A DNA stretch of 60,284 nt, counting the filler, from Sphacelaria rigidula (taxonomy: Eukaryota), in assembly GCA_964200075.2 (NCBI GenBank). It is 10 parts of 10 records of this genome, joined end to end, with 100 filler letters (N's around TTAATTAATTAA, not from the genome) between each part and the next. Parts side by side here need not be neighbours in the genome. Positions count along the whole stretch, not along the records: positions 6,040 to 11,978 come from CAXNAA020023329.1; 9 more parts are not named here. One strand, written 5' to 3'. The position numbers were made by a program, and so were the translations under genes. Positions 1 through 60,284 of the stretch are shown here, in pieces. The first letter of the stretch is position 1, and every line of letters begins with the position of its first letter. The notes beneath the pieces were generated by a model. It saw nothing but the letters and a program-made list of their open reading frames with translations, was not told the DNA's origin and made no database searches.

Positions 1-834
1 GGGGTCGCGCTCCTTCGGGGGGGAGGGTGAATGCTTCCCGGGTTTCCCTCTCTGCGTACTGCTGTGCGCGCAGGCTAAGGTTAGCACCGGTCATGATGAA
101 GAGTGAATCCGGCAGATCCCTGCTGCGTAGGTAGCTTCAGGTGAGGGAAACCTTCCCAGGGTGTGTTCGGTAGGGTAAATACCCGGGTATTTTTTCTCCC
201 GAATTTTGTGTGGCGATGATACGATCTCCAACCTTTACTCAGATGTTGGGCAGAGTTTTCAAAATGCCCAAATGTAGGAAATACCCTACCCAACATACCC
301 TTGGAGTCTTTTAAGATACAAATCAGAACGGAATGGGTAAAACACCGTGGACGCAGGTTGCGACGTAAGCTTATATGGGGACCACACTTTTTGGGCGGGA
401 ACTGTCATCCACGACGAGGTCTGCGGGAGCAAGAGGCAGAGACACTACTTCGGCACCATGATAATTCGGGAAGAGGAAGGGGGAGAGGGAAAGTAGATGG
501 GAAAAAGGACAAAAATATGAAGATAACTATTGAACGCGTAGTACTACTTGAAAAAGAAGCAACCCCGAAACACGGAAAGGAGTGAAATCACATATACATG
601 TTCGCGTGTCTGCATCTGTCGAGATTTGATATACAGAAGGTGTTCGGGGGTTTGGGAGTGGTCGACTTAGGACAAGTGGGGATTTGAACGTGAGTGAACG
701 ATGTTGCACGTTTACAGTGAACCCTATTATACCTTTTCCGGCTAAATAGGATAAATGATCAAAAGAGTATTTTTTGCTTGTCTCTTCCTTTTCAACCGGT
801 ACAGTAACTCACGTTCAAAGTAGGATACTCGGTA

Positions 835-997
835 ATTTCTTCGTAATTGGCGATTTTCTTAGGTACTTTCGCTCGCCACCGCTCATCGCCTCGGGGATCT
901 TGAGGTACTAGTATCCGCTCAACATTCCAAGAAAAAGTGATCACCGGTATTTAATACAGAATGACTTACGGGCTGACCGGTCGTCAGGGGTCCTGCC
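835..997. repeat. Dispersed repeat, inverted homolog at ~45070-45230
   Basis: cgtaattggcgattttcttagg...gacttacgggctgaccggtcgtcaggggtcctg aligns by eye with the reverse complement of 45070-45230 on another contig. Confidence 0.75.
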
Positions 998-1500
998 CCT
1001 TTTCAGGCCAGATTCTGACTCTTCGGTATTTTCGGTCGATCGATCCTGTCCCGATCGTATTTGTAAAGAAATGAAAAGGCTTGCCTTTTTCTCATTCTAC
1101 CTTCTCATTGCACTAGAGCCGAAAAAGTGTTTTTTATGGTGAAGAAAAAACTCCTGAAAAACGGGGTATCTACTCGTGTCGCCCGATAATGCCAACTGAC
1201 ACTAACTTGTGCACTGTGTTGAGGACGATCTGTTGATTGTGCCAAAATCTACCGATCCTAGCACTTTCGAGTCCTATCGAAGAGCAGTACGCGAGATGAA
1301 AATCAAAACAACCCGTGCCACTTTGAACGTGAGGTACTTACTATACACCCCCCTATGTTCAGTGTTGTTGATCAAGTGAAGAGAAAAATGAGAGGGAGAA
1401 TCACAAAGGAAGATCTGATGGCAGAAAGGAAGAAACACAGTTATCTCCACTCTGAAATCCACCATGTTGGGACCGTTCTCACGAGTTTTTTTTAGTGTAA

Positions 1501-1812
1501 GGGGGTGTATTTTTCAGATTTTGGACATTTGACACGGTTTTTGGCTCTCAAACAGGGAATATCGCCCCACACGTCGCGGACAGTCTGCATCACCCCACCG
1601 AGAGGAGTCTAGCCCAATTTTTCGATTCGCTTGGCTCCGGGGTTCCGAGCATGGCTCCTCAACATAAAAACTGTTGGGCATGAAAATGCGGTGCCTGCAA
1701 GTTTTCCGATGGGAGTGATGCAAAATGTCGAAGACGTGTGATGGCGATATTCCCTGTTTAGGGGGCCAAAGACGATGTCAAGTGTCCCAATAGTGAAATA
1801 TACGCCTCCCCC
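1501..1812. mobile_element. MITE-like element with ~100-bp imperfect terminal inverted repeats
   Basis: GGGGGTGTATTTTTCA...aaacagggaatatcgcc..cacacgtc mirrored by gacgtgtg..ggcgatattccctgttt...TGAAATATACGCCTCCCC. Confidence 0.7.
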
Positions 1813-2589
1813 CCCCGATACAAGATACCAAACGTAAAAAACCGCCTCACGACTTGAGTTTTCTTCTTCAAAATCCTCACGGGGTACCGTACCGACATGT
1901 AGGCAAGTTATTTTTTATCGCCATTCTGGAAAAATTTTCAAGGTACGAATCGCGTATGGTGTATGGGTGCATTTGCCTCATATTCATGATCAGATTGAGG
2001 GGAGACTTTAATGAGGCCGCAAATTCGGGGCACCACACTTTTTCGAATCACAACGGCGGCCTTTTGAAGGGTACTTAATGCCTTGACCGCGAATACCCCT
2101 GTGTCTCTCATGTGCCATTTTGCTGGTATACCACGAGTTGGAATTGTTGCCTACAGAACCGCCTGGGGGGAAATTGAATCGTATATGCAAAGATGATGGT
2201 AAACAGTTAGTTTCATCGTGAAGTGCACAGTACAGTAGTAGCAGTTCTATGTATCTTCGCTGTGGTCCGTGATGCTGTGGTGGTTCCCAGACGATCGAAC
2301 TGAAGGGGTCCGGGAGCCGACGGTGAAGAATGAATGATAGACAACGTTTAACCGCCTCAAGCTCGCACTTGGCCCCCCCCCGCCCCCCCCCCCCCCCCCC
2401 CCCCCCAACACCCCCCGCCCCTCCCCCGCCCCACCACTGNNNNNNNNNNGAGTCAACCAAAGGGGGCCGGGGACCGCCGGGGAAAAATGAATGATCACCA
2501 CCGTTCACCCCCCCCCACCCCCCCCGTGGCCCCCCCCCCCCCCCCCCCCCCCCTAACATTGCCAATGCGCCCGTGAAGCCTCTGTTTAG

Positions 2590-2700
2590 ATATGTAAAAG
2601 GTTTTCGTGTAAAGGGTGAAAGAAACGTAAGAGCGCCGAAATGTTGGAGGTGTTGCCGTAAGCAGCAGAAACGGTGCTGCGTCTCGAAGGGAATGCGTTT
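2590..2700 (+). mobile_element. Degenerate 3' end fragment of the RTEX-like LINE, lying between C-runs
   Basis: aagaaacgtaagagcgccgaaatgttggaggtgt...cggtgctgcgtctcgaagggaatgcg matches 17151-17229; C-runs at ~2508-2553 and ~2725-2732. Confidence 0.7.
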
Positions 2701-2795
2701 CTATTTCAAAGAGATGCGACACCGCCCCCCCCGATTTTGCCTCATCCCACACCCCCAACCTGGACGAATATTCGTCGTTGTTGCGTCGCTTCCAG

Positions 2796-3427
2796 ACGGC
2801 GGCGACTCAGAGAATGAATCGTCTGACAGCGACGGCGGGCCCGGTTTCTTCGACGGCATTAACGACAACCCGACATCGGAAGAATTTGCCCGCGTTACTG
2901 GGGGAAGACTTGTTGGGGATGCGGGGACAGTACGAGGGAGCGGTGGGAAAGGCGGAGCGAGCAGCAAGGGCGAGGAGAGCGCTAGTCGCAACCACTGCGA
3001 TGACGATGACAACATCAGCAGCCTTGGCGATGCCGGCAACGGCGATGATTTACGGAACGGTTCCGCGGGAGAACAGGCCAAGCGTGCAGCAGCAGCGGCA
3101 GTAGCAACTGCTGATGGTGGTGGAAGCGTAGATGGCGACAAAGAAAATGACAGCGCGAGTCCATCGACGTCGCCGACGACCAAAAAGAAGAAACGCAGTG
3201 CGGTGAAGGAGGACGGGTCAGAGGAAAATGTGGTGGCTGCTGTTGGCGGTGGCGGCGGCCGTACTGGGCGTACTGCTGCGGCGCCGTCTAATTTCAGCAG
3301 GGTGGACCCGTCGCTTCCCGTGACGGAGCTGGAACAGCGGTTCCCCATGTTCTTGGAGGCGGAGGCGTGCACGGTCGAGGTCCATGCGGGGCAGATGCTG
3401 TTCCTCCCCGCTGGCTGGTTCCATGAG
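2796..3427 (+). CDS. Internal exon of a JmjC-domain (cupin-8 type) 2-oxoglutarate/Fe(II) oxygenase
   Basis: Acceptor tccAG|, donor GAG|GTgtgt; encodes NFSRVDPSLPVTELEQRFPMFLEAEACTVEVHAGQMLFLPAGWFHE, the C-terminal half of a JmjC fold with the distal metal-binding His (PAGWFH), preceded by an acidic/Gly-rich low-complexity stretch. Confidence 0.85.
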
Positions 3428-4289
3428 GTGTGTGTTTTTTTGTGGGTGGGGCATTCGTATTCAATCAATGTGGGAAGATGTTGAACTCATGTCTCGATGT
3501 TTGAACGAAAGTTCCGAGTAAAAGCGTTGGGCTATGTATATTGATCGCTCTGCTTTGCATCGCACTTCCAATTTTCTTTTCCCTTGTTATGATGTAAAAT
3601 GAGCATAATCGGCACAGAAGCAGGAGCACGGGAAGAAACACTTGAATTTCATGGATTATAACTCCACTGAAGCTCTCGCGTTTCGCACGCGTGAATAACG
3701 TACAGTCTATGTAGCCACACGACGTCGTTCCACGTTTGCAAGGGCCGGCAGGAAGGCGGAGCTCAGACCGGAGTCGTTGCCCGGCAAGTTCTCGCTAGGT
3801 TCTCCTGTACTATCCCCGGCCACTATTAGATCCGTTTTGACGTACACGTACAAGACCTGTCTCCCGGAGTGCCATTCGCTATTGAACAAGGGAAAAGGCA
3901 GACGCGGCAGTGCTACCCCCACTAGTGTAATCGTACCTGAGCCACCTCCCCCGCAAACGGAACTGTGTGACGTAGTGAGCACCCCTCAGATGAAGTACAC
4001 AACCGAGACCAAGGAATATTCTACGCCCAAAGTGGGAGTTTTCGACGCGTATGGCGGAACGCCAATCACTGCGTCCGCGGCAACAGCACTCGACGAAATA
4101 AATAGGCGGTCGAGGGCGTTGACGGCCGAGAAAGGCGGGAATTTCCAAAAACAAACGTCCGAAGGGATGATCCCACACGAAGGACAAATTCCCGCTCCGG
4201 GTCAGGAGAAGTCGAGACAAGTATCCTCCAAGCACACATGAACCACGGTGGCCTGTAGAGTTCTTCTCTTTCCGTGGGGAATTATGAAG

Positions 4290-4772
4290 TATTCGATGTA
4301 GGAAGAGGGCCGGCCGTGGTTGTGGGGAAAAGGTGTACTGCGTACCGGAGCAACAGTCTCTCCGCTCCTCCTACACTTTACACAGTACACTTCTACCCGC
4401 CCCACCCGCCGTCGGGACTGGTGAATGCGATTGATGAAGTTCATCTCCATTGCTACCAATTCTCAAACACTACAGACAGTAGTAGTCGTACTGTAAAGTG
4501 TATGTGTTGCCGCTGGCGTGCTGGGGTGTGTACTCGACGGAGAAGAGTCTTGACTGTTTGGTCCTTCGCAGGGTACTTTTCTTGTGACAGAGTGCTGTTT
4601 GTTTGACGATAACGCATTCAATGTAGGAAGAGGACCGGCCGTGGTTGTGAGGGAAAAGTGTACTACGTACCGGAGCAACAGTTTCTCCGCTCCCACACTG
4701 TACAAGAAACATACCCGCCCGCCGTCGGGACTGCTGAATGCAGTTGATGAAGTTCATCTCGATGGCTACCAA
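4290..4772 (+). repeat. Local direct duplication of ~160-170 bp (4290-4460 and 4615-4772)
   Basis: atgtaggaagagg.ccggccgtggttgtg...ccgccgtcgggactg.tgaatgc..ttgatgaagttcatctc.at.gctaccaa occurs twice. Confidence 0.85.
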
Positions 4773-5023
4773 GTCTCCGGCGCTAAAATTTTTTTGAACA
4801 CTGTCGGACTTCAGTGCTGTGTACTCAGTACACTTTTCTTCGTGAAGTCTACCGTCGGTTCTAAAAAGTTCTCAAAACACCGTTGGACTTTTGTATTGTG
4901 TTCAGTGTAACACTCTGTACTATCTGTGATGATGTACTGCGTTGTACTGCCAAAGTTCTTGAAAAAACGAAGTTTTCTGTCACGGATTTTCTGTCACGAG
5001 AAATCAATGTGACATGAGAAAAG

Positions 5024-5439
5024 AACACGGGATTTTACAAATTGGGGATGGATCTTTTATCGAGAATGGAAACCCGGAGGTTCAAAATCTTCGTATCCGC
5101 ACCAACTCTTCCAAGTATGCCTCCATTTGTTTACTTGCTGGTAGCTGTTGACAACTGCTACACGCCATACAAGTCTGGATTTCGATAACCGAAATATCCG
5201 GGCCCGAGCTGAAGAACCAATTTTGGCGTCCGAAATTCCCTCAAATTGTTCCTTCACCTAGGACCCCGACATTTCGGTTATCGAAATCCAGATTTGTATG
5301 GCGCGTAGTAGTTGTCAGTGGCTACCAGCAAGTAAAAAAATGGAAGCATACTTCGGAGAATCTGGTGTGGATACGAAGACTTTATTTCTCCGGGTTTTCA
5401 TCCACAATAAAAGATCTCCAATTTGTGAAATCCTGTGTT
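5024..5439. mobile_element. Foldback/MITE with ~195-bp inverted arms and a short spacer
   Basis: AACACGGGATTTTACAAATTGG...ctggatttcgataaccgaaat mirrored by atttcggttatcgaaatccag...CCAATTTGTGAAATCCTGTGTT. Confidence 0.85.
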
Positions 5440-5785
5440 GGAGGCCCAAGACAACACAATTTTTCATGCTGAAAATTGGAATATATATATCTATATACAG
5501 TGATACGATTCTGAGATTAATGTTCCCTTGTCTTGTCCTGAAATGACCGAGTATGAAATTGTCAATGTTATCACTTTTTTTGTCGAGGGTGCTGGCGTGC
5601 CGGTGACGTTTTTCATCTTACCCCATGCTTGTAATTCGTGAAGTACGTTGAATAGCACCTTCCAAATCTCAGCACCCACATATCAAGAGTAACGACAAAA
5701 AATGTCATACACCGCTAACTTCCGTGTACTGTGTAGTCCTTTCTACCGGCAACTTGTAATACGAGATTCGTGTGCACTATTTATT

Positions 5786-5939
5786 GAGCGCTTACAGTAC
5801 TTTTGTGTGTGGATGAGATGTGCTTATACCCTGGACAATAGACTATGTAATAGAACATTGGCGTTGCAATAGCCCCGAAAAATTGGCTTTCGATGTTCAT
5901 TGTCAGTCATTATCTACTGGCATCAAAGTCTATCGATAG
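5786..5939 (+). repeat. Dispersed repeat ending in the CTATCGATAG palindrome; close copy at 23572-23726
   Basis: gcgcttacagtacttttgtgtgtgg.tgagatgtgcttataccctggacaatagactatgtaatagaacattggcg...catcaaagtctatcgatag present on contigs 1 and 4. Confidence 0.9.
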
Positions 5940-6039
5940 NNNNNNNNNNNNNNNNNNNNNNNNNNNNNNNNNNNNNNNNNNNNTTAATTAATTAANNNNN
6001 NNNNNNNNNNNNNNNNNNNNNNNNNNNNNNNNNNNNNNN
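5940..6039. other. Artificial contig spacer (44 N + TTAATTAATTAA + 44 N); first of nine identical spacers (others at 11979-12078, 18018-18117, 24057-24156, 30095-30194, 36133-36232, 42171-42270, 48209-48308, 54247-54346)
   Basis: Identical 100-bp structure with stop codons in all six frames, separating segments of 5939 bp (x4) then 5938 bp (x6), which indicates size-sorted concatenated contigs. Confidence 0.98.
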
Positions 6040-7638
6040 AGATGGGTTGATCCCTTGAGACCATGGACTCATCCCGAGGAAGGGGAGGGGTTCAAAGTGT
6101 GAGGAAAAAAATAATAATAGCGGCAGCGCTGATTACAGGGTTGACAACCCCTGATGTGTACTTGGGTGCACGAATCTACACGCTTGAGAATCTGTCCCCG
6201 ATATGTATTTTTGTTAAGATATCACAGTAACCACTGAGCCACACAGCGAGCGAGCACTGACTGCGTAGCTCAGTCATTGTTATGATTCCTCAACACGCAC
6301 ATACCGTTCAGAAACACATTTCAGAGACACAATTACCCTCTACTGTATGTGGCTTTCCGATCATGTATTCAAGAACACATCGTATTATTACAGTATATCC
6401 CAGAAGCGCAAAAAAGGAGAAACATTCGTACAGAACTTCCGGAGTATGAAGCAGGTGCTCACAGCAAGGAATAGAAGCTAGTCGATGGCGTTAGGACACC
6501 GGGCTTTGAGGTATGCTCCGCATTGCTCGAACGAAGTCGGGCAATGCTGATCCCTTTTCTGCACGGGCGGAAACGAATTGCGGAGGAAAACTGCCATGCT
6601 TTTAGTACGACCCGCGGCTCGCATCACAATTACCCCCGTAAACCGCCCCCCTAGAAGACGATCATGGCGCAGTAGCTGCCTCGGACGACGCGAGTATTTC
6701 GTTTCCCACGTCATTCGCATACCCTCCCCCCCACCCCGATCCTTCCTCGGCACGAGCCCGTGTTCTCAAGGGATCAGCCCGTCTCTGCCTTGGTACATGC
6801 CTCGCATTTTGGTACATCGAGGACTCGGCAACCACTCCCGCATCGTGTTGGCTTCGGAACAAAGGAAGAAGTACTTTTGACCGGTACACCCTATCTAAAC
6901 AGAACACAACTTAGGGTATTTGTGATTGATTTGATTCTATTGATTGTCACACTTTCACTGACCCCCAGGTAGTCATGATCCAGCCGTCGTCACATGATAG
7001 ACGTACCCGAGATAAAAACAAAACTGAAACACTCGCCGAAGAAAACAAAAACGCCGTAGGTAGAGCAGAACAGTATAGTAGACCAAGCCGTCAAAAAATA
7101 AAATAAATAGGTGAAAATAAACCAATATAAAATAAAAGAAGTATTTATAAACTCATGAAAGGGACGTTTTCTATCTGCAAATACCCCTCTCAATCATACC
7201 GGAGTGCTCGGAACAGAAACAGCTCGATTCCCTGCCGTACCATACGGATTGTTCGGTCCATATTCCAGTACGTTTTGGTATGCCAATCACAAATGTACCT
7301 CACTTTCGGGTATACCCCCATCATGTACATTCAGAACAAAACCTTGGAAATATTCGCGTCCTTACGCCTTCAAAGACGGAAATCAATCGCTCCTGCAAAA
7401 GGTAACGTATTCTGCTGGCATGCTCGACCTCGGCTCCACCTTGCCCGGTTTTCACGACATACGACTTAGACCAAGAGGACACGGCGGTGGCCATGCAGTG
7501 CGGTATCACGTGTGTGCGTTCGGTGTGCTCAAGCGTAGGTGGGCGACTCTCCTCGCCACGTTGAGCGAAGTACTACCATCGGGTGCAAAATAGTCCGACA
7601 CGCTGGAGGCAAGGATAGAATACTGTACATCTTCTCAC

Positions 7639-7752
7639 CTTTGACGATAGCATCGTTGCTGCTCCTGTGAAGGAAGATCCCCGCCTGTTTTCCGTTGTAC
7701 ACCGTGTTGTTTTGGATGGACAGGCCGTTGCACTCCACGGATGCGATGATTC
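7639..7752 (-). CDS. Mannuronan C5-epimerase (AlgG-like beta-helix), exon 5 of 5 visible
   Basis: AG/GT bounded, phase-consistent; (G)IIASVECNGLSIQNNTVYNGKQAGIFLHRSSNDAIVK(G), typical of brown algal alginate epimerase PbH1 repeats. Confidence 0.9.
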
Positions 7753-7805
7753 CTTCGTAGCAGAGGAAATAAAGAAATTGAGAGGGGACATGGGGGGGGG
7801 GGGAG

Positions 7806-8372
7806 GTGTACTCATGATCTTGCATGCCATAGTCATCTGATCATTGACCTCGCACCCCTACGAAGCCGGGACGGAGCACGCCGGGGTTCGCCGGACCAGG
7901 CTCGCAATCGATCACCAAGTGCGAAGGGCCGTGGTGTGCTCGGCGAGTCGCATGAAGGGTGAGCTGCATCCTGCTAAGGTTGTTCGACCCGAAGCATTCT
8001 GATTGTCTTGCATATGGATGACAGCCTCCCATGAGTTGCATCATTACCTGGTACCATCACTTCCAGAGACAGCCACGGCTCACACACTGCCTCATGGGTG
8101 TCTCACCATATAGACACAACGTAGTACGATCGTCCCCATTGTGCGGAGTTCAGGTTCTCCCACGCCGCACAACATGGTCTAGCTCGACTACCATCATGGT
8201 TACCGCAAAAAAAACGCAACCGAGCAAAACAAATCGGTATCGTGATTGCCTAGCGTACGCAGTGAGTGGCGTGTTTTACAGCATCATCGCTAAGCGACGC
8301 CAACTCCATACGGGGTTCTGCCCCTACAAAGCCGGGACGGAGCACACCGGGTTTTCGCCGTACCAGGCCAGT
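7806..8372 (-). mobile_element. ~570-bp non-coding retro-like element sharing the LINE 3' tail, with a ~48-bp internal direct repeat, flanked by G-rich runs; intronic
   Basis: Begins (plus strand) G-run+GTGTACTCATGATC; direct repeat ccctac.aagccgggacggagcac.ccggg.tt.gccg.accaggc at 7855-7901 and 8321-8368; homologous copies at 35782-36132, 36233-36280, 40556-41130, 60269-60284. Confidence 0.85.
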
Positions 8373-9364
8373 CGAGGGGGCAGGGAGGAGGGGGAGAGGG
8401 GAAGGAATGGGTACAGAAAAAAAACTGCATTTACCTGATAGTAGTAGCAGTGTGTGTGTTTTAACGTATTCATGTCCATGACCAGGTTCAAAGACGGCCA
8501 TGAGAAAAGTTGGGCCATCCTAGAGCCCATACTAACCTTTGACAAAACAAAGCAGGCAGGCAGGACTTGCTTCCGAACTCGGGTAGACAACACTTGCACG
8601 CGAGATTAAAATCATCATAGTATGTTACACCAGGTGTAAAATCAAAGGATGTTGTCGATGACTCTCCATTGACTAATCCTGCCAGACCCGCAACCGACTA
8701 CCAAAGGCGGTCCGTATGTGATTGAGTGATGGATCGATTGCGCACATGAAGTGGTCCCCAAGGAGTCATAATCCAGTTGTGGTCATCATCCACAAGATAC
8801 GCGTTCCCAAAGTAAAATAAACACGAAAACGCTCGCTGAAGGAAGGAAGCTCGAGTTCGGGGGAATATGAAAGGAGAGAGACAGAGACAGAGACAGATAG
8901 AAAGGGAGGTACAGAAAGAAACAACAGAGTATAAGTTAAGAACGAGAAACAGCGGTGAAACGAAAATGATATCGGTTGAACAAGTTGAATAGCTTCTTCG
9001 CGGTTTAAAGGGACGAGGGATGAACACAACGAGATTCTGACAAGAAGCGGGGGACTTCCCCCCGCCTTTTCCTCGGGGCGAGCCCGTGGTGTGAAGGGAC
9101 CAACCTGTTCCTCCATCGGTACCTGCCTTGCAATCTAGTATTGAGCATCATACCGGCACTACTGTAGCTCGTCAACTTGCAAGGGAGTATTTATGTTCAA
9201 GTCACGTTCTCACCCTTTCAACGACAAAAACCAAATAAAACGACTCGTGAGCGTCGGGATGTCCAACCCACCGCTTCGCTCAAACTGGCCGATGATGGAT
9301 GATGTACTACCAGTCTGGCCGCCGAAGCGAGGAGGGGGCTGAAAAAAAAGAGGAATAGACTCAC

Positions 9365-9422
9365 CGTGGTTGCCGTTATCGTAAACCTCGTTGTCATGGA
9401 TGTTAAGATTATCCGAGTTGTC
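9365..9422 (-). CDS. Mannuronan C5-epimerase exon 4
   Basis: ccAG|GAC...CACG|GTga; DNSDNLNIHDNEVYDNGNH(G); supplies the last D of the DPHD motif. Confidence 0.9.
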
Positions 9423-10086
9423 CTGGGCGCGCGCGTACGAAAGCAACGCGGTCATAACGAGGTCGGTACATACACAGTAGAGGCGCACAACAGTGTCGAA
9501 TGACATGTCTGGGAAGCGTCCAGGAATCTCAGAATAGCAAAGCAAAAAAGACAGGGGCAAAAGTATCACCTGTCGTCTGGGTAATCACTTGGTTTTACTC
9601 TGAAACCCGCACATATTGTTTTTTCTTGTGTATTCGGTATCCGTTTCGTTTTCGTGTGCGACGGTCTCCTTCTGATGAAAACTCATAAAATATTATGTAG
9701 CCATCACCGTTTCACTTTTGATATTACCCCAAAAGATGACGATATTGGTGGTATACGTATGACAACTTGTGGTTGCAGCGCGTCGTCAGCGAGCATCTTC
9801 AATTTTGTCGCGAGGCATTCTTGAGAGTCTTGGCTTCGAGTGAGTGCAAAACGCAAAAAAAATTGCACAGCCGACATCTCTACACATTTGCCACAACAGC
9901 GCGCAACAAGCGCTACCTGTCTGACAAATATATCATTGCGTTATTCATGACGCACCATTCCGTGTATCACCTGGTGCCATATGTTGAGAGTCTCTTACGT
10001 ATCGTATGTTTTTTTTCTAGGGACAGCACTCAGACGATCTTTCGCACACTTGAAAACACAAGAAAAAATGAAACCTTGCGACGTAC

Positions 10087-10165
10087 GTGAGGGTCGAATC
10101 CGTACTGCACGTTCCCCCACATCTTGTTTCTCCTCCAGTCGCCCCCCTGGTGTCCGTAAGAATAG
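10087..10165 (-). CDS. Mannuronan C5-epimerase exon 3 (catalytic motif)
   Basis: gcAG|...|GTacgt; (H)YSYGHQGGDWRRNKMWGNVQYGFDPH, joining the next exon to give YGFDPHD. Confidence 0.92.
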
Positions 10166-10610
10166 CTGCCAAACAAGCAGCGACACGATATACAGCGCGA
10201 ACCAAGTCACGCGAACACGTGACACAACACACGAGAGGCACACGGCAAAAGAAAATGTGCTAGCCGCCGGAAAGTGACAAGGAGACACGCAGCAGCAAGC
10301 TCCGCAAGCTGGGGAGCCGATGTATGGATCATGTGAACGGAAATCCCATTTTCAGCACCTGAAACGGATACCGGTTGTTCCAAGATCTCTCGCAGGAGTG
10401 TCTACGTAAATCGTTAACGGATGTATTATTCATGCTTCACCACACAAGTAGTTGTAGATATTAGAAACGAACCACCTTGTAGTTGAAGCGTCAGTAGTTT
10501 ACACGCATGATATCCTTCGTTCTTTTGTTCATCAAAGGTATCAAACGTCGCCTGCATGGTGTTGTGTGTTCTTGTTTCAAACGTGAGATTGTTGAAGGGG
10601 ACGCACTCAC

Positions 10611-10714
10611 TGGCCGAAATAGTTGTGGTGGATGTTGGAGTCGTAGATGTTCCCGTACACCGCCACCCTGTCGAACACTTGCTTGTTAGATTTGTTTGCA
10701 CAGAAGCCGCGCAC
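10611..10714 (-). CDS. Mannuronan C5-epimerase exon 2
   Basis: ttAG|GTGCGC...GGCCA|GTgag; VRGFCANKSNKQVFDRVAVYGNIYDSNIHHNYFG. Confidence 0.9.
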
Positions 10715-11166
10715 CTAAACCACAGTTCAAAAATGAACGAACACGCCGGCCGAGCGCGATGATTCATTACACTTGCACCGGTTGTTGCCTCTGTACAAAC
10801 ACAATACACCGTCTTGCCACATTTCTTTTTAGTGATGATCGGAAATGTTCAACTGATGGAGGAGATACACGCAGCGCGGTGTGAAGGTTAAGACGCTCAA
10901 CGGCAGACCCTCAAACAGACGCACTTCACCAGAGACTACTATGGGAGTGCTCCCACACTATATACCACTATAGTCCACATACAGCTACTACGGCAATGAA
11001 AGGCAAGTGTCAACCATAAAAGAGCCGAGCAGTTACAGGAAGCAATATTGCTGAGAGTACATTCGAAATGCAAGGCTTCTCACGAATAACTATGGGTCAC
11101 AAGATGGGCCGACTGCCTCCTATTCCGACGTTTCGGTAACAAAGGCACAAAGACCAACAAGCGCAC

Positions 11167-11200
11167 CTTCCACACAAGCCCGTAGCTCTCCGAGTCGAAC
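11167..11200 (-). CDS. Mannuronan C5-epimerase exon 1 of those visible (34-nt micro-exon)
   Basis: ctAG|G TTC GAC...AAG|GTgcgc; FDSESYGLVWK, in phase with the following VRGFC exon. Confidence 0.85.
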
Positions 11201-12145
11201 CTAGAGGTATCACGAACAAGCGTTCGGTGAAGAGGTACAGGACAGATTAGCCCGTGGGGTCGGCGATGGTGAAGAAACAAGGCTTTGCATTATGGGCTCG
11301 CCGTAGAGTAATTGTCACACATTGGAGGTCACACATCAAGTCTACGCAAATGGGCTACATGATCACGTGTGTTCAACGGGCCAGCCTGCTGCAAACAGAA
11401 GTAATGTCCCGTCTAGATTCCGCGGGAGTGTAGGCAACATGTTTCATTTTAAGTCTCTGACCGGCAGGGTTGATCGTCTGGGTCTCATCGGCATTTTTGA
11501 GGTGAAAATTATGCCATTTCAATAGGTGATCCATTCTGGCGGTCAAAGGGCTAACGGAATCGCAACTGATATTCGTGCGTTCAACAGACGGGTGAAGTGT
11601 CGGGGTAGGACCCTTGGTATAGTACGTCCACTCGCTGTGAGTGGTTGTGCCAAAGAACAGTGGATTTTCGAAAATGGGGTTGAAAACAAAATGAGGTTCA
11701 ACTCAAAAGCCGTGCTTTCCTTGTCCAAAACCCGTGACAAATGACTTTCATATGGACCACCTCATCCCTTCCGACCTCTCTAGAACTATTTTGAGGGATT
11801 TCTAGCCTTCCATTCCCCCAAAGGGTGTGTGTGAAAGGACGATTTTGGGGACCAAAAACGTCCTTTTTTCACCCCGAAATCGAGGGGGAAATGTGCTTTC
11901 GCACACACCCTTTGAACAGCCGATCATCTATGTTGAGGATGGTGCTTTTCATTGAGGATGAGAACCCGGAGGATTAAANNNNNNNNNNNNNNNNNNNNNN
12001 NNNNNNNNNNNNNNNNNNNNNNTTAATTAATTAANNNNNNNNNNNNNNNNNNNNNNNNNNNNNNNNNNNNNNNNNNNNGTGCAAGACAGATATGCCACTT
12101 CAGCCCCATATTTTGTATGAACCCCAAAATTTAAAATCGGCTGTT

Positions 12146-12457
12146 AAATACTCTACTTGAATCTGGGGTAGATTGAGTGCGACCTCGAATACTCTATTCA
12201 AGTTTTAGGTAAGTGCTCCCTTACTCAGGTATAGAGTATCACTTGGATATAAACTCAATACTCTACTCAGATTTTGGGTAGATTGAGTATGACCTTAAAT
12301 ACTCTACTTGAATTTGGGGTAGATTGAGTACGAACTCAAATACTCCACTCGAATTTTGGGTAAATTGAGTATGACCCCAAATACTCTACTAAAATTTTGG
12401 GTAGATTGAGTACGACCTCAAACGTTCTACTCAAATTTTGGGTACTAGAAGTATGAC
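12146..12457. repeat. Tandem minisatellite, ~41-bp palindromic monomer (about 6-7 copies, one interruption)
   Basis: Consensus aaatactctactcaaattttgggtagattgagtaygacctc repeated head to tail. Confidence 0.9.
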
Positions 12458-13179
12458 TTTTCAAAAACACCGACTATTTAGTAATATGCTCTACTCGACC
12501 TGCCCTTGGTAATCTCCTCTTGTATAAGTTGATCCAAAAAAGAATCGGAACAAGAAGAAACACAAACAAGAACAACAACAGGAAATGCACGCATGATGAA
12601 TATCCAATCCCCTCCGTGTGCTCCAGAGATAGATGGACCCTGCCTAGCTATATAGCCCGGTGGCCCAAGAAGATCAATACGAAGTGAAATGCAGGCCAGA
12701 GGTTTCGTTAAACGCATTGCATAATGATAATAAGTCGAAGGTTGGAGATGAAGAACATGGTTTATATATGTTATCATTTGGCGTGATGGTCTCAAACCGA
12801 GGAACTGCGCAGCCAAGTGCAGGGGCTACCGACGTGGCAGGCCGGCCGATGCTACTTGTTATAAAAGGAGGGCTGGCGCTCAAAGGGTCGAGAATAGTAA
12901 GTAATGATGTTTAACTTTAGACCATAATGGCAAAACTCGGAATATGGCAGATGAGAATTGTAGAAAAATCAATGATGAAACAAGTGTCCGGAACGATGAG
13001 CTCACTAATAATATTATTAGGTGACACAAATATATAATTGAGAAGCGAATGAAGAAATACTTGCGCAAGCACTATATTTGCAGGCGTCACTTCCTTTTCC
13101 TGGGTAATAAGTGAGTATACGGCGTAAGGGGAAAAAACAGTGACACGTATGTACAGCACCCCCCCAACCCCCCTCCCCC

Positions 13180-16100
13180 AAATGGGTGGGTAAAGTACTA
13201 GTATAGTAGTGCTGATATTCGGAGTTCGTAGCGATATGAGAAGAATAGAGTGTCAAATGAAATGCAATGGAGTTGGACTATACTATTTGGCAAGAGGAAA
13301 AGTAGAAAGGGAGGGAGAACACTTTCGAGTCAAGCTAAAACAGAGCGCTAGCAAGGAGTGGGAAAGGATAGAGGCGAGTAAGGTGTCGGCACGGGTTAGG
13401 AGAGTATGATGGAGAGTATGCATAGCTAATGGAACAACAACCGAGGACGTAGTCCACGGGTAAACGGAGGGGGAGAGAGACAGGAACACGGAAGTGCCCG
13501 GAACGGGCAGAAAGGGGAAGAAAGGGGAAGAAAGGGAATATGGCGGCCGGAAACAAATAAATAGACAAGACGAACGCAGAAACGGGAAGGGAACAACAAT
13601 CAAGCGAGGGGAATTAAGATTAAAAGCGACGGAGAGAGAGCAGTAGACAACACGAGGGCAGGTAATGATTTGGAAAGGAAGTTAAGAATAGGATCGTGGA
13701 AAGTATGCGGATTCGTCACAGACAAATGTAAAAGAAGAGAGATAGCGCAACAGGTAAGTAGACACGAGGTAGATGTAGTAGGAATCCAAGAGTCATGGGA
13801 GAAAGAGGGGGCGGGAATAGCATGCAAAGTTGAAGAGTACGCATGGATAGAGAAAAGGTGGAAGGAACAGAAGCCCAAGAGCAGGGGAGCGGGGGAAGTA
13901 GGATTCTTAATCAAGGAATACCTGTGTGACAGGATAGAAGTGATCGGCGAAACGGAATTCGACGAGAGCATATGAATAAGGGTACCAGGAGAGCGGGGAA
14001 CGAAGGACTTCTTAGGGAATATCTACATGCCCCCAGAATCGAAGAGTAGGGTGAACGATATACAACGGAGGTGTGGAGAGATAGCAGCAGATGTACATAG
14101 GTATAAAAGCAAAGGAGAAGTAATGTTAGTGGGAGATTTTAATGCAAGGGTAGGAAGAGCAGGTCAACCGGACGATAAGATTGGGCAATACGGCGAAGAT
14201 AAGAATAATACGAATGGGGTAGAAATGCTAAAGTTCCTTGAGCATAACGAGATGAAGATGCTGAACGACAAACCACAAAAGCCAGAGGCACAATGGACAT
14301 GGACTAGAAAATGCAACGGGGAAGAGAGAGAATGCTCCGTTCTTGACTATTTAGTGGCAGATCATGGAATAAGTAAAGAAATCGAAGTACATGTGTGCGC
14401 GGACGGTGAGGAAACCACAGATCATTGCCTGATATGGACAGAAAGTCAACAGACGAGAGCTAAACAAATAGCTGGGGTAGGAAGTTGTACAAATGGAGAA
14501 TCGATCAACTAGATATGGAAGAGAAATGACAAGAGTTCCAAGATGAGATGGCCATGAATGCGGTGAAATTTTCCGAGCTGTTGGAGAGCGTAGGTACAGT
14601 TGATACCGAAATAGACAGAAATCGGGCAGGAGCGAAGATCATAGAAGGATGGGAGCCGTTGGTTAAGACCACAGCGAGTAAAGTCATGGGGAGGAAACTG
14701 ATCGTATGCAACAGAGCAGTAATATGGTGGGATGAGGAAGTAAAAGAGGCTATACGAGTAAGGACGGAGGCCCACGCGAGATGGATATCGAGTAAAAGTA
14801 CGGTAGGAGGGGAGGAGTATACTAAAGCTTGAAAGGAAGTAAAAAATATGGTACAGCAGAACAAGAAGGGAGTATGGGAAGGTGTAGTGGAAAAAACAAA
14901 TGAAGATGTCGATGGCGGGATGAAACAAATGTGGGTAGGGATAAAAGGGAGTAGGGGAAACCAGGCAAGAAAGATGGACAGGGGGATAGCTACACTCCTG
15001 GCTCAGAACGGTAAAATGGTCAGTAGTTCGAAGGGGGGGAGTGTAGTTCTAGTCAAGCACTACCGTAAACTAGGAATGCCAAAAACTAACACGAAGGTCG
15101 AGACGGAAATCGAAAAAGAGATCAACGCGTGGGCGGAGGCAAATGTACGAACGTCAAAACGGAAGGATAGAGGCTCCAAAGAATTGCAGAGAGAGTTCAC
15201 CAGAGATGAAGTAAAGAAGTGCATAGCTAAACTCAAGGGAAAAAAATAAGCAGGGGCAGACGAAGTAGTGAATAAACTTCTCAAGTACGGGGGAGAGGGA
15301 ATGATTATCATGATGGTTATGCTGTACAACTGGATCTGTGAAAACGAGTACACACCCAAGAGGTGGAGAGAAGGGGTAGTCGTCAACCACTTCAAAAAAA
15401 GGGACAAGGCTGACCTAGGAAGTTTTAGAGAGATAACGCTACAAAGCACCGTAGGGAAAACATTCTGTAAGATTCTGAACAATAGTGTGGGAACGATGCT
15501 AGAAAAGGGAGAATCAGCGAGTGGCAAGCAGGTTTTGGACCAAACCGTAGTTGCGTAGATCATGCGTACACACTAGATGAGATTGTTCAGGGTAGGAAAG
15601 ACACCGGGTTGACAACGTACTGTTTCATTCTGAGCGTGCAAAAGGCTTATGACACAGTATGGAGAAATTACTTGTGAAAAAAGTCGTGGAAAGCTAGGAC
15701 CAGAGGAATGATATGGAGGATGGTAAAGAATATGACATATTGTGCCAAAAGTGCCATGATGCTAGACAGGGAAATATCGAAATATTTCGATACCTTACAA
15801 GGAGTTGCACAAGGATGTACGGTATCACCCACTTTGTCCGAGGTATTTATTAATGACCTGATAATAGTAGTAGAAGCAGCAAAGCAAGGGGTCAAGGTGG
15901 GTGAAGACATGGTATTAGGATTGATGTTCGCGGGTGGTTTTATGGGGATTTCAGAAACAACACAAGGATTGCAGACACAGATAGACAAGGCGCTAGAACA
16001 CACGAGGAAACGGAGAGTGACAGCGAACGTCAAGAAATGCGCGGTACTTATCTGTAACGAAGATAAGAAAAATCCGGTAGAGTTCAAATGGAAGTGGGGA

Positions 16101-17271
16101 GAAAAGGAATTGCCGATCGTAGACCAGTAAATATACCTTGGCGTAGAGATACTGAAAAACTGTTCTTGGGATGCACACATAAACAACGCAATGCAAAAGG
16201 GTAGGGCACAGATAGGCAGGATGGACGTGATCCTCCGAGACTCGCACCTGGATACTAGGATTAAGAGATGTGTCCTGATGTGAACGTGGTTGTACAAAAG
16301 CTGGAATATGCCGGAGAAGAATGGGAGAGGAACGTAGAGTTGGTTGAAAAGTTCGAAACAGCGCAGATGGCAGCAGCTAAGAAGATACTTGGATGCTCGA
16401 AAACGACGAGTAATACAGCATTGAGAGCAGAGTTGGGAATGTACTCGCTAAAAACTAACAGAGACATGAGAAATTGCGATGGCAATATAGCGTAAAAAAC
16501 ATGCAGAGAAAGATATTGTCACCCATAGTTGATAGGGCTGTATGCAAGAAAATCAGGAAAGGGCGGGCTGGAATAAGGTGTGATATATAAGTCGAGAAAG
16601 TATGGAAGGAGATAGGAGGTAACCACGACGAAATACTGCTCATAGATGAGGGCGCGGGGTACAAAACAAAATCGAGAGACATAATAGGAATAAGGGGAAA
16701 AGGAGCGCTCAGACGCAAAATAGACGAGGAAGAAGACCTGAAGATTCACGGGGGGTTGAGAGAGGGGATAGAGATGAAGGCATATTTTGCATGACCGAAT
16801 GGACGCTGCGAAAAACCTGAAACTGCGATTTCGGGTTGGGGACCTGGACCTGCTAGAAAGAAGAAAGGGATACACCAGTCGTCGTGTGGAGGAGGGAGTA
16901 GATGGACAGAATTGCTCTTGTGGCAAAGCAATAGAGAGCAGAACTCATACAGTGTTAGAATGTGAACTATACAAGGAGGAACGGGGCGTGATAGAGGGGA
17001 AAATGTAGGACGTGAACGAAGATGGCATGAAATCGTTTGATGCATTAGACAGTAGCGAGAAAAATATGGCTATACTAGGTGATAGATGCTGGCCACAGAC
17101 GGCGAAACAGGACGGGGATAATATGTCTAATATAAACTTGTGATATATGGAAGAAACGTAATAAGCGCCTGAATGTTGGAGGTGTGTCTATGAGGAGTAG
17201 GAGTGGTGCTCCGTCTCGAAAGGGATGCGGGGTCAATGGTGAAACGACTAAGGCAAGCGACAAATGGGTAC
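13180..17271 (+). mobile_element. Near-full-length degenerate non-LTR retrotransposon (APE endonuclease + RT + C-terminal CCHC), RTEX-like; multiple stops and frameshifts
   Basis: APE motifs LRIGSW.V.G, VVGIQESW, VMLVGDFNARVG, LDYLV, TDHCLIW (13680-14440); RT motifs FREITLQSTVGKTFCKILN, KAYDTVWR, GVAQGCTVSPTL...FINDL, LMFAGGF (degenerate FADD), YLGV; ALRAELG; CSCGKAIESRTHTVLEC. The 5' boundary is inferred from the C-run at 13159-13179 and is uncertain. Confidence 0.93.
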
Positions 17272-18644
17272 GCTTCCTTCCCCCGGTTTTGCCGATTTGA
17301 GCATTTTCGGGCTGCGGCTCCTAGGACAACCTGCTACGAGCTCCTCTGCGTGAACGCGCAATAAAAAAAACACCTTCCTCATATAGCCATGGCAGAATAG
17401 TGCTGCGTGCCTTCCTATTATAGTGGCAAGACGTCTTTTTTCCCCATACCTGCATATCAAGCGCCGATTTAATGTCCTTTCAGCGTCATTTAGCCCTGCA
17501 AAACTATTCTCCATGAACTCCGGGGACTGTTAGTGGGAAAAATCTCAAAGAAAAAATTACGGGCGTTATAAGAGTCAACAAAGGTATCAACGAAAGTCGC
17601 GACCGGCTGCAGAAGTGCTCGTATCAATAGTTCAATCTTCGACGATAAAATCTAAGGCAGACACAGGGGGAAATGCATTGATCCTTTGATACTGCGGACT
17701 TGTTTTGAGAAGGGGGAAGGGGGCAATTGAGAGTGCGACGAAAAAGTGGAATTGTAGTAGATTCACTGATGTATTGTGTTGATTGCGTGGGAACCAATCA
17801 TATATATTTCACCATATATTATACCGACCTGAAACAATCAATCGGTACTCAGTTTCGTCGACACGTGCTTGCAGGTTTCACCCGTTGATCGTGTGGCTAT
17901 TGTATGCTTGGTGGGCATTCGGAGTCAGTCAACCCTTGTACGTACACTCATAACAATATTTTCGTGAGATTGAGAGTAGATGATACGATTGGGAGTGAAA
18001 AGCGGTCAATCAGTGAANNNNNNNNNNNNNNNNNNNNNNNNNNNNNNNNNNNNNNNNNNNNTTAATTAATTAANNNNNNNNNNNNNNNNNNNNNNNNNNN
18101 NNNNNNNNNNNNNNNNNTGGTCTTGTGTGTACGGTCAGTGCGGTCCTGTCTCTACAAGTCTTGGGTGCGTGGGCAGTCTGTACTGCATCGCGAGTGCTGT
18201 TCGCATCACGCTGCATACACAGACCTGAAATGCGAGCTACAATGCTGTCTATCTATGAGTGTTTGTACAGCACTCGTCATCGACCCTGCCCTGTGCTCTT
18301 CTCATGGGGTAAAGAGCTGCCATGAGACTGGCGAGCGAAGGACAATGAAGCAACACGCTGACTACCCGCGAGCATCAGCGGCAGCAGTGATCATGGCAGC
18401 CAAGCCACCCATGGCTGCTGTCGTGGGCTGGAGGGTGGGTTGGCGTGGGGCGCGATTTCAAGCGCGTTTTCTGATCACATAGGAAGTGGGTTATCAGAAC
18501 ACGCGTTTTTGAATAGAGCTCTCTTCATACATGAGAACTAGCCGACGGGCACCGTCAGCGTCACGTACCACGGTAACATCAGGCGTTAAACGACACAATA
18601 CAACGCCTCAAACACTGGTGGATGAGCCGCGACATGCACAGAAT

Positions 18645-18889
18645 GAAACGTTACATTCGAACGTTACACGTGTCAACGTAACGTTATATTAGACGTTACA
18701 CGTGACATTGAAACGTTTCATATTGCGTTAACATGTAACGAAACGTAACGTTAATTTTTTTTAACGTGATGAACGTAACGTGAACGTAACGTCAAATTTT
18801 ATATGAAACGTTAACGTAACGTTCAAATTTATAAAAAAGTGACATACGTAACGTAACGTGAACGTGAACGTGTAACGTGTAGACCCCTG
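18645..18889. repeat. AACGT-rich degenerate tandem repeat ending in GTAGACCCCTG, probable subterminal region and end of a hAT-like DNA element
   Basis: Dense aacgtt/aacgtg/acgtaa motifs; terminus reads CAGGGGTCTACACG on the minus strand. Confidence 0.55.
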
Positions 18890-18902
18890 GAAATATTCGG
18901 TA

Positions 18903-19333
18903 TTCGCACATACGTCCTGTGCATCGTGTCAAAATTCTCATCGAAAACGATCCAAAATTAAGCGCAGGAAATGCGTTTGAATTACTCGTAACTGGTCCAC
19001 CTCCATATACTACAGTAATCGCTTGTCGACGGAATGACGCATTTCCTGCGCTCAATTTTGGATCGTTTTCGATGAAATTTTGACACGCGATGTACAGGGC
19101 GTATGTATGTGCGAACACCCCACCTTCCAACCCCTGTTTTTCTCTTCCTCTCCGTGTGTTTTTGGCGAAGGAATATTTCAGAACAGTTTTTCCGGAACAA
19201 GATTGCCAGTAACTCAGGAAGAAAAACAAAAAAAAATAGAGGATTGAAAATGGGGTGTTCGCACATACGTCCTGTACATCGTGTCAAAAGTTCAACGAAA
19301 ACGATCCAAAATTGAGCGCAGGAAATGCGTTTC
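18903..19333. repeat. Three ~80-bp units in alternating orientation (+,-,+)
   Basis: ttcgcacatacgtcctgt.catcgtgtcaaaa...aaaacgatccaaaatt.agcgcaggaaatgcgt at 18903-18977 and 19258-19331; reverse complement at 19036-19115. Confidence 0.9.
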
Positions 19334-20594
19334 AACATTCCTTGTGGATTCTTGGGCGGCCCCGCTCGTATAGAGATAGGGACAGAACAGTGATAGCGGA
19401 GAGACGCGGGAATCATTTCCAGGGAGGAAGGGGCGTGGTTGTTGTGGCGTCCGTGAACGGAAAATGAGCGAGAAAAGAATCGAATGTGTGGGCGCCATGG
19501 TTGGAGTGGGCGCGTAGACTCCCTTGTACGCGATGGGCCGCATCAGGTACAGTTTAGAGAGCGATGGCATGGCACAGGTACGTTCTCGGCCGATCGGTGG
19601 CCCAGATAAGGTACGACTGTAAAATAATTCCTGGGTCAGGTGTTGTTGTTGTTGTTGTTGTTGTTGTTGTCTTCACATTGAAAACCGTTCCGATATCTGC
19701 GTGGTACATTCGTACCGCGCATCTATCTGATTGGGATACCTGGGCGAAATTCGGCCTACAAAAGGTAAGCCATATCCGTCGAGTAACATGTTTCCCCCTC
19801 CATTTTTTGAGGCTCGGGTACCAATGCCCCCCCCAAATGATGTGCGTGAAAAAAATCGGAGCGAAAACGATCGAACATGACGTGTTTGGCCGATTACGCG
19901 TTTCTGGCCATTTTTCGTATTTTTCTTGGTTGGGCGAAAAACGAGAAGACATACCTTTTCTTGGCCATTGCTCATATATTTTCAACCATTTCTCCGACCA
20001 TGGTAATTTCTGTTGTACAAAACAGAGAAAGTGTCCTGGACGGACCATACTGCCACTGTAGGTAGTTCTAGGTATTTTGAAGCCCGTTGTGCCTTCCACG
20101 TCGGGCCTTGTGTTGAACGTTGGCAGTGGACGAGGAGAGGAACGTTCCGTGCGGGTACAGAGCCGGCGATTATGATTGGCCAAAGGGCACAGCGCAAAAA
20201 TGAGAACATGCACACGACCGACACTCACCGCGTAGTCCCACCCCCCTCTCACAACAGTGCTCATCTCCGGGGTGAAAATTGGCTCATTTTCAATACACGA
20301 AACAGAAACAGGACGCTGCGGGCAATCTATAGGCAGGCGTCTTTTGTCGTTGGAGATCGGGGTACTTGTGCTTGGATTTTCAGCCACCCAAGTTCCGCAG
20401 CGACTTCGTCAGCCAGCCGCAAACAAGGGCGGTAAGCAGAGATTGAACCGACTTCTTTGCGCTGTATGTATCTGAATTAGCAATTCTCGGGTGATGTGCA
20501 TGAGTTCAGGTGATTTGGGTGAACGTGGATTTTCCAAGAGACACCTTGGAGCCATGCTACGATGGGGCAGGGGCGGGGGGGGGGGGGGGGGGGG

Positions 20595-20810
20595 GGGGGG
20601 CATTCATCCCATGAAATTCCACTTCAAATTGTCGTTGAAAGCAGCAACGATTGTTCGAGCGCGCTTGTTGCGCCGATAAATAGCACTCATTCGCACTGCC
20701 TTATGTTTTTTTCACCCAAAGACATATCCAACGCGAGTGTGTTGGGTCGTCAGCCACACCTATGTGTGAGCTCTTACTACTGTTTTCGTGGAATGAAATA
20801 CCCCCTCCCC
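20595..20810. mobile_element. MITE-like element with G-run/C-run termini; related partial copy at ~30225-30424
   Basis: ggggcattcatcccatgaaa ... tttcgtggaatgaaatacccc inverted termini; gaaattcca..tcaaat.gtcgttgaaag.agcaacg.ttgttc shared with contig 6. Confidence 0.65.
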
Positions 20811-20893
20811 TAGTATCGTAGGATCAGGCCGTGTCTTAGGCCGTATCCTAGCACAACGCCTACCACATCATTTTTCGATCGAAAAAGTGCGGT

Positions 20894-20918
20894 GCGTATG
20901 TGTATGTGTGTGTGTGTA

Positions 20919-20965
<47 letters not shown>
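20894..20965. repeat. (TG)n microsatellite
   Basis: Direct observation. Confidence 0.95.
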
Positions 20966-20966
<1 letters not shown>

Positions 20967-21169
20967 GTCATCCTATCTTTTCCGGACGCCAGTCTACACT
21001 TGTCGATATTTGCGGGCGCACCAGCCGGGGTCACACAGGAGGCAGGCCAACACAGGAGTTTGTGCGGTGAAGAACAAAAACCCCGATCTGATAGGTCGTG
21101 ATCTCAACCATCTTCAATATTCACGAAGATGGTTGAAAATGTGATCAGATAGATCGAGATTTCCACCGC

Positions 21170-21520
21170 CTTCATTTAACGAGGCGCCCTGAGGATTTGT
21201 ACGCAAGTAATGGTTGGTACTATGGAGATGCCGCCAACCGTATAACGCTAACCCTAACCCTAACCCCGACCAAGGCATACCGAGAACCCGCGGGCAAGGG
21301 AGTGCAGAGCATTCCCTAGGCAAAGGGTGCGTTGCCAGAGCTCAAATTGATGCTTTTTACCCGATTTTGAACCAAAACACGTTCTGGACGAGCTGGGTCC
21401 ACTGCTCACCTGCCCCAGACCATGAATTTTCTCAGAACTTCGTTGATTCTAAAATCAAGTAAAATTGAGTAACAACCATTGTTCACGCACAAATCCTCAG
21501 CTCTACTGAAATTAACGACG
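21170..21520 (+). mobile_element. Dispersed repeat family carrying an internal telomere-like (CCCTAA)n block; copies at ~48725-48915 (minus) and ~49810-50005 (plus)
   Basis: taaccctaaccctaaccccgaccaaggca.accgagaaccc.cggg, gacgagctgggtccactgct.acct.cccc and aaccattgttcacg.acaaatcctcagctc.actga shared between copies. Confidence 0.75.
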
Positions 21521-21741
21521 AAAAAGTGCGGTGAAAAACAAAAAATTCGATCTGATCGGTCGAGACTTTCACACCCTGTACAATGGCCGCATCTAATGCG
21601 ATAGCAATATAATCTACTGCTGCAGTAGATGCCAGTATTGTCGTCCGTAATGACCATCGATCCGCTGGTTTATCTTTCCATTGTTGTTGGCAATGTCTAT
21701 CGATAGACCAGTTTCCCGCACTCTTGTCTGGACAGCAGTCT

Positions 21742-22957
21742 ACCCCACGGGGTGTAGCCGAGTGTCCACCGGTGATGTGTTCTTGCACAAGGTATGGAAA
21801 CACCACCCTGTCAAGGTGTGCCTTATTAGCAGAAGGTATCGGAACATCACCCTGTCAAGGTGGGCCTTACGCCGGGGTATCGAATTAGTACCCTGCCAGT
21901 ATGTGTCCTTGCACAAGGGACGGAAACATGACCCTGTCAAGGTGTACCTTAGCACAGGTATCAAAATATTACCCTGCCAGTATGTCTCCTTGCACAAGGT
22001 ACGGAAACATCACCCTGTCCAGGTGTGCCTCGGCAGAAGGTACCGGAACATCACCCTGTCAAGGTGTACCTTAGCACAGGGTATCGAATTGTGACCCTGC
22101 CAGCATGTGTCCTTGCACAAGGTATGGAAACATCACCCTGTCAAGGTGTGCCTTAGCAGAAGGTATCGGAACACCACCCTGACAGGGTATCGAATTAGTA
22201 CCCTGCCAGTATGTGCCCTTGCACAAGGGACGGAAACATCACCCTGTCAAGGTGTACCTTAGCAGAAGGTATCGGATCACCACCCTGTCAAGGTGTACCT
22301 CCTTAGCACAGGGTATCAAAATATTACCCTGCCAGTATGTGTTCTTGCGCAAGGTATGGAAACATTACCCTGTCAAGGTGTACTTTAGCAGAAGGTATCT
22401 GAACACCACCCTGTCAAGGTGTACCTTAGCACAGGGTATCAAAATATTGCCCTGCCAGCATGTGTCCTTGCACAAGGTACCGAAACATCACCCTGTCAAG
22501 GTGTACCTTAGCAGAAGGTATCTGAACACCACCCTGTCAAGGTGTACCTTAGCACAGGGTATCAAAATATTACCCTGCCAGCATGTGCCCTTGCACAGGG
22601 TACGGAAATATCACCCTGTGTGCCCCGGCACAAGGTATCGGAGCATCACCCTGTCATCAAGGTGTACCTTAGCACGGGGTATCGTAACATTACCTTGCCA
22701 GGGTGAAGACTTGTCCAGGGTATGGGGTATCACCCTGCCAAGGTCAGCTTGGTGCGAGGTATTGACACACTACCTTGTGCAAGGTCTACCAGTTTATAAG
22801 GTATTACCATCAAACCCTGTCAAGGTATTCGTGCCGACAAGGGACTGTCAAGCGACCCTGCCAGGGTTCCATACCCTACACAAGTTCATCACAGGGTCTC
22901 CACAGGGTGTTGGCCTCGACAGGCACCCCACGGGGTGTAGCCGAGTGTCCACCGGTG
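21742..22957. repeat. Array of roughly 27 palindromic 41-bp monomers (123-bp trimeric higher-order repeat) bracketed by perfect 33-bp direct repeats
   Basis: ACCCTG-type monomer start at 22326, 22367, 22408, 22449 (41-bp period); accccacggggtgtagccgagtgtccaccggtg identical at 21742-21774 and 22925-22957. Confidence 0.93.
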
Positions 22958-23823
22958 CTACGATGACCCTACACCAAAATTTATTGCGGCCGACCAAATG
23001 CATCGATCGATAGTTTTCCAAATGTATTGATGACGGCAACCGCTACTGATAGACCGCGTGCAAAACGTTTGATGACGACGGTGGCTATTGACAGATTGTA
23101 TACGAAATGTATTGATGACAGCAATAGATATAATAATAATCAATAGTAATTGATAGTTTGCGTATAAATCTATGCATGGCGGCGATGAAAATCGATAGAT
23201 ACATGCCAGAATCAACCGTGGTATATATAATGCCTACCGACTTTTTAATTTTTATGTGAAGACAACAACAACAACAACAACAACAACAACAGCAACCGCC
23301 AGATTTTCTGTCGTCTATATTGCCACACGTACATCGTAGCGTACTACGTGTAGAGCATATTATACTCGCCGTTAAGGTGTGGTGGAGAAGCCGCAGGTGA
23401 ACATGCAGTGGGTATACAATGATACTACTTGTGAATATATGGCATCACGTTTCTACAATTTTGGAATGCTTGTATGTTGTAGGAATCCGCAACATGTGTA
23501 AGTACAAGTTCACAACCTTTTTGTTGTTGTTAGTGTGGTGTTGGTACTTATGGTTGTCCCTCTGATGGACATGGGCGCTTACAGTACTTTTGTGTGTGGG
23601 TGAGATGTGCTTATACCCTGGACAATAGACTATGTAATAGAACATTGGCGCTGCAATAGCCCCGAAAAATTTACTGTTAATGTTCATTGCCAGTCATAAT
23701 CTACTGTCATCAAAGTCTATCGATAGCAATTATTGTAGGCGACAAAAGATTCGGGACGAAAGGCATGATGATGTATCATTGCCGTGACAATGGAGGGGCC
23801 TAGTTGTCTATCGATACCCGGTC

Positions 23824-23893
23824 GCCCCGGTGACTCAGTTGGTAACCTCGCAACCTTCCGGTGGTTGAGTTGTGGGGTTCGATTCCCAGAGCG
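23824..23893 (+). mobile_element. tRNA-derived head (probable SINE or tRNA pseudogene)
   Basis: gccccggTGACTCAGTTGGTA (A-box-like) and GGTTCGATTCCC (B-box) at tRNA-like spacing; anticodon and acceptor stems do not fold convincingly. Confidence 0.55.
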
Positions 23894-25099
23894 ATCTGGG
23901 ATTTTTTCTTACACCATGCCTACCGGTGGAGAGCGACTGTGTTGTCGTGGGTACAAAAAATTCGACTTCACGGTTGACGAGGGAAAGGGGCGGCTGAACC
24001 CCTCTCGCGATGAAAAATAAAGGCAAGCACCGCAGCAGGAAGGTGGGGTACTAAAANNNNNNNNNNNNNNNNNNNNNNNNNNNNNNNNNNNNNNNNNNNN
24101 TTAATTAATTAANNNNNNNNNNNNNNNNNNNNNNNNNNNNNNNNNNNNNNNNNNNNTTTTGCGCACGAATTTTGTTCAAGCGGCCAACTCGAAACCTCGG
24201 AGCCAAGCGAATCTGAAAAGCAGACTAGGCTCCTCTCTGTGGGATGATGCAAAGTGTCCAAGACGTGTGTTGGCGATTTTCCCTTTTTGGGGTTCAAAAA
24301 GAGGCTCAAATGTCCCAAAAGTGAACAGTACCTGGGCCAAAAATCTGTTTGCCATAACATCCGGCCTAAGAAGTAACATTCAGATAGATGATGAGCTGTC
24401 CGACGTGTGGGCCTATTAGTTATGGCTTTCAGTTGAATGGTCAGACAGACCAACAGGGAGCAGAGGTTACTTCGGTGGTACCATGACCTGGCACTGCTCT
24501 GAACTGTGCCCTGCACGTTCAATTCTTGAACAAGGCGTTAGCCTCATACTATCGCGCCATTATGGGGAAGAATGAGGGCGATAACGACTGAAAAAACCCA
24601 TGCAGGAGAAGAACAAAATGCCGAGGAATGATGAACACGGCATTAGCTCTTCCGAGTAAAACATGAGCGTTCGTCCCTAATTAACTTGGTTTTAGTATGT
24701 AACAGTCTAGGACGGTGCAACACTTTCATCGCATTTTCCTCGACACAGGAAACAAGTCGGCCTTTGGCACTTTACAGCCCCCCGTGCGCACACACACATA
24801 AAGTATGGGATCATATTTGTCAAAGTTGCTCAAACGGCCACAGCGGACCCAAGAAGCCCCTAAAATAGCAAAAAAACAGGCTTTTTGAGTACATTTTGGT
24901 TTGGGTCAGCGTTTGTGGAACATGTGGTTGAGGAAGGTTGCCATTGATTCCCCAATTTGGATGTGTGGCAAGCATACGGAAGGAACCGCAGTTCAATCCT
25001 CTGTTTGGTTGCCGAGGAATCCGCATTAAAATAGTGGCATCTTTGAGGTTGGGGACCAGCGGCATCTTGGCGGTACAAGCAGTATGACAGGGAAACGTT

Positions 25100-25830
25100 T
25101 CACGGTTTGGACGAATCATGGCCGATCCAAATCACCAAATCCATAATTTCTTAGTCCTGGTTGCTCGAAAGAGATGAAAATGTCGACCGGTGGTCAAACA
25201 GGTCTCCACGCAACTTTTGCGCCATTCCACGTGCCTGGGCTGCGCGTACCTGGGTTGCAACGCTGAAAACAAAGCCTAAGGCTACGTCTTATGTATCGAA
25301 AAGTAAAACTTGTTGAAAAGTGCTGTTTTAGCCCTTCTCCGTCGTTTTTGTCCCCCAAAGAGGGCTAGGCGGATGTGGACACCTTGGAATGACTTGCTCT
25401 ACTCGCTGAGACCGTTCCAGAGGACCTTTGCGTTTTCTGTAGGTCACAGTTTCGTTCTTGGCCAACAATGAATTTTGAATTAACAAATGGTCGAGTTATA
25501 AAAAAAATAGCAGTTTTCCCCCTGTTTTTCGATAACTTGACCGTTTGTTATTGAAAATTCATTGTTGGCCAAGAACGAAACTGTGACCTACAGAAAACGC
25601 AAAGGTGCTGTCGAACGGTCTCAGCGAGTAGAGCAAGTCATTCCAAGGTGTCCACATCCGCCTAGCCCTCTTTTGGAGACAAAAACGACGGAGAAGGGCC
25701 AAAAAAGCACTTTTCAACAACTTTTACTTTTCGATACATAAGAAGTAGCCTAAGGATTGATTCGTACGGTACGAATCAATTTCACTCAAATCAAGTAATT
25801 TCCGGACAATTCATTAATTCGTCCGACCCT
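25100..25830. mobile_element. Terminal part of a DNA-transposon-like host element (end AGGGTCGGACGAATTAATGA), interrupted by a MITE; uninterrupted copy at 35182-35420
   Basis: Sequence on both sides of the MITE joins into the reverse complement of 35182-35420; both copies abut TGA/TCA. Confidence 0.8.
25280..25750. mobile_element. PIF/Harbinger-type foldback MITE, 471 bp, TAA target-site duplication
   Basis: TAA|GGCTACGTCTTATGTATCGAAAAGTAAAA ... TTTTACTTTTCGATACATAAGAAGTAGCC|TAA; ~230-bp near-perfect inverted arms with a ~11-nt loop. Confidence 0.92.
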
Positions 25831-27746
25831 TGAAACGTTTGCTGCTCCTGCTGTTGTGTGTGGCGGACACTACTACTTTTGCGGCTCGTATTATTGTCTC
25901 ATGGTTTTTCGAAAATGCGGTAAACGTGGGGTGGTAGCTGACGGCCGCGTGCTTCTCGAGTGCTACAGCAACAAACCGCAGCAGTCTCCAGTGCAACAGG
26001 AGCAGCAGCCTCTATCCTCCTCTTGTGGTGCCCCTGTGTACAGATGCAGATGTACAGCAACGTCAGTCACCGGCTTGTTACTGAAATGTACTATTTTTTC
26101 TTTCGTACATTTCATGTGTGCCAGGTCGTTATTTTGAGGTGCGCGTGTACTTGTGATTGATGCTGATTGGCTCGTTTAGGCTTCATTTCTTCTGTAGACA
26201 GGTGTCGATTCACACTTTCCCGAAATACAGTGCCCAAAATCGGCCTTATCCCCCCCCCCATACCTGAAATGTACGTCGGAGAACAGGGTTCATTCCCGAA
26301 ACGCACATCGGCTGTGTATACTCGGGCAACAGCGCCTCTTTTTTTGTTATGAACATAGGGTAGGGAAGGAGAATGGAGGGAAAACTGAGTGTTTTTTTCA
26401 TGTTCTTTCCTATAGAAGAAGAATGTACGCACTATAGGAGGCGACACTCACAAGAGCGTGCAATGGTGCAAAGGTCGAAGTCTCTGCTTCAGGAGCAAAC
26501 TATGGGGTGTTCAGAACAAACAGTTCCGGGTCATGATCTCACCAGAGACCTCCGGAGACCCAGCTGCTAAAAGCCGCTACCCGCTACGTCTCACAATGAG
26601 CGCCGAGTGTGGTGGTTCCTTCTATTATTGGCAATGAGCAGGATTGGTCTTCCTTTTGCCGTCCGAATCCCGTATTGCGGCACAATTTAAACGAACTAGC
26701 TTCTTTCGGGGTTCCGTTACGGAATAGTTTTTATTGGTGGAAAGACACGAACGCCTGAATGAAAAAGGAAAGATGGCCATGGCCGTTGTCGCCGCCGTTG
26801 CCACATGTACTGAGGGTCATTGGTCACTTTTACTCTAAGCCACAGCCAATAAGCAGTCGGTGCATTGCCGCTTCGGGACGACAGCAAGACTGTGTAAGCG
26901 GTGATCATGCCCGCAGTACACATGGTCATCATGCATGAACGTACTGAGATGTCAACACATCATCATCCTGGATAAAAAAATATTATGTTTGGCAAAAAAC
27001 AAAAGTATACCTCCTACATTCAGTATCGTTTTTTGTTTTTTGTTTTGAATTTACTATATATTCTATACTGTAAGTAGCACATTTGTTTTTGCCAGTGTTG
27101 TGTTTGGCAGGGTGTGCAACTCACGAACACACCACAATGACTCATAATATAGGAATAAACGTTCAAACCGCCCCTTGCAATTATGGTGAGGTGTCCGTGC
27201 TGCACGCCTATTGGCTGAAACCTTTACTTTGGCCCCATCACTCCTGCGAACTGCTCATGCGCATCAAGCGTCCATGTACGCCTACAAACACTATTCCCCA
27301 GAATACCTCGGGGGACCGTGAGTAGATTAAATCTCGGAGCAGAAACCGTGAGGGGGAGGGAGTGGGGGTTTAAAAAGGGCTATAATAGAGTACACCTTTG
27401 AAATACTTGATTATGCTTCATGGAGTGCGTGTTGACACGTCTGATAAGTACATGCTGATATGCTTGGTGAAAATGTGAAAATCGATGTGCTTGATTATTG
27501 ATAAGGTACATATTGAGATTTTTGTGCGACAGGGTAGGTTTGTTCGAGTTGCAGGGTAGGTGTCGACAAGGAATCCGATAAGGTACATGTTGATATCATA
27601 GGCTTGATAAAAGGTACGTGTTGATGTACTTGTTCGACGGGGTACATGGTTCTGGATTCAACAGGGCACATGACGTCCGTTCAGTAGGGTTGTATGTCGG
27701 TATCATTAAACATCGGGGAGGTGTATAACATACTTCGTATAAATTA

Positions 27747-28311
27747 CCACCTCTGTCCGGAAATATAAGATCGGTTCGGATAAGATGCTCAGTGAATCCA
27801 CCTGTCCACGAAAAATTGGGACGGGAGTCCGATTATCACCTACGAGTAAAAAAAACATCCTTTTTTCCTCGAAAATATCACTTTTTTTTCCAATCTGTTT
27901 TTCTTCGCGCTGTTTTTTTTGCTTCAAAGGTGCGGATTTTTGGCACCCTGTATTTTTGCTCCCGGCCAAAAGGGAAGATGTTTTTTTGTCAAATTGCCGG
28001 TCTGCAGCATGCTCTATATAGCCAAGATTATACCTCAAAAAAGAGATTATAAAAACAATTTGTCTTCGCTGCATAGGGGAGAAAAAACGACATTCGAGTT
28101 TCCTCACTGACCAGATCCTCGGAAAATCCGTCCGGAGAAAAAGACAATTATTCGGATGGGGCGCTGTTGTAGGCCATATCTTCCATTTGTATACCGATGG
28201 GAGCACGGCAAAAAAGATGGTGCGAAAATACCTCTTGTAACCCCCTCCGCGACAAAACCGATCTTATATTTCGCATATCCTAACCGATCTTATATTTCCG
28301 GACAGCGGGAG
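27747..28311. mobile_element. Tc1/mariner (Stowaway-like) MITE with TA TSD
   Basis: TA|CCACCTCTGTCCGGAAATATAAGATCGGTT ... AACCGATCTTATATTTCCGGACAGCGGGAG|TA. Confidence 0.85.
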
Positions 28312-28431
28312 TATGTGCTTGTATATCGGAGATCGACGAAGCCGGTATACTGTAACGATGTGTTTTCGATATATCGGCGAAAAATTATCGGCATGTTTGA
28401 TTGTTTTGATTCATTGATTGTCGCACATTAG

Positions 28432-28580
28432 CCCTTTGGTAACCAGGCCCCCCAGTAAGTGCTGATTTTTGTTTTAGTGGATCGGCATCATTTTCAGTCA
28501 TTTTCAAGTCAAATTATGCCGATTCCCAAAGATTCCCAAATATTCTCAAAACAAGAATCAGCACTCTAGTTCCCAAAGGG
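28432..28580. mobile_element. piggyBac-like MITE (~150 bp)
   Basis: ttag|CCCTTTGGTAAC...agtgctgatttttgtttt / aaaacaagaatcagcact...GTTCCCAAAGGG|ttca; flanks resemble decayed TTAA. Confidence 0.6.
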
Positions 28581-28888
28581 TTCATTGACCCGCCGGGGGT
28601 GCAGCCGTGGTGTCCACATCGAAAGAATATCGGCGAGCGAAGCGAGCAGGCCGCCGTAGGCTGGAAAATGGGAGCGTCTTCGCTCCATCTCTGGTAAAAT
28701 TTGGCCTAAAGTGGATGTAACACCCCCTCCCCCATACTATCGGTCGAGCTAGAACGATCGGTCCAATGTTTACATGTTCGATAAATCCGTATCATCCCCC
28801 CGGGTGCGCCCCCATTTCAAGAATATAGTGTGAGAAGCCTCTCAATAATTGCTTCTATCTTTTATGTGAGGAGTAGTGGTGATGTTAC

Positions 28889-28970
28889 TGGAAAGGCGAG
28901 CCCACGTCTGTGACCACGGGTTCGAGAGATCGGGCTAGATACTGTGCGGAAATGATGATGATAATAATAA
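28889..28970 (+). mobile_element. Retroposon-like 3' end with (AAT/GAT)n tail; second copy at 50769-50842
   Basis: ggaaaggcgagcc.acgtctgtgacca.gggttcg.gagatcgg...tgtgcggaaAT(A/G)AT... in both copies. Confidence 0.65.
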
Positions 28971-29357
28971 CAAAATAAATGGTTATGTGGAAGTCGTGAG
29001 ACTCCCGGTGACGGTAGAAACCGTCGAAGGTGGCCGATGATTTCCCTCGGGTTATGTAGTCAAGGATTGACCGTAAGTCGTGGGGTTGAGGCAAAGTGGA
29101 TCACTTGGGAAAGCTCGACGAGCGCGAGCGAGTTAGCCCGATGACGCAGTCTGAGAGTCTTGGTCAAGAGTGATGCCCAGGGATTGTCAGCAGCCCGCTG
29201 GGGAGATCCCTGTTACCTTGGGGTCCCAGATTCAGCTGTACAGATATGGAAGTTTCGGGGCTCCTGCGAACTTACCCCTGTATCAGCCGTTCACTAGGTT
29301 TACACGTCATAAAAGGAAATCTCTCCGCACATGCCCAAATGGCGATCTCCACAGTTA

Positions 29358-29810
29358 CAATGATAGTAGTAGTAATAATAATGGTCATAATAATAATAAT
29401 AATAATGATGATAATAATGATGATAATAGTAATAATGATCATGATAATGATAATAATAATGATGATGATGATAATAATCATAATGAAAGTGATAATGATA
29501 ATGATAATGATAATAATGACAATAACAATATAATATAATACGTATAAAATAGTAACGATACCGATGTTGATAATGATATTAATGATGGTAAGATAGTAAT
29601 AATGGTGATGATAATAATGATGATGGTAAGTTTCACATACCAAATGATAAGAACGATAACGATAATGACAATGATAACGATAGTTTTGATATTTACAATG
29701 ATGATAGTGATGATAATAATCATGTTGATGATGATGGCAATAATAATGGAATAATGATATAATACTCCGGAGTAGTAATAATAATAGTAATAATAACAGA
29801 AGCAAAAATA
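29358..29810. repeat. Degenerate (AAT/GAT)n low-complexity tract
   Basis: Direct observation. Confidence 0.95.
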
Positions 29811-29997
29811 ACAGCGACAACAAGTCGTAAAGTTGTGGGTGAAAGTCCAGCTCCTCATTTTCAGTCGAGGTGAGTTCTCTCCGGGTCAGGCTATAGTTTG
29901 AGTCACGTCGAAGGGTTGTGTAATTCCACTGTGTGGTACTACTAAAATACTGGCGATATACTTTTTCGTACTGCTTCGTTGTTCGCACACATCATCC

Positions 29998-30039
<42 letters not shown>

Positions 30040-33000
30040 TTTTTTTTCCCCTCTTTTCTTCCTCCTTTTTTCCTTTCTTTTTTTTTTTTTTTTTNNNNNN
30101 NNNNNNNNNNNNNNNNNNNNNNNNNNNNNNNNNNNNNNTTAATTAATTAANNNNNNNNNNNNNNNNNNNNNNNNNNNNNNNNNNNNNNNNNNNNTGTGTT
30201 GTTTTGATTTTTTGGGGCCACTTCTTGCGCGAAATTCCAAGTCAAATCGTCGTTGAAAGGAGCAACGGTTGTTCAAACGAGCTTGCTATAGATACACGAC
30301 GCTCAATAATACTGCTCGACACCGTTTTCAACCAAATACAAGCGCACCACGAGGGTGGCAGGTCGTCCGACACGCCTATTGACCAATTTTTTTCGTGCAA
30401 TGAAATACCCCCCACCCCCCCCCCATCGTACCATGACTCGATTCTTGCTTGCCACGTATTTTGCATCTACTGCATGCTGAACGTAACTTTTGTGTCGATA
30501 TTTTGTACCTTCACGTTGACGCCGGTGATGGCGAATCTCTCAGGTGCGCTCCGGACAAATTCGTTGCTTGTTTGAAGGGCTCCGAGAAAAAAATTGCCAG
30601 CCATTTTGGTCACTGAAATATTATATTTTGCATGATGTACAAATACTACAATACTGAGAGCAATATGTTTTGCATTGCAACATTTGAATCATCGTCGTCG
30701 CCTCTCACCCATCGTTTCCCAGCAAGTACGAACACTGACAAAAACGGCGTCATCTTGTGAATGGCGAAATACGTGTATCTTTCAATGCATCGAAAAATAT
30801 ACCTGCATATCTATTTTGCGGAGATGACACGTGCCGCACTCTCCGCTTCGATCGTGTACAAATAAATCCAAATTCAAGCTCTGATCCCGCAGAAAGCTGC
30901 AGCCATTGCCACTCGAACACTTTCTTCGCCGAAGCAACGGAATTTTCTCCCAAGCCCAAACGGAGATAGTCACGAGTATATTATGGATGATAACCCACTC
31001 CCGCTGAAAACATCAAGTGACTGCTGCTTTGATGTACACATGGCTTGTGACACGACTTGCACACTACTACCACACGGTCCACCGACTGACTCACTAATGG
31101 CAAGGGCCCGCTGAGCAAGGTTTTGGCGCATACAAGTACCGCCCTCCACGTCGATCCTTCGCTCGTCTCCCCAGAGATTCATTAAAAAGAAGAGACCGAA
31201 TCGGAGAAGGAAAGGCAACTCCAAAAATATCTGTATCCCGCGCACCCTGCACATACATTCATTTATGTTTCCTTGTGACATGCAATGCAGTACAATACAG
31301 TACAAATATTGCTCAAGGCTGAGAAGGAGAAAAAAAAACATGAAATGAACGCTAACGCACTTCGTCACACTTCACTTCTCCTCAATCTCCAAGACGTGAG
31401 ACCTTTTTATTTGACATAGAATTTTCATCATGCATGGGGACAAAACTAAATACGGATGATTCGCGAAGGTTCCAACACAAAAAACATATCATCATCGGAA
31501 ATGATGTATCATCACATCTGCCTTATCGACGTCGTCATGACCTATACTACTACTACTGCGTGGATACGCTACCTATTACTCGGCCGAGCTTGGGGACAGA
31601 ATCAACGTCCTGCTTAGCTTTCAGGCTTGTGGCGCACCGTCGAGAGGGCGGGTGAAAAACAGTGCATGAAGGAAACAAAAATACCCACCCGGACAAGAAT
31701 AGAAGGGGGAAAATCACTCTTTTTCATATTTCTTGAACGGGAAAATATTCGCGGTTACATTTTGTGGGGGAGGAAACATCACAAGTACCTGCCCTCTCGT
31801 ACCCCTTTTTTCCGTTTTTGATTCACGAGATTCGACTTTTTCACGTGGATTTGCACATAAGTAACCCAAAATAAATTGATGTCACAAAAGACACTTCAGT
31901 TTTTTTTTCTCAAGTGTGAAGAAAAAAATCAGGATACACAATTACATGAGTACACCGAAATGTGTTCCTCAATTACTGTAGCTCACGCATGTCTCAAAAG
32001 TCGCGGGCAAAACTGTTTCCCAACTATAGTACGAGCATAAATAATTTCTAGCCAATACTCAACTACAGGAGGAGGAAGCGCCTGACGGCGCTGCGCGGAA
32101 CCAAAGATGAGGGTCGCGTACACGCGCTCTACTTATCGTCAACCACAAAAGTGTGGTATTTTCTGTCCCCCAACTTCATTTTCCGATTCTCCGCTCACTT
32201 TCTTGTCTCTGCACCCGCTACCCGTATCATGCATACATCCTACCCTACTGAGGTCATGTCCCGAATCGTTCAATCTCTTTCCTAGAGTTATTTGCTACAA
32301 CTGTCACACTACGACACGAAGCTGTCGGTGGCACGACTCTTGGCGTCGAACACCCCTACCCCTCAGTAAACAACGACCCGCGTCTATACATACACAGGTG
32401 TCATTACTGGTACTCGTGCATACTTCTCCGTTGCTGTTTGGCGCCCTCTTCGTCGGCGTGGCCAGACCAAAAAAAAAAAAAAAAAAAAAGGAGACGACAG
32501 CAAAATACAACAACAAAGAAACCATAGTGATCGCCCTTGCCACATGCATAGGACGTCAAAAGTACGAAAACACACGCTCGCGAGGGCGATTAGACAAGGG
32601 AAAAAAAAAAAGGCATGTTCAATAACACAGTATGTATATACTGTGCTATAATAGTGGGCAGCGGATGTGTGATACGACGACAACGCGACAACAGTTTCTA
32701 ATGCGCGGGCACGAAACAAACATTGACCACTCCGCTATTCGGCTTGCTCTCTGCGCACAGCACACACGCACAATAGCTACACTGCAGCGACAGCAGCAGC
32801 AGCAGCAGCAGCACGAACAACTGAACCGAACACACAGATCGACACCAACGACATATAGATCGCCATACACGCAGAGAACACACATCACACATCGTCAAAC
32901 CCAGTGCACGTAACAACCCATGCACGCGGCGACGCCCGACAGCGCAAAACAGTTTTGTCTCCTCGGTGTCCAAAGTTCGTGTCCGTCTATCGTTGCGCAG

Positions 33001-35534
33001 CAGCCGGCGCCTAGATGAACAAAGACCTCCGGCAAAAAGATGCCGCCGCTGCACGCCCAAGGAACATAGGGAACCCTGGACGTCGTCAATTTCATCTTGA
33101 CGAGATAGCTTCCAAAGGAAACCAGCATCGCATAGCATCAGCTGTCGAGGAAAGCGAGCTTTGAAAATCACGAGACAACTCCCGGGGAGGCGCTACACTA
33201 CTTTCACCCACCACGCGGTACTGTAGGCGCACACACAGCGCGAAACACCCCTACACCCCGCAGCTCCCTCCTCCGTTTGTTTTACCCTGTTCGCTTATTA
33301 CGCGAAGAAATCTACATACACACGGCAGAACAATTCATCGTCACCATCATGACGATCATCAACCCCCGGAATTTGATATGTAAAAAAATACGAAACAAAT
33401 AACTAGGCGTGTGTGTGACACTGGAACAGAATTTGCGTTATTTTTTCCGTCCAGCGAAAGTGCGATGTACCAATGACTACATGTGTGCGTACGTGAACGT
33501 ATACAACTGTGCTCTGCTGTCGTATAGGACACCAGCACAGAGTGCCTGCCAACTTTGTTACGAGGACAAACGGAGATACTTCCCACAGAATCCACGTCAC
33601 CATCATCCTGTCGCGGCTATTTTTGGGAAGATATCGAGGGAAATAACATATACAAAAGACATATTGGAAGAAATTAAATCCCCTCGAAAGAATGGAAATT
33701 GTATGTCATGCTCTGGTTCAAGAAACAAGATAGTACGAAACGCAACGTGCGCCTTGATGGCGAAGAAAAAGAAGAAAAAAAAACACGCACGTACGCGCGT
33801 GAAGTCTGAGTTGGGTCGAGCGAACCATGTTCGAAAAAAAAAGGAACAACACGTACGCGCGTTAAAGTTAAAATTGGAGGCGTTACTCACGAATCAACCC
33901 TGCTTCCAGTAACTACATTCACGGAACAGAATCCGGGAGACGCATCACGTTCGCACACACGCCTGACGTACTCTACCTACCACCTACTACTCATCTATTC
34001 CGCAATTGCGATCTATATATCTGGACGTACACCGCGTAAGATGACTGAGAGGACACAGAACAAGAAATGTTTCAGCTTTTTGAAAACGACCCATCACCAC
34101 GATATACATAGACAAATATTTAGTATTGATAACGTCGAACACAAATGACCTCATATCCTTGGCAAAGTAATGGAGAATAGCATGCAGTGCACAAATTTCA
34201 TCTACCGAGACATCTGTGCAGCGCACGCGCGTGTGTTTGCGTGATTTCACCCTGTCTTCGCGCGACCTACCGCAGCGACGGAACGCACAGATGGCAAATA
34301 GAAATAAAAATAAAACACATATGTTTTTTTACTTTTTCCTCACAAATTTAAGAGAATACATACAAACATCTATATTTGTACAAGAGAAAAAACGCTATTA
34401 TACTACACTTCTCAGTACTGTACTGTTGTGCTACACTGCACGATGCGCTACGGTGAACGGTACTGTACTTGTTGATGAACGGGAAATATACATGTATATA
34501 AATAATATATCGTCAAGCTCCCAAGATTCCCAACTCTGTTTGACCCCCAAGCGCCAGAGCAAAATTGCAAAAAAAAAAAACGCAAAAAGCTCAAGTTACA
34601 CGGATATTATACTGCGTGTCCCACGGCGTCGCCATATACTTTTAGTAGTAGTAATGTTATTATTTCCGCATATTAGCCCGATCTCTCGAATCCGCGGTCA
34701 TAGACGTAGTCTCGTCTTTCCAATACCATCCCTGCTATTCCTTTCAAAAAATGGAGCTCTCGAAACGAACATACACACGCATTCAAGGCGGTCCATAACA
34801 CAGCAGATGCATCCCCTTCCCCTCCCCGAGCCTTAAATCCAGGGAGGCCGACGGTAGCGGGTGTCAGGACCGCTAAAAATCTACGAGAACAACACTACCA
34901 AAAGCCGTCAGTCGGGATACGCTTGCCACTGGAAACAACGTCTGGAAAAAGATACGCAGAGGCACACTACAGCACCGGAGGCAAAGGCAAGATCTCAAAG
35001 TCAAAACTTCCGGGAGCGAAGACTGTAACCGGCGAAAAATAATACCGGGTGCAGTACTCACTTAGAATGAACACACGCGTGGACGACCAACATAAATCAA
35101 AGGGGCAGATGGGGGAGGAGGGGTGGGAGATACTACTGTAAGCACTACTGTATACGTAAATATGTAGCATATAAGGATTCAAGGGTCGGACGAATTAATG
35201 ATTCGTCCGGAAATTACTTAATTTTAGTGTGATTCGTACCGTACGAATCAATCCTCACGCTTTGTTTTCAGCGTTGCAACCCAGGTTCGCGCAGCCCAGG
35301 CACGTGGAATGGCGCAAAAGTTGCGTGGAGACCTGTTTGACCAGCGGTCGATTTTTTTTCTCTTCTGATCAATGAGGCCTAGGAAATCGTGGTTTGGTGA
35401 TTCGAACCGGCGATGATTGAGGCTTTTATTACATATCCTCAGTTGCATATGTGTACAATACTCCACACGGACGTCGACACCGTTGGCGCTTGCCATTCTT
35501 CTTCTTGTTGCCGTCGCTGTTAACGCCGTCGATA

Positions 35535-35572
<38 letters not shown>

Positions 35573-35580
35573 ACCACCTT

Positions 35581-35634
35581 TCACCCTTCAAGGAAGGGGT
35601 ATACCACCTTGAAGCCGACGAACATGAGGGTTAC
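35581..35634 (-). CDS. Possible terminal coding exon of an unidentified gene (VTLMFVGFKVVYPFLEG*)
   Basis: Pyrimidine-rich acceptor tttcttcgccatccAG|, 17 codons then TGA, followed by a (CAG)n-containing UTR-like region; too short to assign a family. Confidence 0.35.
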   Translation of the reverse strand, partial: VTLMFVGFKVVYPFLEG

Positions 35635-35781
35635 CTGGATGGCGAAGAAACGACACGAGCATCGCAACCATACACCGAGGGTACGGTTAGTGTAAAGACG
35701 TGGCGAGGGTAGGGCGGTGAAGAAAGGAGAGCACATAGGAGGGCGGGCTGGGGGCGGGCTGGGAGGGGGTGGGGGAGGGGG

Positions 35782-36132
35782 GTGTACTCATGATCATGCA
35801 TGCCATAGTCATGTGACCATTGACCTCGCATCCCCAGAAAGCCAGGACGGAGCACACCGGGTTTTCGCCGGCCAGGCTCGCAGTCAAATCACCAAGTGCG
35901 ACGCACCGTGGTGTGTTCGGCGAGTGGCATAAAGGGTGAGCTCCATCCTGCTAAGATCGTTCGCCCCGAAGCCTACTGATTCATCTTGCATTTGGATGAC
36001 AGCCTACAATGAGTTGCTTCATTTTCTGGTATCGCCACTTCCAGAGACAGCCACGGCTTATACACCACCTCCTGGGTGTCTCACCATGCAAGCACTACGT
36101 AGTATGACCATCCCCTTTGTGCGGAGTTGAGG
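35782..36132 (-). mobile_element. Copy of the ~570-bp poly(C)-anchored element, truncated by the contig end
   Basis: G-rich run then GTGTACTCATGATCATGCATGCCATAGTCA...; colinear with 7806-8150. Confidence 0.88.
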
Positions 36133-36232
36133 NNNNNNNNNNNNNNNNNNNNNNNNNNNNNNNNNNNNNNNNNNNNTTAATTAATTAANNNNNNNNNNNN
36201 NNNNNNNNNNNNNNNNNNNNNNNNNNNNNNNN

Positions 36233-36280
36233 TACAAAGCCGGGACGGAGCACGCCGGGTTCTCGCCGGACCAGGCTACG
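36233..36280 (-). mobile_element. Terminal direct-repeat end of the ~570-bp element followed by a G-run
   Basis: tacaaagccgggacggagcacgccgggttctcgccggaccaggctacgtGGGGGG. Confidence 0.8.
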
Positions 36281-36352
36281 TGGGGGGAGGGGGGGGGATA
36301 ATAGTCCGAAAAACCCGTGGAGCGTTTGAAGTATACTCTTCCCACCCTATAC

Positions 36353-37084
36353 CTATCGTTGAAACGACTCGCCTTGGGTGCCGCCCCCGTAGCGCTGTCC
36401 CTTTCGCCGCCGCCAGCGATCCTAGCAGCGGTCGCGTCTTCTTGAGCACGTGGTCGCGGCTTGGGTACAAAGTCACCAACAAACATCTCAACAATTTGTA
36501 TAGCCGTCTGCTGTATGACTGCACCGGCGGTGCTGCACTCGTGACTGCGATGAGATACAGTGTCGTTGTTATGGTCCTTATGAGTGCCGCCGCCGTCGCC
36601 GCCGCCGCTAGCTACCGGGTTGTTATATCCGCCGGACTCTTGCATCCGCTTGGTGCCGTTACGGCAGTCCGCGATACGCTCGGCTGCTGTCCGCTGGGCT
36701 TCGATACGTAGCCGTTGAACCTCCAACCAGCCGACCTCTTTTCGTCGGGGGCCATTATTCCTGGCGGCACCGCCGTTACCCCCCTTGACAGCGTCTGGTA
36801 GGCCCGTGTGATTTTTGCAGCCGTTTGAGGCTCTGCCGCCGCCCTTCCCAATGTTTGTAGCGCTACTGCTGCTGTTGTTGTTAATGCTGCTGTTGTTGTT
36901 GCTGTTGTTGTTGCTGTTGTTGTTGCTGCTGTGGATATATCCAATCGCAGAAAAACCACGCGGTTGATTCGTATCGTTACTGCCGTGCCCGCGGGGTCGG
37001 CGCTTGGGTCGAGGGCCAAGCCCCGTGCGGAGTGATAATACTTCTTCGGCGCTCATACTTGCGCGTTCATCTTCTTCCCTTGCC
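36353..37084 (-). CDS. Uncharacterised coiled-coil protein, exon 5 of 5 visible (low complexity, Asn/Ser repeat)
   Basis: gcAG| acceptor in phase 2 with the previous exon; AREEDERASMSAEEVLSLR...; probable donor AG|GTatag (less certain than the acceptor). Confidence 0.7.
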
Positions 37085-37537
37085 CTGCTTGCAGCAAAAA
37101 GAAGAAGGAGAATCTCGCCATCGTTTGACTAAATGATAGGAAATATGATTTCTGATTCATTTTCCATGGGATTGTGATTCTAGAAGACGGGCGTGTGCGA
37201 CGGCATGGCAGGGTGGAGGGTAAATGATGCATGTATAAAAAAGGTTCGATCACTCGAGAGTCCTACATTGTGACGGGCGCCCCTTCACCGAAATCATTAC
37301 TTCCCTCACCGCTTTGTATTTTTTATCGATAGAACTTTGGCATGCAGCAGTGGCTTTGTCCGTTCGACTGTTTTCTGCAAGAGAAAGCGTGAATCTGCTG
37401 TAAACACAAGGGGCACAATCTTTTATACCTCATTTTGTCCTCTCGACGGGTTTTCAACAAAAACAACATGAGAATCCCACATAAGTAGGTACCAGAAAAA
37501 TAGCATCCTTGCTTTGCACGACTGAACGACATAATAA

Positions 37538-37928
37538 TAGAGCTCGGAAATGGTTTGTCTAACCATTAACCAATTGAATGGGAACGTGTAGTGCACTCAT
37601 TAAGCAGTAAAATGGAACATGATGGTTTGGTCATCGAACGGCGGAGCCGCGAGCCGAAAACCCTCCCCCCGGCAGAGGGGGCCCCGCCGGAGCGCTGTGC
37701 CGGAGGCATGTTTTTACGCGATTTGGCTTCACTGGAGCTAACAAGTACGTTAAATTTGGACCAATTTTCAAGGGCTGTATGTAGCATACGCAGCCGGTAA
37801 CGGCTTATAAAGCCGGTAACGATAAATAATGGTTTGAAACCATTATCCATTGTTTTCATACAACCATTACCACTTTTGCCATGATGATGATAATGGTCAG
37901 TTATAACCGGTACCATTTCCGAGGTCTA
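37538..37928. mobile_element. hAT-type MITE with 17-bp TIRs and 8-bp TSD, intronic
   Basis: cataataa|TAGAGCTCGGAAATGGT ... ACCATTTCCGAGGTCTA|catgataa; subterminal aaccatta repeats. Confidence 0.85.
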
Positions 37929-37962
37929 CATGATAATGGACATCATTTCGTTTTATCCTAAC

Positions 37963-38138
37963 CTGACGTCTCGCTCTTGGCGAGCATCTGCGAGGTCCGC
38001 CTGCAGTTTGTTCACTAGTCCTTCCAGGCGTTCACGATCCCGATTGAGACTGAGTATGGCGACTCGATACTCCTCCTCCATTCGCGTATGCAACGCCGCC
38101 ACTCTCCGCGTCTCCTGCCTCTCTTTCTCGCATTGGTG
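37963..38138 (-). CDS. Coiled-coil protein exon 4
   Basis: ttacAG|...AG|GTtag; HQCEKERQETRRVAALHTRMEEEYRVAILSLNRDRERLEGLVNKLQADLADARQERDV. Confidence 0.8.
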
Positions 38139-38636
38139 CTGTAAAATATCACACACAGAGATGAACACAGAGACACACGTGTACTCAGAACACCGTTCGC
38201 GTGTAGTCCTATTAACAGCTGAGACCGAAGGACCACCACCCGAAATACGCCTGCAACACAGTCCTGAAAACATCATATTCACCAGGGAATGTCGTCTGTC
38301 GCGCTCAGTAGCGGAACAATACACTGTGATTGTGTAGCAGGAGAAAACAAACCGTACGCTCACCACTTCGAATGCTGCTACAGTAGTGGACCCGAAAAAA
38401 AGGCGACATCGCGACAGAACAAAAGTTAGCGCCTTGCTGCTAAACCCGTCTTGTTGCGGAAAATCTTCAGCCAATGATTGACTGCAAGTTGACTACCGTG
38501 TTCGACTTGTAGCCTCCACCCGTCTCTCTTCTCGCACCGTTTCAGCGCCGCACGCAGGTTAAAGGCCACTCTGAGCACGAAACCAATCAAGTTGCCGGAC
38601 TTCTACCGCTACTATTAGACTGGGCAAGACAAATAC

Positions 38637-38784
38637 CCTTGCCTCAAGCTCATCCCTCGCTTTTTCCATCGCCACGGCTAACCCGCCTCCGAGCAATTCC
38701 TCCAGCTCTCCCTCTAGTTCCTCTCTGCGGCTCCGCTCCCTAGACAGATCCTCAAGCAGATCATCTCGGCCGCCCACGGTCGTT
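38637..38784 (-). CDS. Coiled-coil protein exon 3
   Basis: gcAG|...|GTattt; TTVGGRDDLLEDLSRERSRREELEGELEELLGGGLAVAMEKARDELEAR; phases match both neighbours. Confidence 0.8.
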
Positions 38785-38947
38785 CTGCCGATGGAAGACG
38801 GCGAGCGGGGGGGGGCGGGGAAGAGTGTAAAAGTGACGTTACGAGTAAGTTTTGAGCAATAATTCCGATGTTGCATGCTCAGAGATCAATAGGAATTCGA
38901 CTCCTGGATGATGACCGACAAAAATAAAGTATGTGAACACGGGGGGG

Positions 38948-39510
38948 CGTACTCATGTTTTGCATACGGTAGCCACTATCATAGAAGACCGTTGACCACG
39001 CGTGCTTGGCAGGACAGATGGAGGGAGGGGGGGGTGGCATCCCTACCAAGCCTGGATGGAGCACGCCGGGTTTTCGCCGGATCAGGCTCGAAATCGCCGA
39101 GCACGAAGCGCCGTGGTGTGTTTGGCGAGTCGTATGGAGGGTGAGACACCTCCAATATTTGGGCGCTCATAACGTTTCTGCCAGGAATGACACAAAAACC
39201 CTTTACATGCCTCATCACCTTCTTGTTTCGCCGTCGTCTGTGGCCACCATCTATTGTCCTGGTATAGCGGTCCTTTTCTCGCTACTTCCTATTGTACCAA
39301 ACGTTTCATGCAACCTTTTCATTCACCTCATACATTTCCCCCTCTGACAATTCCCGCCGGGTCCTCCTTGTAATAATTCACGCTTTAACATTATACAAGT
39401 CATACTCCCTATTGCTTTGCCACGGGGGCGATTCTGTGCATCTGATTCCTCCTTCACTTGACTACTGGTAAACGTCTTTTGTCTTTCGGACAGGTCCAGG
39501 TCTCCCGTCC
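38948..39510 (-). mobile_element. LINE C-terminal fragment whose 3' region is the long tail shared with the ~570-bp element, followed by a third short tail variant
   Basis: GDLDLSERQKTFTSSQVKEESDAQNRPRGKAIGS matches the LINE at 16840-16940; it runs into ctcaccctccatacgactcgcc...cccggcgtgctcc; separate tail ...gcgtggtcaacggtc...catgagtacgCCCCCCC at 38941-39020. Confidence 0.82.
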
Positions 39511-39764
39511 GACACTTTCTACGATAGCCCCCCCAAAAAACCAGCCCAAAAGTGTCACGAAAAAAATGGCCAAACAGCGCCTGGTATTTGGGTTCAGGCT
39601 GCGTGAAGCGCCTCATATTGGCAACATTGGCGAAAACGAGCCCAAGCGTGGGAATTCCCAGCTGCTCGTTGTACTCGGCTTTTCCCACTTCGATTTACGT
39701 GAAGATTTTGCCTCCCAAAACCATGCATTTTTTTGGGGGGGGGGGGGCTATCGTAGAAAGTGTC
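39511..39764. mobile_element. MITE with GACACTTTCTACGATAGCCCCCC TIRs and apparent 4-bp TSD; second copy at 51554-51799
   Basis: gtcc|GACAC...GTGTC|gccc here; ctcg|GACAC...GTGTC|ctcg in the other copy. Confidence 0.88.
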
Positions 39765-40055
39765 GCCCAAATCCCATTTTCATTTCCCTTTTCTTTTTTG
39801 GGGGGGGAGAGGGTATGCGACGCCAGAATAAAGTCAACACGCACCGTACTGTGCTTTTGTGAGACAAAATATCGGAGAGTGTAAGAAGTTACACAGCGTA
39901 TGGGTGGCTCCCTATGTGCAAAATAATTTCCAAACTGTTGGCGCGACGTGACAAACCTGTCGGGGTGCGTGCGGGTATCCTGGGAGCACAGCAGATTCCT
40001 GTATCTCTGCAGGCATGATACCCCAATCTGAACAAGTGAAACGCGGAGAGCATAC

Positions 40056-40135
40056 CTGAGTTCTTCGATCAGCTTCCGGTTCAGAGACGCGAAACCGTCC
40101 ATTGAGTCCAGTGCGGCACGCGCTTCTTCCCTGGC
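40056..40135 (-). CDS. Coiled-coil protein exon 2
   Basis: aacAG|GCC...AG|GTatg; AREEARAALDSMDGFASLNRKLIEEL(R). Confidence 0.75.
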
Positions 40136-40555
40136 CTGTTGTTCGTCACCGGGAACGAGGTCGATCAATCAAAACTGTTGAAAATTCACACAGCAAACAG
40201 TGACCACGAAAACAAATGTCCAAGTGGCACCGAGACAACGTGGAATCAAGAGGTGATGCATGATAGGAACCAGCAGGTTAAAAGATAGCTGCACCCGCGG
40301 CGTTGCTGGAGAGTTGTTCACCGCATAGATAGACGAGAAAGTTCATGTTGAGACGGCGTGACACGTGTTGTACGAGGAGACGTCCGTCGCTCTCCGCCTC
40401 ACTAATGGCACAGCAATGGCACTTAGGTCACCCTGCATATAATTTCCTAGGCCTGTGACTCGCCGTGCACGCAAGAACTAACGTACAGGTGGTCTTGCAG
40501 GTGCATGTCGTTCTCTTTTACTCTCCGGTAGTGCAGGGAGCGCGGTGTGGAGGGG

Positions 40556-41130
40556 GTGTACTCATGATACTTGCATGCCATAGTCATATGACCAATGACC
40601 TCGCATCCCTACAAAGCCGGGACAGAACACAACGGGTCGTCGCCGAACCTGGCTCGTAATCAATCACCAACCGCAAAGCGCCGTGACGTGTTCGGCGAGT
40701 CGTATGAAGGGTGAGCTGCATCCTGCCAAGATTGTTTTGCCCGAAGCGCACTGATCATCTTGCATTTGGATGTTAGCCTCCGATGAGTTGCTTCGTTTTC
40801 TGGTGTCGCCACTTACAGAGACAGCCACGGGTTTCACACTGCCTCATGGGTGTCTCACCAATCGAAACACTACGTCGTACGATCATCCCCTTTGCGCGGA
40901 GTCGATGTTCTCCCACCCCGCACAAAAAGATCTAGCTCGACCACCATCATGGTTACGGCAAAAAACAAACACAAGCAAGGGCGAAAGCAAATCGGTAACC
41001 TGGCTGCCTTACTGACGCAGTGAGTGGTGTGTTTTACAGCTTCATTGCCAAACGACTCTATTATAACCCCACAGGGGGTTCGTTCCTCTCGCCGGGACAG
41101 AGCCCGCCGGGTTTTCGCCGGACCAGACGC
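40556..41130 (-). mobile_element. Second full-length copy of the ~570-bp poly(C)-anchored element, intronic
   Basis: Colinear with 7806-8372; direct repeats at ~40607-40653 and ~41091-41127; G-rich runs on both sides. Confidence 0.88.
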
Positions 41131-41718
41131 GGGGAGGGACGAGGGAGGGGTAAAGGCACTGCTTGAACAAAGGAGTCACTTCTAGGCATCGCTGCATGTA
41201 GGAAAACCACTTTTTCAGGCTCAACATGACACATCCAAACACATCGCTCTCGGCAAGGCCTTCGCGCACAACACGGTTCATCGGAGAGCGTATCGAGCGG
41301 TTTAACGTGCCCATGGACCCCATTGCTTCTTATACTGTAGCATGTTACCCCGTCCCTTCCGGGGGATCACCTTCTACCGCTAGTCGTTTCGACAGCAGGG
41401 AAGAGTATGCACGGTATTGCGTTTCGCAAGGAAGCGAATCACCATTATTTGTTGGAGACGTCACCCTTTGCCCACTGAAAAGTAGCACTCTCAACCCATC
41501 TGCGACGTTCACCACACCAGCGCCTCGACTTGGAGGTGCAAGTTGGTCTTGTTAGCGGTTAAATGGGCTAAACGTGCGGAAGTCAAATGCCGATAATGAT
41601 ATGGCACGAGGCACAGGTGCGATATCGCTACTCTCCAGTTACCCGAAGACCATGGACGTGATTTGAAGGTATATCATAGGATATTTGGTCTGTTTGAGAG
41701 TCTGCCCATGCCACTCAC

Positions 41719-42016
41719 CGTATTCGCGGCGTCCGCGACCACATGCATCTGCGCTCGGCTCTCTAACAGGTTTGTCTCTGATGTCACCTCGTCCATTCCC
41801 CCTCCGCCCCGGCGCCTGGTGAACGCTCCCGCTGATGTTCGACTTTCGGGAGAGAGACTGCGAGTTCTGGCAGTCCATGGCTGAGAGCTAGCTTTGGCAC
41901 CGCGGCCTGGAGAGTCGCCGTGGTCATTGCGGCGGCTACTACCGTGCTGCTTGATAGCTGTGCTGAGGTTGACCCTCATGGTTAGCACTCTCAGTCGATT
42001 TTCGAGTTCTAGAGTG
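41719..42016 (-). CDS. Coiled-coil protein exon 1 of those visible
   Basis: tacAG|...ACG|GTgagt; TLELENRLRVLTMRVNLSTAIKQHG...ESRAQMHVVADAANT, phase 0 into the next exon. Confidence 0.7.
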
Positions 42017-42096
42017 CTGTAGTAGCAGCATTTGTGGGGTCATTGCGAGTGTGGAGGCGTTTGTTCACACAGGAGAAATGGTAGGGGGGGGGGGGG

Positions 42097-42170
42097 GTAC
42101 TCATTTGTTGCTTGCCTTAGTCTTTTGACCATTGACCACGCATCCCTTTCGAGACGGAGCACCGTTCCTA
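42097..42170 (-). mobile_element. LINE 3' terminus followed by a 14-nt C-run
   Basis: Reverse complement reads cggtgctccgtctcgaaagggatgcgtggtcaatggtcaaaagactaaggcaagcaacaaatgagtac+C-run. Confidence 0.9.
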
Positions 42171-42404
42171 NNNNNNNNNNNNNNNNNNNNNNNNNNNNNN
42201 NNNNNNNNNNNNNNTTAATTAATTAANNNNNNNNNNNNNNNNNNNNNNNNNNNNNNNNNNNNNNNNNNNNGGAGTAGACACGGTGCTCCGCCTCGAAAGG
42301 GATAAGTACGCCCTCTCCCCCCCCCCTCCCTCCCACCCTCCCTCCTTACTACTGTAATCCTATCGACGCCCTGCAGTTTCCATCCGTTTTTTTCGCCAGA
42401 TACG

Positions 42405-42495
42405 TCTACAGTTCAGTACAGTTCGGTATAGTTCAGTTCGGTTCAGTTCAGTACAGACAGTTCAATTCAGTTCAGTTCAGTACGGTGCAGTACAG
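42405..42495. repeat. (GTTCA/GTACA)n pentamer microsatellite
   Basis: Direct observation. Confidence 0.85.
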
Positions 42496-42511
42496 CAGGT
42501 TGTGGTTTTAC

Positions 42512-42816
42512 CTGTATTGTTCTCCACTGCGGATTCAGCGTGTGACTTTGCACCTCAGTCTTGAACACGTACACCCTCTCGCCCGTCTCCAGCACCCGGG
42601 CCATCTTCAGGAAAGGATCGCTGGACATAAGGTCCTTCTTATCCACCTGTTGTGCGCGCAGTTTGAGCGTCACGAGGTCGTGCTGGTGCTCAACCTCGTC
42701 CATGCGCACAAACACCTTCCCCGCGTCGGTTGCGCCCAATTTGGCATTCGTCAAGTTCAATTCGGCAGTCTGCGAACTTGTCCCCAAGATCTCCGCCATC
42801 GTAGTTTCCGCCACAC
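42512..42816 (-). CDS. Copine (C2A end and C2B domain), exon 3 of 3 visible
   Basis: ctAG|...CAG|GTaaa; (G)VAETTMAEILG...VTLKLRAQQVDKKDLMSSDPFLKMARVLETGERVYVFKTEVQSHTLNPQWRTIQ. Confidence 0.92.
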
Positions 42817-42819
42817 CTA

Positions 42820-43070
42820 GGGTTAATGGTGAAGGGTTAGATCAAGGGTTTGGGTTGAGGGGTGCGGGTAAGGGGTCAAGGGTCAGGGTTCAAGTGTCAA
42901 GGGTCAGGGTTCAAGTGTCAAGGGTCAGGGTTCAAGTGTCAAGGGTCAGGGTCAAGTTTTACGGGTAAGGGTTAAATACCAATGGTTGGGTTCAAGTATC
43001 AAGGGTCACGGTTAAATATTACGGGTCAGGGTTAAGGATTAAGGGTTGGATACGGCTAGGGTCACGGTTT
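42820..43070. repeat. Degenerate telomere-like tract including a 21-bp tandem unit (caagggtcagggttcaagtgt, about 3.5 copies)
   Basis: Repeated agggtt/agggtc motifs directly abutting the copine 3' splice site. Confidence 0.8.
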
Positions 43071-43449
43071 GACAATGAGCAGCTAGAGTTTGGGCCGCGG
43101 TCACCGCTCACGTGAAAGAGTGTGAGACTGTTGGAATAGCAGTGTTTACATTCGGCTTCCGACTCTTTCAAAGTGCAGAAAATGGGCGATGAAACAGAAA
43201 TGTGCAACGTGGCACAAATACGCCAGTAGGGGTACAGTGAGCAAAACCCGATTTGTTTTCATGCGAAAGAAAAATCTTGATTTCGCGTCACACGTACTTG
43301 TCATGATCTAAGAATAGCAGTAAAGTCATGTTTTTATGCAGGCCTCCTCTGTTGCCACAATAGGAGACAGCCCATGTAGGTGGTGTGATTATTGGTGGTA
43401 AAAGCTCCTTTCGCCAAGAGGCACCTGGGTACTTCATCACAGCCTATTT

Positions 43450-44620
43450 TTACCATGTTTCCTATTTTTGTCTCGTACCCCGCATTCATCTATGGACATC
43501 ATCTCGTCTTGGTCTCCTCCTACGCCCTTCCATACCTTCTCGACAACACTGTCTCACCTTAATTCTCCTTGCCCGTTCGTCTTTTCCATCCATAAAGCCC
43601 TGTCGACTATGCCTGGCAATATCGCCCTTGGCATGCTTCTTAGTTATAATGCCATTCCAAACTTGAACTTTTCATGTATCTGTTTCAAGTCGTAACATTC
43701 CTATCCCTGCTCTCAATGCTGTTCTTAATCATTGTTTTTTAGCATCCAAGTGTCTTCTCAGCTGCTGCCATCTGTACTGTTTCCAGCTTTTTCACCGAGT
43801 TCGCGCTTCCTTCCCATACTTCTCCTGCATATTCCAGCTTTAGTACAATGTGTACTGTTTCCAGCTTTTTCACCAACTTCGTTTCATTTCTTAATCCTCG
43901 AGTCTAGATGCGAGTCTCTTAGGATCTCGTCCATCTTGTCTACCTGTGTCTTACCCTTTTGTATTACTATATTCAAGTGTGCACCCCAAGAACAGTTTTT
44001 TTTACATCTTTATGTCAAGGTACGTTGACTGGTACACGATCGGCAGTTCCTTTTCTCCCCACTTCCATTCGAACTCTACCGGATTCTCCTCATCTTCGTT
44101 GCATACAAGTACCGCGCACTTTTTTTACGTTCGCTTTCACTCTGCATTTTCCTAGTGCAGTCCAGCGCCTTCTTCCCTTGTTTTCACATTCCTCCTCGTG
44201 TTTCTCATATCCAAACAAAATCATCCGCGAACATCAATCCCGGTCCCATATTCCCCCTCACCTCGACTCCTTGCTTTGCTGCTTCTATTGCTGTCATCAG
44301 GTCAGTGATGATACTTCCAGTAAAAGTGAGTGAAAGCGTACATCTTCGTGAAACTCCCTTTGTAAAGAATAAAGTATCAAAATATTTTGATTTCTCCATC
44401 TAGCATCACAGCAGTTCTCGCACACTCAGTCATCTCTCCCACCCTCCTCCACATTCTCCTTCTGATCCCAATTTCTCACATCTTTTCCACAGCCCATTTC
44501 TCCATACTGTTTAATAGGCCTTTCGTACGTCTAGAATGAAACAGTCAGCGTATTTCCTGCCTTGAACAAATCTCACCTGCAACAGTGCCTGCGCATGGTC
44601 TACGCAGCTACCGTATGGCC
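43450..44620 (-). mobile_element. Degenerate RT-domain fragment of the RTEX-like LINE inside a copine intron
   Basis: SCVDH, SKYFDT..KGVS..CTLS, EAAKQGV, GLMFADDF; colinear with ~15545-16690. Confidence 0.9.
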
Positions 44621-44836
44621 CATTAGCAGATTTCGTCAAAGTCTTCGTCATTTTTACGATCTCCCCACGCGACTCGAGTCATACTTCTGCTGACTTTTCT
44701 TGTTCATGATTCGAGCAGAGCGCCACTGAACTGAACTTGCGAAGTTGCGTTTGTGTCAGCCGTCAAACATCGTCCACACCACCACAACAATATGATGATT
44801 ACTTCCCATCGTGCCGTTTTTTCTTTTCTCAGTCAC

Positions 44837-45007
44837 CTTGAAAGTCTTGTTTGCTCAGTACCAATTGGCTAGCATCGTTGGTCTTGTACGCGCTGTCCGC
44901 ATCATATACCTCCAGCCTCAGGCTTTGCACCTCCTCAAAAATGTACGTCAACGTGAACTGGGCCGTGAAGTTCGGGCTTTGGCTGTTGGACACAATCTCC
45001 GTGCGGC
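44837..45007 (-). CDS. Copine C2A domain, exon 2 (absent from the ORF track)
   Basis: tacAG|...AAG|GTgact; (G)RTEIVSNSQSPNFTAQFTLTYIFEEVQSLRLEVYDADSAYKTNDASQLVLSKQDFQ(G). Confidence 0.93.
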
Positions 45008-45415
45008 CTGTACATGCACAACGCGTTCAACAGATGATGTCGATAAGGTGTTGAATCTGAGCTGAAATGTGCCAGGACCCCCGATGACCGGTCAGTCCGT
45101 AAGTCAGTCAATATTGAGTACAGTTGATTTATTTCTCGAAATGTGGAGCGGATACAAATATGTTCAGATCCCCAATGTGATAGCGGTGGTAAGCGAAAGA
45201 GCCTGAGAAAATCTCCAATTACGAGGAAACACGATGACCTCGAACAATATTCAATTAATTCACGAATAATTCATTAATTCATTCATTATTATATATGCCC
45301 TACGTTTTAGTTTTCTCCTGAAAACTCACAACTGTTGGACGCAATGTGTTACACTTACCTATTTATTGTTTTCCTGACTAACGTCACCTCACAAAAATTC
45401 AGATCCATCGCTCAC

Positions 45416-45498
45416 CCACTTCTCGCCAATTGACATCCGTGTCCGTTTTCCATCGCAACACAACGAACGGATCCGATTTGCTCATCTTGTCCATTTTT
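45416..45498 (-). CDS. Copine C2A domain, exon 1 of those visible
   Basis: gatAG|...G|GTgagc; KMDKMSKSDPFVVLRWKTDTDVNWREV(G), joining to RTE to give the copine SKSDP...W.EVGRTE signature. Confidence 0.9.
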
Positions 45499-48400
45499 CT
45501 ATCAACGAAGACATTGACGCGCAAGAATGGGAATCAACGACAAACAGAGGCCAAACATGGAGATTTCGTAAAAACATTTTTTGCGAACAATTGAGCGGGT
45601 ATGATCAGGGGGTCACTGTGAAAAGGTGATGGGACCTCAACAGACACTCGTGGGCATTTTTCCTCCTGCAGTATCATGTCGTAGTGTCCATCCATATCAT
45701 CCCCTTTCGTTAGTGAGCCTCTTCGTGCGTCCTTGAACGGAGGTTTGTGGAAGCTACCTTCTTCTGCCGGCCAGCGGTGAGGATATTTCTGTCACCTGTT
45801 ACAGTGTAATGTGTCAGCACCCTTGTGCGGGCATGTCAGGATTCGGTGTGTGCGCGCGCAGGCAGACACTGCTATCGAAAGCTGGCACGCACAACTTTGA
45901 TCAAAAGGAGCGTGTGCTCGTGTGTGGCTTAATTTTGGCGACAAGGATGGAGGAAAAGCGGTCGACGACGGACAGGAAAAGGTCTGGTTGAGCCTCCTGG
46001 ACGAGACACCTTCACGACCAGAACCGGAGTGCATAGTGCATCACGAGCGAGGAAGTGCTTCACACGAAAGGAAGCAGAGGGGGCACTCGCTACGAACAAC
46101 GACGAGAACATGTGGGATCATGGACGCTGGTGAGGATGGATGGGCAGTTGCATTGGCCGTGGACGCTGATGAGGATAGATGGGAGCATCATGAGGTCAAC
46201 ACCGAGGAGGGTCCTGCAGCGGAGGAAGAACAGAGCAGAGCATTTTGATTTAGTTGTTTTGTTATGGTCACTGTGTACAGATGGTATTCCATGTTTTCAT
46301 GGTTGGATATAGGACACTCTGAACAAATGATGTTTTTTACTGACACGCAATCTTGTGTGTAAGTTAAACACGCCCTGAGTGTTGTGTTTCTATGTCGATG
46401 CTACTTGACTCGGACCCAAGGGAAAACATAATTCCTTTTTCTTTCTTCCTCGCCATAGGTTCGTCCTATTTTTCGTTTTCTTTCTTTTTCTTCTCAGCTG
46501 ACGTTGTTCAGTCTCCGGTGCGCAGTCTCTGTAGAGGATCTCCTTGAACAGCACTCTAGACAGCAGGTCTACTTTGGGATCGGTTCCCGTTCTATGCGAC
46601 AGTTCGATTACGGGCTTACTCGCTGATACTGCACTGTGCAGACACCAGTACGTGGCACGGTAGTCGGAGAGGTCACCCGCCGGAACTTTTCAGGTTCCAG
46701 TAGGTCTCCTGTAGTTCAATCGGTCTTATACGGATATTTCACCATGTAGGGTGCCTTGTTTTCGTGTAGATGTTTTGTTCCTCGCCTTCCTCTGGGGGCT
46801 GTTTGGATCATGGATATGGATGGTATGCTTCTTGGACTCTGTAAGCACAGGTTCGAGATCGAGCTAATGTGACGGAAATGAAAAGAAAAGGACGAGACAT
46901 CGGAGAAGGTAGAGGCTCTTGCCCAGAGGAGTGGAAGCCTTGACACGATAAAGTCAAGCCACATTGTGATGTCGCTGTCGCACGGTATGAAGATGTCCCA
47001 AAAAAAAAAGCGTTCTTCCCACTTTAGTTTAACCCTTTGGGAACCCCCCCTCCCGTCCCCGGTCCAGACGCCTCATTATTTCAAGCGCTGATAAGAGAAG
47101 AAAATATGGGGAAAGAAAATACCGACAACAACCCTTTTTGCGGCGGAAGGCCACAGAAGAATCCACCGACATACGTCATGCTCGCACCAAAAATGTCACC
47201 CCGGTGCAGTCGGATTAGTTTTATCGAATGGGGGGACGCAACGGGTCAAGTATGTTCAACTTTGTGCACAGCAAAAAGCAGCACTACGGCCTCCGAGTTT
47301 CATACAGCAAAAATCAAAACCTGTATATTTTCTATATGTGTAGTCCCGTGTGGCACTGCGGCACACATTTATACAGGTGACGCACTCCACCGGAGTATTG
47401 GTGTGCTGCAGTCTGGAGGCCGTACCCGCTCAACACTTGGCAAGCGTGCTAAGCCACATCACAGAAACAAAGTAGCATGGTCGATCACACAGAAATCCCT
47501 TCACCACACGTGGAAGGATTGAGATGCGATACGGGATTTACGCGATTCACCGTCAGTTGGGAGCGGTCGCGGGTCTGAAAAACACGCTGGTGGTCCTTGG
47601 AAGCTGCAAACAATTAACCATATGTTGTTAAAAAAACAGAACCTCGAAATCAGAACTTTTCCATTGTCAGTACCAAAAAGAGTAATGTCGAAAGTTTGGC
47701 CGGGTGAAGGCCTCCGTCAGGAGTCAGCGCATACAGGGCATCAAAACCGTGCTATATTCGTCGTCGTAGACGACGAGAATGTTTGTTAAAAAAAGAAGTA
47801 TTATAGTAGTAGTGTAGCAACGTCTTTTCACTGCTACCGTTGACTTGAATCAGCTTGCAAAACACTCACACGTCGGACAACTCAACCCTTTTGGAACCGT
47901 TGATGGAAAATTGACGATTTGCATGTGACGTTTTTTCGGACAAGAAATGGTTGTTTTTCTACAGCCTTTGAGCAGACGACTCGCCCAAAGCGTGTTTTTC
48001 AGACCCGTGCGAATGGAACGTGGAAGAAAAGAAGGTTCGAAGGTTCTCTATTTTAAGGGTATGACGAATTGTTCGACCCGTCGGTGTCTTGTAACCCCTG
48101 CCAAAGTGCATGGCTGACTCTCCGTGAAGCAATCTTCACGCCGCACCTGCAGTAGATGCTTTGCACCGCATCATAGCAAGCTTGCGCCCAAGTTGAAATA
48201 ACAAAGGCNNNNNNNNNNNNNNNNNNNNNNNNNNNNNNNNNNNNNNNNNNNNTTAATTAATTAANNNNNNNNNNNNNNNNNNNNNNNNNNNNNNNNNNNN
48301 NNNNNNNNTGGCGGTCGCCTCGCCGTCTAAGTACTTGTCTACATCTACGTGCGTGGGGTGGTCGTGGCCGCTGCTCGCGTGTTGAGCCATGAAGTTTTAT

Positions 48401-51400
48401 AACAGGTGAAGGTGTGAAGCTAGTAGGACGCTCAGGCAGTAGTACTGAACAGACGGGCCTGGGACACAGTGTACCAAAGATGCTCGAACACCTACTTTTT
48501 GGTTATACAATCTATGGTTGATTAGGAATGATCAAAATGGGTTATGAGGCTAGACAGCGAATGTGTCTACCAGGTGTCTACCTCTACAGTAACAAAAGCG
48601 CTCATTTTGACGACCGTGATTGGTCAGAATGGTCATGCCACGCCTTCCGGGCCTCGTGCACGCCTCACAATTTTCCGCGGGAAAAGTCCAAACACACATG
48701 GTTGACTCCGTGAGCTTCTTCGGTGGTCAGTGGAGCTGAGGATTTGTTCGTGAACAATGGTTGGTACTCGATTTTACTTAAATTTAGACTAAACAAAGTT
48801 CCCGAGGGTTCTCGGTTTGCCTTGGTCGGGGTTAGGGTTAGCGTTAGGGTTAGGGTTGGCGGCATCGCCGTAGTATCAACCATTGTTTACGTAGAAGTCC
48901 TCAGGTCGCCTCTCGGTGCTCTGTGTGCAGACACCCCCCACCCCTCAAAAACTACCCCCCCCCCCGACCTCTGGAAACCCCCGGATGTCTCAGGACTGTC
49001 AGTTTGTACAATTGTTCCGACGCGACGCTTGTCGTCCAAGGGTTAAATCGTAACCCCCACTGTTGTACTTTTCTCGGCTGTGGGTGTAGGTTTTGTGCCG
49101 CCATGTTGCACTTCGCTTGCCTTTGTTTGATGGGAACCATCAAACTTGTGGATTGGGTCAGATGAAATTTACTGCCCGGAACTGAGAATGTGACACTTCC
49201 TGCCCACTACATCTGTCCATCATGAGACCACGGCTTGACCCGTGGGGGGGTCAGTTAAAGTGCGACAAACGATCAATCGATCAATCAACCAATCACATCT
49301 CCACAAGAAACACGCGCGTTTAGGTACTTTGTGTGCCTCACATTCCAAGAATAGCGCTTCTTCTCGCGGACTGATGGCGATGGTGGTGCTTCTACTTTTT
49401 CTTTGTCAACCCGCGGCGGTAAGCCGGAGTGTTTCTCGGCCCCTATCCTCTTGAGCATCTCCGTGGTTTTCCTCGACTCGCACGGAATGCTTGCAGTTAA
49501 GCACCTGCCCTTCGCACTTCTCGTCCTTTTTGTCGAGTGATTCGACCTTCACTCAGACCCGCGCATGGAAAAGATTCACCAGGCGAGCGTGCGCACGTGC
49601 ACAACACATAAAGCCTGATCTATTCGGGGGTACAGGTAGATAGGTCGCAATCAGATGTACCCAAGAAAAACGAAACTGAAACACGCCCTGAAAATAAAAA
49701 AAGGAACAGAACAAAACAAAAAGTCGAACAGAACGACATGAACTCGTTCGTTGATATCATCAGCGAGGGGACCCACAACTTTGGGCGTAGATATATGGTC
49801 GATTTTTTCAAACCTAACAAAAACGTTAACCCTCACCCTCACCCCGACCCAAAACCGAGGCACACGAGACCCTCGGGTCAAGGGGCGGGCTCAGATACCC
49901 ATGAGCAAAGTGTGCGTTGGCAGACCTCAAATCGACGCCGCAGGTGCCGATGTCGACAAGAACACGTTCGACGAGCTGGGTCCACTGCTAACCTACCCCA
50001 AGCCATATATTTTCTCAGAAATATCTGGAGTCTATAATGGAGATAGTCATGCTGTCAACCGTAAGTATACGCCCAAGCTGAACTGGTAAGATCAGACCCC
50101 AGGTCTGTACGTAGCAGGCAGATGTAGGGAGTGCGCATCTTACCAAGATTGCTCTCGCCGCCTTGGCTCCTGCACTGGAGCCCTGCCACAAAGCAGCCGC
50201 CAGCTTTGTCTTTCTTCTGTGAATTCTCCCTCTGTAATCCGACACCTCATGACAGGATACTCGCGGTTGGAAGGCGAAATTGCCCTGTGTGCACAGCCGC
50301 ACAAAACAAAGCAGCGCCTGGTGACACGCAATCCAACTGCATGTCGCGATACCAACTTGTATGGCAGCCCATTCCGAATCCGGCGGGACCCGAATCCAGT
50401 ATAGTTTCCACTTGGGAGGGGTAAGATAGTTCTCGGAAAATTCATGGTATGGGAACAGGTGAATGAAATGGATTCATGATAATGGTTCTTTTGGCCAAAC
50501 CCAGCCAGGTGATCGTTGATTGTGCGAGGGCTGTTTACCATATGATCGGAGAAAGTGGTTGACATGAATAATGAGGTGCCGACAACGGACCTCGGCATAA
50601 TTGTTCGACCATAGGCGTTTGCTGTTTGTGTGTTTATTTGTTTTTCATTCTTTCTCTTCTCTCCCCGTTGAATTCGGGGGAGCTACTTCTCGCCGGTTTT
50701 CGTGGCGTCTCTCTTCTTATTTATCTTTTTTGTAATGTGTCTCGTAAGGAATAGCAGGGAACGGTATCGGAAAGGCGAGCCTACGTCTGTGACCAGGGGT
50801 TCGCGAGATCGGACTATTGTGCGGAAATAATAATAATAATGACTATGAAAGTAATGGTTGACCGCCTTTTCGGATCTTGTGATCGATGCTGTTGGCAAAG
50901 GCCAGATCATTGTGCAGGTACGATCGTACCACTATGGCGAGTCCACTGAGTTGGTTCAGAACCAAAACAAAGATAGATTATGTCGACTACTTTGATAGTA
51001 CAGTACACCGCACCGTGGCGGGCTCCCTGCATTCGCTAGTGCAGCTCCACCCATGTTGTTCTGCTTAGAGTGTCCTGCACACGCACAAAATGCCATGCAT
51101 CCGCACCAGGTTTTATACCGCGAAAAAAGCCACCGCAGTTTGAAAACACTACTCAGGCCGTACAGTACATGATTTGAGACGTGAAATACCACCCTGGTAA
51201 CGGTAAGCGAATTAGGAATGTGCAACGGAATGCAAGTGTAAATTTCTCTGGACGCGGCACCCGTGTGTTGGCAGTCGAACCCTAGACGGCTATGCACTGA
51301 CGCAATCTGAAGCATGTGCCCGCACGGTCGATTGACTAGTAATGTACAGTACAGCACCGCTACAACACCCGTACACAAGCACCTATCACCTTCACATCAG

Positions 51401-51553
51401 CCCTTTTGTTCAGACCCGTGGCCGAACGCCAAATTATCGGGAAGCGAAATCGCCTCAGTTTTGTGGTGCTGACGCACAGGCGGGCTGTGGATGGCGAAGT
51501 CATTGGCCCATTGCGCGTACTGGCAAAGAAACGCGAAGAAAAGGGCTTTCTCG

Positions 51554-51799
51554 GACACTTTCTACGACAGCCCCCCCGAAAAAGTGCATGGTTTCCGGAG
51601 GCAAAATCATCACGTAAATCGAAGTGGGAAAAGCCGAGCACAACGAGCAGCTGGGAGTTCCCACGCTTGGGTGTGTTCTAGGCAATGTCGCCAATATTAG
51701 GTGCTTCATGCAGCCTGAACCCAAGTATCAGGCGCTGTTTGGCCATTTTTTTCGTGACACTATTGGCTGGTTTGGAGGGGGGCTATCGTAGAAAGTGTC
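51554..51799. mobile_element. MITE with GACAC termini and perfect CTCG 4-bp TSD (opposite orientation to 39511-39764)
   Basis: ctcg|GACACTTTCTACGACAGCCCCCCC ... GGGGGGCTATCGTAGAAAGTGTC|ctcg. Confidence 0.88.
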
Positions 51800-54170
51800 C
51801 TCGACGTATTTTCATCACTACTACCGACTCAAAGGAAGATCCCGGTGTCATTTGGTACCCTGGGATACGAAACAGTACCGCACACTCAGCAGTTTTTTTT
51901 GTTTGAATCTGGCGGTTGCAAAACCAGGAAGCATTTTCCCGCACGATCCATTATGGCCGATTAGTACGGTACGGTACGGTACAGTACAGCACAGTACCGC
52001 TGCATACAGTCAGTCATGAGTATACACGAGCTCGTGTCTTCTTCACATCAATCGTTTTGTTCAGACCCGCGGCCGAAGGGTTCATCCGAAGGCATCGAAA
52101 CGTCGTCGGTTTAGGGCTTCAGAGACAACGAAAACTCGTCATTTTCGAGCTGCTCACCTGCAGGTGGGCCGTGGGCGGTGAAGGCATTGCTCTATTGTGC
52201 GTACCGTTCAAGAAACAAGGAAAATAGCAATTACTTTCGACGTACTTCCCGTTTATCGAGAGGCGGGGTGGACCGGGTACCGGCCTGAAGTTGATGAAGT
52301 CCCTTCCTTGAATGTATTGATTTTATACATTTATCGCACAATAACTCATCCGCTACGAACCCAGTCACGGTCACAAAACGACCGCAACAATCCGAATAAA
52401 AAACACGACCCAGAGTAAAGAAACTTTCGACCATCGAATACAGAAAGGGAGCAGGAAGAAACAAAAAAAGGCAAATAAATGAAAGTCAAATTCAAAACCA
52501 GGGGAAAAATAGAAAACAAATAGAAGGGCAACGGAGACACACAAAAAAAACTTCGCCTAGAAGGCGACGGAGACACCCCCAAAGAATACTCGACGATATA
52601 CCCAAGCCAAGTAGGACAAGACCATACAGGAAGTGAGGTCGATAGAGCAAAACATGAAACATTATCCCAGGGTGTGCACCGTCGTATCGCCCCCCCCCTC
52701 CCCTCCGCGCGAGGCTATCGTAGGGAATGTTGAGGTGTGTAATGCGCATTTTGCCATAAGCATCAAAAGATCTCATCACGGGCGAACTACAAAAGCATCT
52801 CCCATAGGCCCACAGTTGATTGCAGGAAGCTTTCTGGCGATAGGTGGCGTGATCCTTGGTGCATCCAAGCATCAAGTCTGATGAGCGCCGGTTGATGGAG
52901 GCGTTCTCCAACTCGTTCAGCAAGATCGTGGTAAACGTGAACGCGTCGAACATCATACCAATGAGAGTAGCAAAATTCTTTGGAAGCTTGGAGTAGTGCT
53001 TCTCGTGCACGTTCAGGTTCGCCCCGGGTGATTGTCGACAACTGCTGAGCTCGGCGTACTTCTTGCGGCACTCCTCGCTGTGAATTTCCATCGTGAGGTC
53101 CATCGGGTCCGAGGAACATCCCGCTATTCCAACAGGAGTATGGGCGGGGTTCGCCAACCCTCAACTCTCGCCAGAAGTTGAATGAGATACCATAGCCGGG
53201 CATCACGCCGTTGTCGTCCGTCCCACCTCCCCCTAAATCCGCGGACACAAAGATATTTGCAGGGCCTTAGCATAATGTTCGGCCACCACGCCCTGCTCCA
53301 GCTCGGACGAAGCGCTCGGCGATGGCCAAACGCACGACCAAAAGCGGGAGTCGCGATCAGCAAACGCAGCAGTATCACAGGTGATGATATTGCTGGTCAA
53401 ACGCAACAAACCCCGGAGTCCGATCCCGCCCCGATTACGGCGATCAACACCAACAGATTCGCGGAAACGCAAAGCGCGAAAAAACATCGCAAAAAGGGAC
53501 AATCTTGAAAAAAAGTAAAAGGGGCGAGGAGCGACGTGTAAAGAGGATGTACCGAAGGCGTCAAAATTACCTCCGGGCCTGCGTAGGGCCGAAGTGCTTA
53601 ATTACTGACCGTTAGATACATGCAAGAGAAGCACTACCCCCGCAGAATAGAAGGCGTTGTCGTACCACCTGAGTAGCGATTACGCTCGTCATTCCGACCA
53701 CCTTCAGCCTGAAGACTATCCGCGATACACTCAACTTTCAACTGGCGGTTTCAGTTCGAACATCGCGCCGGGGGGAGGGGTGGGGGAGGACGACGGGGGG
53801 TAAATAGCAATAGATAAATAGCTTCAGAATTTTAGAAAGAAGCTGCGTAGTAAATGAATATATTTACCATCAGCAATAAATCATCTGCACAACTCAAACT
53901 GCTTGCACCAATACCACAGAGACTTCAGCCAACCCTCTACCGTAAAAAGGATAGCCAAACTAGAGAGAATACTGCCGGTTGTTACAACTCCAACACGAAA
54001 TAACCCGACCACTATCGAAACGCACGTAAATGTATGGCGAGCATGAACGATAAACCGAATAGTGCCTAGAGAAAGCATAGCGTCAACCATCCTTCGATAA
54101 CCAACTTAGGTCATTCAAATAGTACTCAAAACAAAACCTCCGAGACCCCAAGTACCTTTCCCCCCCCCCC

Positions 54171-54240
54171 GTTCGTGCTCCGTCTCGAAAAGGATGCGTG
54201 GTCAATGGTCAAATGACTAAGGCAAGCAACAAATGAGTAC
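54171..54240 (+). mobile_element. 70-bp 5'-truncated LINE 3' end embedded between two C-runs
   Basis: C11 - gttcgtgctccgtctcgaaaaggatgcgtggtcaatggtcaaatgactaaggcaagcaacaaatgagtac - C-run to the contig end. Confidence 0.9.
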
Positions 54241-54678
54241 CCCCCCNNNNNNNNNNNNNNNNNNNNNNNNNNNNNNNNNNNNNNNNNNNNTTAATTAATT
54301 AANNNNNNNNNNNNNNNNNNNNNNNNNNNNNNNNNNNNNNNNNNNNCGACTGATGCTATATTTTACAGAGAGATGAACATAATCATACAGCACCTGAAGC
54401 ATTCTCAGCGGAGACCAAACCGTGTTCGCAAGGTCTATACACACCATAGAAAAGTGGTAGCTACAGCACATGTGAGACCGGACGTGAATGTGTCTGTGCT
54501 GCAGTGCTGTGGAACAGGAGATGTCCCATGTTTTTGTTTTAGTTCTTCGCTTGATTTTGAACGGAGTCCTCAGTGTTTGCCGGGTTCCGATCTTGAACGC
54601 TCGACCATAATGGCGCTTGGCGCAAATAATTTAGTTCACTACAAAATCATCCCCATGTATGGGTGCTGTGCCCTTAAA

Positions 54679-56011
54679 TAGGCCTGTTTAGCGCAAAGCT
54701 TATAATCGGCTTAATACGCTTGGAACGAGCTCACCTTGCCTAAAACGCACATACCCGCGCATAAAACGCGCATAAATTTGCGATATTTTTTGCTCGCAAG
54801 TGCTCCATGTGGCGTAACTCGTCACCAAGCAGGTCGACAGGCGTCAGGCTTCAGGCTCCAACACTCGATACTTCAAATTTCCATGGTCATCTTTCGTGTT
54901 CCTATTTTGTTGCGGGTCTGATAAGCAGACTGCCCCACTTTATATGATTACACATTCTGCTATGTCGCTTTCAAAAATATGACAAGATTACCAAATAAAT
55001 AATACACTTGTGCTTTGTACAGCAGACAGCAGACAGCAGTAGTCACAGCAGCACCTACTGAGAGAGTGATAACGAGTGATAGCAGCGTTTGTAACTCGCG
55101 AGATCATGACGGGCCTACTGTCCGAGAAGGACGACTTTTTGGTCGCGGCCTCAGGCGCGTACTCGGAGCACGGTTTGCTGTCGTTTTGAGATGACAACAA
55201 GAACAGGCTTCCCAGTTGGTATCTCATGGCGATGGATACTGTACTTATCCAGCCATCGTCCGCGTTTATGGAGCGAGTGTATTCGATTTTGAAGGGATGC
55301 TTGAACTCCCGGCAGGAGAAGGTGTTGGGTGACCGGATCGAATCCGCAGTTATGATGAAGTACAATCGGTACCCGTAGTTCGTTAAGATTTTCAATTTCG
55401 ACTGACGGTAAATGATGCGGGGGGGGGGGGGGGGGGGGGGAACGTGGCGCGTTTGATATGGAGCTTGGCGGGGGGGGGGGGGAAGGGGCAACTCCGTGGG
55501 NNNNNNNNNNTTAATGATGAGGTCTGGTGTGGAGTGGGTGGGGGGGGGGGGGGGGGGGGGGGGGGGGGTGGTAGCTTGTAGCTTGTAGCTTGTAGCTTGC
55601 CGGGCGAGAGGCCAAAGCTGCAATTCCCTGTGTCTAGAGGCTACAATGCCGTACTGCTGTATCAAGTATCGTAAGTGTAGTGGCGTTTGTTGTTCCCGCA
55701 CGTGGGTTAGGGTATAGGTGTGCAGGTTGTGGTCTCCAAAGTTAACAACTAAAGAAAATATTGATATTTTGATTATAAGTAATCAACAAAACTTCAAATG
55801 CCCAACTTGTCGTCTTGTCCTCATGCTAGAAGACGTGCCTCGTGCGAGGATACTGCCCCAACGCCACAACAAGGACGGGAATAAGGCGCATAAAGCGCGC
55901 CTAATTTGCGCTAGAAAAGTTCAAAATGGGGCTTGAAAACAAAGAAAAAACTCATTAAAAAACATTGAGCTTAATTTCAAGAAAAAAACGCGCATACGGA
56001 ACTAAAGCCTA
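54679..56011 (+). mobile_element. Candidate internally deleted hAT transposon
   Basis: TAGGC...GCCTA termini, subterminal gcgcataaa repeats at both ends and an internal transposase remnant; no TSD visible, so boundaries are tentative. Confidence 0.5.
55073..55378 (+). pseudogene. hAT transposase C-terminal dimerisation-domain remnant
   Basis: Manual translation LLSF*DDNKNRLPSWYLMAMDTVLIQPSSAFMERVYSILKGCLNSRQEKVLGDRIESAVMMKYNR matches the W...P...A...PSSA..ER.FS pattern, with a stop where Trp is expected. Confidence 0.8.
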
Positions 56012-56621
56012 CGAGAAGTGTACAGCGTACAATATGAAACCCATTGTCTGTCGCAACAGACTCGATGGTCGACACTGTACGCGGTGCACTTTTGGATGAT
56101 GTAATCATTTGTCCAGGGTGTGAAACGTACATACCGTACAGCAGTCGGTATCGCACAGTACAGTACAGTACTGAATAGTATACTGCTTACGGTGTGCTCC
56201 TCAACAGTCAGTATAGCTGCATGCATGTCGCCGGGGTGCGCTCGTCGTATGTTTTAGTCCGTGTAGCCGTCGGTACAAACCTTCTCACATTTCCCTCTGG
56301 CCAGTTGCAATGCCCCAACAATCGATGCTAGCCGTTGTGCAGTAGTTCCATACGCAGAACGGAGGATACGAATCGTAACGGCTGCTACCCCTTCGGTGTC
56401 TCCGCGTGAGTACCCTCTACAGTGTAACGTGCTCCTTGTGCTTATCTTGCTCCCGTCGCTCCGTACGTCTCAAGGATGAAAAGTCTCGTCGCTTGTGAGA
56501 ATTGCGTTACTGAGAAGAGGATGCTAAACTTTTCAGGCTTCATCGTTATGCCCGTGAATGAAGGTCGTAGCGATCAGAAATAATGAGGAATATTGAAGAC
56601 GTCATAGACCGGTCGGACATG

Positions 56622-56670
56622 TGCCGAACCCCTGCCGAACCCCTGCCGAACCTGTGCCGAACCCCTGCCC
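56622..56670. repeat. 11-bp tandem repeat (tgccgaacccc, about 4 copies)
   Basis: Direct observation. Confidence 0.85.
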
Positions 56671-56889
56671 CACAGGATACACGCTCCATCCCAAGTTGCT
56701 CAGGTTCAGTATGCGACAGCTGTAATTTTTTCAACGCGCTTTTCTCGAGACAGGAAGCAAACTGTCCTGTGGCAAAAAACCAGTATAGTGCAGCGATGCT
56801 CGCACACGTTCACGAAGAAATGATGGTCGGCTTTTACGTGCCACTCACCCATACAGCGGTACCCAAAGGCGCACGGCAAAAGGTAACAA

Positions 56890-57530
56890 ACATTACTCTC
56901 GAACAATCCGATTACAAGAACGCACTTGATGTGGGCGTGCATCAGAAAGTTCTCCAGGGAGCTGTTTGACCGACCGAAAGCACCGTGGAGACTCTCAAGC
57001 TCGAACTAGTGAATGCGGACCCTACTGTATGGATGCATGGCATGGGCACCGCACCGCGAGCACTACTGTACCGGTTGAGAGAACGATACAATGACAGCTC
57101 CTCCTGCGAGTTATCGGGTACCACCGCGTGCGTGGCGACAGCTGTTGTACGCCCAGGCCAAGAAGACCGGATGCCAAAGTGCTGAAAGCATCGTCCGGCA
57201 ACGGCGACTACTATTCGCGGGAGCCCTGGCTGAACAACCGGACAGACGACTACTGAAGCGGCTGGCATTTGGAACAGTCAAACTGGCTGAAGTGCCCGAG
57301 GGATAATCTTCAAGCTTTCGGAGCTACGAACGGCTCTATGGGCGACAACCGGTAGACGTTTGGACTTGAAAGCGTCCCCTGGCTCTCAGCAGCGAAGGAG
57401 GAGGGCCGGATACCGTGGCACGCGGGGGTGCTGCGGGGAGCTGAGGTTTAAGACCTCATGGCACAAGAATGAGGAGGCCAGCCGAATACGTGCGATTGAA
57501 CAGGACGTCAACCGAACAATACGACATTGA
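56890..57530 (+). mobile_element. Degenerate RTE-like LINE, post-RT region (a different family from the 13-17 kb element)
   Basis: Frameshifted pieces WACIRKFSRELFDRPKAP, LLYGCMAWAP, ESIVRQRRLLFAGALAEQPDRRLLKRLAFG. Confidence 0.8.
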
Positions 57531-60268
57531 TGATGGCTCACAGCCAAACTCCATGATGTTGAGTGGGAACATTGGGCCCTGCCTCCAGTATCCCGAATGG
57601 TCACCGGCGACACTGAAACTTACGGGGTTAGCAGTTTGTTTGTTTTTTCTGTATCGCGTCTGTTCGAATTTTCCTGGGTCCGATGTGTTCTTGTTTTGTC
57701 ATGCCTTGTTTTGGGTAGTTAGCCTCTGACCACGTAAGGCGTCCGCACTAGATGCTCAGTACGTAGTACCGCGCAGACATCGTTACGGTTCTTCAATGTG
57801 AAGGCAATAACAAACAACTTGATGCCTCGCTTACGTGGGGTTCATGGGTGAGATCTTCATACCCAAAATAGTAGGGACAAAATACATGAGCGGCAATCTG
57901 TTCTCACCGCTTTTCTTTTTTTACGATTCGGTGTGACGGTGGTTTTGCGCAAGACCTTTTCCACCGAAGCCATGTTGCAGAGGCCGGCCATGTTTAGCTT
58001 ATTTTTGTCTCTGGTCCCTGTTTTGTTTTGCTCTCTCAATTCTTTTCATTTTTTTTTTAGTCTACTCTGTTTGTTCTACCTTGCTATTTTCTTCACCTAT
58101 GCTCTTGCAGGTGTTTCCCACTTTTTTTTTTCCCTATCCGCGCTTTCTTCTCCACTTTTAGCACGTTTGGGTGAATGTATTAGGGCTGTGTATTACGACA
58201 AGACATACTTTCGAATATGTTGACATTGATTATCAGCGGCACCAATATAGCAAAAAAATACCGCCCAAGCTATGACGTCATCCGCCAGAAGTGTACACCT
58301 TATGGTCATATTCCAACGATTTTTCCATGTTCTTCCCAAAATTTAGTTCGAAGGCTGTCCTGTAGCAGTAGCATAACCTCCAGCGGGAAGTAAGGAGCAT
58401 GAGCGACACCCCTGGCAGCATTTTGTCCGCTACAACGCATCGGTAAGGTGCTTGAATGAGTAACCGACCCGGAGGACGACATATGTTTCATCTATATTAT
58501 TTTTCTATACCTTTCCGCAGAATTCAGCTGCGTTCGCGTAGAAGGCGGCCCTCAGACGGATGGGCTCAATTCGGACCGAAGATGAAGCCAACAACGTTGA
58601 TGTATTTTGCCTCCGGCGACCTCACCGGCGGCGGCCCCGTACCAGCCGAGATGAGCGCTTTGACTTTGCCTTCGCCGTCGCATGGCCGCTGCACCGCTGC
58701 AGCATCGAAACATGATGATATGTTGGCTTCGCTTATCTGTTGCTAATGCATTGCTGCATTACTTCAACGAACGTCCAACATAGGAATCATGTTTATGAAA
58801 CGGACCAATAGTCAGCCCCATTTGGGGAGGGGGGCGGGGGGTTCCGTTCTTGTAAAAGTAAGGTCACTTCTTTTAGGGAAATAGAGACGTGAAGAAAGAT
58901 GTCACTTTCACTGTTGCTTTGCCGCACAAGAGCACCAAATCTCTCTCGAACCGTGCACGTTGTGGGGGCAGAGAGGATATTTTTTTGCGCGACGGACTTG
59001 TGTATGCCTACCAAACAAGGAGTGAGTGCTGCACGACAGAAACGCGTGCCTGCGGTGGAAAACTGATAGCTACCGAGCCACGACCGGCCCTCGGCCAAGG
59101 CAAATCTTACAAGAATATATACTCTTTGCGGCTGGTGATAGAAGTGGGAGTTTTCCCCGCATTCCGGCTGTGTATCGAATGATGAACCAGATTTAATGGA
59201 GGAGGTCGTGTGTTTTTTTTGCTGCGGGACTGCTAGGGCGTAGAATGTTTATGCCTGTTTCGGGTCGAAGATAAAACACACGCGAAAATAATTATGGTCC
59301 CACGTTGTGCCCGCGCAGCCTCACAACACGCCCAGATAGTTGCAGCGCACACGCAAAAGCTGTGAGCCAAGTCCCTGCTCAGCTACAGGCAGGGAAAAGC
59401 TTTAATTGTCGGGCATACATCCAGAAATTCGGGAACTAGACAGTCCGCACCGGCGCCAAAATAACTGCAGACGCTACAGCTAACCACCGGCTGCAGATAA
59501 CGACCGCGGCAATTCAAAAATGCTGTAGCGTGCTTACTGTATGATACGTTTGCAGTATTGTAGCACTGCCTTGGAGTTGACTTTGGGCACCAAAATCTGC
59601 CAGGCGACCTCTCACGACTCCTTCGACTCCTGGTACAAGAGGATCGATGTTGAAGCCTCAGCAGCGCAAAAATTCGCCATTGCTCTAGTTGCTCTGGCGT
59701 TTTTATGACTGTCCGTTTACGCGCGGTGTGTTTGGGTGTGTTGAATATTTTTTTTGTTGACGTAGACACCAGTGTTATGATCGCAAGCGGCGCTATCAAC
59801 ATGTTGGAGGGGTGGACTTTTGGGAATCCTGGTGAGGTTTCTTGCTTTGAACAAAAGCGCATGTACAGTTATTTGCGATGAAACAGACACATAACGTGGC
59901 ATCTACAGAAGATACACGTGAGCAATAGTGCCAGAAAAGAAGTTGGCATTTAAAACACGTAAGCAGCAGTGCCAGAAAAGAAGTTGATCGTTCCTCTCAT
60001 CCCCATAATAAGTAATCCAACAAGTCAGACAACTTCATTTATTAGTATTTGCACTCGTTTTACAGTTACGTTTACGTGAAGCGTGTTCGTTGACTGTGGG
60101 TACTTGCTCCTGAGGTTACCTCTTTTTCAGCGCATCTGTTCCTCCGTTGTTGTTTTTTTTGTCATGTCAGGAGGTGATACAAAGGTGAAAATCTAGACAG
60201 CACCGAGATTCATCTCTCAGGCCCAAATACGAAAGGGGTAGAGGGGGGTCGGGGGGGGGTGGGGGGGG

Positions 60269-60284
60269 GTGTACTCATGATCAT
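60269..60284 (-). mobile_element. 3' tip of the ~570-bp element with a long G-run at the window end
   Basis: G-rich run 60243-60269 then TGTACTCATGATCAT. Confidence 0.7.

What the first reader, a model, noticed from the sequence alone, without database searches (positions are those of the whole stretch)
7792..8400. ~570-bp non-coding partner element with a LINE-like 3' tail and a copy of its subterminal motif at the 5' end
Seen: on the minus strand the structure is C-rich run, ~48-bp repeat A, ~420-bp body, repeat A, ~50-bp tail ending ATGAGTACAC, C-run. Two full copies (7806-8372, 40556-41130) and three partial ones occur in 60 kb. Three independent 5' ends (about 8368, 36277, 41127) stop at nearly the same point just past repeat A. 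The tail is homologous to the LINE terminus (GTGCTCCGTC...GCG.GGTCAATG.TCA..TGACTA.GGCA.GCAA...ATGAGTAC). I see no tRNA A/B boxes, TG..CA LTR ends or TIRs. Inference: a non-autonomous retroelement mobilised by the LINE that fits neither a classical SINE nor a TRIM. The duplicated repeat may act as a promoter, an RT-binding site or a template-jump/circularisation signal.
Basis: partly seen in the sequence, partly recalled or inferred. Interest (0 to 1): 0.8.

Follow-up and report, generated by a model that had tools for sequence, protein, structure and literature searches.

The report
Seaweed retrotransposon hitchhiker with duplicated tail
This is an abundant, non-coding jumping sequence that borrows the copying machinery of a long retrotransposon, like one already known from the seaweed Ectocarpus; its twist is a second copy of part of its tail at its front, whose edge seems to set where new copies begin.

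Summary
The element is real: a 564-nt non-coding repeat, about 10,000 copies in a 244-Mb genome, built as repeat A (48 nt), body, A' (47/48 identical), 50-nt tail and (C)n. It is a non-autonomous partner of an EN+RT LINE with (C)n tails, the counterpart of Ectocarpus RTEX-N1. Three corrections. The 5' C-run is target site, not element. Most copies are 5'-truncated (3 of 33 unbiased copies keep the 5' repeat). The element also carries a 41-nt piece of the LINE's 5' head, so it is a bipartite LINE derivative. LTR-like or circular replication is not supported: the two repeats keep a fixed one-base difference, and tandem forms are rare. What is unexpected is that 5' ends pile up at A's 5' edge both at the front and internally (51 versus 1 junctions at a control site). 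Most LINE tails are likewise ~67-nt stand-alone pieces cut at the start of the shared module. Best model: the 5' repeat is a frozen template-switch copy of the LINE-protein recognition module, and its edge sets 5' ends without a promoter. New variant of a known kind.

The parts
7806..8368 (-). Full-length element, copy 1 (9% from consensus), in an intron just upstream of a beta-helix exon, sense to the host gene
8322..8368 (-). 5' repeat A (hairpin H1 + LINE-derived hairpin H2)
8266..8306 (-). 41-nt module homologous to the LINE 5' head (34/41 between consensuses, E=2e-8); hairpin with possible loop pseudoknot (pseudoknot read by eye)
7903..8265 (-). Body of unknown origin; T-runs and long hairpins; no Rfam or tRNA match
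7856..7902 (-). 3' repeat A'; its 5' edge is a hot spot of 5' ends
7806..7855 (-). LINE-derived tail with stem-loop H3, ending ATGAGTACAC
7790..7805 (-). 3' C-run: (C)n tail merging with the C-rich target
8372..8405 (-). Upstream C-rich target site; not part of the element
35782..36277 (-). Copy 3: full-length copy interrupted by an assembly gap (A 36233-36277; A' 35832-35878)
40556..41127 (-). Copy 2: full-length, older subfamily (13% from consensus; A' 40607-40654)
38949..39505 (-). Chimera: LINE 3' region (39143-39505) joined to element positions 406-518 with A' (39041-39088), then C-run and a diverged tail
60269..60284 (-). Element tail cut by the window end
13181..17273 (+). Partner LINE, 5'-truncated, broken EN+RT frame; in the family the stop codon lies inside ATGAGTAC
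54175..54240 (+). Stand-alone ~67-nt LINE tail ('mini') between C-runs
42097..42170 (-). LINE tail next to an assembly gap
43466..44622 (-). Internal LINE fragment (RT region)

Best explanation
A non-autonomous, non-coding partner of a (C)n-tailed EN+RT LINE (the RTE-X family of brown algae, by inference), inserted by target-primed reverse transcription into C-rich sites. SHOWN: shared 3' end, TSDs opening with a C-run, 5' truncation, a 41-nt piece of the LINE 5' head near the front (bipartite build), a 5' copy of the 3' module, and 5' ends clustering at that module's edge wherever it stands. INFERRED: the LINE protein binds the hairpins of the last ~70-100 nt. The edge of this bound or folded module is where insertions end, either because reverse transcription finishes once the module is copied or because the RNA is trimmed back to it. 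The 5' A arose once, when RT jumped from the head of one RNA into the tail of another and stopped at that edge. It now gives full-length copies a defined 5' end with no Pol III promoter. A is not recopied in each cycle.
For: Tail 42/52 nt identical to the LINE end; LINE last 68 nt 99% identical to a relative whose protein is only 64% identical. TSDs in 10 of 70 ends versus 0.3% of 600 mismatched pairs. LINE head: 14 of 14 heads start at one point; head lies 1.5-2.0 kb upstream of the LINE ORF region, same strand, on 6 contigs shared by two top-40 lists; 34/41 identity to element 63-103. End clustering: 9 of 23 element 5' ends in 400-545 fall at 465-469 (p=3e-8 a priori; scan p<=5e-5); genome-wide 51 C-run junctions at A' versus 1 at a control site. 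LINE: 27 of 40 truncated tails start 63-72 nt from the end; 2,933 versus 557 exact matches for motifs just inside and just outside that edge, which match long copies equally (6 and 8 of 25). A template-switch product of the proposed type exists: L117 has 469-547 fused onto 206-564. Ectocarpus RTEX-N1 matches in size, tail, TSD, weak LINE 5' homology and tandems.
Against: In the unselected sample alone the A' cluster is 4 of 13 (p=8e-4 a priori, but scan p=0.06-0.11). Other clusters of 5' ends exist without A (260-261: 5 copies; 63-65: 4), so A is not the only end-setter. The LINE hot spot sits at element-equivalent ~492, while the element's is at 465-469, so the two edges are not homologous positions. 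No module folds significantly alone (z -0.7 to -1.5; whole element -3.35). The body (104-466) has no detected LINE homology. Head-to-ORF continuity of the LINE was inferred from co-location, not read through. Only one control site was tested genome-wide, and only 2 of the 51 junctions were tied to a tail. No RNA-end or binding data. The minis could be families of their own.
Confidence: 0.7

Rival explanations
1. Same element class, but the 5' A is a neutral relic. A 5'-truncated tandem or template-switch product happened to become the master copy; end clusters only reflect RT pausing at hairpins.
For: Clusters also occur at 260-261, 347-358, 516-518 and 63-65, near predicted stems. All 4 copies starting at 63-65 belong to the older subfamily and could be an A-less ancestor. 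Chimeric and tandem insertions are common.
Against: 5' A is present in both old and young subfamilies yet stays 47/48 identical to A'. It is the least diverged window among 32 full-length copies (5.5% versus 8.3% median; below all 34 body windows), though ranking by full-length score biases towards conserved ends.
Confidence: 0.3
2. A holds an internal promoter (or an undescribed self-cleaving motif), so both copies start RNAs: 564 nt from A and ~98 nt from A'.
For: 5' ends lie at -2 to +3 of A' and +1 to +4 of A despite different upstream sequence; T-runs at 136-164 resemble Pol III terminators.
Against: No A/B-box pair, HDV-like or hammerhead core on the sense strand (descriptor had no positive control); no Rfam match. 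LINE minis cluster without the first half of A. Pol III would stop at the T-runs, far short of the tail (established knowledge).
Confidence: 0.15
3. A is an LTR-like R region or circularisation signal (TRIM-, Ngaro- or retrozyme-like replication through a 466-nt circle).
For: Direct repeat at both ends of a 466-nt unit; 11 body-A-body junctions found; back-joints in contigs.
Against: Position 16 is G in 26 of 31 5' repeats and A in 25 of 31 3' repeats; shared within-copy variants 5 versus 2.4 permuted, p=0.09. Of the first 100 of 732 genome matches: G+head 26, A+tail 59, G+tail 5, A+head 2, 8 ambiguous. Tandem junctions are 8 A: 3 G, as for crossovers spread along the repeat. Back-joints never extend beyond 48 nt, so they are A' mapped on A. 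TSDs, (C)n tail and 5' truncation point to TPRT.
Confidence: 0.04

Closest known systems
Ectocarpus RTEX-N1_Ec32 / RTEX-N2_Ec32 (Dinatale et al. 2025, PMC12477816; passages, supplementary table 3 part 1 and searches read; FASTA supplements not readable)
   Same: 604-607 bp, >6,000 copies, 3' 60 bp 83% like RTEX-1/2, C-rich TSD, weak homology to the LINE 5' end, tandem copies; partner LINEs are single EN-RT ORFs of 5.5-5.9 kb with (C)n 3' ends. N1 and N2 share their 3' 100 bp, the length of A'+tail here.
   Different: No terminal duplication or 5'-end hot spot is noted in the rows read. Sequence homology to this element could not be tested.
Ectocarpus 'Sower' repeat (PMC3145265, passage read)
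   Same: Most abundant repeat, ~2.5 Mb, like RTEX-N1 (2.48 Mb); that they are one family is my inference.
   Different: No structure given in the passage; no sequence compared.
Bipartite non-autonomous LINEs: Bov-A, RTESINE1/2, WALLSI3, RIME, NARTc (Kojima 2018, PMC5786205, passages read)
   Same: Non-coding, carry a 5' and a 3' piece of the partner LINE, no small-RNA head.
   Different: Reported there for RTE, Ingi, Vingi and R2 only ('RTEX' has 0 occurrences). Here a ~360-nt body of unknown origin separates the pieces, and a copy of the 3' module stands where SINEs gain an RNA-gene head.
R2 5' and 3' protein-binding RNA motifs (PMC6895275, passages read)
   Same: Mechanistic analogy: copying a protein-bound RNA motif off the protein licenses second-strand cleavage; LINE RTs jump templates.
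   Different: R2 is a site-specific RLE element with distinct 5' and 3' motifs; nothing equivalent is shown for this APE-type LINE.
TRIMs, non-autonomous Ngaro (A-int-BAB), retrozymes
   Same: Short non-coding units with direct repeats.
   Different: Layout is A-int-A-tail with TSDs, (C)n tail, 5' truncation and unhomogenised repeats; no hammerhead core. Ngaro layout; TRIM and retrozyme features recalled.

Membership tests
Non-autonomous RTE-X partner (RTEX-N type) | 3' end shared with an autonomous LINE | tested here: met
   42/52 nt, E=4e-9
Non-autonomous RTE-X partner (RTEX-N type) | (C)n 3' end and C-rich TSD | tested here: met
   TSD in 10 of 70 versus 0.3% control
Non-autonomous RTE-X partner (RTEX-N type) | 5' truncation, no coding frame | tested here: met
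   30 of 33 unselected copies lack the 5' repeat; stops in all six frames
Non-autonomous RTE-X partner (RTEX-N type) | Partner LINE belongs to the RTE-X clade | tested here: inconclusive
   EN+RT, ~5.9 kb, (C)n, 54% to an Ectocarpus sp. protein with the same C-terminus; no RT phylogeny against RTE-X references was run
RTEX-N1_Ec32 / Sower itself | Sequence homology to the Ectocarpus consensus | not testable with these tools
   FASTA supplements cannot be read
Bipartite non-autonomous LINE | 5' part derived from the LINE 5' end | tested here: met
   34/41 nt, E=2e-8, LINE +17 to +57; head assigned to the LINE by co-location
Bipartite non-autonomous LINE | Made solely of LINE 5' and 3' parts | tested here: inconclusive
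   Body 104-466 matches none of the LINE parts held; the LINE 5' UTR was only partly in hand
Classical SINE | tRNA/5S/7SL-derived Pol III head | tested here: not met
TRIM / LTR element | Terminal repeats identical at insertion, TG...CA ends | tested here: not met
   the tail lies outside the second repeat
TRIM / LTR element | PBS and PPT | not tested
   no search run
Non-autonomous Ngaro/DIRS | A-int-BAB split repeats, no TSD | tested here: not met
   A-int-A-tail; TSDs present
Retrozyme / ribozyme-headed element | Hammerhead or HDV-like ribozyme | tested here: not met
   (descriptor without positive control)
Retrozyme / ribozyme-headed element | Circular monomer RNA | not testable with these tools
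   only contigs available

The most novel reading that the evidence does not exclude
Repeat A is a portable RNA end-defining signal: a LINE-protein footprint, exonuclease roadblock or new cleavage motif. It cuts discrete 564-, ~98- and ~67-nt templates out of host read-through transcripts, so a promoterless element bracketed by two copies of the LINE's recognition module matures and transposes as a defined unit. This would be a way to make a SINE-like element without Pol III or a known ribozyme.
Probability: 0.3. Interest if true: 0.72.

Novelty: new variant of a known kind. Interest (0 to 1): 0.45.

Why it matters
It gives an anatomy to the kind of repeat that dominates brown algal genomes and whose 5' origin the Ectocarpus curation left open. 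It would extend bipartite non-autonomous LINEs to RTE-X. The sharp 5'-end hot spots offer a natural, testable handle on what ends reverse transcription and sets 5' truncation in APE-type LINEs, which is poorly understood. A LINE whose recognition hairpins lie inside the coding frame, with a (C)n tail, is also an unusual TPRT system.

Tried and rejected
Rfam on five element loci: 0 matches; on heads and junctions: 2 chance matches; on one copy: sX11 at 24.9 bits against a cut-off of 70. ARAGORN: none. HDV-like descriptor: none on sense strands, one on the antisense LINE head, 3 of 60 shuffles hit. An A-box-like word at 67 has no B box. Viral contigs: no element motif, no LINE relative. Laid contigs: back-joints are mapping of A' onto A; two runs guessed to be RNA hold the element, but that does not show discrete transcripts. 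First TSD test, unconstrained, was weak (9 of 29 versus 12% control). Tree of copies is star-like and cannot order the subfamilies. A genome-wide exact-word ratio across the A' edge was dropped because calibration was too noisy. Junction count at position 63 gave 6 matches with no matched control. Earlier findings of the scan: none. Literature searches listed no paper describing the duplication or the hot spots by title or abstract start; most subscription papers, Repbase and Dfam are outside the library.

Full report
Verdict. The feature is real and abundant. It is a non-autonomous partner of a LINE, of a kind already described in Ectocarpus, with two additions: a piece of the LINE's 5' head, and a 5' copy of the 3' module whose edge coincides with where copies begin. 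LTR-like or circular replication is not supported.

Observation. The window holds full copies at 7806-8368 and 40556-41127, a copy across an assembly gap at 35782-36277, a LINE-element chimera at 38949-39505 and a tail cut by the window end. A search of the own genome (244 Mb) gave 6,563 candidates; the 40 scored are 84-85% identical to copy 1 over nearly its whole length. The consensus of 30 of them is 564 nt: A (1-48), body, A' (467-514, 47/48 identical), tail (515-564), then a C-run. Of 29 with flanks, 19 start at position 1, 4 at 2, 4 at 3 and 2 at 4, but they were selected for full length. In 80 unselected stretches (741,380 bases) I count 33 copies, about 45 per Mb or 10,000 per genome; 3 carry the 5' repeat. 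The 5' C-run is target site: it is as C-rich before truncated as before full copies (0.48 and 0.51), and position-constrained TSDs appear in 10 of 70 ends against 0.3% of 600 mismatched pairs (the 70 include two LINE ends and one duplicate).

The partner. The window LINE (13181-17273) has endonuclease and RT domains. Its family frame runs to a stop codon inside ATGAGTAC, five bases before the C-run, so the recognition sequence lies in coding DNA. Relatives of 54-64% identity, one labelled Ectocarpus sp., end in the same peptide. A metagenome relative is 99% identical over the last 68 nt but 69-92% upstream. The element tail matches this end at 42/52 nt, and with a gap the match takes in the 3' half of A. 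Both fold into the same two hairpins with changed loops; loop positions 532-533 are among the most variable in the tail. No module is significant alone (z -0.7 to -1.5).

A bipartite build. Element 63-103 matched the start of another repeat. That repeat has a fixed 5' end in 14 of 14 copies, continues into a ~63-bp tandem array, and lies 1.5-2.0 kb upstream of the LINE ORF region, same strand, on 6 contigs shared by two top-40 lists (about 0.06 expected among 27,214 contigs). I read it as the LINE 5' head, making the LINE about 5.9 kb. The stretch between was not read through; 501 bases before the ORF region show no C-run boundary. Identity is 34/41, E=2e-8. By eye the differences keep a 7-bp hairpin, whose loop could pair downstream as a pseudoknot. 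The body (104-466) has no identified source.

Is A an LTR or circle signal? Position 16 is G in 26 of 31 5' repeats and A in 25 of 31 3' repeats; within-copy shared variants are 5 against 2.4 permuted, p=0.09. Among the first 100 of 732 genome-wide matches, G goes with the head in 26 and the tail in 5, A with the tail in 59 and the head in 2; 8 are ambiguous (my count). The repeats are thus inherited separately. Body-A-body junctions exist (11 among 40 scored of 3,151 candidates, a lower bound); 8 are A-type and 3 G-type, as crossovers spread along the repeat would give. Back-joints in laid contigs reach only 48 nt and are mapping artefacts.

What is unexpected. Of 23 element 5' ends between 400 and 545, 9 fall at 465-469, the edge of A' (p=3e-8; scan p<=5e-5; two rows dropped as a chimera and an internal deletion). 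In the unselected sample it is 4 of 13 (p=8e-4; scan 0.06-0.11). Genome-wide, a C-run joins that edge 51 times against once at a control site, and that one is internal to a full copy. The LINE shows the same more strongly: 27 of 40 truncated tails begin 63-72 nt from the end. Motifs just inside and outside that edge match 2,933 and 557 times, though they match long copies equally. About four in five LINE tails are therefore ~67-nt stand-alone pieces. Against a special role for A: clusters also occur at 260-261 (5), 63-65 (4) and 516-518 (4), and the LINE edge is not homologous to the element's. The 5' repeat is the least diverged part of 32 full copies (5.5% against 8.3%), but selection for full-length hits favours conserved ends.

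Mechanism. Shown: TPRT hallmarks, shared ends, clustering. Inferred: the LINE protein binds the 3' hairpin module; the RNA's C-run pairs with a nicked G-rich strand; insertion tends to end at the module's edge, because copying strips the RNA from the protein (as described for R2, PMC6895275, passages) or because the RNA is trimmed to that edge. The 5' A would be a frozen template switch; L117 shows such a product, 469-547 fused to 206-564. Placed in front, it gives a promoterless RNA a defined 5' end. I put the class assignment near 0.9 and the end-setting role near 0.55. Rivals: neutral relic, promoter or ribozyme, LTR-like or circular.

Comparison. Dinatale et al. 2025 (PMC12477816; passages, supplementary table 3 part 1, searches) describe RTEX-N1_Ec32: 604-607 bp, over 6,000 copies, 60-bp tail 83% like RTEX-1/2, C-rich TSD, weak LINE 5' homology, tandem copies. 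RTEX-N2 shares its 3' 100 bp. Their FASTA supplements could not be read, so homology, and whether N1 has the duplication, are untested and bear directly on novelty. Sower (PMC3145265, passage) is probably the same Ectocarpus family, by inference. Kojima 2018 (PMC5786205, passages) lists bipartite non-autonomous LINEs for RTE, Ingi, Vingi and R2. The element fails the Pol III SINE, TRIM, Ngaro and retrozyme tests.

Novelty and score. New variant of a known kind; interest 0.45. The searches made listed no description of the duplication or hot spots, but the library lacks most subscription papers and repeat databases. The boldest reading left open, a portable RNA end-defining signal, I put at 0.3.

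Noticed in passing
window 54175-54240; L047:381-436, L093:76-142 and others: About 80% of LINE tails genome-wide are ~67-nt stand-alone pieces between C-runs, some with clear TSDs; truncation products or a very short family.
   Followed up: partly
L003:2090-3571; L146-L157: LINE 5' head with a fixed start and a ~63-bp tandem array over 1.2 kb in the 5' UTR.
   Followed up: partly
window 13181-17273; P0003-P0005: The LINE has almost no 3' UTR: its frame ends five bases before the (C)n tail, and the C-terminal peptide is kept in relatives of 54-64% identity.
   Followed up: partly
L066, L074, L115, L120: Four older-subfamily copies start at 63-65, the edge of the LINE-head module; contig joints also show this start. 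Possibly an ancestral form without A.
   Followed up: partly
L002, L028, L034, L089, L135: Element and LINE tails insert into each other's C-runs and build head-to-tail clusters.
   Followed up: no
window 38949-39505: LINE-to-element chimera joined at a short microhomology.
   Followed up: partly
window 7640-7750 (-): Exon with a weak beta-helix match; resembles brown algal mannuronan C5-epimerase repeats (recalled). Copy 1 sits about 55 bases upstream of its acceptor.
   Followed up: no
window 42470-45500 (-); 2495-3481 (+): C2-domain exons (copine-like, recalled) and a Cupin_8/JmjC-like exon.
   Followed up: no
window 21775-22790; 12144-12457; 39511-39796 with 51525-51799: Unrelated tandem arrays and a ~290-bp dispersed repeat.
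   Followed up: no
P0005: The Ectocarpus protein is a gene-model chimera of a Gypsy-like polyprotein with a NADAR domain and the LINE C-terminal half.
   Followed up: no

Follow-up and report, generated by a model that had tools for sequence, protein, structure and literature searches.

The LINE family that we describe here from Sphacelaria rigidula (GCA_964200075.2) ends in a C-homopolymer of variable length and not in poly(A). In a stretch of 60,284 nucleotides of this genome (hereafter the window), in contigs from sequencing runs and in other assemblies, we observe the anatomy of the element, its C tail, C-runs on both sides of copies, chains of copies and a high abundance. On balance, we favour a reading in which an RTE-X-type LINE and a short partner, both ending in C, would insert by TPRT primed from a G-tract. 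Ten independent contigs, each 5938-5939 bp long and separated from the next by an N44-TTAATTAATTAA-N44 spacer, make up the window. The copies at 42084-42170, 42271-42345 and 54171-54246 hence do not neighbour one another, and each of them is interrupted by a contig end.

The longest copy (13180-17271, plus strand) is a dead, near-full-length, single-ORF LINE with an N-terminal domain, APE, RT and a C-terminal CCHC motif, delimited with Pfam and tblastn. Pfam finds Exo_endo_phos/Exo_endo_phos_2 (PF03372/PF14529) and RVT_1 (PF00078) on its ORF pieces and the same domains on the intact relatives P0004 and P0005, the AP-endonuclease lying upstream of the RT in one ORF, as in LINEs. Tblastn places residues 16-1360 of the 1360-aa P0004 on 13203-17264, at the cost of 11 stops and 7 frame changes, and the stop codon TGA of the relatives reads TGG at 17265-17267. 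Structures of L1 ORF2p and R2 match the RT region (E = 1e-20), self-comparison revealed no terminal repeats (LTRs or TIRs) around 13180-17271, and the sense strand is purine-rich (composition skew). Over its last ~535 nt, the copy has 80-84% nucleotide identity to L001 and L002, two loci from other assemblies. Directly upstream lies a C-rich tract (13159-13179, plus strand; C7 AA C6 T C5), which the preliminary description had already pointed out; it is preceded by ATGTACAGCA, and an ATG follows at 13182, 3 nt past the tract. The accompanying claim that the long element ends in a C tract and lacks poly(A) stands with one correction, as its own tail (17272-17284, plus strand) is merely the degenerate GCTTCCTTCCCCC. 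The RT fragment of another, diverged LINE copy occupies 43466-44622 on the minus strand (72% nucleotide identity to 15536-16671), with no 3' end detected.

The terminus of the long copy, GGCAAGCRACAAATGRGTAC, occurs three times with at most 3 mismatches, at 17252-17271 (plus), 42097-42116 (minus) and 54221-54240 (plus), compared to 0 expected from 100 shuffles. Related termini ending in CATGAGTAC lie at 7808, 35784, 38949, 40558 and 60271, all on the minus strand, in agreement with earlier placements near 7792, 35782, 38941, 40552 and 60269. Nine termini in the window, together with L001 and L002, make up 11 GTAC termini, all of which enter C-rich tracts: in the 12 nt past GTAC, C is found at 98 of 126 positions compared to 23% C in the window, and an A-run follows none of the 11. 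The central claim of the preliminary description, a 3' end of C and not of A, is thus borne out by every terminus counted. The ORF of P0004 and P0005 ends in VVNGQMTKASNK, which maps to the last bases before GTAC and its C-run, with the stop codon 3 nt before the tail (AAA-TGA-GTA-(C)n); the ORF ends of L001 and L002 are open over 176 codons and then read TGA-GTAC-G-C8 and TGA-GTAC-G-C10, respectively. A metagenome pattern scan yielded two loci, too small a number for a census of flanks. Because the tail consists of C and not A, it cannot come from polyadenylation, and tail formation and priming must therefore be carried out by the element's own enzyme. Copies of 66, 74, ~110, ~570 and 4092 nt end at the same terminus, the common 3' end and 5' truncation typical of LINEs. 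Folding the alignment of this 3' module gave 14 pairs, 0/14 with compensatory changes, and single 3' RNAs fold no better than shuffles (z = -0.86, -0.09, -0.44 and +1.18); Rfam has 0 matches in the window. GUGCUC and GAGUAC, which border a 64-nt unit, could pair with each other, a hint without statistical support.

Truncated copies of the LINE (family A) extend this picture. At 42084-42170 (minus), a family A 3' end (42098-42170, cut by a contig end) with 98.6% identity to L001 carries a C14 tail at 42084-42097; contigs of sequencing runs X1, X2 and X4 enter the G-run at 42084 from unique flank, and one from X1 crosses it into the element. A 5'-truncated copy at 54171-54240 (plus) sits between a C11 run, itself preceded by AAGTACCTTT, and a C tail, at least 7 long where the contig stops, the whole covering 54160-54246, and thus has C-runs on both sides as initially described. 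Beginning at a contig end, 42271-42345 (plus) holds a family A 3' end with an internal deletion (GGGAT/AAGTAC) and a 36-nt C/T-rich tail. The shared terminus followed by C had been proposed for these three places and is present in each, though cut by contig ends. Two further copies fared less well as examples of C-runs on both flanks. The family A-like 3' region at 2588-2732 (plus; 75-76% identity to L001/L002) does end in C8, but it diverges past GGGAATGCG, its last 27 nt before C8 are different and lack GTAC, and 35 nt separate its detectable 5' end from the nearest upstream run, C24. The 5'-truncated LINE copy at 38941-39520 (minus), whose terminus (38949) is of the family B type and whose tail is G+C7, has a G7 run as its 5' flank; the C8 at 39027-39034 that had been taken for its upstream flank belongs to its 3' region, within a 34-nt C-rich insert after GGGATGC.

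Sequence comparison identifies family B as a non-autonomous partner of ~570 nt that has its last ~50-60 nt in common with the LINE; its last ~50 nt are 81-84% identical to L001/L002. All of its copies in the window are on the minus strand. The copy within 7792-8416 runs from 8368 to 7808 (561 nt), with a tail of ACCT+C12 (7807-7792) and a 42-nt C/T-rich tract (8410-8369), preceded by CTGTAC, as its 5' flank. The copy within 40533-41156 runs from 41128 to 40558 (571 nt); its C-rich tail has decayed, and the C-rich tract upstream of the copy (41149-41129) follows CCTTTAC; contig depth on its body is 1.4-4.9 million, compared to ~70 on unique sequence in X1. At 35745-36132, a copy cut by a contig end has its terminus at 35784 and the tail A C6 T C5 A C5 T CCC..., and at 60251-60284 a terminus, also cut, continues as A C9 A C9. 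A 45-nt module at a contig start (36277 to 36233, within 36233-36297) has loose ends and joints at 36277 and, on the sense strand, follows C9 T C6 ACGT. Depth on the family B body reaches ~70,000 times single-copy depth, which is not a copy number; an abundant, ~600-bp non-autonomous partner with a common 3' end and tandem occurrence is what characterizes RTE-X elements of the Ectocarpus type.

A C-rich tract adjoins five of the seven identifiable 5' junctions in the window (the long copy, 54171, 8368, 41128 and 36277), and this tract is itself preceded by GTAC in three of the five and by TTAC or TTAT in the other two. The two junctions that do not fit are those of 38949-39520, with its G7, and of the 2588 copy, with its distant C24. 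To look beyond the window, we compared one of its contigs, outside which the 5' and 3' ends of the long copy lie, with Logan contigs of runs X1, X2, X4 and X6 (the last perhaps RNA) from three studies, at a minimum likeness of 88 and considering the best-supported rows. In a de Bruijn assembly, the number of contigs does not give the number of copies, and contigs break wherever a homopolymer exceeds the word size. Among the matches listed, 826, 744, 339 and 51 contigs continue at 42084 as G's and then as unrelated sequence; read on the element strand, these G's lengthen the C tail. At 42161, 276, 242 and 238 contigs (X1, X2 and X4) have loose ends with a near-all-G 30-letter consensus (agreement 0.46-0.48), which on the element strand is a C-run upstream of the 64-nt terminal unit. 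Joints that go back 74-78 letters, from 42161 to 42084/85/88, were found in 45, 29, 17 and 1 contigs among the matches listed and are head-to-tail chains of the family A unit (unit-Cn-unit). Joints to 42084-42090 from the family B boundaries at 36277 (36, 38, 14 and 0 contigs) and 40860 (41, 34, 24 and 5 contigs), again among the matches listed and with a fit of at least 22-44 letters on whichever side is shorter, we read as a family A terminus, a C-run of ~8-14 and a truncated family B copy. Over the termini, the contigs sum to a depth of 1.3-7.4 million, compared to ~70 on unique parts in X1. The presence of the same repeat on both flanks, a hallmark of repeat-targeting LINEs, is thus seen at 5/7 window junctions and agrees with the loose ends and joints genome-wide, where the original proposal that C-runs flank copies on both sides holds.

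Whereas the flanks are directly visible, a C-run that existed before insertion is something we infer, because no empty (pre-insertion) site was seen: the sole comparable site, 42084, is filled in DNA runs X1, X2 and X4, and none of the joints listed skips a copy. We inspected four copies (the long one, 7792-8416, 40533-41156 and 54160-54246) and saw no TSD outside their C-runs; a TSD made of C's would be indistinguishable from the tail. The sharp common 5' ends at 42161, 36277 and 40860 are unlike random 5' truncation and might point to template switching or to a distinct short RNA.

These elements also account for a share of the G/C homopolymers. The window contains 186 C/G 8-mers compared to 1.6 expected, and [AG]TAC lies no more than 14 nt upstream of 13 of its 34 C-run clusters (background 11%, binomial P = 3e-5), compared to 4/33 in the downstream control. 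G/C runs adjoin both 10-N gaps and several contig ends, and 6/20 contig ends fall inside LINE or partner repeats, in line with the suggestion that the elements explain many of the runs and some of the contig breaks. The tails of the LINE and its partner thus explain long G/C homopolymers and breaks in this assembly, and probably do so in other short-read brown-algal assemblies.

By analogy with L1 and microsatellite-tailed LINEs, we infer priming on G-tracts, a preference for pre-existing C-runs and slippage. The most likely mechanism would be TPRT whose G-tract primer mostly lies in the tail of an older copy. The RT would bind the conserved 3' module of its own RNA, and the nicked bottom strand of the target would offer a G-tract with which the C tail pairs and from which reverse transcription is primed, with slippage on the homopolymer varying tail length. 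New copies would enter (C)n.(G)n tracts that are already present, mostly the tails of earlier and often extremely 5'-truncated copies, each leaving a C-run on both sides and supplying a new target, with nested and head-to-tail chains (A-Cn-A and A-Cn-B), many orphan C/G runs and assembly breaks as the outcome. With somewhat less than even confidence, we extend this to the proposal that brown-algal RTE-X elements may be true mononucleotide-specific LINEs, whose EN/RT would nick and prime on (G)n and which would seed, extend and re-use their own (C)n tails as safe landing sites, generating most long G/C homopolymers and unit-Cn chains.

The upstream C-run would not be a target if the RT added untemplated G's to the end of the cDNA and then either joined the target or jumped to another element RNA at its C tail; C-runs at 5' ends and the A-Cn-A and A-Cn-B chains would thus both arise from one integration event. 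End-to-end template jumping is established for the R2 and L1 enzymes and counts in its favour, as do the sharply defined 5' ends after C-runs, the heterologous A-Cn-B joints, the extra unrelated letters in a few joints and the lack of a TSD outside the C-runs in the four copies. We still hold this to be unlikely, as the upstream tracts (11-42 nt in the window, and the 30-letter consensus at 42161) are longer than typical additions, three of the five window tracts have a GTAC terminus of their own, as the tail of an older copy would, and the curators of the Ectocarpus table interpreted C-rich flanks as TSD (PMC12477816). The position of GTAC before the upstream tract at 3/5 junctions and before the tail at 11/11 termini, with the ORF stop immediately ahead of GTA, could alternatively mean that GTAC(C)n is a specific target with its target-site duplication and that the element proper ends at TGA; this is improbable given the TTAC or TTAT at the other two tracts, the copy at 2588-2732 without GTAC before its C8, and the conservation of GAGTAC across families and assemblies, as expected of an element terminus. 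Satellite-like amplification of unit and Cn by unequal crossing-over or replication slippage, with the C-run merely a templated tail and no insertion preference, would account for the head-to-tail units, for a ~157-bp tandem with C24 runs at 2303-2553 and for the remark in the Ectocarpus table that the partner 'can be present in tandem' (PMC12477816), but heterologous A-Cn-B junctions with several C-run lengths (joints to 42084, 42086, 42088 and 42090), dispersed single copies between C-runs in unrelated contigs and the enrichment of [AG]TAC at orphan C-runs make it quite improbable. Finally, we reject sequencing or assembly artefacts such as dark-cycle poly-G, to which the 10-N gaps and contig ends beside G/C runs and the short-read origin of all compared contigs might point, as the runs are strand-specific (C after the sense-strand terminus at 11/11 termini) and occur inside contigs between unique flanks, G9 (38807-38815) and G7 (38941-38947) are covered by X1 and X2 contigs from two studies with no indel listed (the X2 contig differing at 7/1177 positions), G14 (42084-42097) is reached from unique flank in three runs and spanned in X1, and the same tail appears in two other assemblies and in the tabulated entries of the curated Ectocarpus library.

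The best protein matches of the window LINE are Ectocarpus proteins (57-71% identity; 66% over the RT region), and the Ectocarpus model P0011 ends in KTEEYVPP, which fits GAGTAC followed by C's. Supplementary file 1 of PMC12477816 annotates RTEX-1a_Ec32 as '(C)n 3'' and RTEX-2_Ec32 as '(C)n termini/TSD', with 'C-rich' in the TSD column, and lists the non-autonomous RTEX-N1_Ec32 and RTEX-N2_Ec32 alongside the autonomous RTEX-1_Ec32 and RTEX-2_Ec32. The supposition that the property had gone undescribed therefore fails, and because the trait is already recorded for Ectocarpus, the value of the present case lies in mechanism and scale rather than discovery. As tabulated there, RTEX-1_Ec32 and RTEX-2_Ec32 have a single EN-RT ORF, (C)n 3' end and C-rich flanks in common with the window LINE, and the 607-bp partner resembles family B in having ~60 bp of its 3' end in common with the LINE, being the most abundant family and occurring in tandem. 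Their consensus is longer (5.5-5.9 kb compared to 4.1 kb from C-tract to terminus in the window copy, whose nearest intact relatives carry ORFs of 1328-1360 aa), and the likeness is one of table descriptions and protein hits in another genome. From these shared features and protein hits, and not from a tree, we consider the family to be probably an RTE-X-type non-LTR retrotransposon; matches in the PDB, the ESM Atlas and a second homologue search carry generic or no clade names. The main text of PMC12477816, in the part consulted, does not discuss the C tail or targeting, and the same source records Ectocarpus RTE elements with (CAA)n tails and CRE elements with (CA)n tails. A literature search found no analysis of a C-tailed or (C)n-targeting LINE, which, with subscription journals and Repbase Reports outside its scope, is weak evidence of absence; a mention of poly-C in PMC9942856 concerns the TIR of a DNA transposon and was set aside as precedent.

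If insertion into G/C tracts is indeed targeted, the element would follow a 'safe-haven' strategy in which it makes its own landing sites, with possible side effects on G-quadruplex and i-motif forming DNA, and mononucleotide self-targeting would constitute a target system that propagates itself, of a kind that has yet to be analysed in LINEs. In either case, the family offers a natural system for asking how an RT chooses a homopolymer primer.

The window family can be likened to microsatellite-specific LINEs such as the HERO and the (TG)n-specific Togen families. Waldo, Mino, Kibi, Koshi and Dong are likewise microsatellite-specific or microsatellite-tailed LINEs. As in these, the tail is the same simple repeat as the other flank, copies chain inside the repeat and the element creates its own future targets; unlike them, the repeat is the mononucleotide (C)n, the clade is another and endonuclease specificity is putative. 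In the TPRT of mammalian L1, the homopolymer tail of the RNA pairs with a complementary homopolymer at the nick; L1 is also frequently 5'-truncated and mobilizes short non-autonomous partners. The window family differs from L1 in a tail of C rather than A, in having almost no 3' UTR and in its conserved 3' module, which suggests stringent recognition of the template.

The long LINE copy at positions 13180-17271 (+ strand) represents an autonomous APE+RT family of probable RTE-X type (family A), whose ORF pieces at 13565-16130 match Exo_endo_phos/Exo_endo_phos_2 and RVT_1 and whose best protein relatives are Ectocarpus sp. proteins with 57-71% identity. By tblastn, the alignment with an intact 1360-aa relative (P0004), which has APE at residues 170-414 and RT at residues 740-989, opens at 13203 with residue 16 and runs to 17264, where the protein ends. 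The copy shows 11 stops and 7 frame changes against this protein and is therefore dead. Its ATG (13182) lies 3 nt past the C-rich tract 13159-13179. At the other end, ORFs of relatives finish with ...GAPSRKGCVVNGQMTKASNK and younger copies read ...AAC AAA TGA GTA C(n), so that the stop codon stands 3 nt before the tail, leaving next to no 3' UTR. The start of the long copy (13180-13200) reads AAATGGGTGGGTAAAGTAC and its end (17260-17271) AAATGGGTAC; both contain AAATGGGT and GTAC, perhaps by coincidence or as a relic of head-to-tail copying.

Further copies of family A lie at 42098-42170, 54171-54240, 42271-42309, 2588-2724 and 38949-39520. A non-autonomous partner (family B) is present as two copies of 561-571 nt without ORF (8368 to 7808 and 41128 to 40558) and as partial copies (36132 to 35784, 60284 to 60271 and 36277 to 36233); over the final ~50 nt it shares 81-84% identity with family A, and a 45-nt piece of its 3' region recurs at its 5' end. 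The family B terminus (7792-7860, 35745-35840 and 40533-40610, - strand) is one base longer than its family A counterpart, which puts its TGA out of frame; read in the family A frame, it would run on into the C tail as poly-proline. Many protein relatives (P0020-P0070), with RT identity of only 41-52%, share the extreme C-terminus ...G[CR]VVNG plus ~6-8 residues, where their ORFs stop. Comparison of these ends suggests that an RNA 3' module (17220-17264), which is also coding sequence, is under constraint, and not the peptide alone. Folding of this module found no statistical or covariation support. The abundant 64-nt unit 42098-42161 (- strand) begins with (G)UGCUC, predicted, without statistical support, to pair with the terminal GAGUAC and so close two small hairpins; both arms are invariant across families A and B.

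The 20-nt terminus occurs three times with at most 3 mismatches, compared to none in 100 shuffles, and a sister terminus, ...CATGAGTAC, accounts for five further occurrences. The preliminary description had proposed a C tail in place of poly(A), and this is borne out: C-rich sequence follows each of the 11 GTAC termini examined (nine in the window, two elsewhere), with C at 98 of 126 positions in the next 12 nt compared to 23% overall, and an A-run follows none of them. We regard the C tail as almost certainly a genuine feature of the element. A twelfth 3' end (2588-2732) departs from the others 27 nt ahead of its own C8. Three copies, at 39035 (-), 42299 (+) and 2698 (+), leave the consensus just past GGGAT(GCG), where a small GAAA-loop hairpin ends, and meet a C-run shortly afterwards; alternative 3' ends or template switches could explain these departures.

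C-runs were also expected on the other side of the copies. A C-rich tract adjoins five of the seven 5' junctions that fall inside contigs (13159-13179, 54160-54170, 8369-8410, 41129-41149 and 36282-36297); at a sixth, C24 (2530-2553) lies 35 nt upstream, and at the seventh G7 (39528-39534) comes first. Together with the joints and loose ends in public sequencing runs, these junctions uphold the expectation. Three of the five adjoining tracts are themselves preceded by GTAC (ATGTAC, AAGTAC and CTGTAC) and the other two by TTAC and TTAT; judged from sequence, an upstream tract with its own GTAC looks as an older copy would if truncation had left little but its tail. None of the four copies checked (the long copy, 7792-8416, 40533-41156 and 54160-54246) showed a duplication beyond its C-runs. 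Another high-copy repeat, with depth up to 2 million, occupies 39510-39765 and 51525-51799; its motif is GACACTTTCTACGA[TC]AG, then C7-C13, then an A-rich stretch. The motif forms an inverted pair of 25 nt, 100% identical (39510-39534 / 39741-39765), whose placement accounts for the sense-strand G-run upstream of the truncated copy 38949-39520.

In public metagenome or WGS contigs, a degenerate terminus pattern matched two loci (L001 and L002). In both, the last 176 codons are open and end ...KASNK-TGA, followed by GTAC-G-C8 in L001 and GTAC-G-C10 in L002; the short copies in the window match L001 at 98.5-98.6% identity, so they are young. We also compared contig 7 (36233-42170) at 88% likeness with Logan contigs from four runs (X1, X2, X4 and X6) that belong to three studies. 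Single-copy depth on this contig is ~70 in X1, 20-39 in X2 and 7-16 in X4, and the terminus bins in X1 reach 1.3-7.4 million; by these summed contig depths, which are not copy numbers, the families are very abundant. The loose ends and joints given here are the best supported of a larger set, which holds another 2010 joints and 4324 loose ends. At the outer end of the tail (42084), at least 826, 744, 339 and 51 contigs (X1, X2, X4 and X6) continue into more G's and then unrelated sequence. At 42161, 64 nt from the terminus, at least 276, 242 and 238 contigs (X1, X2 and X4) continue into a 30-letter consensus that is nearly all G (agreement 0.46-0.48), which on the element's strand places a C-run ahead of a discrete 64-nt unit. 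Joints that go back 74-78 letters, from 42161 to 42084/85/88, show unit-Cn-unit chains in at least 45, 29, 17 and 1 contigs (X1, X2, X4 and X6). In the same order of runs, joints connect 42084-42090 with the family B boundary 36277 in at least 36, 38, 14 and 0 contigs and with the family B boundary 40860 in at least 41, 34, 24 and 5; the shorter side of these joints matches over at least 22-44 letters, so that the contigs hold a family A terminus, a C-run of ~8-14 and a truncated family B.

The data thus show a LINE with APE and RT in a single ORF, a C-homopolymer tail whose length varies, and C-runs on either side; it is highly abundant, and C-runs link units of the same family and of both families into chains. 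Because the tail cannot stem from poly(A), the reverse transcriptase must start within the C-run, where the conserved 3' module presumably guides it. In the L1 model the A tail pairs with a T-tract primer, and microsatellite-tailed LINEs are alike. By analogy, the C tail would anneal to a G-tract where the target is nicked, and priming would take place there; insertions would then land in pre-existing (C)n.(G)n tracts, most of them tails of earlier copies, with slippage changing tail length. The main rival is that untemplated G's are added to the cDNA and the enzyme jumps between C-tailed RNAs, which would also yield 5' C-runs and chains and suits the oddly sharp 5' ends at 42161, 36277 and 40860, but accounts less readily for how long the upstream tracts are and for the GTAC termini that they carry. 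On balance we lean slightly towards a preference for insertion into pre-existing C-tracts, and targeting of C-runs by the family is plausible. A sequencing artefact is ruled out as the source of the G/C runs, as X1 and X2 contigs cover both G9 (38807-38815) and G7 (38941-38947) with no indel listed, X1, X2 and X4 contigs reach the unique flank and the G-run at 42084 (X2 with 16 differences in 988 nt), so that this insertion is shared and its homopolymer independently reproduced, and a strict strand rule holds, the sense-strand terminus always being followed by C.

The family was further proposed to account for many G/C runs and several contig breaks in this window of 60,284 bases, which is not one locus: ten independent contigs of 5939 or 5938 bp lie end to end, parted by nine spacers, N44-TTAATTAATTAA-N44 (5940-6039, 11979-12078, then every ~6038 bp), so that features on different pieces are not genome neighbours. 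There are 186 C/G 8-mers compared to 1.6 expected, and 28 C/G runs of at least 8. [AG]TAC stands within 14 nt upstream of 13 of 34 C-run clusters (at least 7 C) against a background of 11% (binomial P = 3e-5), and downstream of 4 of 33 (Fisher P = 0.014); a good part of the 'orphan' C/G runs therefore probably consists of tails of these elements. Of the 20 contig ends, six fall inside families A or B (36132, 36233, 42170, 42271, 54246 and 60284). The proposal thus holds for some contig breaks and probably for a share of the runs. Contig end 30094 sits in a C41/T-rich tract (29999-30094), where the longest run of the window, C41, has no LINE terminus upstream and gives way to T-rich sequence up to the contig end. 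Two 10-N gaps (2440-2449 and 55501-55510) are true scaffold gaps, both flanked by long C or G runs. Around the second (55419-55600) lie G-runs of 22, 13 and 29, directly followed by a (GTAGCTT)4 microsatellite; the first separates two ~157-bp tandem units (2303-2553, 78% identical), each ending in a C-rich stretch and C24 that come after a different terminal motif, AATGAATGAT.... Elsewhere, tandem arrays occupy 21775-22790 (period ~120 bp) and 12144-12457 (shorter units), and long, near-perfect palindromes without spacer, at 5024-5439, 18908-19330 and 25272-25758 (self inverted repeats, 74-90% identity), could be foldback elements or assembly artefacts.

Our literature search returned no paper analysing a C-tailed LINE, which is weak evidence of absence as the bracketed 'poly(C)' is unsearchable. 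The Saccharina genome paper, in the part available, records Jockey, RTE, RTEX, L1 and CRE LINEs with no tail data. The tail and flanking C-runs of the preliminary description hold; its view that such a family was undescribed was wrong, since the table of the Ectocarpus curated TE library lists RTE-X elements with (C)n (PMC12477816). Main-text passages of that paper make no mention of a C tail or targeting, and name RTEX-N1 as the most abundant Ectocarpus family, with >6000 copies (PMC12477816). The remaining interest is mechanistic, in a LINE that may be specific for a mononucleotide and create its own landing sites; in practice, the family offers an explanation for the G/C homopolymers of brown-algal genomes and for the breaks in their assemblies. 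The last residues of one Ectocarpus gene model (P0011), ...KTEEYVPP, are compatible with GAGTAC running into C's. In the library entries, RTEX-1a_Ec32 is a 5867-bp element with 'single EN-RT ORF; (C)n 3'' and a 'C-rich' TSD, RTEX-2_Ec32 (5582 bp) has '(C)n termini/TSD', and RTEX-N2_Ec32 measures 188 bp; the non-autonomous RTEX-N1a_Ec32 (607 bp, TSD 'C-rich') has a '60 bp 3' end 83% RTEX-1/RTEX-2' and 'can be present in tandem', and tails of other Ectocarpus LINEs are (CAA)n for RTE and (CA)n for CRE (PMC12477816). Feature by feature, as far as these entries describe them, families A and B match the description of the Ectocarpus RTEX elements (PMC12477816).
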